DNA of 64,000 bases from Verrucomicrobiota bacterium (GTDB taxonomy: Bacteria; Verrucomicrobiota; Verrucomicrobiia; JAWXBN01), in contig JAWXBN010000053.1 of NCBI GenBank assembly GCA_034440155.1, positions 20,031-84,030 of the forward strand, given 5' to 3'. The position numbers and the translations under genes are program-made. Under the pieces are notes generated by a model. The model was not told where the DNA came from and did no database searches. It saw only the letters and a program-made list of their open reading frames with translations. Shown here one piece after another: positions 1-64,000 of the stretch (the stretch's first letter is position 1; each line of letters opens with the position of its first letter).

Positions 1-1098
1 CAAGAGAATCTCCAAGCGGTCGCTGATTGTCCGTGCCATATTGCACAACGAATAGTTTTTTTCTGCTAATAATCTCGCTGACAAGGCGATTTTATTTTTT
101 TCGTCCAATGATATCTGCTCGAAAGACATAAATCGGTGAACCATTTCTTTTACATTACTCGACTCAAAAACAAAACCTGAGTGGTGGGCTAAAATATCTT
201 TGGCCAATCCTACCTTGTCAGAGAGGATGATGGGGACTCCTGAAGAAAGGGCCTGCAAAACAGAAGTCGGACACGCATCAAAATCAATGCTGGGCTGCAC
301 CATAATATCCGCAGAGGCAAAGTGCTCTCTGAGTTGTATTGTATCTAATGCACCCCGAAAACTGATCCTGTGTTGAATATTATTTTTTTTGGCAAAATCA
401 AATAGCTTTTCTTTTTCGGGACCTTCACCTGCAATTGTCCATTTCCACCCGGGTAATTGCAATAATGCTTCCGCCATGGAGTGTAAACCTTTCCAACCCA
501 CTAAACGCCCTACACTCACTACATGTTTATCGAATACTTTGTCTTTACGAAGGGAAAAGAAATTTGTATCAACTCCGTTTGTCAAAACATCCGGACGATT
601 CCCATAGCGATTAACTACTAATGCCGCATTATCATCACTGCAAGCATACTCCCAATCTATTGATTTCTTCCAGAAATTATCCGTCGGAAAGAAATCCTTT
701 CCCTGATAATTCATGACTACACACAAATGAGGATTTCCCATTTTCCAAAATCTTGCACTAATAAAATCATATGGTTTGAATACAAACATGATATCACAAT
801 GTTCTTGTTTGATTGAATGCCTACTCTGATAGGCGAAATGCAACCTTTGAACCAACTTCCTGAATCTTGTCCCCAACTTCGGAATATCTTTTGTTTCCCA
901 ATAAGGCGCTAAGCGAAGGCGCATCATCACTTTTCGGTGGACTTTTCCTTCCTTGGGTTCCCCCCCAAAAAGAGTCACATCGTGCCCTAATGCTAATAGG
1001 GCCTCGCCCAAGTCCATGGCATATACCTCAATCCCACCTACCTCAGGTGTGCCTGGAAAATCAAATGTCGCATTAGGTAGAAATATTCCAATTTTCAC
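1..1098 (-). CDS. glycosyltransferase family 4-like (partial; 3' end lies beyond window start)
   Basis: Hand translation of minus strand from GTG at 1096-1098: VKIGIFLPNATFDFPGTPEVGGIEVYAMDLGEALLALGHDVTLFGG...RPDVLTNGVDTNFF...LVGWKGL...GEGPEKEKL...SGFVFESSNVKEMV. Typical GT4 N-terminal glycine loop and C-terminal acidic motif. Absent from ORF track because no stop codon lies inside the window. Confidence 0.65.
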   Translation of the reverse strand, partial: MKIGIFLPNATFDFPGTPEVGGIEVYAMDLGEALLALGHDVTLFGGEPKEGKVHRKVMMRLRLAPYWETKDIPKLGTRFRKLVQRLHFAYQSRHSIKQEHCDIMFVFKPYDFISARFWKMGNPHLCVVMNYQGKDFFPTDNFWKKSIDWEYACSDDNAALVVNRYGNRPDVLTNGVDTNFFSLRKDKVFDKHVVSVGRLVGWKGLHSMAEALLQLPGWKWTIAGEGPEKEKLFDFAKKNNIQHRISFRGALDTIQLREHFASADIMVQPSIDFDACPTSVLQALSSGVPIILSDKVGLAKDILAHHSGFVFESSNVKEMVHRFMSFEQISLDEKNKIALSARLLAEKNYSLCNMARTISDRLEILL

Positions 1099-1121
1099 CC
1101 CGTTATAAATGACGAATTATA

Positions 1122-2153
1122 TTAAGAATGGGAAGTCGAAATCTTTTTAAATAAAAACAACCGTTTCAAACGTAAAATTTGCTCCGGTGTCAAATTCATT
1201 AAATAACTGATTAAAAACATACATCCTAATGCTGAAATATAGACCATATACCCGGCAAACATATGAAAAAATGATATCTCATTACCTATTCCTACGGCAA
1301 ACTCTGTCCCAAAAAAATAGGAACCGATTGTTAGCATCATGATACGCATTGTATTTCCTAGGATTGCCAATGGAAAAACACATGCAAATAATAACCATTT
1401 CTTCAGTTGTGTTGGTTGTGTCAGGTTAGAAAATAGAGCTGTAATCATCGCCAAGGCAAAGAGTGATCTCAACCCACTGCATGGATTATCCACATCTAAT
1501 CCGAATAATTTCCCTGCAGGGATACCTAATACAGGGTCTGGCGCTGACAGGATAGCTGTTCCTACTTTTACTACATGAATCCCAATTAAATTCAGTAGTG
1601 GTATCACGATATTGACCATTAAATGTCTTAATGGAACAGTAATTGTGTCCCCACCGATTAAAGACCACGGAACCATGAAAAGAAGAAATCCAACAGGGAA
1701 AAGTAATTTTAAAAAAAGAGTATTCCCACCGATAAACCCGATAACTCCAAGTATCCAAATGATCAGGGCCACTGGGCCAAACAATGAGACACCACCCCCA
1801 TTACCCAATATATAAAAAAAGCTCCCCAAAAGAATTAATCCAACATAGTGGAATCCCCGTTTGAGATACAGTGGATATAAGTCATCTTTCTTCCACCAAA
1901 TTAATCCCAAAGATATAAGGGGGACAATCATTCCATGTTCGGAATCAGGATCCGTCCCCCAAGCATGCCATAACCAGCCAGTGACAGAAACGGTTTGTCC
2001 ATTAGAAAGGATATAATAATTTTTAATCAAAAACAGATAGAGGACAACAGAACATAGTATAATAAGGAGTAATAAATCTAGCTTGCCAATACTTCTATAA
2101 AGAATTGACTCTTTAAAGCCCGTCTTTTTAATTTCTTCAAGCGTATTTTTCAT
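1122..2153 (-). CDS. exosortase (Xrt/EpsH family) polytopic membrane protein
   Basis: 343 aa, about 8 predicted TM segments. Exosortase hallmark DPDSEHGMIVPLISLGLIWWKK near TM2 and N..R motif (LGNTMRIMMLTIG). Start overlaps the stop of the upstream Wzc-like gene by 1 nt. Sits in an EPS export cluster. Confidence 0.7.
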   Translation of the reverse strand: MKNTLEEIKKTGFKESILYRSIGKLDLLLLIILCSVVLYLFLIKNYYILSNGQTVSVTGWLWHAWGTDPDSEHGMIVPLISLGLIWWKKDDLYPLYLKRGFHYVGLILLGSFFYILGNGGGVSLFGPVALIIWILGVIGFIGGNTLFLKLLFPVGFLLFMVPWSLIGGDTITVPLRHLMVNIVIPLLNLIGIHVVKVGTAILSAPDPVLGIPAGKLFGLDVDNPCSGLRSLFALAMITALFSNLTQPTQLKKWLLFACVFPLAILGNTMRIMMLTIGSYFFGTEFAVGIGNEISFFHMFAGYMVYISALGCMFLISYLMNLTPEQILRLKRLFLFKKISTSHS

Positions 2154-4360
2154 TACTTTTCTGAGCCAATATAGGATGTATAATACTTTTGCGTATAATA
2201 ATAATCTTGTGCCTCCAGTTTATTTACCTGATTGAGGACGACGCCTAAAACCGGAGCTGAAACTGATGTTAATCGCTGAACACAGCTCATAGCCATTCCT
2301 CTCTTGATTGTCGCACACTTGAGAACATATATAATTCCCTGTACCCAAGGCACCAAAGAAAGTGCATCACTAACTGCCGTAAGAGGAGTAGAATCAATAA
2401 TTACACGGTCATAATAATTCATTAAATCGACAATAAACTCACCCATTTTTGGTGACCCTAAAAGTTCTGCAGGATCCACACGGTTAGTACCTGCCGTCAT
2501 GAGATGAAGATTTGGTTGCGGAGTATCTACAATTGCATCCTTCCACTCACATTCCCCATTTAAATAGTTACCTAATCCTATATTATTAGGTATTTTAAAT
2601 CCAGCATGTAAACTCGGACGCCTGAGATCCCCGTCTATTACTAATGTCGCCATATTATTCTGGGCAAATGCAATCGCTAAATTCGAGCTAATAAATGATT
2701 TCCCTTCAGAGGGAATAGTACTTGTCGTCATAATACAACGAAGATTGTCAAAATCAGAGCGTAAACGCAAAGATGCTCTTAATCCCCTAATGGCTTCAGA
2801 TGCAATCGAATTCTTATCCTCAATAGCAATCATATCCATCGAATATTTACGACTCCTTTTAACCTTGGGAATAACACCCAACAGGGGCAGTTGGAGATAT
2901 GTCTCAATATCAAATTGACCCTTGATTTTATCGTCGAGAAAATGAAGACCAAAAGCCAAACCTAACCCCAATAATGCCCCCCCAAGCATTCCCATAATAA
3001 TTACTTTCACCGTTTCGGGCTTAATTGGCTTATTAGGCTTACCTGCCCAGTCATGGATTGTAACATTACTCGGATTTAAGCCTCCTGTGAGTTCGGTTTC
3101 TTTTAATCTCTGAGTCAATGAATCGAGAAGTGTACGATTAATATTCGATTCTCTTTGGAGGGTACTATATTGCACTTTTAATCGATCTAAATTTCTTTGA
3201 TCCTCTTCGAATTTTTTGTACTCATCAGTCAGTACCTTTACATTTATTTCTGATTGATCGAGTCGAATTTTGGCTGTATTTAATGCCTCTTTCATGGCTC
3301 GGTTTAAACCATCTTTTTTTTGCTTTAATTGGAATTCCGCATCAATCATTCTTGGATGTTTTTCTTTGTATCTTCTGGATAAACTTAAAATGTAAAGCTC
3401 CAGATCATTAATCTCTTTTTCGGCCCGAACTACTTCAGGATAATTTGAAATAAAAGGTGATTCTAATAATTTTTGTGAATCGTCCTGAATAGGGGCGAGT
3501 TGTTCCCAAACATTCTGTGATGATAATCTTTCAGATTTTGCAGAATTCAAACGAGTATTCGCATTTTTAAGATTATCTAAAACAATATTTTGTCTCTCAT
3601 CCAACGCATCTGCATCAAATTTCTCCCGGTATTCTAATAACTTCTTTTCAGATGCCTCAGCTTTTGTTTTCAAATCATCAACTTGATCCTTTAACCATTT
3701 TGCAGCAGCAAAACTGACAGAAAGGACACTTTCCGAGCTGTATCGTTGATACTCCTTAGCGACAGTATTCGCAATCTCCATAGCGATTTGTGGATTTGGG
3801 TGATCCACCATGATATTGATTAAATTTGTTTCTCTCTCAGGCGCCACTCTGAGACAACTTAATACTAAATCAACTCGGCTAATTGGCTTATTTTGATATT
3901 TTTTCGGCACAATCCCTACTGGAAAATCCTTATCTGCATCCAGATTTAAAACCCTGACTACCCTTTGAATAAGTTCCCTGCTACCGATAACTCTCACCTG
4001 CGTATTGATGTATTGCGGTGTGAGAGACGAAGAAACCACTTGTTTAATATCAACTACTTGATACTGCCCCGGTTCAATCCGGATAACAGATGTTGCACGA
4101 TATATTTTTATTTCGCGTCTTACATACTCTGCACATGAAATACTGACCACTAAAAAAACAAACAAGATAAGCCATTTGCGCCGCCAGAATATCCCGAAAT
4201 ATTCTTTGATTGTTTGTGTACTTGACTCATTAGCCTTATTATAACCGTAAGCCCCTGTATATCCGTATCCATAACCTCCATAACCTGAGTTCGTATGATA
4301 AGCCGGATTTGTCTCACGACTGGAAGTATTCTTTTTTGGATCATTGGGTATATCAGGCAT
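2153..4360 (-). CDS. polysaccharide chain-length determinant / BY-family tyrosine autokinase (Wzc/EpsFG-like)
   Basis: 735 aa. N-terminal TM plus long coiled-coil Wzz-like periplasmic region, second TM, then C-terminal P-loop kinase with Walker A (TIPSEGKSFISSNLA) and a C-terminal tyrosine cluster (QDYYYTQKYYTSY). An unusual additional N-terminal G/Y repeat is present (GYGGYGYGYTGAYGY). Confidence 0.8.
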   Translation of the reverse strand: MPDIPNDPKKNTSSRETNPAYHTNSGYGGYGYGYTGAYGYNKANESSTQTIKEYFGIFWRRKWLILFVFLVVSISCAEYVRREIKIYRATSVIRIEPGQYQVVDIKQVVSSSLTPQYINTQVRVIGSRELIQRVVRVLNLDADKDFPVGIVPKKYQNKPISRVDLVLSCLRVAPERETNLINIMVDHPNPQIAMEIANTVAKEYQRYSSESVLSVSFAAAKWLKDQVDDLKTKAEASEKKLLEYREKFDADALDERQNIVLDNLKNANTRLNSAKSERLSSQNVWEQLAPIQDDSQKLLESPFISNYPEVVRAEKEINDLELYILSLSRRYKEKHPRMIDAEFQLKQKKDGLNRAMKEALNTAKIRLDQSEINVKVLTDEYKKFEEDQRNLDRLKVQYSTLQRESNINRTLLDSLTQRLKETELTGGLNPSNVTIHDWAGKPNKPIKPETVKVIIMGMLGGALLGLGLAFGLHFLDDKIKGQFDIETYLQLPLLGVIPKVKRSRKYSMDMIAIEDKNSIASEAIRGLRASLRLRSDFDNLRCIMTTSTIPSEGKSFISSNLAIAFAQNNMATLVIDGDLRRPSLHAGFKIPNNIGLGNYLNGECEWKDAIVDTPQPNLHLMTAGTNRVDPAELLGSPKMGEFIVDLMNYYDRVIIDSTPLTAVSDALSLVPWVQGIIYVLKCATIKRGMAMSCVQRLTSVSAPVLGVVLNQVNKLEAQDYYYTQKYYTSYIGSEK

Positions 4361-4401
4361 GAGACAGGAAAGGTTTAGTTAATAGAAATAAACCCTAATA
4401 A

Positions 4402-5151
4402 TTAAAAAAAGTTCTCGGGAACTTCTATTATATCACCGGGTAATATTTCAGGATCAGTGCTTTCACCCTTTTGGATTTTTATTAAATTATATTCAGTCAT
4501 TTTACCACTTCTGGTAATCCGAATCCTTTTGATATTTGCTACTTTAGTAGGACCACCTCTGCTATATATCGCTTTGAGTAATGTAATTTTGCCGTCAGTT
4601 GGAATTTGATTCACCCCTACTCCACCAATTTGGCCTCTCATGATATATTCATTTTGTGAGGTTCCCTCTAAAGCCACTACCACTTGTGGGTTAACGAGAT
4701 AATCCTTCTTTAGCTGCGAAGTTATTGATTCCCTCGATCTCTGTAATGTTAATCCTAATACTCTTACCTCATTTAGTAAGGGTAATAGAATCATGCCTTC
4801 GGAAGTTACGCGAATACCTCGGACACTCAACTCAGGTTCATTAATCACCGTCACCGAAATAATATCTCCACCGCGAATGACATAATTGTCATTAACAGCT
4901 ATTCCAGATTGCACTATACTCTGCTCACCACCTGAATTTGCTGAAATAATATCCGTTGTTTCAGATGCATTAATGAGTGGGTTACCGGAATTATTTTGTT
5001 GTTGTTGTTTTGGAGGGGGAGGAGCATTACCAGCTGAATTTATACCGGGAGGAGCTTGACTAAAATTCCCTTGCTGAGCAAATAACAGATAATTGGAATT
5101 TAAGGTACAAGCTAAGATGTATACTACAGATAAAAATATTTTTTTGTGCAT
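4402..5151 (-). CDS. polysaccharide export protein (Wza/EpsE family, Poly_export + SLBB)
   Basis: 249 aa with signal peptide, Q/N-rich linker, then GGDIISVTV...PGDIIEVPE motifs typical of Wza-type exporters. Confidence 0.75.
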   Translation of the reverse strand: MHKKIFLSVVYILACTLNSNYLLFAQQGNFSQAPPGINSAGNAPPPPKQQQQNNSGNPLINASETTDIISANSGGEQSIVQSGIAVNDNYVIRGGDIISVTVINEPELSVRGIRVTSEGMILLPLLNEVRVLGLTLQRSRESITSQLKKDYLVNPQVVVALEGTSQNEYIMRGQIGGVGVNQIPTDGKITLLKAIYSRGGPTKVANIKRIRITRSGKMTEYNLIKIQKGESTDPEILPGDIIEVPENFF

Positions 5152-5182
5152 TATAATGGAATGCCATCAATAGTTACTGGTA

Positions 5183-6547
5183 TTAGAATGATGCTCCAAT
5201 ACCAATGGTAACCTGATTTTGTGTAAAACTGAAATTTGAAACATTAGATTCATTGACATTGTACTGATAACCACCATAAATCCTCAACCACTCTTGAAGG
5301 AGATATGTTAAATTTACTCCTGCCGTGTAGTTATTGTCATTACGTGCTACATTTCCTATACCCACATAATTTACAGGATTTTGAAAATCAACATTATTCC
5401 AGTTAAAGAATGCACTCGCCGTTAACTTTTGTGTGATTTTTTGGGAGAGTGTTAAATTTGTGCCTGTATTATAATACATATTATTAACTTCAGTAATTGA
5501 TTGGTTAATTGATCTGTAAACATTTAAACTAGCTGTTGTTTTTGTTGTAATCGCATAAGAAAAATTTGCACCACATGTAAATGAAAACGACTGACTCCCC
5601 CCCCCAATTGAATCCTTTGAATCGCCTATAAAAGCTGTTCCACTAGCTGTGCTCGTCAATTTTCCTGTATTAGCAGATATACCTGCGCCGATGGTGCCAC
5701 CTCGACTATCATTACTAGGAGCAACACGACTTAAAGTACCACCTTGTTGTCCGGTTGTTACGTTAGCCGTCTCGAAAGTTTGATTCCCTTGGAATACATT
5801 ATTAATTGCATTTACAGCATAACCAACATTAAAAAATCCTGAATAAGTGGTATTAAAGACCCTATTTATTCCTACACCCACATTGTATCCATTGATATCT
5901 TGGCCTTGGCTAACAGTATTATTAGACCAGTTTCCAAAAAGGTTGAATGTTGTTAATTCGTCGAACGAATATCCAAGACTCGCTCCAATAACATTCTGGG
6001 CATTATCCACCAAACCGAAACTAGTAAAGTTATTGAACTGATGATTGAAATATGTGCTTAATGTAAATTTTTCTGAAAGTCTCCAAATACTTGTAATTCC
6101 TGAATTAAGATTCCCACTGGGTATATACTCACCAACTAATGTATTTGCACCCGTTGAAAAATTATAATTCAGAAATGATGAAATAGTAAAACGGTTAAAA
6201 ACCGATGCTTGTGTAAATGTCAGGTTATTTCCCCAGTTATCCTGGCTTTGTTGATCTACAAAATTTACTATTGAAGCCGTATAATCCATACTGAGTTTTA
6301 AGGCCTCAGTTTGTCCTACGCTGATTTGAACCCCTGGCTGTGTATTAAAACTCCAAGCACTCACACGATTTGTATTAGAAATGAAAATATTATCATTGTA
6401 GTTGGCCGTCTGGTCTATGTGGGGCCTAATACTTAATACGCCTACCTGTAATGGTTTTGCTTGTATAACTACTGAAGAGCAAATAAAACAAGTAATTATT
6501 CCTAAAATAGAAATATATAACTTAGACAGTAATTTGGTCGGTTTCAT
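5183..6547 (-). CDS. outer-membrane beta-barrel protein (EpsL-like, PEP-CTERM/EPS-associated)
   Basis: N/S/T/G-rich alternating pattern and C-terminal aromatic residue (...GIGASF) typical of OM beta-barrels. Likely start is MKPTKLL... (signal peptide) at 6547 rather than the TTG at 6583. Confidence 0.55.
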   Translation of the reverse strand: MKPTKLLSKLYISILGIITCFICSSVVIQAKPLQVGVLSIRPHIDQTANYNDNIFISNTNRVSAWSFNTQPGVQISVGQTEALKLSMDYTASIVNFVDQQSQDNWGNNLTFTQASVFNRFTISSFLNYNFSTGANTLVGEYIPSGNLNSGITSIWRLSEKFTLSTYFNHQFNNFTSFGLVDNAQNVIGASLGYSFDELTTFNLFGNWSNNTVSQGQDINGYNVGVGINRVFNTTYSGFFNVGYAVNAINNVFQGNQTFETANVTTGQQGGTLSRVAPSNDSRGGTIGAGISANTGKLTSTASGTAFIGDSKDSIGGGSQSFSFTCGANFSYAITTKTTASLNVYRSINQSITEVNNMYYNTGTNLTLSQKITQKLTASAFFNWNNVDFQNPVNYVGIGNVARNDNNYTAGVNLTYLLQEWLRIYGGYQYNVNESNVSNFSFTQNQVTIGIGASF

Positions 6548-6717
6548 CGTTTTGTATAGTTTTTGTGTTTGTGACATTAGCAATCAAACCATATTTGAAA
6601 TTTGAGACATTAATATTTAAACCATATCTGAAATTTGAGTCAATAACAATATCAGCATAAATTTCCATCAGTTTTTACGTAAATTCATTACGATTAAATT
6701 AGCTGTTAAATAATCCA

Positions 6718-7413
6718 TCACCACTGTGTTGTATTAAATGTCACAGTCTCTCCCAAAATGAATTTTGTAGATGGGTCTCCTTCAGCTTTTATCTGGATTC
6801 TTTTCCCTCCAACCAGCAAGGAGAACTGGTTATATATAGCATAGTGGTCTACAAAAAAGGCAATTTCAATATCAGATTGTTTTTTTGCTGGCGCAAGGAG
6901 ACGTCCCACTTGTCTTTTATCCTCTGGTTTATCAGCTTCTTTAAAATACGTGTACCCCCTGCCATCAATTAATTCCACAGAATTAGGATTTATACGAAAG
7001 TCTTCGTCGCTTAAATTATCGACCGAAAAACTCGCGGTAACATTAAATCTGGCCCCATTCTTGGTTACATTTACTTTTTCTAAGGTTGCATGTATTCCAT
7101 TGTCCAAGTCAATTTTCTCCCCGTAGGCGGCGGTAGGTAATTTAAATGGTTCCGACGGGGAGGTTCTAGAGGGTTCTACCCCCGGCGCCGTCATAGGATA
7201 ATCATCGTACTGGTTAAATGATTTATAGTATTGGAAGGCCCGGTATCCAAATACCACGAGGCATGCGGCAATAAACAAGAAAGCCAAACTTTTCGCAAAT
7301 ATTTTAATACGATAGCGACGTCTCCACTTTCGATGAACTTTTTTTCGGGGATCCATGTAGTCGTAATCGCTCATAATTACCTTTAAATATGACTGAAATA
7401 GGCTTATAATCAA
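6718..7413 (-). CDS. hypothetical membrane-anchored protein
   Basis: 231-aa ORF with one N-terminal TM (LAFLFIAACLVVFGY) and a beta-rich C-terminal domain. No family recognised. True start may be the internal MSDYDYM. Confidence 0.4.
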   Translation of the reverse strand: MIISLFQSYLKVIMSDYDYMDPRKKVHRKWRRRYRIKIFAKSLAFLFIAACLVVFGYRAFQYYKSFNQYDDYPMTAPGVEPSRTSPSEPFKLPTAAYGEKIDLDNGIHATLEKVNVTKNGARFNVTASFSVDNLSDEDFRINPNSVELIDGRGYTYFKEADKPEDKRQVGRLLAPAKKQSDIEIAFFVDHYAIYNQFSLLVGGKRIQIKAEGDPSTKFILGETVTFNTTQW

Positions 7414-7419
7414 ACTTGT

Positions 7420-8445
7420 TTATATTGATAACTGAGAAAGAAATTGGCTATTATTTTCACTAAACCAGCGGATATCTTCAATTCCATAAAGCATCATTGC
7501 AATTCTTTCGACTCCCATTCCAAAGGCAAACCCCGTGTATATTTCAGGATCATAACCCACAGATTCAAATACGTGAGGATGAACCAATCCACATCCGGCA
7601 ATTTCCAACCATTCTTTACCCCTGATTTTTTTACCAGGAATACTGAAGTCAATTTCAAAGCTCGGCTCTGTAAAAGGAAAAAAATGGGGGCGGAAACGAA
7701 CCTTTGTGTTTTTCCCTAGTAATTCCCTAAAAAAATATTCCATTGTCCCTTTTAAATCCGCAAGACTGACATTTTCATCAACGTAAAGGCCTTCAATTTG
7801 GTGAAACATGAGCGCATGGGTGGCATCAGGGTTATCCCTGCGGAAACATGATCCGGGAGCAATAATCCTCACTGGAGGCTTGGTGTTCTGCATCGTCCTG
7901 ATTTGCACGGGAGATGTCTGTGTTCTTAATAAATGCCTTCCTAACTTTTCATCACTAATTTGACCATCAATATAGAAAGTATCTTGTTCATTTCGTGCAG
8001 GATGATCAGCCGGGGTATTTAATGCATCAAAATTATAGAATTCAGTCTCAATATCAGGCCCTTCTGCAAGACTAAAGCCTATCGCCCCAAAAATACGCGA
8101 AATCTCCTGAATTGTCCCGTTAATCGGATGGACTGTTCCTGAGGGTAGTCTTTGTACTGACAGAGAAACGTCGAACCCAGAATAGTCGACATGGGGACGT
8201 GTTAAAAACTCTTTTTTGCCTTCAAAGGCTTCTGTCACCGCAGTTTTTACTTCATTTGCCAATTTGCCCACTAAAGGTTTATCCTCCTTAGAAACATCCT
8301 TTAATCCTTCAAGCAAACGGGGCAAAGATCCACTCCTGCTCAGATATTTTATTCTGACCTCTTCCAATGATGCTTGGTCATTCACATTATTCAAAGCTGT
8401 GATTATTTCGCTGCGTAATTGATTCAAATCTTCAACCATACTCAT
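7420..8445 (-). CDS. pheS: phenylalanine--tRNA ligase alpha subunit
   Basis: 341 aa. Class II aaRS motifs including FRRDNPDATHALMFHQIEGLYVDENVS and GFAFGMGVERIAMMLYGI. Confidence 0.9.
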   Translation of the reverse strand: MSMVEDLNQLRSEIITALNNVNDQASLEEVRIKYLSRSGSLPRLLEGLKDVSKEDKPLVGKLANEVKTAVTEAFEGKKEFLTRPHVDYSGFDVSLSVQRLPSGTVHPINGTIQEISRIFGAIGFSLAEGPDIETEFYNFDALNTPADHPARNEQDTFYIDGQISDEKLGRHLLRTQTSPVQIRTMQNTKPPVRIIAPGSCFRRDNPDATHALMFHQIEGLYVDENVSLADLKGTMEYFFRELLGKNTKVRFRPHFFPFTEPSFEIDFSIPGKKIRGKEWLEIAGCGLVHPHVFESVGYDPEIYTGFAFGMGVERIAMMLYGIEDIRWFSENNSQFLSQLSI

Positions 8446-8507
8446 TCATAAAACAATTTACCGACAAAAAGGTCACGCCTTTTCTGATGGGAGTTTACCT
8501 GATATTA

Positions 8508-8543
8508 TAAAAAAACAAAAAAAGGCCCGTATAAACGGGCCTT
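8508..8543 (-). terminator. rho-independent terminator downstream of rplT
   Basis: Minus-strand reading gives AGGCCCGT-TTAT-ACGGGCCT followed by TTTTTTTGTTTTTTT. 8-bp GC stem, 4-nt loop, long U-tract. Confidence 0.75.
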
Positions 8544-8567
8544 TAATAAAATATTTCTTTGAGACAA

Positions 8568-8939
8568 TTATGCTTTTGCCGTTTTTGCCGGCACGGATTT
8601 AGCCTGTTCAATAATTGTAGCGAAAGCCTTAGGGTCATTCACAGCCAAATCAGCCAAAACCTTGCGATCGAGTTCAATCTTCAGTACTTTTAATGCTTCA
8701 ATAAAACGGCTGTAGGTGATCCCTGCGGCACGGGTAGCCGCATTGATACGGACGACCCATAAATTACGAAAATCCCGTTTTTTTACTTTACGATCACGAT
8801 AAGACCATGACTGGCCTTTCATGATGGCGTCTTTAGCATAACGGAAAAGTTTACTGCGACGTCCGCGGAAACCTTTGGCTTTTTCTATCACACGTTTACG
8901 ACGGGCCCGGCTGGCGGGTGCGTTAGTGGCTCTTGACAT
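8568..8939 (-). CDS. rplT: 50S ribosomal protein L20
   Basis: 123 aa, highly basic, conserved L20 sequence (RRKRVIEKAKGFRGRRSKLFRYAKDAIMKG...). Confidence 0.95.
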   Translation of the reverse strand: MSRATNAPASRARRKRVIEKAKGFRGRRSKLFRYAKDAIMKGQSWSYRDRKVKKRDFRNLWVVRINAATRAAGITYSRFIEALKVLKIELDRKVLADLAVNDPKAFATIIEQAKSVPAKTAKA

Positions 8940-8993
8940 ACTTTATATCCTCTTTTTTTATATCTCTTAAAATTTAAATATCAGAATTTATCT

Positions 8994-9203
8994 TTAAGCG
9001 AAAGGTAAATTTGATTTGATGCGGTAAACATCAGTTTTGTGCACTAGTGCTGCTTTGGACAAGCGGCTTTTCCTTTTTGCATTTTTACCTGCAAGAAGGT
9101 GGCGTTTGCCGCTTTTACGGCGTAATACTTTTCCGGTTCCTGTCACTTTAAAGCGTTTAGCAACAGATTTCTTTGTCTTTCGTCTGGCGATTGGACGGGG
9201 CAT
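8994..9203 (-). CDS. rpmI: 50S ribosomal protein L35
   Basis: 69 aa. KKRFKVTGTGKVLRRKSGKRHLL matches the L35 core. Confidence 0.9.
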   Translation of the reverse strand: MPRPIARRKTKKSVAKRFKVTGTGKVLRRKSGKRHLLAGKNAKRKSRLSKAALVHKTDVYRIKSNLPFA

Positions 9204-9235
9204 ACTTTTATTCCTTTTCTTACTTTTCCTTAACT

Positions 9236-9950
9236 TTATGTTTTAACCCTGTCAAATGGGCTATTCTTAAATTCTTTTTCAGTTCCAGTCTGGGGTTTAT
9301 CCAGTTTACGAACTAAGACTTTTTCAATTATGCTTTTCACTAACTCCCCATCATTATGATGGATCTCGTGATGTTCTTTTTTTAATTTCTCACGTTGATT
9401 CGCAGGAAGCGGATTATAAAACATCAGAATATTACGTCCGATTGCCTTTGGCTCCGCCTCCAAATTTCCAAATTCTGTTAAATCAGTCTTGATTTGCTGC
9501 ATCAGCCCCATTCCGAGCTCCCGGTGGGACATCTCGCGGCGCCTCAATTCAACAATCAACTTCACCTTGTCACCATCTTCTAAAAATTCAATGGCATGGT
9601 TGATTTTTGTCGTATAATCATGCGAGGCGATATTGATGTGAAACTTAAGTTCTTTCACCTTAGAAGCAGTCTGATGCTTTTTAGCATCCTTAAGCTTCTT
9701 CTCCTCCTCATATTTATACTTACCAAAATCAACGATCTTACATACCGGAGGCACTGCATTTGGTGAAATCTCCACCAGATCCACCCCTCTTTGTTGTGCC
9801 AGCGTCAAGGCATCACGGGTATTCATAATACCCATCATATTTCCCTGATCATCAATGACGCGTACTTCCGGAACACGAATCCTACCATTCACACGTGTTG
9901 AAAACTGGTTACTGTTCCCACGGTAGAAACCCCGATTATAATTATCTTTT
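9236..9950 (-). CDS. infC: translation initiation factor IF-3 (with about 55-aa K/E/H-rich C-terminal extension)
   Basis: Aligns to IF3 (RVNGRIRVPEVRVID..., GVDLVEISPNAVPPVCKIVDFGKYKYE, KELKFHINIASHDYTTKI, ELRRREM). The ORF track calls a GTG start at 10009. An in-frame AUA at 9948-9950 is preceded by AAAGGAGA at 6-nt spacing, consistent with the atypical start codons known for infC. Confidence 0.8.
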
Positions 9951-10108
9951 ATAACACTTCTCCTTTTTGATTTCGTCAAATCGCCATGTCTTTTTATAAA
10001 AACTGACACATGGACGAACCGCGCTTTATAATCAATCGTTTAGATCACTGCAACTAAAAATTCTCATTTCTATCAATATAGTTAAAAATAACATAAAAAT
10101 AATTGACT

Positions 10109-10906
10109 TTACAGCTTCTCTTTTTGTCTTTTATGGCTCATTCGCATGGCTGTATCTTGTCTGTAATACCCCTTGAGTACATCGTAAAGCTTATGATGTT
10201 TATGCGCCATTTGTAAGGGGTTCTCAAAAAAACATTCGGAAGCAACCGCAAAAAATTCTGCGGGGTTTGTCGCAGCATAATCATCAAGGAGAGTTACACG
10301 CCCATGAATACTGTCCTCCACCAATCTTTCGTACTCATCCTTCATAACAGCATGCCATTCAATGTATTGTGCTTTAGATTTAAGCAATGGAGTGCCATCC
10401 GCAAAACCATTCATGAAATCAAGTTGATGGGCGAATTCATGGACCACTACATTCCTTCCGGGATAAGGATCCCTACTTTGCTCCAAGACACAATCCCATG
10501 CTAAGACGACAGGCCCATGCTCCCATGCCTCCCCCAAACGCGCACTATTACCTTCCATAATCACGCCATTTCTTGCTTTTCGTTCAGCCGGATTTTGATA
10601 CCCGGAGGGATAGACTAAAACGGATGCCATATGGCTAAAGTAATCATGTTTCATTGCCAAAAGCATTACTGACACATTCCCTGCTATCGTAACTTTTATC
10701 TCATCATTGATTTCTTGTCCATTACACCCCTCCCAATTTTTTTCAGAGATAAAAATCCTCATGATACTCTGCAAATGGGATTGTTCTGCCTTACTGACCA
10801 ATGAATATAACGCGACATTATTTTCCAGAATCTGCAGCCAATTCTGGGGAAATGGTTCTTTTAGGAGGGCAATTCTTTTCCGTTTCTTGAACCATTTTAA
10901 AATCAT
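10109..10906 (-). CDS. MtfA-like zinc metallopeptidase (M90 family / DUF980)
   Basis: 265 aa. HEFAHQLD zinc motif and ATNPAEFFAVASECFF resemble E. coli MtfA (HEVAHKLD...DPAECFAVLSEYFF). Confidence 0.6.
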   Translation of the reverse strand: MILKWFKKRKRIALLKEPFPQNWLQILENNVALYSLVSKAEQSHLQSIMRIFISEKNWEGCNGQEINDEIKVTIAGNVSVMLLAMKHDYFSHMASVLVYPSGYQNPAERKARNGVIMEGNSARLGEAWEHGPVVLAWDCVLEQSRDPYPGRNVVVHEFAHQLDFMNGFADGTPLLKSKAQYIEWHAVMKDEYERLVEDSIHGRVTLLDDYAATNPAEFFAVASECFFENPLQMAHKHHKLYDVLKGYYRQDTAMRMSHKRQKEKL

Positions 10907-11928
10907 AATTTGCCAATAATTTTACGGGCGATAAAAGGACCTTCGTAAATAAACCCTGTGTACACTTGGATCAATTGAGCGCCCGCATCCAGTTTTTCCT
11001 TCGCATCATCCGCAGTAAAAACACCTCCCGCCCCAATCACTGGAAGTTTCCCTAGTGTCTTTTCCACAATATAACGGATAACCGCCGTCGACCTATTTTT
11101 TAACGGTTTGCCACTTAGGCCCCCTGTTTCACGTGCCCTTGCCGTATCCGGCTGCACGAGCAAATTGCGTGAAATGGTCGTATTTGTAGCGATCACCCCC
11201 GATATGGCCTGTTCCTCCACTACCTCTAATACCTCGTCAAGCTGTGACCATTCCAGATCAGGGGCGATCTTGACAAGGATGGGTTTTCCTCCGAGTTCCT
11301 TATTTTTTTTCTGAAGAACCGAAAATATCGCGCTCAAGTGTTCCTTGTCCTGAAGCTGCCTCAATCCCGGTGTATTAGGGGAACTCACATTGACCACAAA
11401 ATAATCCCCTTCACCGTAAAGTTCAGTAAAAGAAAAAAGATAATCGCTCGCAGCCTCTTCTAGCGGTGTTACCTTACTTTTCCCAAGGTTAATCCCGAGT
11501 GGAATCCGAAGGTTAAAACTCTCATGCAGTTTATGCAGCCGCTGCGCAATTTGCTCAGCACCCTCATTATTAAATCCCATCCGGTTAATCACAGCACCCT
11601 CTGAAGGAATCCTAAAAAGCCTCGGACGCTCATTGCCCGGCTGTCCCTTGGCAGTCACTGTACCGATCTCCACAAACCCAAACCCCAATGCCTGCCATGC
11701 GGGAATCGCAACTGCGTTTTTATCAAAACCAGCAGCGAGCCCGACGGGATTAGGAAAATTCAGGCCGAATACCTCTACCGGTTTCCCCGCCCCCCGGGCA
11801 AATGGTGCCACCATAGACTGCATTAAAAATGTAGGGCCAAACAATTCTAAAAGCCGCATCACTCGGTGATGAATATCCTCCGGATCTTGTCTAAAAAAAA
11901 TCGGTCTGAGTATTTTCTCGTAAATCAC
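10903..11928 (-). CDS. pyrD: dihydroorotate dehydrogenase (quinone), class 2
   Basis: 341 aa. N-terminal membrane-associated helix, GLNFPNPVGLAAGFDKN, GFGFVEIGTVT, NRMGFNNEG motifs. Confidence 0.9.
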   Translation of the reverse strand: MIYEKILRPIFFRQDPEDIHHRVMRLLELFGPTFLMQSMVAPFARGAGKPVEVFGLNFPNPVGLAAGFDKNAVAIPAWQALGFGFVEIGTVTAKGQPGNERPRLFRIPSEGAVINRMGFNNEGAEQIAQRLHKLHESFNLRIPLGINLGKSKVTPLEEAASDYLFSFTELYGEGDYFVVNVSSPNTPGLRQLQDKEHLSAIFSVLQKKNKELGGKPILVKIAPDLEWSQLDEVLEVVEEQAISGVIATNTTISRNLLVQPDTARARETGGLSGKPLKNRSTAVIRYIVEKTLGKLPVIGAGGVFTADDAKEKLDAGAQLIQVYTGFIYEGPFIARKIIGKL

Positions 11929-11969
11929 GTGATGACTTTAAATGAAGCACTACTTGAATCAATGATGTT

Positions 11970-12737
11970 TTATTTTTTTTGAGCAACAAAATAATGGTTT
12001 TGACAGTACCTCGGGAAAAGATATTTAAATATCGTGTCAAAGTACCTGACTGTAGCAGATACCGTATTAGACTGACTCATCCGTACAGGCAGACGATTCC
12101 AACAGTTCCTAGGTATAAACCCATAACGCCCAGTCTCAAGAATTTCAAACCCCGTATCATTACAGAACTCCTCTATATCAGCCCTTATATACTTATAAAC
12201 ATGATGATGTTGCGCGGGTATCTTGGAGTTGATTTTTTCGATATAACTATACTTATTGGGAAAGTGGCCGCAAATAAAAAGCCCCCCTGGAATCAGCACA
12301 CGATTAATCTCTTTCATACTGGCTCTTTCATCTCCGCCTGTTTCTCTCACATGCTCTAACACCCCTACACTTGTCACGACATTATATGATTCGGCAGTAA
12401 ATGGCAGATTAACAGGATCAGCATCGCGAGCCGTACTATATTCAAAACTGGATGAAAAATTCTCCTCTAGAAATCTAATGAGAGCTTCATTTGCGAAAGA
12501 ATATGCATGTGTCTGGAATCCGCACTTCACGGCAAAATAACTAAAATGTCCATTCCCACATCCCCAATCCAAAACTCGGCTATTTTCCGCCACATACTTG
12601 TGTATTAAATTATATAAAGGCTCGTATTGTGCACCTGTTACCCTGCTTTTAAACTGAACCGGAAGGAGCTCTACATTATCCTTTGCTAGGGATTGGAAAG
12701 CATCAAAGATATCATCACTATTGATCTGTTTTGACAT
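11970..12737 (-). CDS. class I SAM-dependent methyltransferase
   Basis: 255 aa. Motif I VLDWGCGNGHFS and post-I/II motifs (VVTSVGVLEHV). Confidence 0.7.
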   Translation of the reverse strand: MSKQINSDDIFDAFQSLAKDNVELLPVQFKSRVTGAQYEPLYNLIHKYVAENSRVLDWGCGNGHFSYFAVKCGFQTHAYSFANEALIRFLEENFSSSFEYSTARDADPVNLPFTAESYNVVTSVGVLEHVRETGGDERASMKEINRVLIPGGLFICGHFPNKYSYIEKINSKIPAQHHHVYKYIRADIEEFCNDTGFEILETGRYGFIPRNCWNRLPVRMSQSNTVSATVRYFDTIFKYLFPRYCQNHYFVAQKK

Positions 12738-12782
12738 ATTAGAATTTTAACAAATAAAAATAAATCTCACGAGAGATATTAT

Positions 12783-14096
12783 CTACTCACCGAGTAATTT
12801 TTTCAGGCGTGCAAGTTGCACATTCACCTTGGCTACATTCTCCTCGCGTTCTTGCGAGTTTTTGATGGTGTTTTGTTTTGGTGTAATCACTATGTTACGA
12901 CCGAGATTTCCAGCTATTTTCGATTGCTGTACCGGGGCTTGGATTGTCACGGTCTGGGCAATGGATTTGGCTGGATTAGATTGAGAAGCAACAGATGGTT
13001 TTGCGACCGTCACAGTAGATCCCCCCCCACCATAACTCATGACACCCGTTTGTAACTGTAGATCATCTTGAAGGCTGCGATGTGGCTGGATCCCCATTCC
13101 TTGCAGGACTCCATGATAGGCTTTAACAGCCTCTTCAGGCGTAATCTTCCCTTCCACTATCAAGCGGAGGAACTGGATAAAGGCGAGTTGATGTTCGGCC
13201 ATATTGATCTTACGCCCAAAGAGCGCCACACGTGCCCCGTACTTTTGTGCTTCAGAGATCAGTTTAAAGGCATCATAAGTCGTTCCTGCTCCTCCACCGA
13301 GAATACCGGCTACAAGCTGCGGGTCATAAGAAACAAGTTCCTCCATGGCCTTCGGCCCATGATAGACGATCTTGAGGAACTGGGGACGTCCAGCGGAGGT
13401 TACTCCGGCTAGGGAACGGATGATATGGTCATTGATAAAGCTGCCGAGTTTTTCATCCGAGACTCCGGCATCAATATTCGGGTCGAAAACCTCAAGAAAA
13501 TATTTAAAACCTTTTCTCTCGGCTTCCTCGCGAAATGTTTTGAAGGCACACAATGAATACTTGTCTCGGTCGACATCATTGGTAAATGTCACTGAATACA
13601 ACCCGAGATTTGCCCCCGTCACATCCTCACCTTCGCCACACTCTACTTTCCCGCATTGGATATGGTCTATCGAAGCCGTACGGAAGGGTTGTGAAGCTTG
13701 TTTGATGTATTGGCTCCCCCTCACCACCCAGATATCTGTTGTATCATTTGCACGAGCAGCAGGAGTAATGTGAGAATTCTGGAATAACCCCTCTTTCATG
13801 GCTAACTGCTCGATATTTGAGGCAGAAGCCAACATGATATCAACAAACCCCTGTTTGATCACCTCCCTGATCTGCTGGCGGTATTCTTCCAATGATTTGA
13901 AATGGGCCTCACCCTTCGCATAAGCTTCAGGTGATTGCCCCGCTTTGGGTCCAGGCGCCGCAGCCCCAAAAGCCATATCGGCGTCCTTCGCATCGGCAAT
14001 AATAAAGGCCTTGCTGGAATGAGGATTCTGCCTGATTTCAGCGAGTTTTTGATCAAGTGATTTATTCATAAAAAATTCCTGATAATTAATTTCCAA
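12783..14096 (-). CDS. DhnA/FbaB-type class I aldolase family protein with about 85-aa low-complexity C-terminal tail
   Basis: 437 aa. C-terminal TIM-barrel region GILGGGAGTTYDAFKLISEAQKYGARVALFGRKIN parallels E. coli FbaB (INSGGAAGGETDLSDAV...LILGRKAFK). Followed by GGGGS linker, a Q/S/T/P-rich stretch and a terminal predicted helix ENVAKVNVQLARLKKLLGE. Confidence 0.55.
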   Translation of the reverse strand: MEINYQEFFMNKSLDQKLAEIRQNPHSSKAFIIADAKDADMAFGAAAPGPKAGQSPEAYAKGEAHFKSLEEYRQQIREVIKQGFVDIMLASASNIEQLAMKEGLFQNSHITPAARANDTTDIWVVRGSQYIKQASQPFRTASIDHIQCGKVECGEGEDVTGANLGLYSVTFTNDVDRDKYSLCAFKTFREEAERKGFKYFLEVFDPNIDAGVSDEKLGSFINDHIIRSLAGVTSAGRPQFLKIVYHGPKAMEELVSYDPQLVAGILGGGAGTTYDAFKLISEAQKYGARVALFGRKINMAEHQLAFIQFLRLIVEGKITPEEAVKAYHGVLQGMGIQPHRSLQDDLQLQTGVMSYGGGGSTVTVAKPSVASQSNPAKSIAQTVTIQAPVQQSKIAGNLGRNIVITPKQNTIKNSQEREENVAKVNVQLARLKKLLGE

Positions 14097-14529
14097 GTCC
14101 TAATTGCTGATTTTTTATCCTTTTACGTATTAGAAAACCTATTACTGCACTCAGCAAAGCAATCAACAGGCTTGAAAAGAGAAATATTGAATTGCTCCAG
14201 TGATAATGGTTTTCAGCAAGAACCAGCATGAATATAGAAAATATCGATACACAGACAATGATCCTAGTCTGTTTTAAATCTAAGTGATATTTTTGTGCCC
14301 GTTTTGCATCATTACATATCAAGGTCTTGGCTTTTTTGCCATATTTTCGAGATAATATTGCGAACGGAAGGAATAATAAAAATGGTGAGATTAGGGCGGA
14401 AATATTCATTTTTCCATTATCCCCTCTATGTCCTATCAAAAGAGGAGTAACAACCAAAAAGATAATCGAAAGAACAGAAGCCAAGAGTGCTATGTTCTGA
14501 TGCTTTTTGATTTGTTTTTCTTCATCCAT
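14086..14529 (-). CDS. small hypothetical integral membrane protein
   Basis: 147 aa, about 4 TM helices. Overlaps the downstream aldolase-like gene by 11 nt (operonic). No family recognised. Confidence 0.45.
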   Translation of the reverse strand: MDEEKQIKKHQNIALLASVLSIIFLVVTPLLIGHRGDNGKMNISALISPFLLFLPFAILSRKYGKKAKTLICNDAKRAQKYHLDLKQTRIIVCVSIFSIFMLVLAENHYHWSNSIFLFSSLLIALLSAVIGFLIRKRIKNQQLGLGN

Positions 14530-14555
14530 AAATATGATTCAATCCAAAGAAAAAA

Positions 14556-15488
14556 CTATGCTTTAACCTTAGCCAATGTGTCTTTCAGAGCCTTGGCTGA
14601 TGCTTGGAGTCCATTGAGCTCTTTAGGCCAGAGTTCAACCTCGATCCGCTTTTCAGCCCCGCCTCGACCGACGATGGTGGGTACACTCAGACAAATATCC
14701 CGAATCCCGTATTCCCCGCGCATGTAGCTCGACACCGGCAGGATTGCTTTCCGGTCAAGGGCAATCGCTTCCACCACGACCTTGATGGCGACTCCCACGG
14801 CCCAACCTGCTCCACCTTTACGACTGATCACCTCGGCTCCACTGCCTTTAGTGCGTTCAAAAAGCTTTGTCTGGAGCTGAGGCGTCATCCCTGGGAAATT
14901 TGCGAGTGAAATCCCGTCTACAGTCGCTGAGGACCACACGGGAATCATGGAGTCACCATGTTCACCCAAGATCAGGGCGCGAACCTGGGTTGCCGGCAGA
15001 TTGAGTTCAGCAGCGATTAACGAGCAAAACCTTGAGGTATCGAGCATGGTCCCCAGACCAATAACGCGTGACTCTGGAAGCCCGAGTTTTTGTAGGGCAA
15101 GTTGCGTCAGGATATCGACAGGATTACTGACCACAAAAATATAAGCATCATCACGGAGACGGGCTGCCTTTAAACTTTCAAGAATTTGGAGAAAAAGAGA
15201 AACATTCCGGTTAATCAGGTCGAGGCGTGATTCGTCCGGTTTACGGCGCAGTCCTGCCGTAATGACAATCATATTACACTGCGCCATTTGCTCGTATCCA
15301 CAGGAGTATATTTTCTGGTCACCACAAAATGCCGCCCCATGCAACAAATCCAAGGCCTCACCCTCAGCAGTCGCCACATTCGCATCCAAGAGAGCAATTT
15401 CTTTAACAATCCCGCCGCACTGCAAGGCAAAAGCCGCACAACTGCCGACACGTCCCCCTGCACCGATGATTCCGACTTTTAAACTCAT
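14556..15488 (-). CDS. mdh: malate dehydrogenase (LDH-like MDH family)
   Basis: 310 aa. Rossmann GIIGAGGRVGS. Substrate loop ITAGLRRKPDESRLDL carries Arg at the LDH-Q102 equivalent position, the MDH signature. Catalytic H in GEHGDSMIP. Confidence 0.75.
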   Translation of the reverse strand: MSLKVGIIGAGGRVGSCAAFALQCGGIVKEIALLDANVATAEGEALDLLHGAAFCGDQKIYSCGYEQMAQCNMIVITAGLRRKPDESRLDLINRNVSLFLQILESLKAARLRDDAYIFVVSNPVDILTQLALQKLGLPESRVIGLGTMLDTSRFCSLIAAELNLPATQVRALILGEHGDSMIPVWSSATVDGISLANFPGMTPQLQTKLFERTKGSGAEVISRKGGAGWAVGVAIKVVVEAIALDRKAILPVSSYMRGEYGIRDICLSVPTIVGRGGAEKRIEVELWPKELNGLQASAKALKDTLAKVKA

Positions 15489-15566
15489 AATCTTTTTCTC
15501 CCGTTTATTGATAAATATAAAATTTTCCCGAGTCCGTATTCACACGCACCATTTCTCAAAGCATCC

Positions 15567-16613
15567 TTATTTTCCGCCAAAAGCTTTCATGATCTCATTA
15601 GTGATTTTTTGAACCGCTTCTTCTGGCACTTCCACTTCTGCTGCTTTGGCCGATTCGTTCCCGGTCTTGCACCCGCAAGAGCCTGTCGCCGTTTTACCAC
15701 GCAAGACTTCCCACGGATCAACTTCACAGAGTTGCACCGGCTTTAATCCCTCCCGGGGATCTGGCATCCCGAGTTTACTCCGGAGTTCAAGCAATTTACC
15801 CACTTCATCACTCGGAATCGTGCTGTCACCCTTTAACGGCATGGCATTCAAAAGGGTACGGCAATAAGCATCCGTGATTTCCATTTTCCAATAAGCATCT
15901 TCCACCCCAAATCCCCAACAAATAACCCCGTGGTTGCCCATCAGGATTGATTGGTGTTCGGCCGCCAATGGCTGGATGATCTCGGCCATTTCTTTCCCGC
16001 CGGGTGTCTTATAAGGGGCCAAGGGAGCGCGCCCCACAAAAACCTCATATTCGGGAATCAAACAAGCGGGAGGCTCGATTCCGGCTATGGCGAAAGCTGT
16101 GGCATGAACCGGGTGGGCATGGACGACGGCTTTAGCATTTGAGTTCCCCTTATAAAGGGCTAGATGGGTCGTGATTTCACTCGTGCGTTTACTGGAACCG
16201 GCAATTTGATTCCCTTCCAGATCCACCATACAAATCATATCCGGAGTCATAAATCCCTTACTCACCAATGTCGGGGTACAAAGGACTTGATTCTGTCCGA
16301 TACGGTAAGAAATATTCCCCCCGTTCCCGTCAACATATTCACGAGTCCAGAGCCGGCGACCCATTTCACAAATCTCTTTTTTGACGCGTTCGGCTTCTTC
16401 CGAAAAAAACATTGCCTGAACAGGATCAGAAGACGAAGATGCCGAAACACTTACGCCACTCTGGGCAATTTGCGCGGAGACAATAATTTTAATCTGATTT
16501 TCAGAAAAAACATCTTTGGCCCCGGGAGTAACGATAACCCCCGCTAGAACAGTAAATTCTTTTTTGCCGGTGGAGGCAAATTGCATCGCATCTTTTTCTG
16601 TGAAGAGTTTCAT
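15567..16613 (-). CDS. class II aldolase (fuculose/rhamnulose-1-phosphate aldolase-like), BMC-targeted
   Basis: 348 aa. Class II aldolase core from about residue 75 (GNGGNISYR...HAHPVHATAFA). C-terminal linker plus amphipathic helix EEAVQKITNEIMKAFGG looks like a BMC encapsulation peptide. About 70-aa N-terminal extension of unknown function. Confidence 0.8.
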   Translation of the reverse strand: MKLFTEKDAMQFASTGKKEFTVLAGVIVTPGAKDVFSENQIKIIVSAQIAQSGVSVSASSSSDPVQAMFFSEEAERVKKEICEMGRRLWTREYVDGNGGNISYRIGQNQVLCTPTLVSKGFMTPDMICMVDLEGNQIAGSSKRTSEITTHLALYKGNSNAKAVVHAHPVHATAFAIAGIEPPACLIPEYEVFVGRAPLAPYKTPGGKEMAEIIQPLAAEHQSILMGNHGVICWGFGVEDAYWKMEITDAYCRTLLNAMPLKGDSTIPSDEVGKLLELRSKLGMPDPREGLKPVQLCEVDPWEVLRGKTATGSCGCKTGNESAKAAEVEVPEEAVQKITNEIMKAFGGK

Positions 16614-16619
16614 AATTTA

Positions 16620-16916
16620 TTATTCCTGGTATGTTTTTCCTTGATAAAAATATTCATCGATGAGACCCGCACAATAGGCATCCACAGGCCGAGCCGGGTC
16701 GAAAGGGCAGGCAGCCTCACGGCCTTCACTGATGGCGATCGTCTGCCCCTGACTGGCTCCTAACTCGTCATAAACAACAATGGCAAAGTCGGTCGCTTTC
16801 TTCTCACCAGCAAAACGCTCCTGTTTCCAAGGCGCTACCAGCAAAAGCCTCTCACCGACATAACTTTCATGCCGTCTCGACAAGACCACGCGGCCTATGA
16901 CTGTTCCAAATCTCAT
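16620..16916 (-). CDS. BMC vertex protein (BMC-P; EutN/PduN/CcmL family)
   Basis: 98 aa. MRFGTVIGRVVLSRR...ERLLLVAP matches the EutN-family N-terminus. Confidence 0.8.
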   Translation of the reverse strand: MRFGTVIGRVVLSRRHESYVGERLLLVAPWKQERFAGEKKATDFAIVVYDELGASQGQTIAISEGREAACPFDPARPVDAYCAGLIDEYFYQGKTYQE

Positions 16917-17188
16917 GCGTTTAAATTCACTCCGTCGTCAATTACCCCCAGCACCGCCCAACGGGCAGGACTGAGTTCACTACCGACAATTTTCCGGGCT
17001 TCCGAGCCGTCACTGGAAATAATGACTTTTGATCCGATCCCAGCTCCAAAAGTATCAATCACCAGTTGCGGAGCCCCGTCATTAAAATCGTCATAGGAAA
17101 GAGGTTGTGCAATCATCAGACGCCACCCCTCGAGTGAAACATGTTTCACCTCGGCTGTTGCATAACCTTCTATCCGTGCGATTTTCAT
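16913..17188 (-). CDS. BMC vertex protein (BMC-P; EutN/PduN/CcmL family)
   Basis: 91 aa. MKIARIEGYATAEVKHVSLEGWRLMIAQPL... Overlaps the next BMC-P gene by 4 nt. Confidence 0.8.
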   Translation of the reverse strand: MKIARIEGYATAEVKHVSLEGWRLMIAQPLSYDDFNDGAPQLVIDTFGAGIGSKVIISSDGSEARKIVGSELSPARWAVLGVIDDGVNLNA

Positions 17189-17195
17189 TCGTTAA

Positions 17196-18656
17196 TCAAT
17201 AAATCTTGAGTTGATCGACCATGACACAGCGACGGCTGCGGGTGAATGTCATCGGTGTGGTGACTCCTTCTCCCGTCGGGGTCGCGATACTAAAGCTCAG
17301 AAAACCTTCACCTCCCAAACCCAAACCTGTCATGCTCGGACCGTTCTTGATGTAAAGTGTCGTATCTACGGCTTGAGCCATTTTCGTCATATTGACGACA
17401 TTCTGGGAATGAATGATGGCTGTGTGTTTATAACCATGCTCGGCACGAACCGCTGCGGCCACCGCATCGTCAAAATTCTTTACCCGTACAATCGGGATAA
17501 AGGGCATCATCTGCTCTTCTTCCACAAAGATATGATCTTCAGGGGTCACCCCAAAAAGTAACTGTGTCGATGCTGGCACATCTAGCCCTGCAATTTTAGC
17601 CAATACTGAAGCATCGGCTCCCACGAGCTTGCGATTCACACTCGGATGAGCGCAACCCGCGCCTTGGCCTTCGGGGAATACAAAAGCTTCTTGGGTGAGT
17701 TTTTCGATTTGGGCTGCATTTAATTGGACTGCCCCGTGTTTCTTGAGGGCGGCAATCAAGGCGTCGGCTACTTTCTCCACCACAAAAACTTCCTTTTCGC
17801 CGATGCAGAGCAAATTGTTATCATAAGAAGCTCCTTGGATGATTGCCGAGGCCGCCTGATCGAGGTTTGCGGTTTCATCCACGACGACAGGGGGATTTCC
17901 CGGACCGGCACAAACGGCACGTTTTCCTGATGCCATGGCTGCTTTGACTACCGCAGGGCCGCCTGTAACGCAGAGCAAACGGACAAACGGGCTCTTGCAC
18001 ATGGTATTAAAGGATTCAAGAGTTGGTTTCTCCACCATAGACAACATATCGCTGATCCCTGTGACCTTTTCGATTTCACGGTTGTAAACACGCAAGGCAA
18101 TGGCCGCACATTTTGCCGCACTCGGATGACAGTTAAAAACAATCGTGTTCCCCGCAGCAATCATATTAATCGCATTGCCCGTAATGGTAGGAACACTGTG
18201 GGTCGACGGGGTAATCGCCCCGATCACGCCCCATGGCGTATATTCGATCACTGTTAACCCGTGATCACCACTGAAAGCGTCGTGTTTGAGGAATTCCACA
18301 CCTGGAACCAAATCACCACAAATGCCCAGCTTCTCGATTTTATGATCCAAGCGCCCTATTTTGGTTTCTTCGAACTCAATCCGGCCCCACTCTTGGGCAT
18401 TTTGCACACAGAGTTTACGGATGACATTAATCGCTTTTTTACGGGCTTCGACCCCGGCGGCCTGGAGCTTTTGAAAAGAAACATCAGCAGCGGCAATGGC
18501 TTCTTCCATCGTGGGGTACACACCGTATCCACCGGCACTCACCGGTATACTGGAGACCGGCGTAGCGGGAGTCGCCTGTGGAGCACCAGCTCCCAAACTT
18601 GCCAACACCTGTTGAACCACCCTTGCGATTGTATCATCATTAATTTGTGTGTTCAT
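17196..18656 (-). CDS. CoA-acylating aldehyde dehydrogenase (PduP/EutE-like) with N-terminal encapsulation peptide
   Basis: 486 aa. ALDH fold with catalytic Cys in NLLCIGEKE. N-terminal amphipathic helix DDTIARVVQQVLASL followed by a G/A/P/T-rich linker is typical of BMC encapsulation peptides. Confidence 0.85.
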   Translation of the reverse strand: MNTQINDDTIARVVQQVLASLGAGAPQATPATPVSSIPVSAGGYGVYPTMEEAIAAADVSFQKLQAAGVEARKKAINVIRKLCVQNAQEWGRIEFEETKIGRLDHKIEKLGICGDLVPGVEFLKHDAFSGDHGLTVIEYTPWGVIGAITPSTHSVPTITGNAINMIAAGNTIVFNCHPSAAKCAAIALRVYNREIEKVTGISDMLSMVEKPTLESFNTMCKSPFVRLLCVTGGPAVVKAAMASGKRAVCAGPGNPPVVVDETANLDQAASAIIQGASYDNNLLCIGEKEVFVVEKVADALIAALKKHGAVQLNAAQIEKLTQEAFVFPEGQGAGCAHPSVNRKLVGADASVLAKIAGLDVPASTQLLFGVTPEDHIFVEEEQMMPFIPIVRVKNFDDAVAAAVRAEHGYKHTAIIHSQNVVNMTKMAQAVDTTLYIKNGPSMTGLGLGGEGFLSFSIATPTGEGVTTPMTFTRSRRCVMVDQLKIY

Positions 18657-18692
18657 AATCGATTTTCATCCTGATCAAACGGCATTATCGTT

Positions 18693-19001
18693 CTACTTAT
18701 TCTTGTATATTTCACGTCCATGGAGATCGACCGCGTCGACGATGCCGATAATGACAGCATCGACGGGTGTATCCTTATCCTTGGCGGCCAGACGGGCGGA
18801 GCTTCCTTGCACAACAAGCACGAGCTCACCCACGCCGGCCCCGAGGCTATCCGTCACCACGATTGTCGATGATGAAGCTTTGAATTCCTTAGCGTCCGGC
18901 CCTTCAGCAGTGACAGGACGCACGACGAGCAGTTTCTGCCCGGTCATTTTTTCATTCTTCTTGGTCGCGACCAGCGCGCCCTCGACTTTGGCTAGGATCA
19001 T
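18693..19001 (-). CDS. BMC vertex protein (BMC-P; EutN/PduN/CcmL family)
   Basis: Likely start is the internal MILAKVEGALVATKK... (about 102 aa). The ORF track extends 25 codons further upstream. Confidence 0.8.
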   Translation of the reverse strand: MILAKVEGALVATKKNEKMTGQKLLVVRPVTAEGPDAKEFKASSSTIVVTDSLGAGVGELVLVVQGSSARLAAKDKDTPVDAVIIGIVDAVDLHGREIYKNK

Positions 19002-19102
19002 AATACTTTTCCTTCTATGCAGATGAAGGCGTAATGAATCATCCGTTAACACCGGACCACCCACTCCATCCCGCAAACTGCCTCAGGTTATACTGGCTTA
19101 AA

Positions 19103-19384
19103 TTATTTTGTCTTGGGGAGTATACCCAGGATTTCGTCATGAGGACGGGGAATCACGCTGGTGGTAATAATTTCTCCACCAATAGCGGCGGCGGCTGTAC
19201 GACCAGCCTCTGTTGCGGCTTTAACAGCGGCGACATCACCGGTGACAACGCTCGTGACCATGGCGTTACCGACTTGTTGGTAACCCACGAGTTTAACATT
19301 CGCGCTTTTGAGCATCGCGTCGGTAGCCTCGACCAATGCGACGAGCCCACGTGTTTCAATGAATCCTAATGCTTGTTGTGACAT
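19103..19384 (-). CDS. BMC hexamer shell protein (BMC-H, Pfam00936)
   Basis: 93 aa. MSQQALGFIETRGLVALVEATDAMLKSANVKLVGY... Canonical PduA/EutM-type BMC domain. Confidence 0.9.
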   Translation of the reverse strand: MSQQALGFIETRGLVALVEATDAMLKSANVKLVGYQQVGNAMVTSVVTGDVAAVKAATEAGRTAAAAIGGEIITTSVIPRPHDEILGILPKTK

Positions 19385-19435
19385 ATTTTTGTTTTCCTAT
19401 TTTTGTTTTTTAAGTTGGTTAAAAATTTAGTTCTA

Positions 19436-20647
19436 TTATTGATGCAGAAGCTTCCAAGCATTCCGCGCGATAATCGTTTCTTCCGATGTCGGGATCAACA
19501 TGATGCGCGTTTTACTCGAAGGCTTCGAGAGCGTTACTTCCGTTTTGGGTGCTGTTTTATTAGTTTCTAAGTCGAGCTCAATCCCGAGCCCGTCGAGACC
19601 CGCGCAAATTGCTTCACGCAGCCAAGGGTTATTTTCGGCAATACCGGCTGTGAAGATCAATACATCACAACCACCAAGCTCGACAAGGAATTGACCGATA
19701 TAATTCCGAATATTCTTCACCAGGACTTTCAGTGCCATTTGCGCATCCACGCTTCCTTCATCAGCAGCCTTCAAGACATCGCGCAAATCCCCTGTGGGTG
19801 TGCCCGCCATTCCTTTGAGTCCGGCTTCTTTCATGAGCATTTGCTCTACTTTTTCCACGCCCAAACCCAGGTCGCGGATCAGGTAGATCAGTGCAAAGCT
19901 ATCAAAGTCACCGACACGGTTATTTTGGGGCAAACCACTCTGCGGTGTCATTCCCCAACTCGAATCCACAGCCACACCACCCTTGACCGCAGCAATCGAT
20001 GAACTCCCCCCCAAATGGCAGGAAATCATCCGCAAATTGCCCGCACCTAAAATCTCGGCGGCACGCTCAGTCACAAACCGGTGGCTGGCTCCATGGAACC
20101 CGTTGCGGCGAATCCCGTATTTATCATGCCACTCTTGAGGAATGGCAAATCGGGTATTCTGCTCGGGAACATGGTCGTAGAAGGCTGTTTCGAATGTACC
20201 GACACAGGGAATCTCTGGATAGTCCTTCTGAAAAAGACGCACCGCATTTACATACGGCGGATTATGCGCGGGCAGGAGGGTATAGATTTCCTCCATGGCC
20301 TTGAGCACATCCTCGGTCATTTCCACAGTCCCACTGATTCCCTTGGCCATTACCGGTTTGAACCCAATCGCTTTGACTTCGTCCATGGAGGTAATCACAC
20401 CTTCCTCGGTATCCATCATGGATTCAAAAGCCATATGAATGGCGGTCGGATAATCTGGAATCGGACAGGTTTTCTTCTGCGCTATCCCGCCCATCTTTTG
20501 ATAAGAATAGATACCGTCCTGCGAACCAATCCGTTCCACCCCTCCTTTACAGAGGAAAGTCTCATCGGGCATCGAAAATACAACGAATTTGAACGAAGTA
20601 CTTCCAATATTGGCTACGAGTATTTTATTTTTTTGCACGGACGACAT
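19436..20647 (-). CDS. ackA: acetate/propionate kinase
   Basis: 403 aa. ILVANIGSTSFKF N-terminal ATPase motif and ASKHH-family core. Confidence 0.9.
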   Translation of the reverse strand: MSSVQKNKILVANIGSTSFKFVVFSMPDETFLCKGGVERIGSQDGIYSYQKMGGIAQKKTCPIPDYPTAIHMAFESMMDTEEGVITSMDEVKAIGFKPVMAKGISGTVEMTEDVLKAMEEIYTLLPAHNPPYVNAVRLFQKDYPEIPCVGTFETAFYDHVPEQNTRFAIPQEWHDKYGIRRNGFHGASHRFVTERAAEILGAGNLRMISCHLGGSSSIAAVKGGVAVDSSWGMTPQSGLPQNNRVGDFDSFALIYLIRDLGLGVEKVEQMLMKEAGLKGMAGTPTGDLRDVLKAADEGSVDAQMALKVLVKNIRNYIGQFLVELGGCDVLIFTAGIAENNPWLREAICAGLDGLGIELDLETNKTAPKTEVTLSKPSSKTRIMLIPTSEETIIARNAWKLLHQ

Positions 20648-20725
20648 AGGGATATCTATCGATCTAATATTTTATGTGTGTAAAAAGGTTCCCGCCTAGA
20701 AATAACGAATCCGGCGGAAAATCCC

Positions 20726-21019
20726 TTATTTGGCTGCGGTAGCTCCACCGATCCATTTACCCATTCCAGCGAGTTCATCATGCGGACGGGGGATGACATG
20801 GACAGCGACGACTTCACCGACAGCGGCAGCGGCGGTGGCCCCTGCTTCGATAGCGGCTTTAACAGCAGCGACATCACCCTTTACAAAAGCCGTGACATTT
20901 CCTGAGCCGATCTTTTCCCAACCAACGATCTGGACATTGGCGGATTTGAGCATTTCATCGGTCGCTTCGAGTAATGCGACCAATCCTTTTGTTTCAACCA
21001 TACCTAGAGCTTGTGACAT
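20726..21019 (-). CDS. BMC hexamer shell protein (BMC-H)
   Basis: 97 aa. [34 protein letters not shown]... Confidence 0.9.
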
Positions 21020-21045
21020 AAATTTCTTTTCTCCGTATTTTAAAA

Positions 21046-21315
21046 TTAAGCGATATAAACCTTGAGCAGATCCGGATGGGGATTTGCGATGACATGACTG
21101 GCGACCAGTGTTCCAATGCGTTGAACCACTTCGCGCCCGGAATCAACTGCAGCTTTAACACTGCCTACATCTCCGCGGACAACGACAGTGACCATAGCAC
21201 CACCGATTTGGATCATTTTGACGAATTCGACATTCGCCGCCTTACACATGGCGTCTGTCGCCTCGGCGAGGCCGACGTAACCTTTAGTTTCGAGTAGTCC
21301 GATTGCTTGACTCAT
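21046..21315 (-). CDS. BMC hexamer shell protein (BMC-H)
   Basis: 89 aa. [34 protein letters not shown]... Confidence 0.9.
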
Positions 21316-21376
21316 ATTTTCCTTCTTTTCTTTGGGTTTGGGTTAGATTGTTTATTTTGTGTGTTAAAATCTTCGA

Positions 21377-22054
21377 TTAGACGAGCTCTACCTGTTCCGC
21401 CCTGTCGAGATCACAGGCATTTGCCTCATCGGTATCGATGTGGACCTCGAGTTTAAATGAGGGATCTACACGCACGAGCATGTCTTCAAAAACGGTCGTA
21501 CATTTAGGGGCTGTGATCCGCAGTTTCATATTATCCAAGTGTTTGACACCGTAAAACTCCGCATCAGATGGGCTCATATGAACATGGCGTGAGGCACGGA
21601 TAATCCCATCGGGCATTTCCCACGAGCCTTTCGGCCCGATCAATATCCCGCTGGTAGTCCCTGAAATATCCGCGGACATCCGGACGGGAATATCTAACCC
21701 GAGCTGGATCGAATCGCTGTAAGCAAGCTCGACTTGGTTAAGATTCCGGCATGGCCCGAGAATGCGGAGATTCGGGATGATCCTTTTCTTCGGCCCGATC
21801 AAAGTAACGGTTTCATTCGCCGCAAATTGCCCTTCTTGGTAAAGCCATTTGAAAACGGTGAGCTTGTGCCCGGCACCAAAAAGTTTTTCGACGGCTTCCT
21901 GAGTAAGATGGCAGTGGCGCGCGGAAGAATTTACGACTAATAATGGAACAGTTTTACCCGTCCTCGATGCAGCACCTGCTAATTGATTTTTCAGCGCCTG
22001 GCGGACGAGTTGCTCGACAGTGCCACGATCATAACTTGGATTCCCCTTAATCAT
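21377..22054 (-). CDS. pduL: phosphate propanoyl/acyltransferase PduL with N-terminal encapsulation peptide
   Basis: 225 aa. Two PduL repeats with SARHxHL-type motifs (VNSSARHCHL, IIRASRHVHM). N-terminal helix GTVEQLVRQALKNQL plus linker. Confidence 0.85.
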   Translation of the reverse strand: MIKGNPSYDRGTVEQLVRQALKNQLAGAASRTGKTVPLLVVNSSARHCHLTQEAVEKLFGAGHKLTVFKWLYQEGQFAANETVTLIGPKKRIIPNLRILGPCRNLNQVELAYSDSIQLGLDIPVRMSADISGTTSGILIGPKGSWEMPDGIIRASRHVHMSPSDAEFYGVKHLDNMKLRITAPKCTTVFEDMLVRVDPSFKLEVHIDTDEANACDLDRAEQVELV

Positions 22055-22866
22055 GCGATCGACTCCTTCTGGGTTAAATTTCTCTTAGATCCCTGTACTG
22101 CGACAACCACCTGGACGCCGGTCCGCTTGACCATTTTAAGGTGTTCGTCAGGAATGCCCTCAGAGGTGATCCAGTAATCAAAATCTTCAAATTGGGCAAA
22201 TGCCACAGGGCGATTCTGCCCCCATTTTGAGGCGTCCACCACCAAAATCGTCTTTTCGGCCCGTTTCATGAAAAGCTTTTTCATCTGTGCCTCGGTAAGC
22301 TCTGTGGTTGTGGCACCCCGTTCAAGCGAAAGCCCCGATGAACTCAAAATGGCGAAATCCGCAGATAATTGCTCCATCCATTGCGTGGAAAGCTCCCCAA
22401 CCAAAGCTTGGTTCACCACGCGCAATTGTCCCCCGATACAAATCACTTGGGCTTGGGTGCTATGCGCCGCGGTTAAAAGGGGAATGGAATTGGTAATAAT
22501 CGTTAAATCCTTCCGCCGTAAAAGGCGGCGACCAATCTCCATACATGTCGAACCGGAATCCACAAATACAGAGGAATTTGATGGAATAAGATCAATAACC
22601 GTATCGGCAATGGCCTGTTTGTCCAGACGGTTCTCCTGGGCTTTCTGTTCGTAACTGGGTTCCCCATTGAAATAGGATGGATGCATGACCCCACCATGAA
22701 TCCTGATTAATTTACCCGATTCCTCCAGCTCTGTGAGGTCACGGCGCAGGGTTGCAGGGGAAACCCCCAAGGCTTTCTCAAGGGTCTGCACACTCAGACG
22801 GCCCTTCCGGTCGAGAAGCGAAGTTATTTTTTGAAAGCGCTCGTGAGCGAACATGAGCGAATTCAA
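22051..22866 (-). CDS. DeoR/GlpR-family transcriptional regulator
   Basis: 271 aa. N-terminal HTH (LSVQTLEKALGVSPATLRRDLTELEE) plus sugar-phosphate-binding C-terminal domain. TTG start at 22866 or ATG at 22854. Confidence 0.85.
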   Translation of the reverse strand: MNSLMFAHERFQKITSLLDRKGRLSVQTLEKALGVSPATLRRDLTELEESGKLIRIHGGVMHPSYFNGEPSYEQKAQENRLDKQAIADTVIDLIPSNSSVFVDSGSTCMEIGRRLLRRKDLTIITNSIPLLTAAHSTQAQVICIGGQLRVVNQALVGELSTQWMEQLSADFAILSSSGLSLERGATTTELTEAQMKKLFMKRAEKTILVVDASKWGQNRPVAFAQFEDFDYWITSEGIPDEHLKMVKRTGVQVVVAVQGSKRNLTQKESIA

Positions 22867-22878
22867 GCAATTCGCTCA
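22854..22878. promoter_or_regulatory. perfect 10-bp inverted repeat (TGAGCGAATT-N5-AATTCGCTCA) overlapping the DeoR start; a third TGAGCGAA copy lies 10 bp downstream
   Basis: Read directly from the sequence at 22841-22880: cgTGAGCGAAcaTGAGCGAATTcaagcAATTCGCTCAcg. Confidence 0.5.
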
Positions 22879-22948
22879 CGCCCCGTCAAGAGCAATTTTA
22901 TATTTTTTTCTGAACAAAATCGATTGTTGTCCTCAATATACCAAAAAA

Positions 22949-25900
22949 TCAGTCTACCTTCAGGATGACTTCCGAGAGGATAATCGAGAGTTCCGCTAGA
23001 CGATAAGGCTTTGGTAAAGCCGCTTTAAAGCCCATTTGGGAAAAACTCATCATTGTTTCTTCTTCCGAATACCCGCTGGAAGCAATCGCCCTCACCTCCG
23101 GATCAATCTGCTTCAATCGCCTGAGGGTTTCGACGCCACCAATGCCTCCTTGGATCGTCAAGTCCAGAATTAAGGCATCAACCCGGGTTCCATTTGCTTT
23201 AAGCTTTAAAAACGCCTCTACACAATCTTCTCCGTGAGATGTTTTGACCGCCTGATACCCGAGCACCTCGATAGTTTCCGCCAAAGTATTCAGGATCATC
23301 TCATTATCATCCATAATCACAATCAATCCCTGTCCCTCGATCACATTCTCGGACATCCTGCGGGGGGATGTATCCTGACTATCCGTAGCTGGTAAGGTCA
23401 CAGAAAAAACAGTTCCCTTTGTGGATGAAGAGGAGAACTGGATGCTTCCCCCGTGTTTACCGATAATCGAATGGCTAATGGCCAACCCCAATCCTGTGCC
23501 ATTTTTCTTGGTGGTGAAATAAGGGTTAAAGATATTCCTTTGAACTTCCCTCGGGATACCCGGCCCATTATCGGCCACTGAAAATGAAACAAATTTAGTC
23601 ACCTGATTGCCCGTGGAGGGTAACTCGATATTCTCCGCATAGACCTTGATTTTTCCACCTTCACCGAGCACCTGCCGTGCATTCAGTGCGAGATTGTATA
23701 TAACCTGTTTGATCTGGCCTTCATCGGCATTCACACGGAATAAATCATCAGGAATATTGTATTCGCAAGCAATTTGCGAACCCCGGAGCGCAAACCGGGA
23801 GGCTTCCGTGAGTAATTCTGCTAAGCTGGTTACCTGTTTGATTGGTGCCCCCCCTCGCGCAAAAGTCAGGAGCTGCTTGGTTAATTGCTGGGCTTCATCA
23901 CAAACTTTGAGGATATCATCGAGATACTCCCGTGTTTTAGACTGGATAACCTCTTGATTTTTCACTAAGGAGGCATTCATCACGATCGTCGACAAGAAGT
24001 TATTGAAATCATGGGCTATACCCCCTGCCAAAATCCCGACTGACTCGAGCCTTTGATTCCGTTCATTCCTTTCATCCTCACGTTTTTTATCGGAGATGGC
24101 ATGAATAAAAAGGATAATTCTGAAAACCTCGCCTTGGGAATTATAAATAGGGCTAAACCGTGTATGCCACCAGAAAAGATCGTCCTCCCCCGTGATCGAC
24201 AGCTCCGCCTCGCATGTCTCCTGTTTCAGCAAACACTCTTCCAGAAGTGCAAACAACCCGTCTCCCGCTTCCTGCGGGAGGAGCCGCCTACATTCATAAA
24301 CGTCGTTTTCCAGCAAGATGTGACAATTCTCCGTGTCGACAACCTTCCTGAACGCGTTATTCAGTGCGACACAATGTAAACTCCCATCATCATTCTTCTC
24401 AATGACTGCCAACATGGTATCTACCCCGTCAAAGATCGATTTAAAGAAAGCTTCACTCTGGATAAGCTGTTCCTCGGCAGACTTTTTATCTGTGATATCA
24501 TGGGCGATTCCTGCCACTCGCCGCACGTTTCCGTCATCATCACGGATGGGGTAACCCCTATCCCTAATCCACCGGACGGATCCGTCAGCCATGACTATCC
24601 GGTACTCCTTGTCGTAAAGGACATCCTTCCCCTGCTGGATCGACATTTTTACTACCCAAGGGCGGTCATCGGGATGGATGGCCTCCAACCAATCGAGCGG
24701 GTCTTTAAGTAGTTTGTCTACCGATCTCCCCCAGACCTTCTCATACGATGGGTTCACATAGACCATCAGGTCGGTCTTCGCATCCCATATCCAGAAAACA
24801 TCATAGATATTTTCCGTAATCTGAAGGAACCGCTCTTCATTTTCTTTAAGCTTTTCCTCTATGATTTTTCTCTCTGTGATGTCTAGGGCAAACCACACCG
24901 TATAAATATTCTCAGGATTACTCTCGACTAAATCACTCCCGATCAGTGCCATGGCCAAGGCCCCGTCTTTACGGATGAACTCCTGTTCGATCAACGTCGG
25001 CCCCCCTTCATTATTCCTCTCCCTGACAAACTCATGGGTCTGACCAGGCCGTTTCATCATGAGGGAATCAATTTTGAGTCTGCCCGCTTGGATATCCTCA
25101 TGGCTGTAACCCGTCATTTTTAGGAAATATTCATTACAATCCCGGATCACCCCTTTTGCCCCCGTGAAAAAGACACCGACAAGATCAGACTCAAAAACCT
25201 TTCTGAACCGGGATTCATTTTCCTTGAGGGCATTTTGTGTCTTGACCCTATTAGACACATCACGACTGCTGCAAACAAGATGCATTTCATCATCACCCTG
25301 GGCAGAAAGCGATTTTATAGTGGACTCTAGCCACTTATAGTCACCCCCTTTACAGGCAAACCGATAGGTAACACTACAAGCACTTAACTCATCCTTGAGC
25401 ATGGAGAAATGCTGTCCAACAAGTATTTGCTCATCCGGATGAACAAACTCCATGATCTTCTGACCAATTAACTCTTCTGGATCATGACCGATTATCACAC
25501 TACACGAAGGCGAAACATATTGAAGGGTCAAATCCTCATCTAAAAGACAAATCATGTCCGAGGAATGCTCGGCAAGCAAACGGTAACGGGCTTCACTTGC
25601 AAGGGAGGCTTCCTCCGCCGTTTTCCTTTCGGTGATATCCCTGCACAAACCGATCACTTGACACACAGCACCTCCACTATCCCTCTTAAAAACCGCCTCA
25701 CTACTGCGGAACCAGCGGAATCCGCCCCCTTTAAGGATCATACGGTACTCCATATCGATCACATCACCGTCATTGAGTCCGAGATACAGACCCTGGTGCT
25801 CGATAAATGCCGGATAATCATCGGGATAAATCACTGTTTCTATTACTTTAGTTCCCATTTCGATAATCTCTTCCGGTGTGTAGCCCGCCCGGTCAAAAAT

Positions 25901-26431
25901 GCTCCGGTTACAAAAAATATTCTTCCTTTCGATGCTATCAAAAATATACAGGATATCCGGGACTGTATGATTAATCCTTTCCGCAAATTCCTTACTACTG
26001 AAAAGTTCATTCTCGGTATTCTTGCGGGCTGTAATATCCTTGGCGAATACCAATCGTGCTTTTACACCATTAAAAACAAACTCATGGGACTCCACCTCGA
26101 CCCAGATAACCGTCCCATCTTTCTTGAGATGTTTCCATTCAGCTTCATGGGTAAATTTTTGTAAGGCCTCGGTGAGGAATTCCTTGAGGACAAGCACATC
26201 TTCCGCATGCCTGATATCAAAAATAGTCATCGATGAAAATTCTTCTTTGGAATAACCGTATTGGCGGACAGCGGCAGGGTTCACGTCCTGGAATCGAAAT
26301 GTCCCGACGTCATAAATATACATCGGCAAAGGGTTACACTCAAAAATCAAACGGAATGAGTCAGGACCAAAATTTTGCAGGGTTTGGTCCTGATCTTGAT
26401 TACCCGGCAGAGGCTTTTTATCTTCTGGCAT
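22949..26431 (-). CDS. hybrid sensor histidine kinase: multiple PAS/PAC domains, HisKA, HATPase_c, C-terminal receiver
   Basis: 1160 aa. At least four PAS-like blocks, H-box GGIAHDFNNFLSTI, G-boxes (GTGLGLAISHSII), receiver with DD...D...K (IMDDNE...LILDL...K). Confidence 0.85.
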   Translation of the reverse strand: MPEDKKPLPGNQDQDQTLQNFGPDSFRLIFECNPLPMYIYDVGTFRFQDVNPAAVRQYGYSKEEFSSMTIFDIRHAEDVLVLKEFLTEALQKFTHEAEWKHLKKDGTVIWVEVESHEFVFNGVKARLVFAKDITARKNTENELFSSKEFAERINHTVPDILYIFDSIERKNIFCNRSIFDRAGYTPEEIIEMGTKVIETVIYPDDYPAFIEHQGLYLGLNDGDVIDMEYRMILKGGGFRWFRSSEAVFKRDSGGAVCQVIGLCRDITERKTAEEASLASEARYRLLAEHSSDMICLLDEDLTLQYVSPSCSVIIGHDPEELIGQKIMEFVHPDEQILVGQHFSMLKDELSACSVTYRFACKGGDYKWLESTIKSLSAQGDDEMHLVCSSRDVSNRVKTQNALKENESRFRKVFESDLVGVFFTGAKGVIRDCNEYFLKMTGYSHEDIQAGRLKIDSLMMKRPGQTHEFVRERNNEGGPTLIEQEFIRKDGALAMALIGSDLVESNPENIYTVWFALDITERKIIEEKLKENEERFLQITENIYDVFWIWDAKTDLMVYVNPSYEKVWGRSVDKLLKDPLDWLEAIHPDDRPWVVKMSIQQGKDVLYDKEYRIVMADGSVRWIRDRGYPIRDDDGNVRRVAGIAHDITDKKSAEEQLIQSEAFFKSIFDGVDTMLAVIEKNDDGSLHCVALNNAFRKVVDTENCHILLENDVYECRRLLPQEAGDGLFALLEECLLKQETCEAELSITGEDDLFWWHTRFSPIYNSQGEVFRIILFIHAISDKKREDERNERNQRLESVGILAGGIAHDFNNFLSTIVMNASLVKNQEVIQSKTREYLDDILKVCDEAQQLTKQLLTFARGGAPIKQVTSLAELLTEASRFALRGSQIACEYNIPDDLFRVNADEGQIKQVIYNLALNARQVLGEGGKIKVYAENIELPSTGNQVTKFVSFSVADNGPGIPREVQRNIFNPYFTTKKNGTGLGLAISHSIIGKHGGSIQFSSSSTKGTVFSVTLPATDSQDTSPRRMSENVIEGQGLIVIMDDNEMILNTLAETIEVLGYQAVKTSHGEDCVEAFLKLKANGTRVDALILDLTIQGGIGGVETLRRLKQIDPEVRAIASSGYSEEETMMSFSQMGFKAALPKPYRLAELSIILSEVILKVD

Positions 26432-26493
26432 AGTCTGTCAAAGGCTCCATGTTACCTCTTCATAGGAAAAAATCATCCCAAAAGAAATCTATT

Positions 26494-27480
26494 TTAGTGG
26501 ATTAACCATAACCCGAAACGTAACCACAGGGGAATCGTGACCAAACTCAAGATCGACGTCGTAAAAATCACGCGAAATGCTGTCGGCACATCCCCTTTAT
26601 AATGGCGGGTCATCACTAAGGGAAAAACCCCGGAGCCCATTGCCGCCTGTACCGCGATCACTTGCCTCAGCTCCTCCGACATAGGTAAAAACTTTGCCAC
26701 TATCAGGAAAATCGCCGGCAAAAAAATCAAACGCAGAAACGCCGCACCTAACGAGGTAGAAACCCCCTCTTTCAGGATACCCGGCTGGAAATAGTCATAC
26801 ATCACCGCCCCGATTAAAAGCAGGATCACCGGGATCGCCGCACCTCCCAGCATTTGCATCAGGGTAATACAAGTGACGGGAATGTGACTCCTCTCTACTA
26901 ATAAATTCAGTATCAACCCCAAAAAAATTGCGATCAGCGGTCCGCTGAAAAGACGGCGCCATTCTTTAAAAGGATTTGCCCCGGTTAACAGACTGATCCC
27001 GACCGTCCAAATCGCAACATCCACCCCGAGATTAAATACAAAAAGTACCCCCAAGGTTTTTACCCCGAAAAAATCCATGATCAAGGGTATCGGGATGTAA
27101 CCAAAATTAAACACCCCGACAGTCATCGCAAAAGTGCGCCTTTTAAACTCTTTATCGAGCCCTAGCCACCGACTCGACACATAGGCTACAAGGAACCCGA
27201 TTGCCGCCGCAAAAAAACCCAAGACTGGCGGCAAGAAAAGATTCTCCGCTGAGTCCAAAGCTTTATTTCCGATGATTTTCTCTAGGATCAAGCAGGGGAA
27301 AAGCAGGTTAATCGCCAGTTTCATCAGCGTGTCATCAGCCTGCTTATTTAGCCATCCACGGGCGCGCACACCGGCACCCAGGATCATAATCAGGAAAATC
27401 GGCATCACCGATTCGAGTATGCGCAAATAGTCCGCCATAATAACCACCCCATTAATCCCCTGATTTATCCACCCTGACAA
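26494..27480 (-). CDS. AEC-family (auxin efflux carrier-like) membrane transporter
   Basis: 328 aa, about 10 TM. Two-repeat architecture typical of PF03547. Start may be the internal MADYLRIL. Confidence 0.6.
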   Translation of the reverse strand: MSGWINQGINGVVIMADYLRILESVMPIFLIMILGAGVRARGWLNKQADDTLMKLAINLLFPCLILEKIIGNKALDSAENLFLPPVLGFFAAAIGFLVAYVSSRWLGLDKEFKRRTFAMTVGVFNFGYIPIPLIMDFFGVKTLGVLFVFNLGVDVAIWTVGISLLTGANPFKEWRRLFSGPLIAIFLGLILNLLVERSHIPVTCITLMQMLGGAAIPVILLLIGAVMYDYFQPGILKEGVSTSLGAAFLRLIFLPAIFLIVAKFLPMSEELRQVIAVQAAMGSGVFPLVMTRHYKGDVPTAFRVIFTTSILSLVTIPLWLRFGLWLIH

Positions 27481-27635
27481 GCTGATTCACTTCCCACTTT
27501 GGAAAAACAGGACAGAATCTTTCCTGAATCCCCCCCGGCGGCTGCCACTTTTTTTTTTGCATGCTTGCCATCCCCTTTCGAACAGGGCTATTCTTCGCCC
27601 GATCAATCATGTCCTATTAACCCTTTGAACCAAAG

Positions 27636-28601
27636 GTGAATCTTATGAATACCGATCTGCACACATGGAAAACCAAACATGGCCAAATCATCATCTCTCC
27701 CGAACGCGCCCGCGTCATCCAAGCACAGGTGGGTAGCAATGACCTTTTATGGATGAATGCCTTTTGGCGGCAGGGATGGAATGTCGGTGGTGACCGCCTC
27801 TGGGTGGGACCGGAGACTGACTGGTTCTGGAAAGTCAAAGATGATCCCGATTTTTCAAAGTATGAGGTTCAGAAACCCCTCGACAGTGACAACTGGAATA
27901 TCACCCAATTAGATAAAGATGTCTGTCATCTCTCCAAAATGATTACGCTCAAGCACCAGCATGATAAAAGCTCCATCAAACTCGCCTTCACCCGCAGTTT
28001 TCTACTCAATGACATGGAAGCCCCCTATTTCGAGAAATTCGTCTCTTACACGAGTAATAATACCCTCGAAATCCGTAAGGGCAAAGTCGGCCAACAAGTC
28101 GATCTCTGGGCCATCCTCCAGGTCCCAGCTGGGGGCATCGTTTATATCCCCGTCCGCGGCGATGGCGAGATCCGTAATTATTTTGATCCGATCACCGACG
28201 ACCTCTGGGAGAAACGTAAACGCGTCATTGCTTTTGAGATTACCGGTAAACAACAATATAAAGTCGGTATCTCCCCTTCCAGCAGCCGAGGCCGATACGC
28301 CTACGTACGCGAGTTTGGCGATGATTACCTAGTCGTTTACCGCGAATACTTTAACCAACCATGGCGCGAATACTGTGACTCGCCCTTGAGTGAGCCCGAC
28401 ACACAAGGCGACTCTCTCCAGGTTTATAATGACAATGGTGATTTCGGCGGTTTCGGCGAGATCCAGCACCACACTCCCGGACTCCGTGTTGATGGTTATT
28501 TCGACCACCTGAGCAATAGCTACCTCACCATTGCTGGTATCGTCAAAGAAAAACAATGGTCCAAGTGGTATAATTACTGGCTCCTCGGTGAGGATGATTA
28601 A
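27636..28601 (+). CDS. hypothetical protein
   Basis: 321-aa ORF with good coding periodicity and no recognised family. Only plus-strand gene in a minus-strand neighbourhood. Confidence 0.45.
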   Translation: MNLMNTDLHTWKTKHGQIIISPERARVIQAQVGSNDLLWMNAFWRQGWNVGGDRLWVGPETDWFWKVKDDPDFSKYEVQKPLDSDNWNITQLDKDVCHLSKMITLKHQHDKSSIKLAFTRSFLLNDMEAPYFEKFVSYTSNNTLEIRKGKVGQQVDLWAILQVPAGGIVYIPVRGDGEIRNYFDPITDDLWEKRKRVIAFEITGKQQYKVGISPSSSRGRYAYVREFGDDYLVVYREYFNQPWREYCDSPLSEPDTQGDSLQVYNDNGDFGGFGEIQHHTPGLRVDGYFDHLSNSYLTIAGIVKEKQWSKWYNYWLLGEDD

Positions 28602-28708
28602 CCCTTGCCGGGTTAATCACTCAAGGCGGGAGCATCTTTTTTTTTCGTGAAGGACCTGAAGGGGATAATACACCATTCATTCCGAATAGCACCTATCTCC
28701 GCTCAGGG

Positions 28709-29293
28709 TCACTGCGTGTGATCCGTCGTTTCCCATCCTTCTTCGCTTTTTCCAACGATCCGGTACATGCTTTGCACAAAACCGAATTCGTAAACGTGTG
28801 TGGTGATGTGTTCAAGGGGGATGTCCCGCTCGACCGGACCAAAAAGGGTTTTCCCCTGCCCGATCAGGATGGGGATACGGGTAATGGTCATTTCATCAAT
28901 GAGTCCCGCATCCAGAAAACCTTGAATCGTAAGACCCCCATCAATATACAAATGTTTACTCCCCCCCGCCGATAAACGCGCGACGAGCACCTCTGGAGAC
29001 TCCTTGGAAAGACTCACCGAAGGCAGGACCCCCTGTGGCAGTTCCTTCAAGCCCCGGCTGAGCACCACTACCGGGGTCTGCCCGTATGGCCACTCGGGGA
29101 ATGACAAGACCTGTTCAAATGTCCTACGCCCCATCACCATTGTATCGACCGTGGAGATAAATTCCCAATAACCACAGTCCTCCCCCGGAGGAATGCTGGC
29201 ATTCGCCTGATCTAACCAATCAATCCGTCCATCCTCCCGGGCGATGTAACCATCCAAGCTGGTAGCAATAAAAACAGAGCATTTTGCGCGCAT
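28709..29293 (-). CDS. dihydrofolate reductase-family protein (RibD C-terminal domain-like)
   Basis: 194 aa. MRAKCSVFIATSLDGYIAREDGRIDWL...GRRTFE matches the RibD_C/DHFR-like family. Confidence 0.6.
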   Translation of the reverse strand: MRAKCSVFIATSLDGYIAREDGRIDWLDQANASIPPGEDCGYWEFISTVDTMVMGRRTFEQVLSFPEWPYGQTPVVVLSRGLKELPQGVLPSVSLSKESPEVLVARLSAGGSKHLYIDGGLTIQGFLDAGLIDEMTITRIPILIGQGKTLFGPVERDIPLEHITTHVYEFGFVQSMYRIVGKSEEGWETTDHTQ

Positions 29294-29477
29294 ATCCCTC
29301 TATCCTACCCGATCTCCTCAGCAATCAACAACACCCATCTCTCTCATATATTGAAACATTCACTACAGAAATATTTCCCCTTGTGAACTCCGAACAGGGA
29401 CTATGATCACTCACAAAACAATTTGCCCTTTATACCCTCGGCGTGCATGAAGATTTCACGATTAATTTCTGATCTTT

Positions 29478-31412
29478 TTAGGGGCTACGGCGTTCGAGGG
29501 TGGGATTATAGGGTCCGAGCAATTTGCGCGACCACCAGGCCCCGGTTTGTTTGTGTTCCTCCGGGGTGGTGAATTTGTAATCGTAAAGGATGGCGCGGAT
29601 GTAGCGGGGTGGGTGGCCAGCGAAGGGGTCCCTGCCGAGCAATTTGCATACGGGTTGAGATCCTTCCAAAATCCGGCCCTGTAAATTCAAGAGCCATGGG
29701 TTCGCCTGATAATCACCGAGGGAGGCGAACCACATTTGCCAGTCGAGGCGGGGTTGGAACGGGGCAATTTGTGGTGGTAGGCGGTTGACATCGCCGGGCT
29801 TATATTTGAATTCATAGGGCAACCAGTTGACCCCGTCATGGCTCCCCTCGATGACGATCTCCCGGCGTTCAGTCGTCATCACAGCAAAGAGGCCGTAACC
29901 ATTCACTATCCGGAATTGCCCAAGGTAGCGGTTCCACAGCGACACCCATTGAGGAGAGTTTATCCGGAAAGCACCCACCAGCGGGGCGATACTCATCCAA
30001 GTCACCAACACAGCGAGGGCAGGAATAATAATCCATCTTTTTAAAAAAATCTCCGGTTTGCAGGGCCGCCGACTTCCTGCCTCATCCACAATCTGCACTT
30101 TAGATCGCCTGTTTCTGAAAAGGCTGGAGAACCATTCCAATGCCTGATCGTCCCAACAGGTCAAAACTAACAAAAGGGTAAGCCAATTAAAAAAGGTATA
30201 ATTCCCTGTCAGTATTATCAGGACTTGGAGAAAGGCCAGTAGTCCCCCTGCCCCAAAACGCAAACGACGCGGGGCAAAAATAAAAAATGGCACGACTAGC
30301 TCGATAAAAAACATGCTACCCACGGAAAATTCCTGGAACCATCGGGGTAACTGGTGGGCATACCATGACACAGGATTGGGAATGGGTTGCGTAAAATAAT
30401 GAAAATCCAGTGCCCTCCAGTCAGCCCAGACTTTATCCCCACTGGAGAGCTTCACCACAGCGGAGGCGAACATGAGCCGGAAAAGGAGCCAACGATAGAG
30501 CCAGACAATCACCCGCGAGGGAGCAGGAGCAAATTGCCCACGGCCCGGGAAGAGCTTCCACGGGGCAAAAAAGATCGCCAAAAACCCCATCTCTAGCAAG
30601 AGGGCATCCCATTGGAAACCCATGAATGGTTCACCCACAGCACAAATCGATAGATAGAGGACAAAACAAATTGCTGCAGCAATTGCCGGGGCAATGTTAA
30701 TAACGAGGAACAAAGCGGCGACTACTCCCAACCACAATACAACCATGAGAACGGTGTCAGATTGGGAATACCAGAAGACGGATGGAATATACCAGAATCG
30801 AATCATATTCCCACCTTGTTGAGCTAAAGCCTCCTCCACGATTCGAGCATACTCGGCAACAGGCATGACGCCTTGGCTCCCAAATAATCCCAGCATCTGG
30901 GGAATCAGGGACAAAAAGGCAATGAGATAAACAATTCCCAGTCCCCTCAAGAAAAGAGATCGAATCATCAATACACGTGAAACATTCAGTTCCTCCCCCC
31001 AAAATAATAAAGTCAGCTTCGAAAAAAGCATACGGTTGGAGGCGACCACTCGATACACAGCCTCTGAGCAGCGGGCGAATGGCTGAAACCCCTGGTAAAA
31101 CCAAACCAAGAAGCAAAAGACTGGATTTAATGACAAAGCCCTGAAACAGGCCTCAGCTCCATGGTAAATCGCCCCACCTGTATCGATAAATTTCACTGAT
31201 TGAGCAAATTGCTCTTGGGTAATCTGAGGGAACAGAGGGCCTGCCTCTTGACTGGATCCTATTTGAAAACGTCCGAGGGCAATTTGTTGAAAGTAAAGGG
31301 CCCAGCGCTTGCAAAAACCACATTCCCCATCTATAATCAGCAAGTTCTGGGGTGCTGGATTTACGTGTGCATCATTAGTCACTAGAGGACAATTTGGCTC
31401 ATTTTCAGGCAT
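29478..31412 (-). CDS. fusion protein: DCC-type thiol-disulfide oxidoreductase (DUF393) + lipase maturation factor (LMF)-like polytopic membrane domain
   Basis: 644 aa. N-terminal LLIIDGECGFCKRWALYF (DUF393 CxxC), then about 10 TM with an LMF-like pattern (LIAFLSLIPQMLGLFGSQGVMP...). Confidence 0.55.
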   Translation of the reverse strand: MPENEPNCPLVTNDAHVNPAPQNLLIIDGECGFCKRWALYFQQIALGRFQIGSSQEAGPLFPQITQEQFAQSVKFIDTGGAIYHGAEACFRALSLNPVFCFLVWFYQGFQPFARCSEAVYRVVASNRMLFSKLTLLFWGEELNVSRVLMIRSLFLRGLGIVYLIAFLSLIPQMLGLFGSQGVMPVAEYARIVEEALAQQGGNMIRFWYIPSVFWYSQSDTVLMVVLWLGVVAALFLVINIAPAIAAAICFVLYLSICAVGEPFMGFQWDALLLEMGFLAIFFAPWKLFPGRGQFAPAPSRVIVWLYRWLLFRLMFASAVVKLSSGDKVWADWRALDFHYFTQPIPNPVSWYAHQLPRWFQEFSVGSMFFIELVVPFFIFAPRRLRFGAGGLLAFLQVLIILTGNYTFFNWLTLLLVLTCWDDQALEWFSSLFRNRRSKVQIVDEAGSRRPCKPEIFLKRWIIIPALAVLVTWMSIAPLVGAFRINSPQWVSLWNRYLGQFRIVNGYGLFAVMTTERREIVIEGSHDGVNWLPYEFKYKPGDVNRLPPQIAPFQPRLDWQMWFASLGDYQANPWLLNLQGRILEGSQPVCKLLGRDPFAGHPPRYIRAILYDYKFTTPEEHKQTGAWWSRKLLGPYNPTLERRSP

Positions 31413-31540
31413 AAAATCGAATCTAATCGTCTCGAATATGGCACTTTATAGATAAAATCATAGTCTTGAATCAAATTAATTGAATTTTCATATAACACTG
31501 ATATAATGGGATTTCAATCTCAGTACGTTTTTTCAAATCT

Positions 31541-31846
31541 ATGAAATCAAAAAATCGCATTAAAAAAGCATCGGTTAAAACTACTTCTTCATCAATCTTA
31601 ACATCAACCCCTGTGGTCGACATCTTACAGAAACCGAAATTTGTTTTCTGTACCTCTTGTGGCGTGAGACTGACGGAACTCAATCATATAGCCCCTTTTG
31701 ACGGGGTTTGTTCCGCTTGTAAAACTGCCCAAGGTCAAAAAGAAGCGGAGGCCGCCCGCCGTAAACAATCCCAGACAGTTGCCGGACTCAAGCACTCTAC
31801 CTATGTGCGTAAAGCCCTCAAGGCTATAGAGCCTTGGCTAAATTAA
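31541..31846 (+). CDS. hypothetical small zinc-ribbon protein
   Basis: 101 aa. CTSCGVRL...CSACK two CxxC pairs. K/R-rich C-terminus. Confidence 0.4.
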   Translation: MKSKNRIKKASVKTTSSSILTSTPVVDILQKPKFVFCTSCGVRLTELNHIAPFDGVCSACKTAQGQKEAEAARRKQSQTVAGLKHSTYVRKALKAIEPWLN

Positions 31847-31871
31847 TCAGCCGGTTTATCTTTAAATAACA

Positions 31872-31910
31872 AACCCCCCACTTTTTCGATAAAGTGGGGG
31901 GTTTTGTTTT
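31872..31910. terminator. bidirectional rho-independent terminator between convergent genes
   Basis: AACCCCCCACTTT-TTCGAT-AAAGTGGGGGGTT followed by TTGTTTT on plus strand and by T-rich run on minus strand. Confidence 0.65.
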
Positions 31911-31919
31911 AGATCGATA

Positions 31920-33341
31920 TCATGAATCTATATTGGCGAAGTATTCGTCGCGAACAGCACGGGCGACTTCCTTGCCGACATTATAATCGAACACACTGGG
32001 AATGATATTGTCCGGAGCCAGATCAGAAGGAGCCACACACCTTGCAATAGCGCGCGCTGCAGCTACTTTCATTCCTTCTGTAATCTTACGGGCCCTGACA
32101 TCGAGAGCACCCCGGAAAATCCCGGGGAAGGCTAGAACGTTATTGATCTGGTTAGGATAATCACTCCGGCCGGTCGCTACAATCGCCGCATATTTCATGG
32201 CTTCTTCAGGCGGGACTTCCGGTACTGGATTTGCCAGAGCAAAGACAAAACCATTTGGATTCATCGCCTTGAGCCATTGTGGCTCCACGATTCCTGGTCC
32301 CGAGACACCGACAAAAACATCCGATTTTTTTAGGCTTTCTTGAACGCCACCTTTTTCATTTTTAGGATTCGTATGATCGGCGAGCCACTTTTTCATGGGG
32401 TTAAGATCGGTACGTCCTTTATGGATCGCCCCCATCCTGTCACACATAATTATATTCGAGCAACCCGCGGACATCAAGATTTTGGCAATGGCCACCCCAG
32501 CAGCACCAGCACCGACAATGACAACTTTCAGTGACTTGATTTTTTTATTGGTTAATTTGCAGGCATTAATCATGGCGGCAAGGACCACAACAGCCGTCCC
32601 GTGCTGGTCATCATGGAAAACCGGTATATCGAGGCGTTCTTTAAGTTTCTCCTCTATTTCAAAACAACGTGGGGCAGAGATATCCTCGAGGTTGATTCCA
32701 CCGAATCCGGGGGAAATCCGGCAAATCGTTTCCACAATCTCATCGACATCCTTTGTACGTAAACAAATCGGATAAGCGTCCACAGCCCCGTATTCCTTAA
32801 AGAGCATGGCTTTACCTTCCATCACAGGCATTGCCGCTTCCGGGCCGATGTCACCGAGGCCAAGGACAGCGGTTCCATCTGTCACCACCGCGACGGAATT
32901 TTTCTTAATGGTGTAATCAAAAGCTTTGAGGGGATCTGCTGCAATGATCTGGCAAACACGTGCGACACCCGGGGTATAGGCCATTGAAAGGGTGTCACGG
33001 TTATCGAGGCGGAGCTTGCTACGGATCGCTATCTTACCACCCTCATGGATTTTCAGGACTTCATCCGTGACATCTTCGACGACAAGGGTCTTGATTTTCC
33101 GCAATGCCTTAACGATCAGGTCTGCATGCTTTTCATCAGCGGCGTGGAAAGTCACACGGCGATTCATCCGGTTATGAATGACCCCGAGTATCTCCACATT
33201 GCCCAAGTCACCCCCTTCGTCACCAATGACTTTTGTCACCCTTGCCAACATCCCCGGCAAATTTGGGTAATTCATTTTAATAATAAAGCTGTGACTAATA
33301 CTCGGTTTCGATGGTTTTTGAGAGCCTTGTTTTTTCTTCAT
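31920..33341 (-). CDS. NAD(P)-dependent malic enzyme (ACT-like N-terminal domain)
   Basis: 473 aa. [63 protein letters not shown] motifs of the malic enzyme family. Confidence 0.85.
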
Positions 33342-33502
33342 AACCGCACTCTTTCATTTTCCCTGATGGTTAAAAAAAGTTTTTGGCGGATTTACAATTT
33401 TCCGCACGACCTACATCATGGCAAGACACGCTCCCAAAATGAAGAAGCCAGATCGCGCCATCTCTTTTTTGCCAGACTATTTTTGTCCTACTTCATTTAG
33501 GA

Positions 33503-34957
33503 TTAAGCAAATTGTTTTGCTAAATCCACGAGTAATCGCACCCCGTAACCGGTGGCACCCTTGCCTTGGAAAACATGTTCCCTCGTCGTCCAAGCCACCC
33601 CGGCAATATCCAGATGGACCCAAGGTGTCTTTTCCGCCCAGAGCTCTAGGAATGCTGCCGCTGTAATGGCCCCCCCATAACGTCCCCCGACATTTTTAAC
33701 GTGGGCCACATCACTTTTTATCTGGTCATGGTATTCCGGTCCGATCGGCAGATGCCATGAGGGCTCTCCGCTACTCAGCGAAGCTTGTTTGACCTGTGCA
33801 ATAAATTCTTCATTATTCCCGAAAAGTCCGGCTTTGTATTCCCCTAGGGCCACAATACAGGCTCCTGTCAATGTCGCTAGGTCGATCATCGCTGCGGGTT
33901 CATATTTCTGGCGCGCGTAAGCCATGGCATCGGCTAGGACAATCCGTCCTTCCGCATCGGTGGTGAGCACTTCGATTGTCTTTCCGTCATAGCTGGTAAT
34001 AATGTCACCAGGACGGTAAGCATGGGCATCCAGGAGATTCTCCGCTGAAGAAATCAGGGCGACCACATTAATCGGGAGCTTTAGGGCGGCAATTGCACAA
34101 ATGGCCCCGAGGACGGCGACCCCACCCATTTTATCAAATTTCATCTCCTCCATCTTTTCCCATGGTTTGATGGATATTCCCCCGCTGTCGAAAGTAACAG
34201 CCTTCCCTACAAAAGCCAACGGCTTGGCTGATTTGTTTTTTGCCCCTTTATATTCCAATGCTATCAGGCGTGGCTCGCTCTTACTGCCACCGCCCACCGC
34301 CAATATCCCGCGAAAACCGCCCGCCTCGAGTTTCTTTTTATCAAAGACAGTGGCTTTGAGCTTGTATTTCTTCGCCAGCTTCAAGGCTTCATCCGCCAAG
34401 GTGGGAGGATTAATGTAGTTGCCCGGCAGGTTACCGATTTGCCTGACTATATTCACGCATTCTCCGACAATCTGTCCGTCATGGACAGCTTTGGTGACAC
34501 TCGCGACCTGATCTTTTGAAATTAAAAAACTAATCTCATCAACCTTCGCTTTCTTGGCATTTTTAGAATCCTTGAAACTGGTGAACTCATAAACACCTTG
34601 AAGAATACCCTCGACACAGGCTTGAGCAAATTGCTCCACACCGTCTAGGACAAATTGCGCGCGATAAACACCGATTTTATTCAATTGCCGGATGGCGACC
34701 CCGGATGCTTTGCGGAATGTATCATCATCAACCTTTTTCCCGTCACCGAGCCCGATTAAAAGGATTCTTTTTTTACCTTCCCTCAGAATGATGTGTGTAA
34801 ATTTTTTACCGGAAAATTCTTCCGGGGAAATTGCTTCGAGCTCCTTCAAGGGTGGCTTCGACGAGAATTCAGGGATAAATCCAACGACCGGTTGGGACTG
34901 GTCGGGTTGAGCGGAAGGTCTGATAGTAAAATTCATCATGTCCTGCACTATAAGCAA
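33503..34957 (-). CDS. pepA: leucyl aminopeptidase (M17)
   Basis: 484 aa. M17 signature TTDAEGRIVLADAMAYA and VGKAVTFDSGGISIK. Confidence 0.85.
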   Translation of the reverse strand: MLIVQDMMNFTIRPSAQPDQSQPVVGFIPEFSSKPPLKELEAISPEEFSGKKFTHIILREGKKRILLIGLGDGKKVDDDTFRKASGVAIRQLNKIGVYRAQFVLDGVEQFAQACVEGILQGVYEFTSFKDSKNAKKAKVDEISFLISKDQVASVTKAVHDGQIVGECVNIVRQIGNLPGNYINPPTLADEALKLAKKYKLKATVFDKKKLEAGGFRGILAVGGGSKSEPRLIALEYKGAKNKSAKPLAFVGKAVTFDSGGISIKPWEKMEEMKFDKMGGVAVLGAICAIAALKLPINVVALISSAENLLDAHAYRPGDIITSYDGKTIEVLTTDAEGRIVLADAMAYARQKYEPAAMIDLATLTGACIVALGEYKAGLFGNNEEFIAQVKQASLSSGEPSWHLPIGPEYHDQIKSDVAHVKNVGGRYGGAITAAAFLELWAEKTPWVHLDIAGVAWTTREHVFQGKGATGYGVRLLVDLAKQFA

Positions 34958-35083
34958 TTTGCGCGCCCGCGCAAGCTCCCAAGAAGACCCATCATGCCTC
35001 TTTTGATATTTTGATGCAAGTACCCATTGCCCTTATAATGGACTCCTGTGGTTCATGAGGAAAACACCCGAGGACTATAAAAT

Positions 35084-36610
35084 TCATTTTTTTCCTTTTT
35101 CTAGGGGAAGCCGTCCCATCCAGACTCCAGTTGCCACGTATTTCCACTCAAGCAAGGTGATAGGAGGAGGGGAATTTTCCGGTCCAAATTTAAGCATACG
35201 GTCTTCCTTCTTCATTTTTATCACCCAAGGCAATAAAGCCCTTACATCACGGTCATTCCACTTATAACACCTGAAAACTTCCAAATTATCAGGAGTCATC
35301 AATCCGGGTTCAAACCCCAAGACATATTTCCAGTTACCCTGTGGAAAATGATAAAACATCTCGTAGAAGAGCCCCATACTTTCATTATAAACGATCCCGT
35401 TTTTGCCGGGCAACCAATCACCCAGTTGTTCCGCCTTCTCCTCAGTAAAATATTCTTTATCCAGACTCGATGTCCATCGCTGCCCGTAATCATTTGTCGT
35501 CACAAAATAAAAAGCGGTACAGACATATAAAGTCATGAGGATTCTAGGGACAGGTCGTATTTTTAAATGAGAATCCCAGATTTTCTCAAACATGAAATAC
35601 AAACAGACCAACAATGCCGGGATACCCCAATCCGCCCAAAACCGGATATTGATAAAACCTAACAACCAACCAAGCGCAAAGAGGATAAATGCGGGTTCGC
35701 GGAATTGCCCCTTAGAAAATGTCTTTGTATAAACACTAGCAAAAAACACGGCAAAAAAGGCCATCAACACATTCAAAGAACCATCTGAAGGTCTAAATTC
35801 CCCCGCTAATTGTTTCTCAATCACATCGTCTCCCACGGCGGAAATAAGGGTTTGTACAGGTTCGATAAGATAGGGCAAGGGCCTTCCGGCAAACCATGTG
35901 CCTAATAGACTGCCTAATAACCAACACCCCGTAAAAACCAGTCCCAATCTGATCCGTCCTGACAAGAGAAAGGCCAGTGAAGGCAATGCAAATAAATACC
36001 AACTCCCGTGAGTATGGGTCACCAGCGCATAAAGGACGACCAACAAAACTACTTTTAACGGCTGGATCAATTTCCCCCCCCAGTATGACCACATAAACAA
36101 TAAAGAAATAGTAAATGCCATCGAGATGATAAATGGTCTGCCCAATGCCCAACGGAAGATCAGTCCCATTGTGAGGGAAATAATGAGGAGCGATAAAATC
36201 CAAAGTTCGGGATATTTTGTCCAAGGAAAAGCGGACCCCATAAACAATAGGAGGAGGAGGACAACCGAGAAAATCAATAACCCCGTAGTCCCCCATCCCA
36301 GGTAGTCATGAAAAAAGCCGAGAAAAACATGCCAACCATGATGATGGTCAGTCGTGACGCCGATTTTCAATACCAGAATGTCCTGCCAATCCTTCCCAGA
36401 AACCACTTTAGCAACATGACGCAAAGCATCATCTGGAGGTTGGTATCCCCTACCAATAATCTTGAGCGGAACCAGGATAATCGTAGTCAGACAAACAAAC
36501 AAAACGATCACGTTGATTCTCTGACCAATCAACTCGACTATGCTGGACTGAAACTTTTTCAGAGAAGAAAACATATCGTCAAGTTGGGGCATTGAGTTTT
36601 TGTAAAACAT
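35084..36610 (-). CDS. hypothetical polytopic membrane protein with C-terminal soluble domain
   Basis: 508 aa, about 11 TM segments, then about 120-aa hydrophilic C-terminus. No family recognised. Confidence 0.45.
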   Translation of the reverse strand: MFYKNSMPQLDDMFSSLKKFQSSIVELIGQRINVIVLFVCLTTIILVPLKIIGRGYQPPDDALRHVAKVVSGKDWQDILVLKIGVTTDHHHGWHVFLGFFHDYLGWGTTGLLIFSVVLLLLLFMGSAFPWTKYPELWILSLLIISLTMGLIFRWALGRPFIISMAFTISLLFMWSYWGGKLIQPLKVVLLVVLYALVTHTHGSWYLFALPSLAFLLSGRIRLGLVFTGCWLLGSLLGTWFAGRPLPYLIEPVQTLISAVGDDVIEKQLAGEFRPSDGSLNVLMAFFAVFFASVYTKTFSKGQFREPAFILFALGWLLGFINIRFWADWGIPALLVCLYFMFEKIWDSHLKIRPVPRILMTLYVCTAFYFVTTNDYGQRWTSSLDKEYFTEEKAEQLGDWLPGKNGIVYNESMGLFYEMFYHFPQGNWKYVLGFEPGLMTPDNLEVFRCYKWNDRDVRALLPWVIKMKKEDRMLKFGPENSPPPITLLEWKYVATGVWMGRLPLEKGKK

Positions 36611-36711
36611 TCACCCCCATAATCAAAGTAAAAAGAGGTAAAATACTTTCCTTCAAGCCGGCGAGTATATCCCCAATCATTTATTCTTATCAAACCTGAA
36701 ACAAACGCCTG

Positions 36712-37353
36712 TTATTGCCCTTGATTCTTCTCTTCTTGGGAAAATTGGCCTTCTGGAATAAACTTCAAAGATTCCCCGTTGATACAATAACGCAGTTTTG
36801 TCGGGGCAGGTCCATCAGGAAAAACATGTCCCAGATGCCCATCACAGCGGACACAGTGAACCTCCACACGTTCTATCCCGTGACTTTTATCATGTTCTTC
36901 GCCAATATTTTCAGCGGCAAAAGGCTGGAAAAAACTGGGCCAACCAGTACCAGAATCAAACTTTGTGTCTGACATAAAAAGGGGCAGGCTGCACGCGGCA
37001 CAGACATAAATTCCTTTCCCCTTGTTATTAAGCAAACCCTCACAAAAGGGGCGTTCAGTACCCTTTGAGCGCATGATGTGGAATTGTTCAGACGTGAGCA
37101 ACTTGCTCCATTCTTCATCTGTCTTGAGAATTGCGGGGACTTGTTTGGGTTCACTCGCATTTCCGGCGGACGTATAGAATCGGACTGTAACCATGGTATT
37201 TTTAGGGGGGTTGATTTTCTTTTCAGGGGTTTGATTACTTTGAGCTCTTTGCCCGTTCATAAACCAGGCAAATATGCAAATGGCGATTCCCAAAAATACG
37301 ATATCCTTGATGATACGATTTCGTGAGGTTATTTGCATTGTATATGATAACAT
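36712..37353 (-). CDS. msrB: membrane-anchored peptide-methionine (R)-S-oxide reductase
   Basis: 213 aa. N-terminal TM, then SelR domain with CxxC...CxxC zinc site and catalytic region (GTGWPSF...HLGHVFPDGP...RYCIN). Confidence 0.8.
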   Translation of the reverse strand: MLSYTMQITSRNRIIKDIVFLGIAICIFAWFMNGQRAQSNQTPEKKINPPKNTMVTVRFYTSAGNASEPKQVPAILKTDEEWSKLLTSEQFHIMRSKGTERPFCEGLLNNKGKGIYVCAACSLPLFMSDTKFDSGTGWPSFFQPFAAENIGEEHDKSHGIERVEVHCVRCDGHLGHVFPDGPAPTKLRYCINGESLKFIPEGQFSQEEKNQGQ

Positions 37354-37521
37354 TAAAACCTGTTTTGTCTCATAAAATATCAGTATTCATTTGAGCCGGA
37401 TCAGGTGTGATATCTGAAGCAAGCGAGTCATGATTTAAAGTAACTTAAGTGTTTGCCCTCCCGCAGGTGTAGTACTCATTAAAGAAAGAATGAATCAAAG
37501 AATCCCAACAAAAAGGTATAT

Positions 37522-37791
37522 ATGAATACAGTCAAATACTTGGTAGCAGCGACCCTCATCTCAGGTTCTTTAACCTTTGGTGTCATGGCGAACCAAAACA
37601 GCAAAGATAGCCTAGTCTATCAAAATGCCGGTGGCAATGTCTCAGCGAAACAACCAACCACTTTTAACGGTGCATCCCTTAGCTCTAAGACGTCATCAAA
37701 AAACACCTCAAGTGTTTCCCAGGTAAAAGTCGAAAAAAACTGCAGTAAACATAGTGCCAACAAAATGAACTGCACTATGCATTGCCAATAA
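37522..37791 (+). CDS. small secreted protein with Cys/His/Met-rich C-terminus
   Basis: 89 aa. Signal peptide, S/T/N-rich middle, C-terminal CSKHSANKMNCTMHCQ (possible metal-binding). Confidence 0.4.
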   Translation: MNTVKYLVAATLISGSLTFGVMANQNSKDSLVYQNAGGNVSAKQPTTFNGASLSSKTSSKNTSSVSQVKVEKNCSKHSANKMNCTMHCQ

Positions 37792-37916
37792 TACCACAAT
37801 GTCATTATCCAACGGGAGAGCCGGAGAACAACTACTCCGGCTTTATCATTTTGGACATTGGATCAGAAAAAAATGAATTTGAGTGTTTTATGTGGGAGTG
37901 GGGTATAACCCGTATG

Positions 37917-38204
37917 AATAAAATCAAAAGATCCGTCCGTTTAGCTGTCTTGGCCATGTTTTCGACCCTTTTACCTGTCTACGGTAGCGATTCAATTGAA
38001 ACTCAAAAGAAAAATTATCCCACAGACAAATGTGTAGTCTCCGATGAGAAACTCGGTGCAATGGGAGATCCTATCGAAAAAACCGTAAAAACCAGCAAGG
38101 GTGACCGTCTACTTTTACTCTGCTGCAAAGGTTGTATCAAAAAAGTGGATAAAGACCCCGAAACGTATGTTAAAAAGCTCGATGATCTACAAAATAAGAA
38201 ATAG
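37917..38204 (+). CDS. small secreted protein with CCKGC motif
   Basis: Likely start MNKIKRSVRLAVLAMFSTLLPVYG (signal peptide) inside the longer ORF 37782-38204. Mature part contains CVVSDEKLG...LLLCCKGCIKK. Confidence 0.4.
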   Translation, partial: NKIKRSVRLAVLAMFSTLLPVYGSDSIETQKKNYPTDKCVVSDEKLGAMGDPIEKTVKTSKGDRLLLLCCKGCIKKVDKDPETYVKKLDDLQNKK

Positions 38205-38228
38205 ACTCCTGTTCCAACCTCTTTTGTC

Positions 38229-38900
38229 ATGCGGAAAATCCCCCTTCACACTCATACCCTGTTATTATTGATATTCCTCGGTATGAATGTACAAGCGGGA
38301 AGCGGGTTTGAATCTTGGTTAAATATCTCACTGGGGCAACGATTGGATTATGGACTTGAGGCCAAAGTCGAAACTGAACAATGGTTCGCCAGTGAGTCTC
38401 CCACTTATAAACATATTGAAATCATGCCCCAACTCATCTGGCATTATTCACCCCGTTATGATTTCACTGTTGGTTATGCGTATGATTGGACACAACAATC
38501 AAATCGCATGATCACCGTCGGCAACAGCGGCTTCTTCGACACAACTGTCAAAATTCCATTCCAAAGATTCAACCTCAGTTCACGGCAAAGATTACAGTTC
38601 GGGACGGAAGCCACCGAGGAGGACCAAAACGGATTTGTCGCCCTTTACCGACCCAAAACTGTTCTCGAATATGAAATGCCTTGGTTACCCCTACGCCTGA
38701 TGCCGTTTGTGGCTGATGAGGTTTTTTTCGATATGAATACAGGGGTACTTCTTGAAAATAGGGCTCAAATCGGGGTCGCCTACCGTATCAATAAATCGTG
38801 GCGAATAGAAGTTTATGGTATGCGAGTGGACCAGTGGGATATGACGGGGGAAAATAGCAACTTCCCGGTCGCAGGACTGAACTTCGCAATGCAATTTTAA
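38229..38900 (+). CDS. small outer-membrane beta-barrel-like protein (DUF2490-like?)
   Basis: 223 aa. Signal peptide, alternating amphipathic beta-strand pattern, C-terminal ...LNFAMQF. Confidence 0.4.
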   Translation: MRKIPLHTHTLLLLIFLGMNVQAGSGFESWLNISLGQRLDYGLEAKVETEQWFASESPTYKHIEIMPQLIWHYSPRYDFTVGYAYDWTQQSNRMITVGNSGFFDTTVKIPFQRFNLSSRQRLQFGTEATEEDQNGFVALYRPKTVLEYEMPWLPLRLMPFVADEVFFDMNTGVLLENRAQIGVAYRINKSWRIEVYGMRVDQWDMTGENSNFPVAGLNFAMQF

Positions 38901-38942
38901 ATGGCAAAACACGTGAGATAAAACAGCTCGAAAATAATTTAT

Positions 38943-40238
38943 ATGCAAAATATTCTGATCACTATTCTTTTATCAATCATCCTGCTGGCGGGCTGTTCAC
39001 GATCTGATGAAAAACATGAAAACGATCAGGAATCGAACGGTTCAGGTAAAAAGCCAGAAACGCCGGTCGTACCCAAAAAAGAGATATGGACCTGCTCCAT
39101 GCATCCCCAGATCAGACAGGATAAACCCGGTGACTGTCCGATTTGCGGTATGACACTTGTCCCTGCAAAAGAAAACGTAAATCAGGTATCCCAAAATCAA
39201 GATCCTGCTTCTACAGCAAAGGCGACAGTTAGCCTAATGCCTTCCCAGGAAAGTGTTGCCAGCATAAAAACAATCCCGGTAAAATCCGGGCCTTACACTA
39301 GGGAGATCCAATTTTTCGGGGATATCAAATATGTTCAAGATAACCATCTTGATCTTACCTCATTTTATCCAGGCCGTGTAGAAAAAGTTCTCATAAGCTA
39401 TAATACAACCTCCGTATCAAAAGGCCAACCCCTCTTGGAAATCTATTCCGAAGATGTGATCAATGAACAGGAGAAATACCTCGAAGCCCTCCGGCAAAGA
39501 TACCTGACCACATTTTACGAACGTAAAATCGTCACCGCCAAAATCCAAACCATTAAAGAAAAACTCCTCAAGGGTGGCCTGACGGAAGAAGACCTTGAAT
39601 CCCTCGTGAAGGAAAATAAGGTCAAAAAAACAATCATCATCAAAGCGGCACAATCCGGTTCAATCGTCGGTCAAATCCCCCACGTGGGAGAACGGATCAC
39701 TCAGGAGTCTGTCATCTTCCATATTGCCCCCTTGGGAAAAGTATGGTTTGCTGCACGCGTTTTCGAAGCCGACATGACGTCCCTTAAGCCTGGCCAGAAA
39801 GCATCAATTGAAACAAAAGCACGTCCGGGGAAAACCTATGAGGGAAAACTGGTTTTCATCGACCGTATCCTCGATCCTACAAACCGAACTGTCCTCGCGC
39901 GCTTCGAAATCGACAACCCCAAACAAGAACTCCTCCCTGAAATGTCGGCGACTGGAAAAATCCAATCGGGAGACTCAAAGACTTATATACTCATCCCCTC
40001 CAGCGCTGTTATCGATACCGGCCTGCGGAAACTCGTTTACGTAAAAACGGGCGACTCGTCATATGATCAAAGGGAGGTCAAAGTAAGTGAAACTACCTCG
40101 GGACAAAGCGAAACAATGGCCATCTCAAGCGGCCTGAGCAACGGGGAGGAAGTCGTCACCTCCGGAGCCTTCCTCCTCGATGCAGAAGCTGAGCTACGCG
40201 GTCTTAATTCTGCCTCCCAACCTGAACACCAACACTAG
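38943..40238 (+). CDS. efflux RND periplasmic adaptor (CusB/ZneB-like) with N-terminal metal-binding CxxC domain
   Basis: 431 aa. Lipoprotein signal (LAGCS), then WTCSMHPQIRQDKPGDCPICGMTLVP (CusB-type N-terminal metal site), then MFP biotinyl-lipoyl and beta-barrel domains. Confidence 0.8.
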   Translation: MQNILITILLSIILLAGCSRSDEKHENDQESNGSGKKPETPVVPKKEIWTCSMHPQIRQDKPGDCPICGMTLVPAKENVNQVSQNQDPASTAKATVSLMPSQESVASIKTIPVKSGPYTREIQFFGDIKYVQDNHLDLTSFYPGRVEKVLISYNTTSVSKGQPLLEIYSEDVINEQEKYLEALRQRYLTTFYERKIVTAKIQTIKEKLLKGGLTEEDLESLVKENKVKKTIIIKAAQSGSIVGQIPHVGERITQESVIFHIAPLGKVWFAARVFEADMTSLKPGQKASIETKARPGKTYEGKLVFIDRILDPTNRTVLARFEIDNPKQELLPEMSATGKIQSGDSKTYILIPSSAVIDTGLRKLVYVKTGDSSYDQREVKVSETTSGQSETMAISSGLSNGEEVVTSGAFLLDAEAELRGLNSASQPEHQH

Positions 40239-40240
40239 CC

Positions 40241-43200
40241 ATGATCCTGCGCAAACTTGTCGAATGGTGTTTAAACAACCGGTTTCTGGTTCTCGCTTTT
40301 TATCTAGGCATCACCGGGACCGGCATCTGGTCCATGTACAATACACCCATTGATGCGATTCCTGATCTGAGTGAGAATCAAGTGATTGTTTTTACGGAAT
40401 GGCCGGGGCGCTCAGCCAGCGAGATCGAGGATCAAATCACTTATCCTCTCTCCACAGCCATGCAGGGACTCGCTGGGGTAAAAACCGTCAGGGCCTCCTC
40501 GGCTTTCGGTTTTTCCATGCTCACGATTATCTTTAATGACAATGTAAATGTTTATTTTGCCCGAGCACGGATTCTTGAGAGGCTCAATTCCCTCCCCATG
40601 AAACTCCCGGAAGGAGTCACCCCCAGCCTCGGGCCAGACGCCACCGGGCTCGGATGGGTGTATCAATATTATCTCGATGACTCGGAAGCCCGGCGCACGG
40701 GCAAGAATATCGACTTGGGACAATTACGAGCTATTCAAGACTGGCTGGTCAGGTACCAGCTTAACTCTGTCCCCGGCGTGGCGGAAGTAGCCAGTATCGG
40801 GGGATTTGTCCGCCAATACCAAGTAGATATCGACCCAAACCGTTTGCGCGCCTATAACCTCAATCTCCCTCAAGTCATCCAAGCCATCTCGGGATCAAAC
40901 CGGAATGTCGGTGGGGGAATCATTGAAAAGGGCGGACGCGAATTCACCGTCCGCGGCTTGGCACTCATAGAAAGTATCGATGATTTGAATAACATCCTTG
41001 TTGGATATTCAAACAACCAACCCATCCGGCTCAATGATGTCGCCATTATCGGGATGGGACCTGAACCCCGCCGCGGGGTACTGGATAAAAACGGGAAGGA
41101 AGTCGTCGGGGGCACTGTGGTGATGCGTTATGGCGAAAGCACCCGTGATGTGATTGCCCGAGTGAAAACCAAGATTGCAGAAATCCAACCAGCCTTGCCG
41201 GAAGGGGTTGTGATCAAATCATTTTATGATCGTAGCGAGCTCATCGAACGGGCCATTGACACATTACGGGTCACTTTGATCGAAGAAGTCATACTGGTGA
41301 TCCTTGCTCATATCATTTTCCTCTGGCATTTCAGGAGTATCCTGATCGTAACAATCCCCCTGCCCCTCTCCATCCTGATTTCATTTATCCTGATGCAGTG
41401 TTTCGGGATCACATCGAATATCATGAGCTTGGCTGGAATCGCGATCGCCATCGGTGTCCTCGTTGATGCCGGAATCGTCATGACAGAAGCCGTGCTGCGT
41501 GAGGCACATAATGTGCAGGAAGGTAAAGTACCCGGATTAAAGTATCCTGAAGACCTCAAAGAAATCGTCTTGCGTGCCACGTCCACGGTCGGCCGCCCCA
41601 TATTCTTTTCAATGGCGATCATCATCCTGGCATTTGTTCCTGTATTCGCGATGGGTGGGCAGGAAGGGAAACTTTTCCACCCCTTGGCATTTACAAAAAC
41701 TTTTGCCATGGTCGGGGCTACACTTTTATCGATTACTTTTGTCCCTGTCCTGTGTTCCCTCTTCGTCAGAGGCCATCTTCATGACGAGAATGACAACCTC
41801 CTGATGAGGTTATTAATGAAAATTTATCTGCCCGTTTTAAAGTGGGCCTTGAACCACAGGGCTTTGGTTATTTTATCAGCTGCGGGCATTCTGGCCTTTT
41901 CACTTTTATTTCTTGCCCCCCGGATGGGAAAGGAATTTATGCCCCCCCTCAACGAACGGGCCTTTATTTTTATGCCGACAACCCTGCCTAGCGCCTCGGT
42001 CAGTGAAATCAAACGGACCATGTCCGCCCAGAACATCATCCTCTCTCAAATCCCAGAGGTCGAAAGTGTGGTGGGTAAACTCGGCCGCGCAGAGACGGCC
42101 ACTGACCCGGCGCCGATATCCATGATTGAAACCACGATCATGCTCAAGCCCCCTGAAAAGTGGCGCAAAGGCATGACCATGGAAAAACTCCGAGCAGAGA
42201 TGCTTGAAAAGATGCAAGCCTTCCCGGGATTCACACCGGCCTTCCTCCAGCCGATTCAAAACCGGGTCCTCATGCTCTCGACAGGGATCCGTACCCAAAT
42301 CGGCGTCAAAATCTTCGGGGACAACATCGAAACCCTGCAACATCTTGCTCTTGAGGTGGAAAAGGCTCTGGGAACGGTGAATGGCGTTACAGACCTTTAT
42401 GCGGAAAGGGTCACAGGGGCCCCCTATCTGGAGATCGACCTGCGCCCGGCGGATGCTGCCCGTTATGGGGTGCCTGTTGCAGATGCCCTCGAGGTGATTG
42501 AAACTGCTCTGGGAGGCCGGACGATTACGACAACGATTGAAGGGCGTAAACGTTTTCCCGTCCGCTTGAGGTATGCGCGTGAGTTACGTGATTCCCCTGA
42601 TCAAATCCGGCGCATTCTGGTTAACTCCATGGACGGGACATCACTTCCCCTAGAGAAAATCGCGGATATCCGGATCGTTCCCGGCCCGTCCATGATCTCC
42701 AGTGAAAACGGGTTATTACGCATCTATGTCCAATGTAATGTCAGGAATCGTGATCTGGGATCTTTTGTTGATGAAGGGAAAAGAGTGGTGACTCAACAAG
42801 TAAAACTCCCTCCCGGCTATTATGTTTCATGGAGTGGGGAATACGAAAACCAGATCCGGGCTAAAAAAACGCTTCAACTGGTTTTTCCGATTGTTATCGC
42901 TGTTATTTTTATCCTTCTTTATATCACTTACCATTCCGCCATTGAAGCCGCCCATGTCCTTTTGGCTGTCCCATTCGCATTATCTGGTGGGATTATCCTC
43001 CAATACCTGATGGGATATAATTTCAGTGTTGCCGTGTGGGTCGGTTATATCGCCCTATTCGGTACCGCCGTGCAGACCGGGGTCGTCATGGTTTTATACC
43101 TGGAAGAATCCCTTAAAAGAAAGCAACTGGAAAGAGGATCGGCGTTCAATCTTGAAGATTTGAAAGCCTCAGTCATTGAGGGTGCTGCCCTGCGCCTGCG

Positions 43201-43417
43201 CCCGAAGGTCATGACGGTGGCCACCATTCTAGCCTCTTTAAGCTTTATCATGATTCCGGCACTGAGCGGGAATAGGACCGGGATAGAAATCATGCGTCCG
43301 ATCGCAGTCCCTGTCATTGGCGGAATGGTGAGCAGTCTGCTCCATATCCTGATCGTGACACCCGTCATCTTTCTTTGGCTCAGGGAAATAGCTTTTAGGA
43401 GAGGACAGAAAAAATAG
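40241..43417 (+). CDS. heavy-metal efflux RND transporter (CusA/CzcA family)
   Basis: 1058 aa, 12 TM, two large periplasmic loops. HME-RND conserved blocks (IIFLWHFRS, GIAIAIGVLVDAGIVMTE). Confidence 0.9.
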   Translation: MILRKLVEWCLNNRFLVLAFYLGITGTGIWSMYNTPIDAIPDLSENQVIVFTEWPGRSASEIEDQITYPLSTAMQGLAGVKTVRASSAFGFSMLTIIFNDNVNVYFARARILERLNSLPMKLPEGVTPSLGPDATGLGWVYQYYLDDSEARRTGKNIDLGQLRAIQDWLVRYQLNSVPGVAEVASIGGFVRQYQVDIDPNRLRAYNLNLPQVIQAISGSNRNVGGGIIEKGGREFTVRGLALIESIDDLNNILVGYSNNQPIRLNDVAIIGMGPEPRRGVLDKNGKEVVGGTVVMRYGESTRDVIARVKTKIAEIQPALPEGVVIKSFYDRSELIERAIDTLRVTLIEEVILVILAHIIFLWHFRSILIVTIPLPLSILISFILMQCFGITSNIMSLAGIAIAIGVLVDAGIVMTEAVLREAHNVQEGKVPGLKYPEDLKEIVLRATSTVGRPIFFSMAIIILAFVPVFAMGGQEGKLFHPLAFTKTFAMVGATLLSITFVPVLCSLFVRGHLHDENDNLLMRLLMKIYLPVLKWALNHRALVILSAAGILAFSLLFLAPRMGKEFMPPLNERAFIFMPTTLPSASVSEIKRTMSAQNIILSQIPEVESVVGKLGRAETATDPAPISMIETTIMLKPPEKWRKGMTMEKLRAEMLEKMQAFPGFTPAFLQPIQNRVLMLSTGIRTQIGVKIFGDNIETLQHLALEVEKALGTVNGVTDLYAERVTGAPYLEIDLRPADAARYGVPVADALEVIETALGGRTITTTIEGRKRFPVRLRYARELRDSPDQIRRILVNSMDGTSLPLEKIADIRIVPGPSMISSENGLLRIYVQCNVRNRDLGSFVDEGKRVVTQQVKLPPGYYVSWSGEYENQIRAKKTLQLVFPIVIAVIFILLYITYHSAIEAAHVLLAVPFALSGGIILQYLMGYNFSVAVWVGYIALFGTAVQTGVVMVLYLEESLKRKQLERGSAFNLEDLKASVIEGAALRLRPKVMTVATILASLSFIMIPALSGNRTGIEIMRPIAVPVIGGMVSSLLHILIVTPVIFLWLREIAFRRGQKK

Positions 43418-43426
43418 GCATCTTCC

Positions 43427-44545
43427 TTACCTCGAAGCTGGAGGATTACAAAGGGGCAGATGGATGCAAAAAGTCGATCCCCTGCCGGGAAAACTCTCGA
43501 GTCGGATAGATCCATGATATTTCTGGATGATATTATAAACGTAATATAACCCCAGCCCCGTCCCTCGTCCGACTTCTTTAGTTGTAAAAAACGGATCGAA
43601 TATTTTCTGGTGTAAATCTAAGGGAATTCCCGCGCCGTTATCATTAATACACACGGAGACATTATTATCCGACCTCTCCACACTCACATTAATCTGGCCG
43701 GTTCCGGTAATGGCTTCCTCAGCATTGAGGAGAAGATTGATAAAAAGCTGGAGAAGCTCAGAACGTGAAGCCTCTATCCAATACCTATCAGCCTTCATGG
43801 TGACATCCATTTTAATGCGGGAGGAAAGGCCCGGACGGATCAGATTCTCCACTTGGCAAAGGACCTCCCCCATTTCCAAGATTTCAAGCTCCGTTTCTTT
43901 TTGGTGGGCATAATTCACCATATTGCGGGTGATTTCCGAAGCGTGACGGATGGATTTCTCTATTTGATTGAGATAAATCACAGCATTGGGGACACTCTGA
44001 ATTTCCTCTTGTAGTTTATTTGTGAGGGCCAAAATCGTCATCATGAGGTTGTTAAAATTATGGGCGACACCTGCAGCAAGTGTCCCGACAGCCTCCATTT
44101 TTTGGGAATGATAAAGTTGATCATCAAGTTTTTCATTTTTTTGAAGTGATTCTTTGAGGACAGTCATGTCTCGGTGGATCACAAGCAACCTGTCGAAACC
44201 TACTTGACCTTTCAACGGGATCTTTACGGTATCAAACCAAATCTTCTTCCCTTGCAAATCATGCCTGACATATAAATCAAAGTGAACGGGCTTTCCCCCT
44301 TTGATGATTTCATTATCTTGTTCCAACCACTCCAGAAACTGTTTTCTACCTACATAGGGCTCAACTGTTTTCCCAATCATGTCTTGAGGCCTTTGATTAT
44401 AGAGTGCAGCATCATTTTGATTGATATAGATGAAGCGGCCTTCCAGATCCTTCACGCAAATATAGGCCAAATCAGAATCCAATACCTCGCGCATGATCTC
44501 ATTGTCTTTATAAATCTGGAGATAGTTATCAGTATCAAAGGTCAT
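43427..44545 (-). CDS. cytoplasmic PAS-domain sensor histidine kinase (orphan)
   Basis: 372 aa. PAS region, H-box GVAHNFNNLMMTI, HATPase G-boxes (GTGLGLYYVYNI). No TM and no adjacent response regulator. Confidence 0.75.
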   Translation of the reverse strand: MTFDTDNYLQIYKDNEIMREVLDSDLAYICVKDLEGRFIYINQNDAALYNQRPQDMIGKTVEPYVGRKQFLEWLEQDNEIIKGGKPVHFDLYVRHDLQGKKIWFDTVKIPLKGQVGFDRLLVIHRDMTVLKESLQKNEKLDDQLYHSQKMEAVGTLAAGVAHNFNNLMMTILALTNKLQEEIQSVPNAVIYLNQIEKSIRHASEITRNMVNYAHQKETELEILEMGEVLCQVENLIRPGLSSRIKMDVTMKADRYWIEASRSELLQLFINLLLNAEEAITGTGQINVSVERSDNNVSVCINDNGAGIPLDLHQKIFDPFFTTKEVGRGTGLGLYYVYNIIQKYHGSIRLESFPGRGSTFCIHLPLCNPPASR

Positions 44546-44789
44546 AAAAATATATTAAGGAATAGTTTGATATGATCTTAAGCCTCTATGGATCTTAAGC
44601 GGGGGCATATTTTCAATAAATTCACTAATTATCAAGTCATTTTAATTTATAAGCTAAATTACTATATATTTATTATAATCAATATTACGACTCAACAGAA
44701 AAATGTCCTTAACTAATGAAATCCCCCTCAATTCACCCACTCGAAATCCCGAAGAGCCAATAAAATACTATTTAAATCGAAAAATCTTT

Positions 44790-45100
44790 TCAGAAAACTG
44801 TATAACGGGAGGTTCGCCCTGCCTATCACAAAACCGATGACCGGATCCGCAAGTCACGCGTTCCTTTGCACCTTGGCCTATTACCTTTAATGGCTTCGCC
44901 AATAAGCGGCTGAAAGGCTTCTTCACCCCCGATGGAACCAACAAACACCGCCAGTGGACCATGCGCAATGTCATCGAACGCCTCGGGGGCCATCCGCCGT
45001 GAACGCATTGTCATGGCCGACGTCGAGTTTGAGAAAGTCACCACCCATCAATATGACCAGCAAAGAATCCTCGACGCTCTCAAGATAAGACTGTAGCCAT
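44790..45100 (+). pseudogene. possible decayed transposase C-terminal fragment (IS4/IS5-like ...IERxFG... tail), frameshifted
   Basis: Own translation in two frames: ...TNKHRQWTMRNVIERLGGHPP* and ...RRERIVMADVEFEKVTTHQYDQQRILDALKIRL*. Local GC is higher than the surrounding AT-rich intergenic DNA. No intact ORF. Confidence 0.25.
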
Positions 45101-45374
45101 CTTTGTGAAATAAGAATTCATCCCATCTTCCTCGATTATAATAACTTGCACTAAAACTTTAAAAAAAATGTGCGTGAGGGCAAAATTTGTTAGTTGACGC
45201 TAACATTTCTTTATACTAAATACCCTTCGCTATGTTTTACATAAAAAAACGGTTAAGACATTCACTCCACCTAAAACTCACTATTGATAGGTACAAATAT
45301 TAATCGCAATTTACTTGCGTTTAATAAAAGGAATCATTTTAGTGACGAAACTTATGTTGAAAACTATTATCTAT

Positions 45375-46760
45375 ATGAAACAATTATTACTCATAACAAT
45401 CCTCTCTCTTGCGTGGCCTTTTTTGACCAGTGCTGCTGACACATCCAAATCAATCGAGGGTTCCCCTGTGATGAGTCAACAATCACAATCCATCTGGGAA
45501 AGGGATTATCTCCTCGGGGACTGGTGCGGGGCACGTCCGGATTTAAATAATAAAGGGGTCACGATCAGCCTGGATTATACGGCTGAGGTCTGGGGATTTG
45601 TTGATGGAGGGCTGGACCGCGGTTCTTTATATCAAGGCCTTTTTGAAGGTGGCCTTGACTTTGATTTTGAAAAGATGATGGGCTGGAAAGGCGGAAGCAT
45701 GAGGGTTAATGCCCTGATCCCCCAAAATTCCAATAACAATGGCCCGACATTTTTTACGGGTAGTGGATTTGACTCCAGCAATATCTCGGCCAATGACACA
45801 GCACGACTTTTTGAACTGTGGCTCCAGCAAGATTTTCTGGATGATAAACTATCCCTGCGGGCCGGACAACTTGCTGCGGATGACGAATTTTTCCTCAGTG
45901 AAACAGCCGGTCTATTCCTTGGCGCAAACTACGGCTGGGGTAATAATCTTGCATCCAATATTCCCAATGGCGGGCCAGCATACCCAGTAGCAGGGCTGGG
46001 AGTACGCGTCAAAGTCCAGCCGGTGGAACAATTTTATGTCATGAGCGCCCTATTCCAAGGTGATGTCGGTGACCAAGCTACAAACAATCAACATGGTACA
46101 TACTGGGATCTCGGCGGGGACCAAGGGATTTTCTCCATCAATGAAATGGGTTACCTCCTGAACCAAGAAGAAAATGCGAAAGGATTACCGGGCTCCTATA
46201 AATTTGGAGGATGGGCACATACCGGTGACTTCTCTAGTTTTCTATATGATGACACAGGCCTCTCGTTGGCAGACCCGGCTTCCAGTGGTATCCCGGCTCT
46301 CAATCACGGCACCTGGGGACTTTACTTTATCGCAAACCAAATGGTTTACCGGAAGAAAGAAGGGACCGACCAAGGCCTCTCAGTCTTCTGGCGCATCGCG
46401 GGAGGACCTGATAACACCAGCACGATTCCCTTCTACACCGACTTTGGAGCTTCCTACAAAGGCTTGATCCCCTGCCGGAGTGATGACACCATCGGAGTCT
46501 CTTTTGGAGTGGAAGGATATTCGGATGATTTAGCCACCACGGGCGACCAGAGGAATTCATTGAATGGTACGAATGAACCTGTTGTGGGTAATGAAGCCAT
46601 CATTGAAGCTACCTACCAGATCCAACTCGCCCCATGGTGGTATCTCCAGCCCGACATCCAATACATCATTAATCCTGCCGGTGGTGCATTAAATCCGAAT
46701 ACCGGTGGAAAAATCCAGAATGCCGTCGTAATCGGACTGCGCACGGGTTTGACCTTCTAA
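45375..46760 (+). CDS. OprB-family carbohydrate-selective porin-like outer-membrane protein
   Basis: Signal peptide MKQLLLITILSLAWPFLTSAA, then a beta-barrel-type sequence ending ...GLRTGLTF. Overall length and G/D/N/Y-rich pattern resemble OprB-like porins. Confidence 0.5.
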   Translation: MKQLLLITILSLAWPFLTSAADTSKSIEGSPVMSQQSQSIWERDYLLGDWCGARPDLNNKGVTISLDYTAEVWGFVDGGLDRGSLYQGLFEGGLDFDFEKMMGWKGGSMRVNALIPQNSNNNGPTFFTGSGFDSSNISANDTARLFELWLQQDFLDDKLSLRAGQLAADDEFFLSETAGLFLGANYGWGNNLASNIPNGGPAYPVAGLGVRVKVQPVEQFYVMSALFQGDVGDQATNNQHGTYWDLGGDQGIFSINEMGYLLNQEENAKGLPGSYKFGGWAHTGDFSSFLYDDTGLSLADPASSGIPALNHGTWGLYFIANQMVYRKKEGTDQGLSVFWRIAGGPDNTSTIPFYTDFGASYKGLIPCRSDDTIGVSFGVEGYSDDLATTGDQRNSLNGTNEPVVGNEAIIEATYQIQLAPWWYLQPDIQYIINPAGGALNPNTGGKIQNAVVIGLRTGLTF

Positions 46761-46833
46761 GCTGAAACGAAAGTTCCATTTTAAAACGTATTTGAGACAG
46801 AAAAAGGTGTCATCATGAATGAAGTTTACGCTT

Positions 46834-47487
46834 TTAACCTATCCATTTCTCCGTCATTACGAGATCTTTTAACGGAAGCCTTTTGCCCCAACCTATTGTT
46901 TCGAGCATGGGTTTGTCCTCGAACTCTTCTGGGTATCCCACGCACAAGTAAGCGATAAGCTGGACGGAGGGTGGCAGTTCCAAAATCGATTCGATCTGGC
47001 CTTGGGGCAAAATGCTCACCCACCCGACCCCGACTCCTTCCGCACGGGCGGCGAGCCAGAGATTCTGGATCGCCAGACAGACACTGTCCCTGATCGTCTG
47101 GGGAATGGTTCCTGCCCCGAGGGTGAATCGGCCCTCAGGCGGGGGTTCACACACGACAGCGAGGTTAAAATCACTTTCCATGATCCCTTCGAGCTTGAGG
47201 GAATCATAAAGTTCTTGGCGTTTTAGATCTGTTATCCGGATTTTTTGGTCGGTATTAACCCCCGAAAAAAGTTCTTTGACACGGTTCCTCGTTTCCAGGG
47301 AGCGAATCATGATAAAACGCCATGGCTGGGATAAACCGACCGAAGGTGCGGCATGAGCAGCATTTAAAATTTTCTCAACAGTCGCATCGGGGACTTTGCC
47401 CGAACGGAACTTGCGGATATCCCTGCGCGAATAGAGGACTTTATAAAAGCCTTCACGTTCTGTATCGGAAATATTGCCTTGAGCCAT
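46834..47487 (-). CDS. nitroreductase-fold protein, BluB-like (5,6-dimethylbenzimidazole synthase family)
   Basis: 217 aa. YSRRDIRKF...AAHAAPSVGLSQPWRFIMIRS...VKELF closely parallels the BluB N-terminal region. Confidence 0.55.
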   Translation of the reverse strand: MAQGNISDTEREGFYKVLYSRRDIRKFRSGKVPDATVEKILNAAHAAPSVGLSQPWRFIMIRSLETRNRVKELFSGVNTDQKIRITDLKRQELYDSLKLEGIMESDFNLAVVCEPPPEGRFTLGAGTIPQTIRDSVCLAIQNLWLAARAEGVGVGWVSILPQGQIESILELPPSVQLIAYLCVGYPEEFEDKPMLETIGWGKRLPLKDLVMTEKWIG

Positions 47488-47543
47488 AAACAGGATTCAA
47501 CGCCCAGTCCGATGGACTGTGAAGAGCAATTTGCGCAGGAAAA

Positions 47544-48668
47544 TCATTTTCCCCTCACAAGCCAAGGCCATTTTCTCATCCCTTTGGACTGCCATTTTCT
47601 CGGATCAATGCTTTTTAGATAATCATAGGCGTCAGAGATATTCGAGGGAGGAACCTCGACCCCGGTGACATTACTGGTGAAAAGGAACATTCCTTTTCCA
47701 CCATCCGTGCATTCCAGAAAATAGTCGACTTCGTCACGGACATCCTGACCTGTTCCGTAAGGTAAAGTCCGCGTGACAGACAAACCCGTCATGAATTTCG
47801 GTGTTTTTCCGGTTTTTGTCTTTTTCGAGTGGATCACCAAGGGATCAACGTTACATTCATATTGGAATCCCTGAAACCCACTGAACCCGATATCGAGAAT
47901 ATCATCAATCAAGGGCATGATGTTCCCGTCACAGTGATGGAAGAGCTGTATCCCCGCTTCAAGCAGTGGTTCAATAGAATAACGGGCATGTTTCCAATAA
48001 CGTTGTTTTAAGAAACGTGGGGAAACCATGGGTGACTTATTATCGCAAATATCGTGTCCGCAAAATAGCATGGGGATAAAGTCCATTTCTTTGAATAATT
48101 CCACAAGTTCTTTATTCTTCTCCCGAGCAATAACAGCATCCGCCCAGAAAATTTTCTCCACTTCATCTGGATATAGTCCACAAGCCTCGAGGAATGCCTT
48201 GTATCCATATTGGAAATAGAGTGCGAAATTTGCAACCGCTTCCCAATGAGTAGGAATCAATTCGATTCCCTTCATCTTGGGCAGAAACGTCTGATACCCC
48301 TTTAAACAATCCTCTTTGTACTTGCCGTATGGGAAGTCTTTGAGGACACCCTCCTCAGTGTTGGGTATTTTCTCAGCCCTTTCAAGTAGGTCTTCTGGCA
48401 TGAAATGTTCAAAATTATGCTCTTCGACACTACCCTGCCGCATTTCCTCTTCGGAATGAGGAATGATCGCTGTAAAGACGATAGCATCCACCCCGAGCCG
48501 CAAATTCGCCTCGACCACCCCCGCAAAGGCATCCTTCATAAATATATCGAGTGGCATTCCCGCAATTTGCGCAATATTGCTTGCCCCGAGATTCCATCCA
48601 CCAAACATGGGAATCCGGTCAACAGGCTCTTCATTGAGTTGTGCTAAAATTCTTTCTTTTCGAGTCAT
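47544..48668 (-). CDS. uroporphyrinogen decarboxylase (URO-D)-family protein (MtaA/CmuA-like methyltransferase fold)
   Basis: 374 aa. N-terminal ERILAQLNEEPVDRIPMF typical of the URO-D family. Confidence 0.5.
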   Translation of the reverse strand: MTRKERILAQLNEEPVDRIPMFGGWNLGASNIAQIAGMPLDIFMKDAFAGVVEANLRLGVDAIVFTAIIPHSEEEMRQGSVEEHNFEHFMPEDLLERAEKIPNTEEGVLKDFPYGKYKEDCLKGYQTFLPKMKGIELIPTHWEAVANFALYFQYGYKAFLEACGLYPDEVEKIFWADAVIAREKNKELVELFKEMDFIPMLFCGHDICDNKSPMVSPRFLKQRYWKHARYSIEPLLEAGIQLFHHCDGNIMPLIDDILDIGFSGFQGFQYECNVDPLVIHSKKTKTGKTPKFMTGLSVTRTLPYGTGQDVRDEVDYFLECTDGGKGMFLFTSNVTGVEVPPSNISDAYDYLKSIDPRKWQSKGMRKWPWLVRGK

Positions 48669-48846
48669 AGGTTTTCCTTTCCCTACATCATGTTCTAATC
48701 TGCAAAGCTTTAAAGCCAGAAGAGAAGAAATCCTTTTTTAAACCAGACGAACTTCATCCTTTCAGGAAGGTTTCCGCGCAATAAAGTCTATTTGCAAATA
48801 GTGATTATTCCCGCTTATATACTGGCCATACACTCCTTCTCTATAT

Positions 48847-51249
48847 ATGCAACCACTCTATAAATACCGCCCGGTTACCCGAGACCTTGAAACCCGTGAT
48901 GTCGTCCGCGCCTCAGTTATCCGTGTCGCCATTCGCAAACAAGGCAAATCCTCAATCACCTTTGATTCCTTCGCCGCATCAAAACTCTTTGGATTTATTT
49001 GCTCCGGCGACGCCGACATGGTGAATTACAAAAAGAAATTCGGGGATGGAGAAGAAATCCCGGGAACACTCAAATTAGATATCCTCTCAGACGATGTCAT
49101 CCGTGTACGGTATGCAGAGGAAAATGAGGTTCCTGAAAATCAAACAGCCATGCTCGACTGCCATCTCTCGGGCCCGAAGAAATGCAAGATCAAGGTAGAG
49201 AAAACAAAATACCAAGCCTCTATTTTAGTCGAAGGCAGTAAAGAACAAAAAGTTTCCAGAGAAAATACCCAAGTCATCATCGAGACGGCCAAGGTCAGGG
49301 TTCTCATTGATTATGAACCGTACCGCCTCACGGTCACCGATCTCAAGGGTAAAAAAATCTGTGGTGTCAGCGGAGCTGAAAAAAACCATTTTGGCACCTG
49401 GGACACGATCGGCACATCCATTTGTAGAACTATGGACTCCCAATCACCGATCGCCGCGGAGAGCTTTGATCTCGAAACCGATGAATGCATTTACGGTCTC
49501 GGTGAAAAATTCCTCAAACTCAATAAAGTCGGCCAAACCCTCGACCTTTGCATGCAAGACGGCCTCGGTGTTTATTCTCCCCGTACCTATAAAAATGTGC
49601 CGTTCCACGTCTCCACCCATGGTTACGGGGTGTTTTTTAACCACCACAGTATGATGACTTATTGGGTCGGCAGCAGTGGAGCCGCTGATATCCAAGTCGC
49701 AGCGGCAGACGACTTCCTCGATTATTTCCTGATGTTTGGCCCCATTTCTAAGGTTCTTTCCCTTTACACTGATATTACGGGGAAAGGTCAAATGCCCCCA
49801 GCATGGACTTTTGGTTATTGGCAGGCAAAATTCTCCTACCGCTCAGCCATCGAAACCCTCGAGGTGGCGCGCAAATTGCGCGAGAATAAAGTACCCTGTG
49901 ACGTTATCCACGTGGATACTGATTGGTTCAAGAAAGACTGGCACTGTGACATGGAATTCGATCCGGTTGACTTCCCCGATCCGGAGGGTTGGCTCAAGGA
50001 GCTGAAAGAAAATGGTTTTAATGTTTCTCTCTGGCAAATGCCTTATATCAAGGAGCCCAGCCCCCTCTTTAGCGAACTGGCTGCGGTGGATGGGTTCATT
50101 AAGACAAAAGATGGAGAAATCTATAATCTGCGCCCTGAATTCAATGAGGTGGCCGCGCCAATTGATTTCACTAATCCTAAAGCCGTAGAAATCTTTAAAA
50201 GGTATTGCGCCAGAATCTTGAGAATGGGTGTGCGTTGTATCAAAACTGATTTTGGTGAGGAAGCCCCCACCGATGGAGTGTATCATAATGGCTTGGACGG
50301 TACCCATAACCATAATCTCTACCCGCTCATTTATAATAAAGCTGCTTTCGAAGTGACAGAGGAAGTCCATGGCCCCGGAAACGGCGTCGTCTGGGCGCGT
50401 TCAGCCTGGGCGGGAAACCAACGTTATCCCCTACACTGGGGTGGCGATGTCTCTCCCCTCTGGGAAGCCCTCGGACCGCAACTCGCAGGGGGACTGTCTT
50501 TTGGATTGTCCGGATTCCAATTCTGGAGCCATGACATCGGTGGATTCCTTGGGGAAACCGCTGACCATAAGCTCATGACCCGTTGGCACCAGTTTGGTTG
50601 TTTGAATTCCCATGCGCGTAATCATGGTTGTGGCGAACGCGAAATCTACCGTTTACCTAAGAAATACTTTAAACTTTGCCGGGACGCTATCCGTCTCCGT
50701 TATAAATTACTCCCCTATATCATGGGCCAATCCTACCAGTGTGTGGAGTCGTCCCTGCCCGTGCTTAGGGCTATGGCCGTGGATTTCCAAAATGATCCGA
50801 ATACTTGGAATCTCGCCGATCAATACATGTTTGGCGTTCACCTGCTTGTCGCTCCCGTCTTTAGCAAGGATGACTCCCGTCGTTTCTACCTGCCCGCAGG
50901 CGAGTGGACAGACTGGTGGACCGGAAGAATAGTCACGGGAAATCAATGGATCACACAGACAAATATTCCACTGAGCCGTTTTCCCCTCTACATCAAAGAA
51001 GGCGGCATCATCGGTTTACAACCCGTAATGAATTATGTGGATGAGAAAAAGGTCGATACCTTGATCCTTCGGATCGCTCCATTGAGCAGCAAGGGAGTCA
51101 CCACGACCACTTTGATTGTTAACGGCAAAAAAGTCCCCGTTACTTATCAGTCTGTGAAAGGCAAACACTTGGTCACTGTCGGGAAAGGCGAATTCTCAGT
51201 CAAGATCGAAGGTTCCCTCTCCAAAAAAGCTAAAATAACGCGCCGTTAG
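48847..51249 (+). CDS. glycoside hydrolase family 31 (alpha-xylosidase/alpha-glucosidase-like)
   Basis: 800 aa. GH31 catalytic blocks IHVDTDWF...CDMEFD (nucleophile region), KTDFGEEAP, WARSAWAGNQRYPLHWGGD. Confidence 0.85.
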   Translation: MQPLYKYRPVTRDLETRDVVRASVIRVAIRKQGKSSITFDSFAASKLFGFICSGDADMVNYKKKFGDGEEIPGTLKLDILSDDVIRVRYAEENEVPENQTAMLDCHLSGPKKCKIKVEKTKYQASILVEGSKEQKVSRENTQVIIETAKVRVLIDYEPYRLTVTDLKGKKICGVSGAEKNHFGTWDTIGTSICRTMDSQSPIAAESFDLETDECIYGLGEKFLKLNKVGQTLDLCMQDGLGVYSPRTYKNVPFHVSTHGYGVFFNHHSMMTYWVGSSGAADIQVAAADDFLDYFLMFGPISKVLSLYTDITGKGQMPPAWTFGYWQAKFSYRSAIETLEVARKLRENKVPCDVIHVDTDWFKKDWHCDMEFDPVDFPDPEGWLKELKENGFNVSLWQMPYIKEPSPLFSELAAVDGFIKTKDGEIYNLRPEFNEVAAPIDFTNPKAVEIFKRYCARILRMGVRCIKTDFGEEAPTDGVYHNGLDGTHNHNLYPLIYNKAAFEVTEEVHGPGNGVVWARSAWAGNQRYPLHWGGDVSPLWEALGPQLAGGLSFGLSGFQFWSHDIGGFLGETADHKLMTRWHQFGCLNSHARNHGCGEREIYRLPKKYFKLCRDAIRLRYKLLPYIMGQSYQCVESSLPVLRAMAVDFQNDPNTWNLADQYMFGVHLLVAPVFSKDDSRRFYLPAGEWTDWWTGRIVTGNQWITQTNIPLSRFPLYIKEGGIIGLQPVMNYVDEKKVDTLILRIAPLSSKGVTTTTLIVNGKKVPVTYQSVKGKHLVTVGKGEFSVKIEGSLSKKAKITRR

Positions 51250-51334
51250 ATTGATTGGCTTTTTTAGAAGACTGTAAAAAATATCTTATCGCAAAAGGAC
51301 ACGCAATTTGCTTTTTTAATGGATCATACCCCCT

Positions 51335-51571
51335 ATGGCTAATTATCAAGACAGATTCGAGCAGAATGTGACCGGCGGCTATTACGTCGACCGGACCTGT
51401 GTCCATTGCAAGCTTTGCATGTCGATTGCCCCGGATCATTTCACCCAGCAAGGTTTTGCCGGATTCGTCATACAGCAACCCTCCACAGACAGGGAAGAAG
51501 CCCTTTGTGAAGTAGCCATGGATAGTTGCCCCGTCAACGCCATCGGCGACGACGGCAATAAAAAAGGCTAA
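51335..51571 (+). CDS. small ferredoxin
   Basis: 78 aa. CVHCKLC...C and ...DSCPVNAI cluster-binding motifs. Confidence 0.7.
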   Translation: MANYQDRFEQNVTGGYYVDRTCVHCKLCMSIAPDHFTQQGFAGFVIQQPSTDREEALCEVAMDSCPVNAIGDDGNKKG

Positions 51572-51616
51572 CCATTATCCCGGTTAGCCTATTGGTTTTC
51601 CCTATAGCCTATTCCA

Positions 51617-51853
51617 CTAAATCTTATTGTGTGTCCCGTCACAGAACGCGCCATTATGAGAGTGTTTGCATCCGCACCACCAGACTTTTTTGGCTTCGGT
51701 AATCTCTACTTTAAGAGGAAGGATATCAGTCCCTTTATGGGATCCGTCACAAAAAACCTTGTTTTTAGCTAAGCCACAAGCACAAAAGAAATATGTACCC
51801 GGCTCCATATCCATTTCAATCGGCGCCTTTTGCGCAATATGCGGTTCTGACAT
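51617..51853 (-). CDS. CDGSH iron-sulfur domain protein (two CDGSH motifs)
   Basis: 78 aa. CACGLAKNKVFCDGSHKG and CGCKHSHNGAFCDGTHNK. Confidence 0.85.
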   Translation of the reverse strand: MSEPHIAQKAPIEMDMEPGTYFFCACGLAKNKVFCDGSHKGTDILPLKVEITEAKKVWWCGCKHSHNGAFCDGTHNKI

Positions 51854-51867
51854 GATATTATCTCACC

Positions 51868-53112
51868 CTATTTCGTTTTCTTGGATTTTGAGGCATGAAC
51901 CTTTGCCGCTACTTTCAGGCGCAGGCCATTCAATCGGATAAATCCGGTGGCATCATCTTGGTTATAGGCTTTTGTCGGATCCGCATCCATCGTGGCAATT
52001 TGCGGGTTGTAGAGGCTCACGGGACTCTTACGCCCCGCTACCATGATATTTCCCTTATAAAGTTTCACCTTCACTGTTCCGGTCACATTCTTTTGCGACT
52101 CGGTAATGGCGGCTTGGAGGAATTCACGTTCAGGGGCAAACCAGAATCCGTAATAAATCAGTTCAGCATATTTCGGAATCAACCCATCACGGATGTGCAT
52201 GACTTCGCGGTCCATCGTGAGTGTTTCCATCTGGCGGTGGGCAAACATCAGGATTGATCCGCCGGGGGTTTCATACACACCACGGCTTTTCATCCCGACA
52301 AAACGGTTCTCGACCAAGTCAACACGGCCTACACCATGTTTACCCCCGAGTTTATTGAGTGTTTTCATGACTTGAAGAGGGTTCATGGCCTTACCATTGA
52401 CGGCCACACAATCTCCCTTCACAAAATCCAAGGTCACATACTCGGCCTTGTCTGGCGCATCTTCAGGGGAAACAGAGAGTTTATACATGTCCTTGTATTT
52501 CGGATCGAACGCATCAAGCCAAGGATCTTCCATAATCCCGGCCTCATAACTAATGTGGAGCAAATTACGATCCATCGAGTAGGGCTTCTTTGCACTAGCC
52601 TCGACAGGAATTTTTTTGCGTGCGGCATACTCGATCATTTCAGCACGTCCGGGAAAATCATGGCGGAAATGGGCATCACGCCATGGGGCGATAATCTCGA
52701 TATCGGGTGCCAAGGCTGCGGCAGCCAGCTCAAAACGGACTTGGTCATTACCTTTTCCAGTCGCTCCGTGGGCAATGGCATCAGCACCTTCTTTCACCGC
52801 GATTTCCACCATGCGTTTGGCGATGAGAGGCCGGGCGATACTCGTCCCGAGGTAGTATTGCCCCTCATAAACTGCATTAGCCTGGATCATCGGATAAATA
52901 AAGTCCTTGGCGAATTCCTCCTGGAGATTGTCGATATAACATTTGCTTGCACCCGTTTTGAGCGCTTTTTTATTAAGTCCTCTAAGCTCCTCCTCCTGCC
53001 CTACATCCGCACAAAATGCGATAATTTCTGCGTCGTGGCGGTCTTTCAACCATGTCAATAGGACGGAAGTATCCAGTCCACCGGAATAAGCGAGTACGAT
53101 TTTCATAAGCAA
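51868..53112 (-). CDS. argG: argininosuccinate synthase
   Basis: 414 aa. [10 protein letters not shown]-loop, conserved ArgG core. Confidence 0.92.
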
Positions 53113-53145
53113 CCACAGTCATAAACAACTCCGCCAGCGAATCAA

Positions 53146-53188
53146 TGACAAAAACGGCCCGATCCCGGATTGTAACGGAAACGGGCCG
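53146..53188 (-). terminator. candidate hairpin + U-tract immediately upstream of argG start
   Basis: Minus strand: CGGCCC-(22-nt loop)-GGGCCG followed by TTTTTG. Stem 6 bp, loop long, so only moderate support. Confidence 0.35.
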
Positions 53189-53455
53189 AAAGTGTATAAT
53201 GGCAATCAAACGTTACTTCTGGGTTGTCCTCAAAACCTCATACTTGGCATGATCATCTTTGTGAGTGCGGGTAACGCTATAGGGGTCATATTTAACTGGG
53301 CATCCCGGTGAGTTTTATTCACCTCAAAAATCGGAATCAGCCCCGAGCACATCACCTGCACGATCAAACCCCCTTGAACTACCGCAAACAAAATCCGATG
53401 GCCTCAAAATAGGTCAACGCTTAATCGCGAGGATTGTTTTGACGATTGGAAAATC

Positions 53456-53905
53456 TTAATTCTCCCCGTCAACGGTAACCGTCAACTCTACACTTTTGGC
53501 AGGTGGAATATCTTTCTCCCAAGGACGGCCATAGAAGAAATGGATTGTTTTTTTGCCAAATGATACCGTTTCGAAAGGAAACTCGAAATACCCAGGGGCT
53601 CCGACGACATCGGAATTATTTTTAGAATGGAAGAACTGGTATTTACCTCCAGAAATAACAACTTTAGAGCCCTTGAGAGCAGTATAATTCCACAAGTAAC
53701 CTGTTGTAGGATTACCTTTGAGCCTCACCCAGAAAACTTTCCCTTTAGGTAATGTGACCTTCTTTTTGCTTTCACCTTCCCGGAGATTAACAATAATCCT
53801 TTTATTATCTATTTGCGAATCTGTGGACTGGGCAACTAGCCTGAAAAATGAGGAATTTAATCCCAGCAAGACCAATAAAAGGGAGAAACGGATGGAAGAA
53901 GTCAT
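53456..53905 (-). CDS. chagasin-family (I42) cysteine-peptidase inhibitor, secreted
   Basis: 149 aa. Signal peptide. Chagasin motifs LKGNPTTGYLWNY and GRPWEKD. Confidence 0.7.
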   Translation of the reverse strand: MTSSIRFSLLLVLLGLNSSFFRLVAQSTDSQIDNKRIIVNLREGESKKKVTLPKGKVFWVRLKGNPTTGYLWNYTALKGSKVVISGGKYQFFHSKNNSDVVGAPGYFEFPFETVSFGKKTIHFFYGRPWEKDIPPAKSVELTVTVDGEN

Positions 53906-53955
53906 TATAGAATCCTAACAAAAAGACTTCTTACAAACAACGTTATTTTCCGGGG

Positions 53956-54408
53956 TTACCCCCCGATAATCACAATCAACGTCGCTGTGCGGGCTGGTGC
54001 TCTGGCACCTGCCCCTTGATTCACCAGATCAAAAACAAGGGTCTGTTGCCCTGCGCCTGTCGCCAAGAATGGAAAGTCATAATACGCTGGGATATTCAAA
54101 TCAGTGGAGGGCTCAACAAAGGCACGTTGCCCCGTTACTTTCACGACCTGTGGCCCCTGCACATCACGCATCACCCAATCATACCCGCCATATCCTTCTG
54201 CTTCCCCACCGGGAAGGGTCACTGAAAAGGCCTGTCCTTTGGGAACTTTTGCATGGAAAATACCCGTGGCACCGCTGAGTTGAATCGCTTGGATTCCGGT
54301 TACGGTCGGAGCCATGGCCGTTTTTTGTGAACCTTCTGGCAATTGAACTGATTGACATCCGGCCAAGGCAACCACGGCAAAAATCATCAGGGGAACAAAT
54401 TGTTTCAT
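53956..54408 (-). CDS. lipoprotein, divergent chagasin-like paralog?
   Basis: 150 aa. Lipobox LAGCQS. Similar length and spacing to the adjacent chagasin-like gene but motifs degenerate (LPGGEAEGYGGYDW; no RPW). Confidence 0.4.
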   Translation of the reverse strand: MKQFVPLMIFAVVALAGCQSVQLPEGSQKTAMAPTVTGIQAIQLSGATGIFHAKVPKGQAFSVTLPGGEAEGYGGYDWVMRDVQGPQVVKVTGQRAFVEPSTDLNIPAYYDFPFLATGAGQQTLVFDLVNQGAGARAPARTATLIVIIGG

Positions 54409-54652
54409 CGCTCCTGTCTAACCCATGTTCATAAAAACACAAGTACCGAGAAATATTTCATGGCAATAAAAAAGAGTTTTTTCATACTTGCCACTAACAA
54501 TATCCGGCCGCTAGTCATCACCCTGAGTGTCTTTGTGCCTTTTGCTGTGTTCTACCTATCGGGCCTGATTCCATCTGGGCCGGGCTGTGCCTCACGGGTT
54601 CAGTTTATTTTATTTTCCGCTCGTTATAACGATCCCCCGTCGTCTATGAGGA

Positions 54653-55237
54653 CTACTTCCCCTTGGACGGACATTTTAAATGGGAAATAAGGGAAAGGAT
54701 CGTGGCCCCCGCAAAAATCGCATCAATACCGAAGAATAGCCCTAGAATCCAAGCTACCGTTGAATCAAACTTAATAATAATATAATAACCCAGGATGACT
54801 GTAATAATCCCGTTGAATAACATCCATATCCATTGAGGCGCGGGTTTAAGCTGGAATGCCGCGATGAATTTATAAGTGCCGCTAATGATGAACCAAGCCG
54901 CCATCAATGAAGTCATCGTGACAATTCCCACGACGGGCACAGCAGCCATGATAATTCCAAGTACAGTCGAAACAATACCAAAGACCAAAGTCAGCCAGAA
55001 ATGTGCTGTCCCTCTATGGGTGAGAGCGTAAGCTATCTGGGCAACACCTGAGAAAAGAATCAGCCAAGAAACAAATAACTCCACCGCGAGGGAACCCATT
55101 ATGGGAAAAGTCACTGCGGCAAAGCCTAATACAATAAGTATCCAACCCGCTAGCTTCACTTGGCAGGCATTTTTGATTATGGACTCTTGGAATTTCCCTT
55201 TAATCATTTCTACTTCTTGCACGATAGGCTCGTTCAT
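54653..55237 (-). CDS. HdeD/DUF308-family membrane protein
   Basis: 194 aa, 6 TM, repeated GxxxxxG-containing helices typical of DUF308. Confidence 0.55.
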   Translation of the reverse strand: MNEPIVQEVEMIKGKFQESIIKNACQVKLAGWILIVLGFAAVTFPIMGSLAVELFVSWLILFSGVAQIAYALTHRGTAHFWLTLVFGIVSTVLGIIMAAVPVVGIVTMTSLMAAWFIISGTYKFIAAFQLKPAPQWIWMLFNGIITVILGYYIIIKFDSTVAWILGLFFGIDAIFAGATILSLISHLKCPSKGK

Positions 55238-55306
55238 ATATTTCCCCTTGTTGAGTTAATTAGTCTGCGGAGCAAAAAGATAACCAGACACCCGGATTTG
55301 CACAGC

Positions 55307-56062
55307 CTATTTTTCCCGGCAAAAAACGATTTGCCTCGGGGAAGTTCCGCGAAAGGGCCGCCCTTGATAATCCCCATATCGCTTCAAGAGTTTGAACCCA
55401 TTGGATTCGATAAGCAATTTCAGTTCCTCAGGGTAGAAAACCCTCAGTTTGAGTTCATGACTCTCCCCACATTTTCCATTCGAAAACCTCTGGTGCCAGA
55501 CCAAATGATTGATTTGCCGGACCGGATCATAATAACCAGTTTCCTCCACAATCACCTCGCATTTTGCTTTTTTATCCTGATAACGGCTGATCAGGAACCG
55601 ATCATCTTTGACCCTTGTGAGAAAATTAAGGTTTGGATTTGGCACATCAATGGCAAAGATCCCCCCTGGACGAAGCGATTTTTTTACCGAAGTAAAAAAA
55701 CGCTTTAATTCAGCAACCCTCACTAAATGCGCCATCGAGCCCATAGGCGCATAGACAAATTCAAACTCCCATCCTTTAAAATCCAAGCTTAAAACATCTT
55801 GAACCTCATAACCTATATTGAGTTTCGCCCGTTTCGCTTTCTTGCGGGCAAATTGCACGAGGCCACTCGAAAGATCGACACCCGTCACTGATTTTCCGGA
55901 GGCGGCAAGAGCCTGCGCAATTTGCCCGGTCCCGCAAAAAAGCTCTAGGATAGCGCCTTTGAATGGTTTGGATTGTCCCACCCAAAACGGGATATCGTTG
56001 CGTTTTAGAGGATCAACCATCAAGTCATAAATATCGGGATCATAATAAAAAGGTGTCATCAC
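55307..56062 (-). CDS. class I SAM-dependent methyltransferase
   Basis: 251 aa. Motif I ILELFCGTGQIAQALA. Confidence 0.7.
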   Translation of the reverse strand: MMTPFYYDPDIYDLMVDPLKRNDIPFWVGQSKPFKGAILELFCGTGQIAQALAASGKSVTGVDLSSGLVQFARKKAKRAKLNIGYEVQDVLSLDFKGWEFEFVYAPMGSMAHLVRVAELKRFFTSVKKSLRPGGIFAIDVPNPNLNFLTRVKDDRFLISRYQDKKAKCEVIVEETGYYDPVRQINHLVWHQRFSNGKCGESHELKLRVFYPEELKLLIESNGFKLLKRYGDYQGRPFRGTSPRQIVFCREK

Positions 56063-56138
56063 GTCCTATGATACAAATGCTTCCTGTAAAGAAAACTGGA
56101 TTTTTCCGGCGAGTTTGCTTAAATCAGGAAAATTATAC

Positions 56139-56212
56139 GCGGGTGTAGTTCAATGGTAGAACGCGAGCTTCCCAAGCTCGATACGGGAGTTCGATTCTCC
56201 TCACCCGCTCCA
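56139..56212 (+). tRNA. tRNA-Gly (anticodon CCC)
   Basis: 74 nt. Hand-folded cloverleaf: acceptor GCGGGTG/CACCCGC, D-stem GTTC/GAAC, anticodon stem CGAGC/GCTCG with loop TTCCCAA, T-stem GGGAG/CTCCT with TTCGATT loop, discriminator T plus encoded CCA. Confidence 0.85.
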
Positions 56213-56245
56213 GTTAACGTTTTTTCACTTTATTCCCTGCTCCCT

Positions 56246-56770
56246 ATGCCAAAAGAAATCGAACGTAAATTCCTCATTACTGGCGACTTCAAGCCCCAAG
56301 TAAGCACGAGTCATAGGATTACCCAAGGATACTTGTCTACGATTCCTGGGCGAACTGTCCGTATCCGGATCAAAGACCAAAAAGGATACCTAACCATCAA
56401 AGGGGCAATCAATGAAACAGGGATGAGCCGGTATGAATGGGAAAAGGAAATCGAACTGGCAGATGCCCATGAATTGCTCAAACTTTGTGAACCGGGTATG
56501 ATCGATAAAACCCGTCATCTTATCCCCTGGGGAAAACATACTTTCGAGGTGGATGAATTCCACAGTGAAAACCGGGGGTTGGTGATGGCCGAAATTGAAC
56601 TGGCTGATGAAAATGATTTTTTTGAGAAACCAGCTTGGCTCGGCGAGGAAGTCACCGGCGACCGTCGTTATTATAACTCCATGCTGATGAAAAACCCGTT
56701 TACGGAGTGGTCACCGTCCATGAAAACAAATAACTCACGCTACCGGACCAGCGCTGGCCCTGGTAATTAA
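56246..56770 (+). CDS. CYTH-domain protein (CyaB/thiamine-triphosphatase-like)
   Basis: Start at MPKEIERKFLI (ExExK CYTH signature). The ORF-track start at 56153 would overlap the tRNA, so the internal Met is preferred. Confidence 0.7.
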   Translation: MPKEIERKFLITGDFKPQVSTSHRITQGYLSTIPGRTVRIRIKDQKGYLTIKGAINETGMSRYEWEKEIELADAHELLKLCEPGMIDKTRHLIPWGKHTFEVDEFHSENRGLVMAEIELADENDFFEKPAWLGEEVTGDRRYYNSMLMKNPFTEWSPSMKTNNSRYRTSAGPGN

Positions 56771-57748
56771 CTCAACCGGTAATCGGCGGACCTCAACAGG
56801 TTGTTTCTCTAGGCGATCCCAGAGGAGATTAACCGCAATCTGGGCAATGTCAGCCCGAGGTTGATGAATCGTGGTCAGGGGAACCTTATAGAATTCACCC
56901 ATCTTAAGATTCCCATATCCAATGACCGATACTTCTTCTGGTAATTTAATATTCTGTGCAAGTAAAACCTCGCAAGCACCAATGGCCACATGGTCATTGA
57001 CAGCAAAAATCCCTGAGAATTTCACACCCTCATCTAATGCCTGGAGCATGGCCGTCTTTCCCGAGTTCACATCGAACCCTGCGGAAAAGATAAATTTATC
57101 CACATCCTCGCAACCCGACTCAATCATGGCTTTACGGTAACCCTCTTTTCTTTCTTCACTGGATGAAACTCCGGCTGGACCGGTGAGAAAAAGGATATTC
57201 CTGTGTCCCAATGAAATCAGGTGCTGTGTCGCCATAAAGCCTCCAGCACGATCATCGGTCACCACAAAGGGAATATTCATGCCAGGGGCATTCGGAGGAT
57301 AACGGTCAATCAATACCATGGGCACACCGTTTTTCGATGATAAATCGAAGATATCGTAGAACCGGCTGAGCCGTGGGGATGAACAAAGGATGATTCCGTC
57401 GACACGTGAGTCAATGAGGCGTCCAACCGCTTTTGTTTCTTCCTCCGCGCTGGAAAATGATTGTTCGATCAAGACCTTGAAATTTTTCGAGCCCACAATT
57501 TTACAAATTCCGGAAACAACCTCGGCCATATGCTCTTCAGTCAAAGACGGAATCACAACCCCTATAGTAGATAATGATTTGACTCTCAACCCGCGAGCAA
57601 TCGGATTAGTCCGATACCCCATCGTCACAGCCAAAGCCTTGACCCGCTCCTTTGTTTTGACTGAAATGTCCGAGGCATCATTCATGACTTTCGATACAGT
57701 CATGATGGAGACACCGGCTTGTTCAGCGACCTGTCGAATAGTGACCAT
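56735..57748 (-). CDS. LacI-family transcriptional regulator
   Basis: 337 aa. N-terminal HTH MVTIRQVAEQAGVSIMTVSKVMN plus periplasmic-binding-protein-like sugar-binding domain. Confidence 0.85.
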   Translation of the reverse strand: MVTIRQVAEQAGVSIMTVSKVMNDASDISVKTKERVKALAVTMGYRTNPIARGLRVKSLSTIGVVIPSLTEEHMAEVVSGICKIVGSKNFKVLIEQSFSSAEEETKAVGRLIDSRVDGIILCSSPRLSRFYDIFDLSSKNGVPMVLIDRYPPNAPGMNIPFVVTDDRAGGFMATQHLISLGHRNILFLTGPAGVSSSEERKEGYRKAMIESGCEDVDKFIFSAGFDVNSGKTAMLQALDEGVKFSGIFAVNDHVAIGACEVLLAQNIKLPEEVSVIGYGNLKMGEFYKVPLTTIHQPRADIAQIAVNLLWDRLEKQPVEVRRLPVELITRASAGPVA

Positions 57749-57771
57749 GGGAGGGGAGAATCAATGAGGGG

Positions 57772-58233
57772 TTAAATCTTGCCTTCGGCTTCTTCGATAA
57801 TGGAGATGAATTCTGCAGTAGTGGAGGCCTTCAACAATTGGCTCCTGACATCGGAGTGCTTGAGGATGCGGGCCAATCCACCGACGAGCCTGAGGTAATC
57901 AGTCACCATTTTTTTCGGTGTCCCGATAATGAAGATCAATTTCACCGTAGAGAGCCCGTTATCCTCAAAATCGACACCGGCAACACTGCGTCCTACCGCC
58001 ACGACCATGTCAGTCAATTGGTCGATCCGGGCATGGGGAAAAGCCAGTTCATTTCCAACGCTGGTTGTATAAATCCTCTCCCGCTCAAGTAACTCCCCGT
58101 AAAATTTCTTAAAATCTAAGATACGCGGGTCATTTTGGAGTAAATCAGCCACCTCCCTGATGGCGGGACATTTTTTCACCGCTACGAGATTCAGGTTGAT
58201 TAATTCAGGTTTGATCAGTTCGACTATTTTCAT
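57772..58233 (-). CDS. PTS EIIA type-2 domain protein (PtsN/EIIA-Ntr-like)
   Basis: 153 aa. EIIA-2 fold with conserved His region (GNELAFPHAR). Confidence 0.6.
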   Translation of the reverse strand: MKIVELIKPELINLNLVAVKKCPAIREVADLLQNDPRILDFKKFYGELLERERIYTTSVGNELAFPHARIDQLTDMVVAVGRSVAGVDFEDNGLSTVKLIFIIGTPKKMVTDYLRLVGGLARILKHSDVRSQLLKASTTAEFISIIEEAEGKI

Positions 58234-59111
58234 TTCTTAACCTCAATATTTGATCCGCGCCATTTGAGTTTTTCTCTCAACACCTGATAGTATGAATACC
58301 CCTCAAGTTTGGCTAGCTGTACTTTTTCCTTGGCTTTCCGGAGCACCACCCGGTCAGTAGGTTCTAAAGCAAATTGCTCCTGCCCGTCCACAGTCAAATT
58401 AATTAAATAATCTTGCTCATGAATACGCGCTGAAATACATGACCGGTCACTGAGCACAATCGAACGGTTAGCCAAGGCATGTGGACATATCGGTGTAAGC
58501 ACAAAAACATCCGCCTCCGGATGCACCACCGGGCCTCCGCCTGAAAGATTATAAGCCGTCGAACCTGTGGGGGTCGAAACAATAAGCCCATCCCCCGCAT
58601 AAGTGGTGAATTCCTCGTGATCAACCTGGATATCTATACGGATGGTCCTGAGCACTTCCGCACGACAGATCACAACCTCATTAAGACTCAATGATCGAAA
58701 GACCGGTTCATCATCCCGATAAACCTCCACGTGGATTTGAGCGCGCGAACTTGTTATAAATTTTCCAGCCAAAATAGCGGCCATGGCCCCTTTAGCCTCA
58801 TCAATTCCTACCGCCGTCAGGAATCCCAACCCCCCCAGGTTAATTCCCAAAACCGGTGTTTGTGAGCCCTTTAACCCGTGGGCGACCTGCAATAAAGTCC
58901 CGTCCCCTCCCAAGATAATAATCAAATCCGATTTTCTCCCGAGATCCTTGACCTCATGGGTCTCTTCCTTCCCCATCAAACAGGCGGTATTTGTATCCAA
59001 GAAAGCCTTGATCCCCCTCCTTTTTGCTGCATCCAATATAAAACGGGTAATCCCAGCCGATTCCTGCTTTTGGCTGTTTGCGATGATCCCTATGGCTTTG
59101 ACGTTATTCAT
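58230..59111 (-). CDS. nadK: NAD+ kinase
   Basis: 293 aa. GGDGTLL motif (ILGGDGTLLQ) and NE/DG region. Confidence 0.85.
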   Translation of the reverse strand: MNNVKAIGIIANSQKQESAGITRFILDAAKRRGIKAFLDTNTACLMGKEETHEVKDLGRKSDLIIILGGDGTLLQVAHGLKGSQTPVLGINLGGLGFLTAVGIDEAKGAMAAILAGKFITSSRAQIHVEVYRDDEPVFRSLSLNEVVICRAEVLRTIRIDIQVDHEEFTTYAGDGLIVSTPTGSTAYNLSGGGPVVHPEADVFVLTPICPHALANRSIVLSDRSCISARIHEQDYLINLTVDGQEQFALEPTDRVVLRKAKEKVQLAKLEGYSYYQVLREKLKWRGSNIEVKK

Positions 59112-59845
59112 TTTTTCCTGAGCCCTATTAAAAACTCACGGTTTCCTTCCGCTCCAAAAATGGGTGAGTCCATTAATCCTATGACATTGAATCCGGTGTC
59201 TTGTGCAAACCCTCTGATATCCTGCGCGATTTGATCTTGGATATCCCGGTCTTTTAATACTCCACGGCACCGATCCATCACCTCTCTACCCGCTTCAAAC
59301 TGCGGCTTGATCAATACCACAGTATCGGCACCGGCAACAATCTTATTGAATAAGGGACGCAGGATTTTCTTCAATGAAATAAATGAAACATCCACACAGG
59401 AAAACTCCAAGGGTAGATCAAATTGCTCACTTTCGAGATTCCGAGCATTAATATTCTCCCGGGAGACCACGCGTGCGTCCTGTTGGAGTTTCCACGAGAG
59501 TTGGCCATGGCCCACATCAATGGCAAAAACTTTTTTTGCTCCGTGCTGTAAAAGGCAATCGGTAAATCCACCCGTCGATGCCCCGACATCCAGACAGATT
59601 TTCCCGGAGACATCGAGATGAAATTCCGCCAAGGCCGCCTCGAGCTTGAGCCCACCGCGGCTGACATATTTCTCATGGGTTTTAAGGGTAACCACAGATT
59701 CGGGTTTTGTCTTGTGATCGGCTTTCGCGACCATTTGACCATCGACAAATACTTCGCCGGCCATAATCATCCGCTTAGCTTTTTCACGGCTTTCAATAAT
59801 CCCGCGCTCAACAATCAAAATGTCTAAGCGCGTGGTCCGTGCCAT
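59108..59845 (-). CDS. tlyA: TlyA-family 16S/23S rRNA (cytidine-2'-O)-methyltransferase
   Basis: 245 aa. N-terminal S4 domain (RLDILIVERGIIESREKAKRMIMAGEV) plus FtsJ-like MTase (LDVGASTGGFT). Confidence 0.8.
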   Translation of the reverse strand: MARTTRLDILIVERGIIESREKAKRMIMAGEVFVDGQMVAKADHKTKPESVVTLKTHEKYVSRGGLKLEAALAEFHLDVSGKICLDVGASTGGFTDCLLQHGAKKVFAIDVGHGQLSWKLQQDARVVSRENINARNLESEQFDLPLEFSCVDVSFISLKKILRPLFNKIVAGADTVVLIKPQFEAGREVMDRCRGVLKDRDIQDQIAQDIRGFAQDTGFNVIGLMDSPIFGAEGNREFLIGLRKK

Positions 59846-59857
59846 AAGAGCAATCTG

Positions 59858-61795
59858 TTAGACCGCAGCAGGTGTTTTTACTGTAACGGCTGATGGTTCC
59901 ACAGAATCCACAAAAAAACCGAGAACCTTCTGAACCCCGTTTTTCGCAGTTAACCCGTATTTTTCACGCAAAATCTCAGGTTTCCCATGCTCGACAAATT
60001 CATCCGGCCAACCGACACGGGCCACTGGTTTTTCGATTTTCATTTCTTGGAGCTGCTCGATGACAATACTGCCGAAACCACCCATAAGAGCATGATCCTC
60101 AAAGGTCAGGAGGGCGTCGGCCTCCCGCGCAAATTGCTCCAGAATCTGGTTATCAAAAGGTTTAGCGAAACGGGCATTAATCACGGCCACTGAATATCCC
60201 TGTTTTTCAAGGAGGGTAGCAGCTTCCTGCGCCATGCCCAAAATCATGCCATAACTGATAATCGCCACCTTATGGTCTTTTTCGCCCGCCTTGAAAGGAT
60301 GAATCACCTCGGCTTTACCGATCTCCAGGACTTTTGGTTTATCCTTCGGGGTCACACCAGTGCCGATACCCCTCGGGTAACGCATCGCGATCGGACCGTC
60401 ATTATATTGGAGTCCCGTATAAAGCATGTCGACGAACTCGTCCTCATCCTTCGGAGCCATGATCGTCATATTTGGCAGACAACGCATATAGGCAATATCG
60501 AAAAGGCCATGATGGGTCGGACCATCGTCCCCGGAAAGACCAGCCCGGTCCATACAGAAAAAGACATTAAGATTCTGCAAGGCCACATCGTGATGGATCA
60601 TGTCATAAGCGCGTTGCAAGAATGTCGAGTAAATGGCGCAAACCGGCTTTAATCCCATCGTCGCCATGCCCGCCCCAAAAAGGACAGCATGCTCCTCGGC
60701 AATACCGACATCATAAAATTGTGCAGGCACTTTCTTTTGAAAATGGATCAAACCTGTCCCAGTGGACATCGCCCCGGTAATACCGATCACGCGTTTATCC
60801 TTTAATGCAAATTTGGCCAGTTGGTGCCCTAAAAGCTCGGAGAATGTAGGGGTCGGCATGCCTGTGGTCTCGCCTGTCTCCAGAGTATACGCCCCTAAAC
60901 CGTGGAATTTATCTGGCTTGGCCAAGGCGGGTTCATACCCCTTACCTTTGATCGTCTGGATGTGGAGGATGACCGGTTCGTCCTGATCTTTGAGGAATTT
61001 AAAAGTCTTTACCAAGAGATCAACATCATGGCCGTCAATCGGCCCGTAATACCGGAGGCCCAGATCCTCGAAAAACACGCTGCGTGCCTCGGGTAAAATC
61101 ATCCCTTTCACGGCTTCTTCAGCACGTTTTGCAAAACCGAGGACACCCTTGCCTCCGATCCGTTCGATAAATTTCTCCGCTTCCTTGTGAATGTGGGAAT
61201 ACTGTTCGCTGGTGACGATTTTATTCAGGTAATGAGCGATCGCCCCGACATTTTTAGAGATGGACCATTCATTATCATTGAGGACAACGATCATTTTCTT
61301 TGTGCATTGGGAGATATTATTCAGGCCCTCGAAAGTCACACCACACGTGAAAGCGGCATCCCCGGCCACAGCAATAACATGTTCATCAGTCCCCTTGATA
61401 TCTCGGGCGGTCGCCATACCTAAGGCTGCCGAAACAGCCGTTCCAGCATGTCCTGCGCCAAAGCTGTCGTGCGCGCTTTCTGTACGGAGCATGAACCCAT
61501 TTAATCCTTGATACTGGCGAATGGTATCAATGCGGTTGCGGCGACCAGTCAGGATTTTATGCACATAAGCCTGATGACTCACATCCATCAGGATTTTATC
61601 CTTGGGGGAATCGAATACATGATGGAGAGCAATCGTCAACTCCACGACCCCGAGATTAGGGCCGAGATGTCCCCCGGTCTTTGAAAGTGCCTGAATGAGC
61701 TCTTGACGGATTTCTTCCGCAAGAGTCTTCATTTCATCCAGATGAAGTTTTTTAACATCATCGGGCGAATTAATTTTGTCCAAAATCTTAGCCAT
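59858..61795 (-). CDS. dxs: 1-deoxy-D-xylulose-5-phosphate synthase
   Basis: 645 aa. TPP-binding GGHLGPNLG, GDG...N motif, transketolase-like domains. Confidence 0.95.
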   Translation of the reverse strand: MAKILDKINSPDDVKKLHLDEMKTLAEEIRQELIQALSKTGGHLGPNLGVVELTIALHHVFDSPKDKILMDVSHQAYVHKILTGRRNRIDTIRQYQGLNGFMLRTESAHDSFGAGHAGTAVSAALGMATARDIKGTDEHVIAVAGDAAFTCGVTFEGLNNISQCTKKMIVVLNDNEWSISKNVGAIAHYLNKIVTSEQYSHIHKEAEKFIERIGGKGVLGFAKRAEEAVKGMILPEARSVFFEDLGLRYYGPIDGHDVDLLVKTFKFLKDQDEPVILHIQTIKGKGYEPALAKPDKFHGLGAYTLETGETTGMPTPTFSELLGHQLAKFALKDKRVIGITGAMSTGTGLIHFQKKVPAQFYDVGIAEEHAVLFGAGMATMGLKPVCAIYSTFLQRAYDMIHHDVALQNLNVFFCMDRAGLSGDDGPTHHGLFDIAYMRCLPNMTIMAPKDEDEFVDMLYTGLQYNDGPIAMRYPRGIGTGVTPKDKPKVLEIGKAEVIHPFKAGEKDHKVAIISYGMILGMAQEAATLLEKQGYSVAVINARFAKPFDNQILEQFAREADALLTFEDHALMGGFGSIVIEQLQEMKIEKPVARVGWPDEFVEHGKPEILREKYGLTAKNGVQKVLGFFVDSVEPSAVTVKTPAAV

Positions 61796-61851
61796 AATAT
61801 AAAATGATTGCCCGTTTTAGTTACAAACCGCCTTTGCTACAAACAGTTTTT

Positions 61852-62160
61852 TCAGAAAAGAGAATCCTTCTCATTAATGTCTGAATTTGTATCGACTGTT
61901 TCATCCCCCCCTGAGGCCGCCTGAAATGGGATGGTAGGGATATCCCCTGCCGCATTTTTTTTGGCGAGGAATTCGATTTTACCCTCAGCTTCTGTGAGCT
62001 TTTTTGTACAAAAATGGGAGAGTTCTATCCCCTTTTCATATTTTTGAAGCACTTCATCCAGAGGTAGTTCTGCCGATTCCATCTCATTAACGATTTTCTC
62101 CAAGGAAGCTAATGCGTCCTCGAATCTTATTTCGTCAATTTTTTTCTTTACAGCCATCAC
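61852..62160 (-). CDS. xseB: exodeoxyribonuclease VII small subunit
   Basis: 102 aa. FEDALASLEKIVNEMESAELPLDEVLQKYEKGIEL is the conserved XseB helix pair. Conserved neighbour of dxs. Confidence 0.7.
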   Translation of the reverse strand: MMAVKKKIDEIRFEDALASLEKIVNEMESAELPLDEVLQKYEKGIELSHFCTKKLTEAEGKIEFLAKKNAAGDIPTIPFQAASGGDETVDTNSDINEKDSLF

Positions 62161-62348
62161 TTCTTATCTACCACAAAATTGATTCCGCCGTCCAGCCCTC
62201 AAATATCCTTTATTAAAAATAATCCTCCAAAAGGGTTCCACACCACACTCCTAATACCTAACCCGACTTCCTCGTGTGGGGCAACCAAGACTATTCAATG
62301 TGCATTTGGGAGACCCAGAAGAGGGTGTCTTTGCTCTCACCGGAGTGC

Positions 62349-63257
62349 CTAGACAAACACCACACCCTCATTGTCGGCGGCGAGGATTTTCACATTTCCG
62401 CCTTCTCGGCTTTTATTAAAAGCCCGTTTCATGGCTTGAGCGACAGAGGCCGCACGGTCGAGAGTGATACAGCAAATGGTCGAACCTGATCCGCTCAGCC
62501 AGCCCCCGAGGGCGCCGGCCTTTTTCCCGGCATTAATCACATCAAAGAGTTCCGGCAGGAGTTGGGAACGGTAGGGTTGATGAATCCGGTCTTCGAGGAA
62601 TTGTCCGATCATCGAGTACTCCCCTTCGAGAAAAGCAGCTGTAAGGAGGGAGGAATTACTAATATTACTGACCGCATCCTCACGGGAATAAAGGTCAGGT
62701 AGGATCTGGCGTGCTTTTTTTGTTTCCATCTCAAATGATGGCACTAACAGGATGAATTTTAATTTACTGGGCAATTTCTTGCGAATAAATGTGACTTTAC
62801 CGTCCTTGAATTGAGAGGCGACAAATCCCCCGACAAGGGCGGGTGTCGTATTGTCCGGATGCCCCTCGATTTCGGCGGCTAAATGGGCAAGGTCTTTTTT
62901 CTTCAACGGTTTCCCATGCATCCGGTTGAGCCCAGCCAATACAGCGACAATCAATGTCGAGCTACTCCCCAAACCTCGGGCAATGGGAATATCACTGACA
63001 ATATTCAGGCTAAAGCCCGCACCATTTTTTGTAATCCTTGTCGCCTTATAAAACTTGGTGAAGCTAGCCCGGATAAGGGGCATGGCCCCTTGGACTTTAT
63101 CCTGTCCTTTTTCCGATGTAATCCGGATCTCGGATTCCTCGGTAAAGGAAAAGGTGAATGTGTTATAAAGTTGCAGGGCAATCCCAAGCGTGTCGAACCC
63201 CGGGCCTAGATTGGCCGTGGTTGCCGGGACTTTAATATTCAGGGTGCGGGAAGGCAT
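62349..63257 (-). CDS. thrB: homoserine kinase (GHMP kinase)
   Basis: 302 aa. VPATTANLGPGFDTLGIAL and GLGSSS motifs. Confidence 0.8.
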   Translation of the reverse strand: MPSRTLNIKVPATTANLGPGFDTLGIALQLYNTFTFSFTEESEIRITSEKGQDKVQGAMPLIRASFTKFYKATRITKNGAGFSLNIVSDIPIARGLGSSSTLIVAVLAGLNRMHGKPLKKKDLAHLAAEIEGHPDNTTPALVGGFVASQFKDGKVTFIRKKLPSKLKFILLVPSFEMETKKARQILPDLYSREDAVSNISNSSLLTAAFLEGEYSMIGQFLEDRIHQPYRSQLLPELFDVINAGKKAGALGGWLSGSGSTICCITLDRAASVAQAMKRAFNKSREGGNVKILAADNEGVVFV

Positions 63258-63447
63258 AATTCAAGCGAGTGCAAAGACATACTTTAGCGGATGCGACAGG
63301 GCAAGCACATTTTCTCCATTCTGCCTCTTTCTGGAGAAAACTGTGGTCAAATACGTAAAAAGTTACTTTTTACAATCTTTGCAGAAGTTTCACAATGGAT
63401 AGGCATGGCATCTGCTTACTATTGATCAATAACAAAGCAGTCATCCT

Positions 63448-64000
63448 ATGTATCACACCCGTTCACAAATCATCCACGAAATTAATACGCGCAAGGAAAA
63501 CAACATTCCTCTCTACGCCCATTATATTAAGAAAAACACTCCAAAGCTCATCACTTCATCGGTTAAGGAATTTGGTGGTTGGAAGGAGGCAGTAATGGCT
63601 GCTGGTATCGAGTACGACCATGTGAGAAAATATAAAAATTGGACAAAAGAATCCATTATTGAAGAGATACATACTTTAAGGAATCAAGGTATTGACCTAT
63701 CATTCCGGTCCATGATGCTTAGTAAACACGCCTCACTGGTCTATGCAGCCATACGCCCTCGGCGATTTGGCTCATGGCGCAAAGCCTTGTTATCAGCGGG
63801 TTTGCCCGCTACGGATATCTACCGTTACCGCTCTTGGAACAATGAAGACATCATTTCCGAAATTAAGCGGTTGGCTGTACTAAGTACGGATATGAGCTCG
63901 AAAAAAATGGATGAATCTTATAATGCACTGATATCCACTGCCCGCCGCCGTTTTGGCAGTTGGGCATCCGCCTTGGCCAGGGCCGGGGTCGAGTATGAGG
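63448..64000 (+). CDS. hypothetical protein with three tandem ~45-aa repeats (partial; runs off window end)
   Basis: Own translation from ATG 63448: MYHTRSQIIHEINTRKENNIPLYAHYIKKNTPKLITSSVKEFGGWKEAVMAAGIEYDHV...RRFGSWRKALLSAGLPATDIYRY...RRFGSWASALARAGVEYE. Recurring FG(S/G)W-x2-A-x3-AG(L/I/V) motif. Absent from ORF track because there is no stop in the window. Confidence 0.5.
   Translation, partial: MYHTRSQIIHEINTRKENNIPLYAHYIKKNTPKLITSSVKEFGGWKEAVMAAGIEYDHVRKYKNWTKESIIEEIHTLRNQGIDLSFRSMMLSKHASLVYAAIRPRRFGSWRKALLSAGLPATDIYRYRSWNNEDIISEIKRLAVLSTDMSSKKMDESYNALISTARRRFGSWASALARAGVEYE

Follow-up and report, generated by a model that had tools for sequence, protein, structure and literature searches.

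The window that we analyzed, a whole stretch of DNA 64 kb in length, contains a DeoR/GlpR-family regulator gene at the head of a PVM-type BMC operon, and a cluster of short repeats lies across the start of that gene. This raises the question of whether the repeats form an operator through which the regulator controls its own operon. Alternatively, the repeats may act in RNA, as a hairpin that occludes the start codon. An earlier note on this DNA had put forward both possibilities. Its description of the element as a perfect 10-bp inverted repeat with a 5-bp spacer and a third direct copy, placed at the translational start of the DeoR gene, is correct in coordinates and sequence; the gene lies on the minus strand, and its ATG (22854-22852) is overlapped by the repeat.

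A repeat cluster at the head of a BMC operon

The operon behind the regulator gene encodes PduL, three BMC-H proteins, acetate kinase, three BMC-P (EutN) proteins, an aldehyde dehydrogenase, a class II aldolase and an LDH/MDH-like dehydrogenase, and loci L001-L005 and L007 have the identical gene order. The class II aldolase signature enzyme, the DeoR regulator and the listed enzyme and shell genes agree with the published description of PVM-type BMC loci (PMC4207490). The regulator scores under every NCBIfam equivalog cut-off, and its stop codon overlaps the PduL ATG by 4 bp. A gene for a large hybrid PAS histidine kinase lies upstream, as it does in the closest relatives, and the repeat element lies between 70 and 105 nt past the kinase stop. 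The features that we discuss are collected in Table 1.

Table 1. Features at the DeoR gene, with window positions; signed numbers are relative to the A of the ATG
Feature	Position	Strand	Basis
PVM-type BMC operon behind the DeoR gene, presumably driven by the predicted promoter	14556..22054	-	Pfam scans
DeoR/GlpR-family regulator gene, first in the BMC operon, PvmA-like	22051..22854	-	Pfam PF08220 (HTH_DeoR) and PF00455 (DeoRC sensor domain)
Half-site H3, gene strand TTCGCTCA, +4..+11, core CGCTCA +6..+11	22844..22851	-	Same orientation as H2, start-to-start distance exactly 10 bp
Start codon (ATG) of the DeoR/PvmA-like regulator; +1 of the predicted leaderless transcript	22852..22854	-	Protein P0001, homologue N-termini
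Half-site H2, gene strand AATTCGCTCA, -9..+1, core CGCTCA 22854-22859 (-5..+1)	22854..22863	-	Repeat search, conservation
Predicted -10 hexamer TTGAAT (-12..-7)	22861..22866	-	17-bp spacing from TTGACG, 6 bp to ATG
Half-site H1, gene strand TGAGCGAATT, -24..-15, core TGAGCG 22873-22878 (-24..-19), in the -35/-10 spacer	22869..22878	-	Repeat search, conservation
Predicted -35 hexamer TTGACG, -35..-30	22884..22889	-	Conservation, register
A/T-rich tract, gene strand aaaaaaatataaaatt, about -55..-40, possibly UP-element-like	22894..22909	-	Sequence; putative function

On the plus strand, positions 22842-22880 read cgTGAGCGAAcaTGAGCGAATTcaagcAATTCGCTCAcg. The 8-mer TGAGCGAA occurs at 22844-22851 and 22854-22861 on this strand and at 22871-22878 on the minus strand, and nowhere else in the 64 kb. 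A total of three is unremarkable, as 2.0 are expected per window. All three copies are confined to 35 bp (22844-22878), however, and no 8-mer of the window other than TGAGCGAA reaches three non-overlapping copies inside 40 bp; 0.02 such triple clusters (at most 40 bp) are expected per simulated window. Two perfect 10-bp pairings can be drawn within the cluster, one of 22854-22863 with 22869-22878 across the 5-bp spacer and a second of 22842-22851 with 22871-22880. Since about five other sites in the window carry a perfect 10-bp inverted repeat, such a repeat alone is weak evidence. The cluster as a whole is unique in the window and non-random.

It is hardly credible that the cluster arose by chance or neutral local duplication, or that it serves the upstream kinase gene as an intrinsic terminator. 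A duplication would fit the tandem 10-bp arrangement of TTCGCTCATG and TTCGCTCACG, and a terminator would fit the distance from the kinase stop. Against the former stand the low expected frequency of such clusters and the conservation of the element in orthologues whose flanks have diverged. Against the latter, the stem is followed by GUUCGCUCACGAG rather than by a T-run, and a scan of 22400-23400 finds no terminator-like site.

Predicted promoter and transcription start

The identical 267-aa database protein P0001 begins at ATG 22854-22852, and homologues all begin M-F/I/L-A-H/Q-E-R. We rejected the TTG at 22866, with which the longest open reading frame begins, because it lies inside the predicted -10 box and homologues all start at MFAH. 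With the start at the ATG, one repeat copy ends in the A of that codon, and codons 2-4 (Phe-Ala-His) are formed by the third direct copy (22844-22851). No Shine-Dalgarno sequence lies upstream of this ATG, where the 12 nt read ttgaattcgctc, unlike at the PduL, BMC-H and LDH-like genes, which are preceded by GGAG/AGGA-type tracts. The DeoR gene has the AUG start and the missing Shine-Dalgarno sequence expected of leaderless mRNAs. A metagenome scan with the regulator protein was of no use, as it returned only 29%-identical relatives.

The promoter-like elements around the repeats would place the transcription start at this ATG. TTGAC is invariant at the predicted -35 in 7/7 BMC-linked orthologues, and TTG occupies -35 in 27 of 71 non-redundant DeoR loci versus a background of 3% per position. 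The predicted -10 is preceded by TG at -15/-14 (22868-22869), which gives it an extended -10-like form, and it covers the "loop" of the inverted repeat plus part of one arm. Across the 27 loci that are in register, T-7 is kept in 23/27, A-8 in 21/27 and the G-14 of the TG in 21/27, and paralogues have TATAAT, TACGAT or TACTAT in place of TTGAAT. Further upstream, an A-rich run ending in TAAAAAT(T) lies just 5' of CCCTTGAC in all BMC-linked orthologues, and A is the majority base at -47 to -41 in the in-register loci. Promoter-like matches of at least 9/12 peak where 5-6 nt separate the -10 from the ATG (8 + 14 of 73 loci versus 0.06 at other offsets). Given this geometry, transcription seems to start at the A of the DeoR ATG.

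Our promoter/terminator consensus scan of the window called no promoter at the repeat site, because TTGAAT is without the A at position 2; the lack of this usually critical base is the weak point of the predicted promoter. The scanning tool does call TTGACA-16-TATAAT ending 5 nt before the ATG at locus L089, and TTGACA-16-TACGAT ending 6 nt before it at locus L013.

The predicted start bears directly on the hairpin. The 5' arm falls inside the spacer that separates the conserved -35 from the -10, so a transcript that begins at the predicted +1 would not contain it. For a hairpin to be the primary function, transcription would have to come from an upstream start, by read-through from the kinase gene or from an unseen promoter; the 5' arm would then pair with the arm that ends in AUG, or alternatively with codons 2-4, so that the start codon is sequestered and translation of the regulator is set. 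Minus-strand RNA of 22830-22900 indeed has a predicted fold of -33.3 kcal/mol (z = -5.7) that places the AUG within the stem, and the terminator scan finds nothing between the kinase and DeoR genes that would stop read-through. Among the four closest genomes, the 5 nt beyond the core differ (gggcg, gaaca, gaagg, gggtg), and 19/20 positions could still pair with UGUUC when G-U pairs are allowed; the palindrome thereby reaches 15 positions, and an added RNA-level role is therefore possible. These purine-for-purine changes are, however, also the expectation for neutral transitions, and covariation is no better than in shuffles, both in the BMC-linked set (147/500; 7 loci) and in the 27 in-register loci. 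The inner-stem pairs are broken in the more distant orthologues L005, L087 and L007, and the arms change independently, with the G-21/C-3 pair (column 20 with 38) unpaired in 10/27 loci, for example where TGATCx stands opposite CGCTCA. The spacings found in the family are unlike those of a hairpin as well (N3, N13 and N23, the last being the commonest), and no Rfam family matched 22600-23100 at E<=1. With its 5' arm outside the predicted transcript, no excess of covariation and an inner stem that breaks down in distant orthologues, the hairpin that the earlier note had offered as an alternative is unsupported, and we consider it unlikely as the primary function.

Conservation and 10-bp phasing of the half-sites

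The motif is present at every orthologous BMC locus that we found (L001-L007 and L087). Among these, CTTGAC-N(5)-TGAGCG...CGCTCATGTTCGCTCA is kept in 7/7 distinct BMC-linked orthologues with 58-88% amino acid identity, and their remaining intergenic DNA has diverged so far that it cannot be aligned. Promoters of about 25 paralogous DeoR genes, drawn from several phyla, have the same architecture, and some of them stand in front of PfkB-DeoC sugar operons. The BMC-linked relatives found are all Verrucomicrobiota, and the DeoR subfamily with the MFAH/QER N-terminus has members in Verrucomicrobiota, Abditibacteriota and Phycisphaerae, and also in MAGs labelled Myxococcales or Fibrobacterota. Judged by these sequence comparisons, the architecture tracks the regulator gene and not the BMC genes.

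The earlier note had proposed recurrence of the motif as a check on the operator, and the operator reading passes it. The motif recurs at orthologous BMC loci and paralogous DeoR promoters, but it is at none of the other promoters in the 64-kb window, where no wider regulon is visible: searches of the window for TGAGCG-N13-CGCTCA, TGAGCG-N3-CGCTCA, CGCTCA-N4-CGCTCA and TGAGCGAATT (at most 2 mismatches) gave no further site beyond chance. Since local, single-operon regulons are common among DeoR-family regulators (PMC3870299), this absence is not disqualifying.

The distribution of the motif also bears on which protein would bind it. The repeats could be an operator for another DNA-binding protein, such as a global catabolite regulator or a partner of the upstream PAS histidine kinase. 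The synteny of this large hybrid sensor kinase in the closest relatives is in keeping with that idea, and the binder is something that we infer. The kinase carries a receiver domain and lacks one for DNA binding, however, and the motif accompanies the DeoR gene into unrelated operons and into phyla where the kinase or the BMC genes are missing. In addition, one half-site falls within the conserved first codons of the regulator itself, and a 10-bp repeat period is what has been described for regulators of the DeoR family (PMC3870299). Another binder is thus improbable.

All three half-sites have conserved positions across the 27 in-register loci. In H1, T-24, G-23 and A-22 are kept in 24-25/27; in H2, C-1 and A+1 are invariant (27/27) and C-5, G-4, C-3 and T-2 are kept in 20-24/27; in H3, positions +5 and +9 to +11 are invariant (27/27). 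The last base of H2 doubles as the first base of the ATG and as the predicted transcription start. When at most one mismatch is allowed, TGAGCG-Nk-CGCTCA occurs with k=3 in 5 loci, with k=13 in 14 loci and with k=23 in 28 hits, and with any other k at most once, while the direct arrangement CGCTCA-N4-CGCTCA is present in 20 loci; control regions yielded about 0 half-site pairs in this spacing test. Inverted half-site pairs across loci follow strict 10-bp phasing, with N3, N13 and N23 only.

Two further sets of candidate sites were rejected. A fourth inverted copy, CGAGCG at +12..+17 (Glu-Arg codons), has a wobble base that is not conserved, GAA being commoner than GAG. Possible distant auxiliary operators in relatives (inside Mem_trans in L001-3, inside the kinase gene in L006) have no conserved equivalent at the homologous positions of the window.

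Because H3 lies in coding sequence, we also considered codon usage. Codon 3 is GCT in 19/19 in-register loci versus 1.3 expected (about 7%) from the genes' own Ala codon use, and it is GCT in 24/24 loci with an upstream hexamer versus 21/35 without it (Fisher p=3e-4), although the loci compared are related to each other and our counts and P values overstate their independence. By these codon counts, codon 3 is under nucleotide-level constraint. N-terminal codon choice affects translation initiation, and selection on initiation could account for part of the preference for GCT. Taken further, H2 and H3 might together be a 5'-end signal of a leaderless mRNA, for start-site selection, ribosome binding or stability, and H1 might be incidental spacer sequence; the invariance of C-1/A+1 and AUGUUCGCUCA in the in-register loci is consistent with this. 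Such a signal would not account for H1, H2 and H3 being the same hexamer, inverted and direct, in exact 10-bp steps. Nor would it account for the N3 palindromes of loci L008, L009, L012 and L088, which set the motif apart from the start codon, or for the full N13 palindrome of L079, which lies 12 nt further upstream. We regard it as very unlikely, more so than either the hairpin or another binder.

A model for a probable operator and its relation to known systems

We put the probability at roughly three in four that the adjacent DeoR-family (PvmA-like) regulator has its operator here, with the three TGAGCG(AA) copies as half-sites positioned over the core promoter of a regulator-first and probably leaderless PVM BMC operon. 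The autoregulatory operator of repeated half-sites that the earlier note had suggested thus gains support as a predicted binding site, from the occurrence of the motif at all orthologous BMC loci and many paralogous DeoR promoters and from its 10-bp phasing. As would be expected of a DeoR operator, the element spans -24 to +11 of a DeoR gene, its half-sites are phased at 10 bp, and it is conserved amid diverged flanks (7/7). We infer the DeoR protein as the binder, and likewise repression, the transcription start and the inducer.

In the mechanism that we propose, repressor dimers or tetramers would sit on the in-phase half-sites from -24 to +11 when inducer is absent, and would bar RNA polymerase from the -10 box and the start site. 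Repression would fall on the regulator and BMC genes alike, as negative autoregulation. A sugar-phosphate of fucose or rhamnose catabolism would bind the DeoRC domain and release the repressor. The leaderless first cistron may be translated poorly and the Shine-Dalgarno-led BMC cistrons well, so that one transcript would give little repressor and much shell and enzyme.

More tentatively, and at somewhat less than even odds, the MFAH/QER DeoR subfamily may be expressed from leaderless promoters with an operator that reaches into the regulator's own first codons, such that DNA-binding specificity constrains the N-terminal peptide and the synonymous base of codon 3. If so, no half-site pair would be kept more widely than H1-H3 (N23), and members would fill different subsets of four in-phase positions (-24, -15, -5, +6).

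The searchable literature describes no cis-regulatory element or transcription start for PVM-type BMC operons, and our searches found no described PvmA operator and no leaderless DeoR regulators. A rhamnose-inducible system built from pvmA in 2025 left its mode of action open (PMC11958385). A defined 35-bp operator/promoter would make it possible to test directly how Verrucomicrobia turn on a fucose/rhamnose organelle, and could serve as a compact inducible-expression part for PVC bacteria, in which the standard systems do not work. The embedded half-site would be a natural case for measuring operator constraint on coding sequence, and the element bears on how a leaderless first cistron may set the repressor-to-cargo ratio from one transcript.

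Several known systems share parts of this arrangement. DeoR and GlpR of Escherichia coli are oligomeric repressors that act on several palindromic or tandem half-sites overlapping the -10 and start region, and they are released by a sugar phosphate (deoxyribose-5-P and glycerol-3-P, respectively); DNA looping between distant operators is documented in E. coli. Their motifs differ from the one described here, looping is not evident in this window, and neither is known to be the first, leaderless cistron of the operon that it controls.

A similarly placed regulator is PvmA (Plim_1758) of Planctopirus limnophila, the first gene of a rhamnose-inducible pvm cluster and probably a repressor (PMC11958385). 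In both cases, a DeoR-family regulator is the first gene of a fucose/rhamnose PVM cluster (PMC11958385, PMC4207490), although PMC11958385 gives no operator or transcription start for PvmA. In P. limnophila, 46 bp separate pvmA from pvmB, and a predicted promoter is discussed for this gap, whereas the regulator and PduL genes overlap in our window.

The acuR-acuI-dddL operon of Rhodobacter sphaeroides is leaderless; its transcript begins at the acuR AUG without a Shine-Dalgarno sequence, an inverted-repeat operator lies over its -35/-10, and translation of AcuR is much weaker than that of the genes behind it (PMC3017554). AcuR belongs to the TetR family, its inverted repeat is 8 bp long (N6), and no operator half-site in coding sequence is reported for it. 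The two systems are alike in their promoter-proximal regulator gene and in an operator that overlaps the promoter, with start and operator proven there and predicted here.

Finally, the DeoR-family RhaR proteins of Bacillales, Rhizobiales, Thermotogales and Chloroflexales are local regulators of sugar catabolism, often encoded inside the operon that they control, and their predicted motifs are imperfect direct repeats with a 10-11 bp periodicity (PMC3870299). This periodicity matches that of H2-H3 (CGCTCA-N4-CGCTCA) and the N3/N13/N23 phasing in our loci. The half-site sequence is a different one, however, and the element described here has an inverted copy too, lies over a predicted leaderless start and places one of its repeats in coding sequence.

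Repeat architecture and the regulator start

The earlier note had described an inverted repeat with a third, direct copy at the start of the DeoR-family regulator gene, and the plus-strand sequence at 22842-22880, cgTGAGCGAAcaTGAGCGAATTcaagcAATTCGCTCAcg, bears this out. The unit TGAGCGAA occurs in the 64-kb window at 22844-51 (+), 22854-61 (+) and 22871-78 (-), and nowhere outside this element. Three copies in 64 kb are near chance (2.0 expected), so it is their tight clustering that marks the element as non-random: the window holds one cluster of three non-overlapping copies within 40 bp, versus 0.02 per simulated window. Two perfect 10-bp inverted pairings, 22854-63 with 22869-78 (5-nt spacer) and 22842-51 with 22871-80 (19-nt spacer), are mutually exclusive. 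Perfect 10-bp inverted repeats are not rare in the window (about five further sites, mostly terminator-like). Short-looped ones with arms of 10 bp or more include 8521-8544, 28595-28619 and 31871-31904, which are intergenic and terminator-like in appearance (the last with a 14-bp stem and many C/G runs), and 26361-26393, inside the kinase gene at its 5' end.

Every gene from 1122 to 27480 lies on the minus strand. The longest regulator ORF begins at a TTG at 22866, which we rejected as the start codon; the gene really begins with the ATG at 22854-22852, because an identical 267-aa protein of a Verrucomicrobiota MAG and all homologues, with their common M-F/I/L-A-H/Q-E-R N-terminus, begin there. 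The protein carries HTH_DeoR and DeoRC domains and falls below the cut-off for all named NCBIfam equivalogs, and its stop codon overlaps the PduL ATG by 4 bp. By the definition in PMC4207490, the operon is a PVM-type fucose/rhamnose microcompartment (BMC) locus. Directly downstream of its LDH-like gene, on the same strand, lies a 437-aa ORF with no Pfam or NCBIfam match (12783-14096, -). In the closest relatives (L001-L004), a 173-aa ORF without a Pfam hit separates the second BMC-H gene from ackA (L001:8176-8697); a 78-nt gap (20648-20725) takes its place in the window, and tblastn found no copy in the whole 64 kb.

On the gene strand, with the A of ATG as +1, the region reads ...aaaaaaatataaaattgctc TTGACG gggcg TGAGCGAATT gc TTGAAT TCGCTC ATG TTCGCTCA CGAG. 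The predicted promoter has canonical sigma-70-type geometry, which would place the transcript start at the start codon. The regulator has no Shine-Dalgarno sequence upstream; GGAG/AGGA tracts do precede the PduL, BMC-H and LDH-like genes.

Features of the regulator start and its surroundings (promoter positions relative to the A of ATG)
Feature	Position or length	Strand	Remarks
Predicted -35	-35..-30	-	TTGACG
-35/-10 spacer	17 bp	-	
H1 (half-site)	-24..-19	-	core TGAGCG, within spacer
Predicted -10	-12..-7	-	TTGAAT, preceded by TG at -15/-14
-10 to ATG	6 bp	-	
H2 (half-site)	-5..+1	-	core CGCTCA, last base = A of ATG
H3 (half-site)	+6..+11	-	core CGCTCA, codons 2-4, exactly 10 bp past H2
BMC operon			downstream of regulator: PduL, then three BMC-H, acetate kinase, three EutN-type BMC-P, aldehyde dehydrogenase, class II aldolase, LDH/MDH-like dehydrogenase
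Hybrid histidine kinase	22949-26431	-	1160 aa; several PAS, HisKA, HATPase, receiver; no DNA-binding domain
Mem_trans/AEC-family transporter	26494-27480	-	
DUF6786 protein	27636-28601	+	

Conservation across the DeoR family

Seven distinct BMC-linked orthologues (L001/3, L004, L005, L006, L007, L087; 58-88% amino acid identity) all carry CTTGAC, five variable bases and TGAGCG...CGCTCATGTTCGCTCA in the same register, while the rest of the kinase-DeoR intergenic region is unalignable among them. L005, L087 and L007 keep neither the AATT/AATT of the inner stem nor the 5 nt flanking the core on the outside. The upstream kinase, transporter and DUF6786 genes are syntenic in L001-L004 but not in L005 or L007; for L006 the comparison covered kinase and transporter, both syntenic there.

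A scan of a genome collection added 80 DeoR loci (40-66% identity), none BMC-linked beyond L005-L007; of three homologues examined near 50% identity, two head PfkB-DeoC sugar operons. Despite this general lack of BMC linkage, the architecture recurs. Of 71 non-redundant loci, 27 have TTG at -35, versus a 3% background per position, and 15 of the 27 have TTGAC there. Promoter-like matches of at least 9/12 end 5 nt before the ATG in 8 of 73 loci and 6 nt before it in 14; elsewhere the mean is 0.06 per offset. In one locus (L089) a consensus tool calls TTGACA-16-TATAAT with its end 5 nt upstream of the ATG, and in another (L013) TTGACA-16-TACGAT with its end 6 nt upstream. Since the position of this -35/-10 pair predicts transcription from the ATG, the DeoR subfamily with the N-terminus MFAH/QER is probably leaderless. 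Seen in the start regions of L005-L084 and L087-L089 and at 22844-22889 in the window, it spans Verrucomicrobiota, Abditibacterium, Phycisphaeraceae and MAGs labelled Myxococcales, Deltaproteobacteria or Fibrobacterota, the majority without BMC linkage.

The half-sites share a strict phasing. Counting TGAGCG-Nk-CGCTCA with at most one mismatch, we found inverted pairs in 5 loci at k=3 and in 14 loci at k=13, 28 hits at k=23, and at most one hit at every other k; direct CGCTCA-N4-CGCTCA occurs in 20 loci, and control regions hold essentially no pairs.

The codons under H3 are constrained as well. Of the in-register loci that are non-redundant and whose product begins MFA, all 19 use GCT as codon 3 (1.3 expected, since GCT accounts for ~7% of the Ala codons elsewhere in these genes), and 18 of the 19 use TTC as codon 2 (9.6 expected). 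GCT at codon 3 accompanies an exact upstream TGAGCG or CGCTCA in 24/24 loci and is found in 21/35 without one (Fisher p=3e-4), although kinship among the loci means that these counts overstate independence. The direction is nevertheless clear, and the codon pattern points to nucleotide-level selection on H3, coupled to the upstream sites.

Relatives also carry this half-site as perfect N3 palindromes within coding regions: ATGAGCGcgtCGCTCAT in the L006 kinase gene (L006:2873-2891), 1.1 kb upstream of that genome's DeoR promoter, and TGAGCGgccCGCTCA in the Mem_trans gene of L001 (3052-3066), L002 and L003. The homologous window positions have no motif match; the Mem_trans site there, 26934-26948, is TCAGCGgacCGCTGA, also palindromic but with G and C exchanged symmetrically. 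In the relatives concerned the palindromes could serve as auxiliary operators for looping, or simply result from Ser-Gly-Pro-Leu codons. A 17-nt unit, GGATGTTGCGCTCGATT, repeats in at least four tandem copies directly upstream of an Abditibacterium DeoR homologue (L015:32-121), up to ~20 nt before the ATG, and may be a different, array-type operator.

Operator or mRNA hairpin

Beyond its anatomy, the element displays conservation, promoter register, 10-bp phasing and codon constraint, and this comparative evidence backs the earlier operator interpretation. We put the probability that it is an operator for the adjacent DeoR regulator at about three in four, judging from sequence comparison.

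The earlier suggestion that an mRNA hairpin hides the start codon is disfavoured. RNA of the region has a strong predicted fold (-33.3 kcal/mol, z = -5.7) with the AUG within the stem, but its 5' arm falls in the spacer of the conserved -35 and -10 boxes, outside the transcript from the predicted promoter. Covariation is no better than in shuffles, both in the BMC-linked set (147/500 shuffles equally good) and in the 27 in-register loci; the two arms drift independently (e.g., TGATCx facing CGCTCA), and Rfam gives no match. A residual hint of pairing comes from the five variable bases outside the core, which read gggcg, gaaca, gaagg and gggtg in the four closest genomes and can all pair with UGUUC if G-U is allowed; the changes are mostly purine transitions facing a coding-fixed T, and by a rough estimate about a quarter of neutral histories would give the same pattern. 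A strict 10-bp ladder is the pattern of a protein reading one face of B-DNA, which an RNA stem would not give; this ladder, with H1-H3 (N23) as the most widespread pair, argues for a protein-type site. A secondary RNA role in kinase read-through transcripts is conceivable, since a terminator scan found none between the kinase gene and the DeoR promoter.

The boldest of the surviving readings is that, throughout a DeoR subfamily that is probably leaderless, the operator may reach into the first codons of the regulator itself. In the proposed mechanism, a PvmA-like DeoR protein would bind H1, H2 and H3 over -24 to +11, blocking RNA polymerase and so repressing its own gene and the BMC operon; it is unlikely to be an activator, because its sites cover part of the -10 box and +1. 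Sugar phosphates are effectors of DeoR-family regulators, and by analogy one from fucose or rhamnose catabolism may release the protein. The predicted leaderless transcript would leave the regulator cistron weakly translated relative to the Shine-Dalgarno-led shell and enzyme cistrons; such weak translation has been demonstrated for the leaderless regulator cistron in the acuR-acuI-dddL operon (PMC3017554).

Relation to known systems

Our literature searches found no description of the motif or of leaderless DeoR regulators. In function, its nearest known counterpart is the Planctopirus limnophila protein PvmA, encoded by the first gene of a rhamnose-inducible pvm cluster and probably a repressor, whose mode of action was left open and for which no operator is mentioned (PMC11958385). 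The 10-11 bp periodic repeats in motifs of the DeoR-family RhaR (PMC3870299) agree with the 10-bp half-site ladder. The element is predicted to act in the manner of DeoR/GlpR/RhaR operators and of regulator-first leaderless operons, and it adds to these rather than forming a separate kind.
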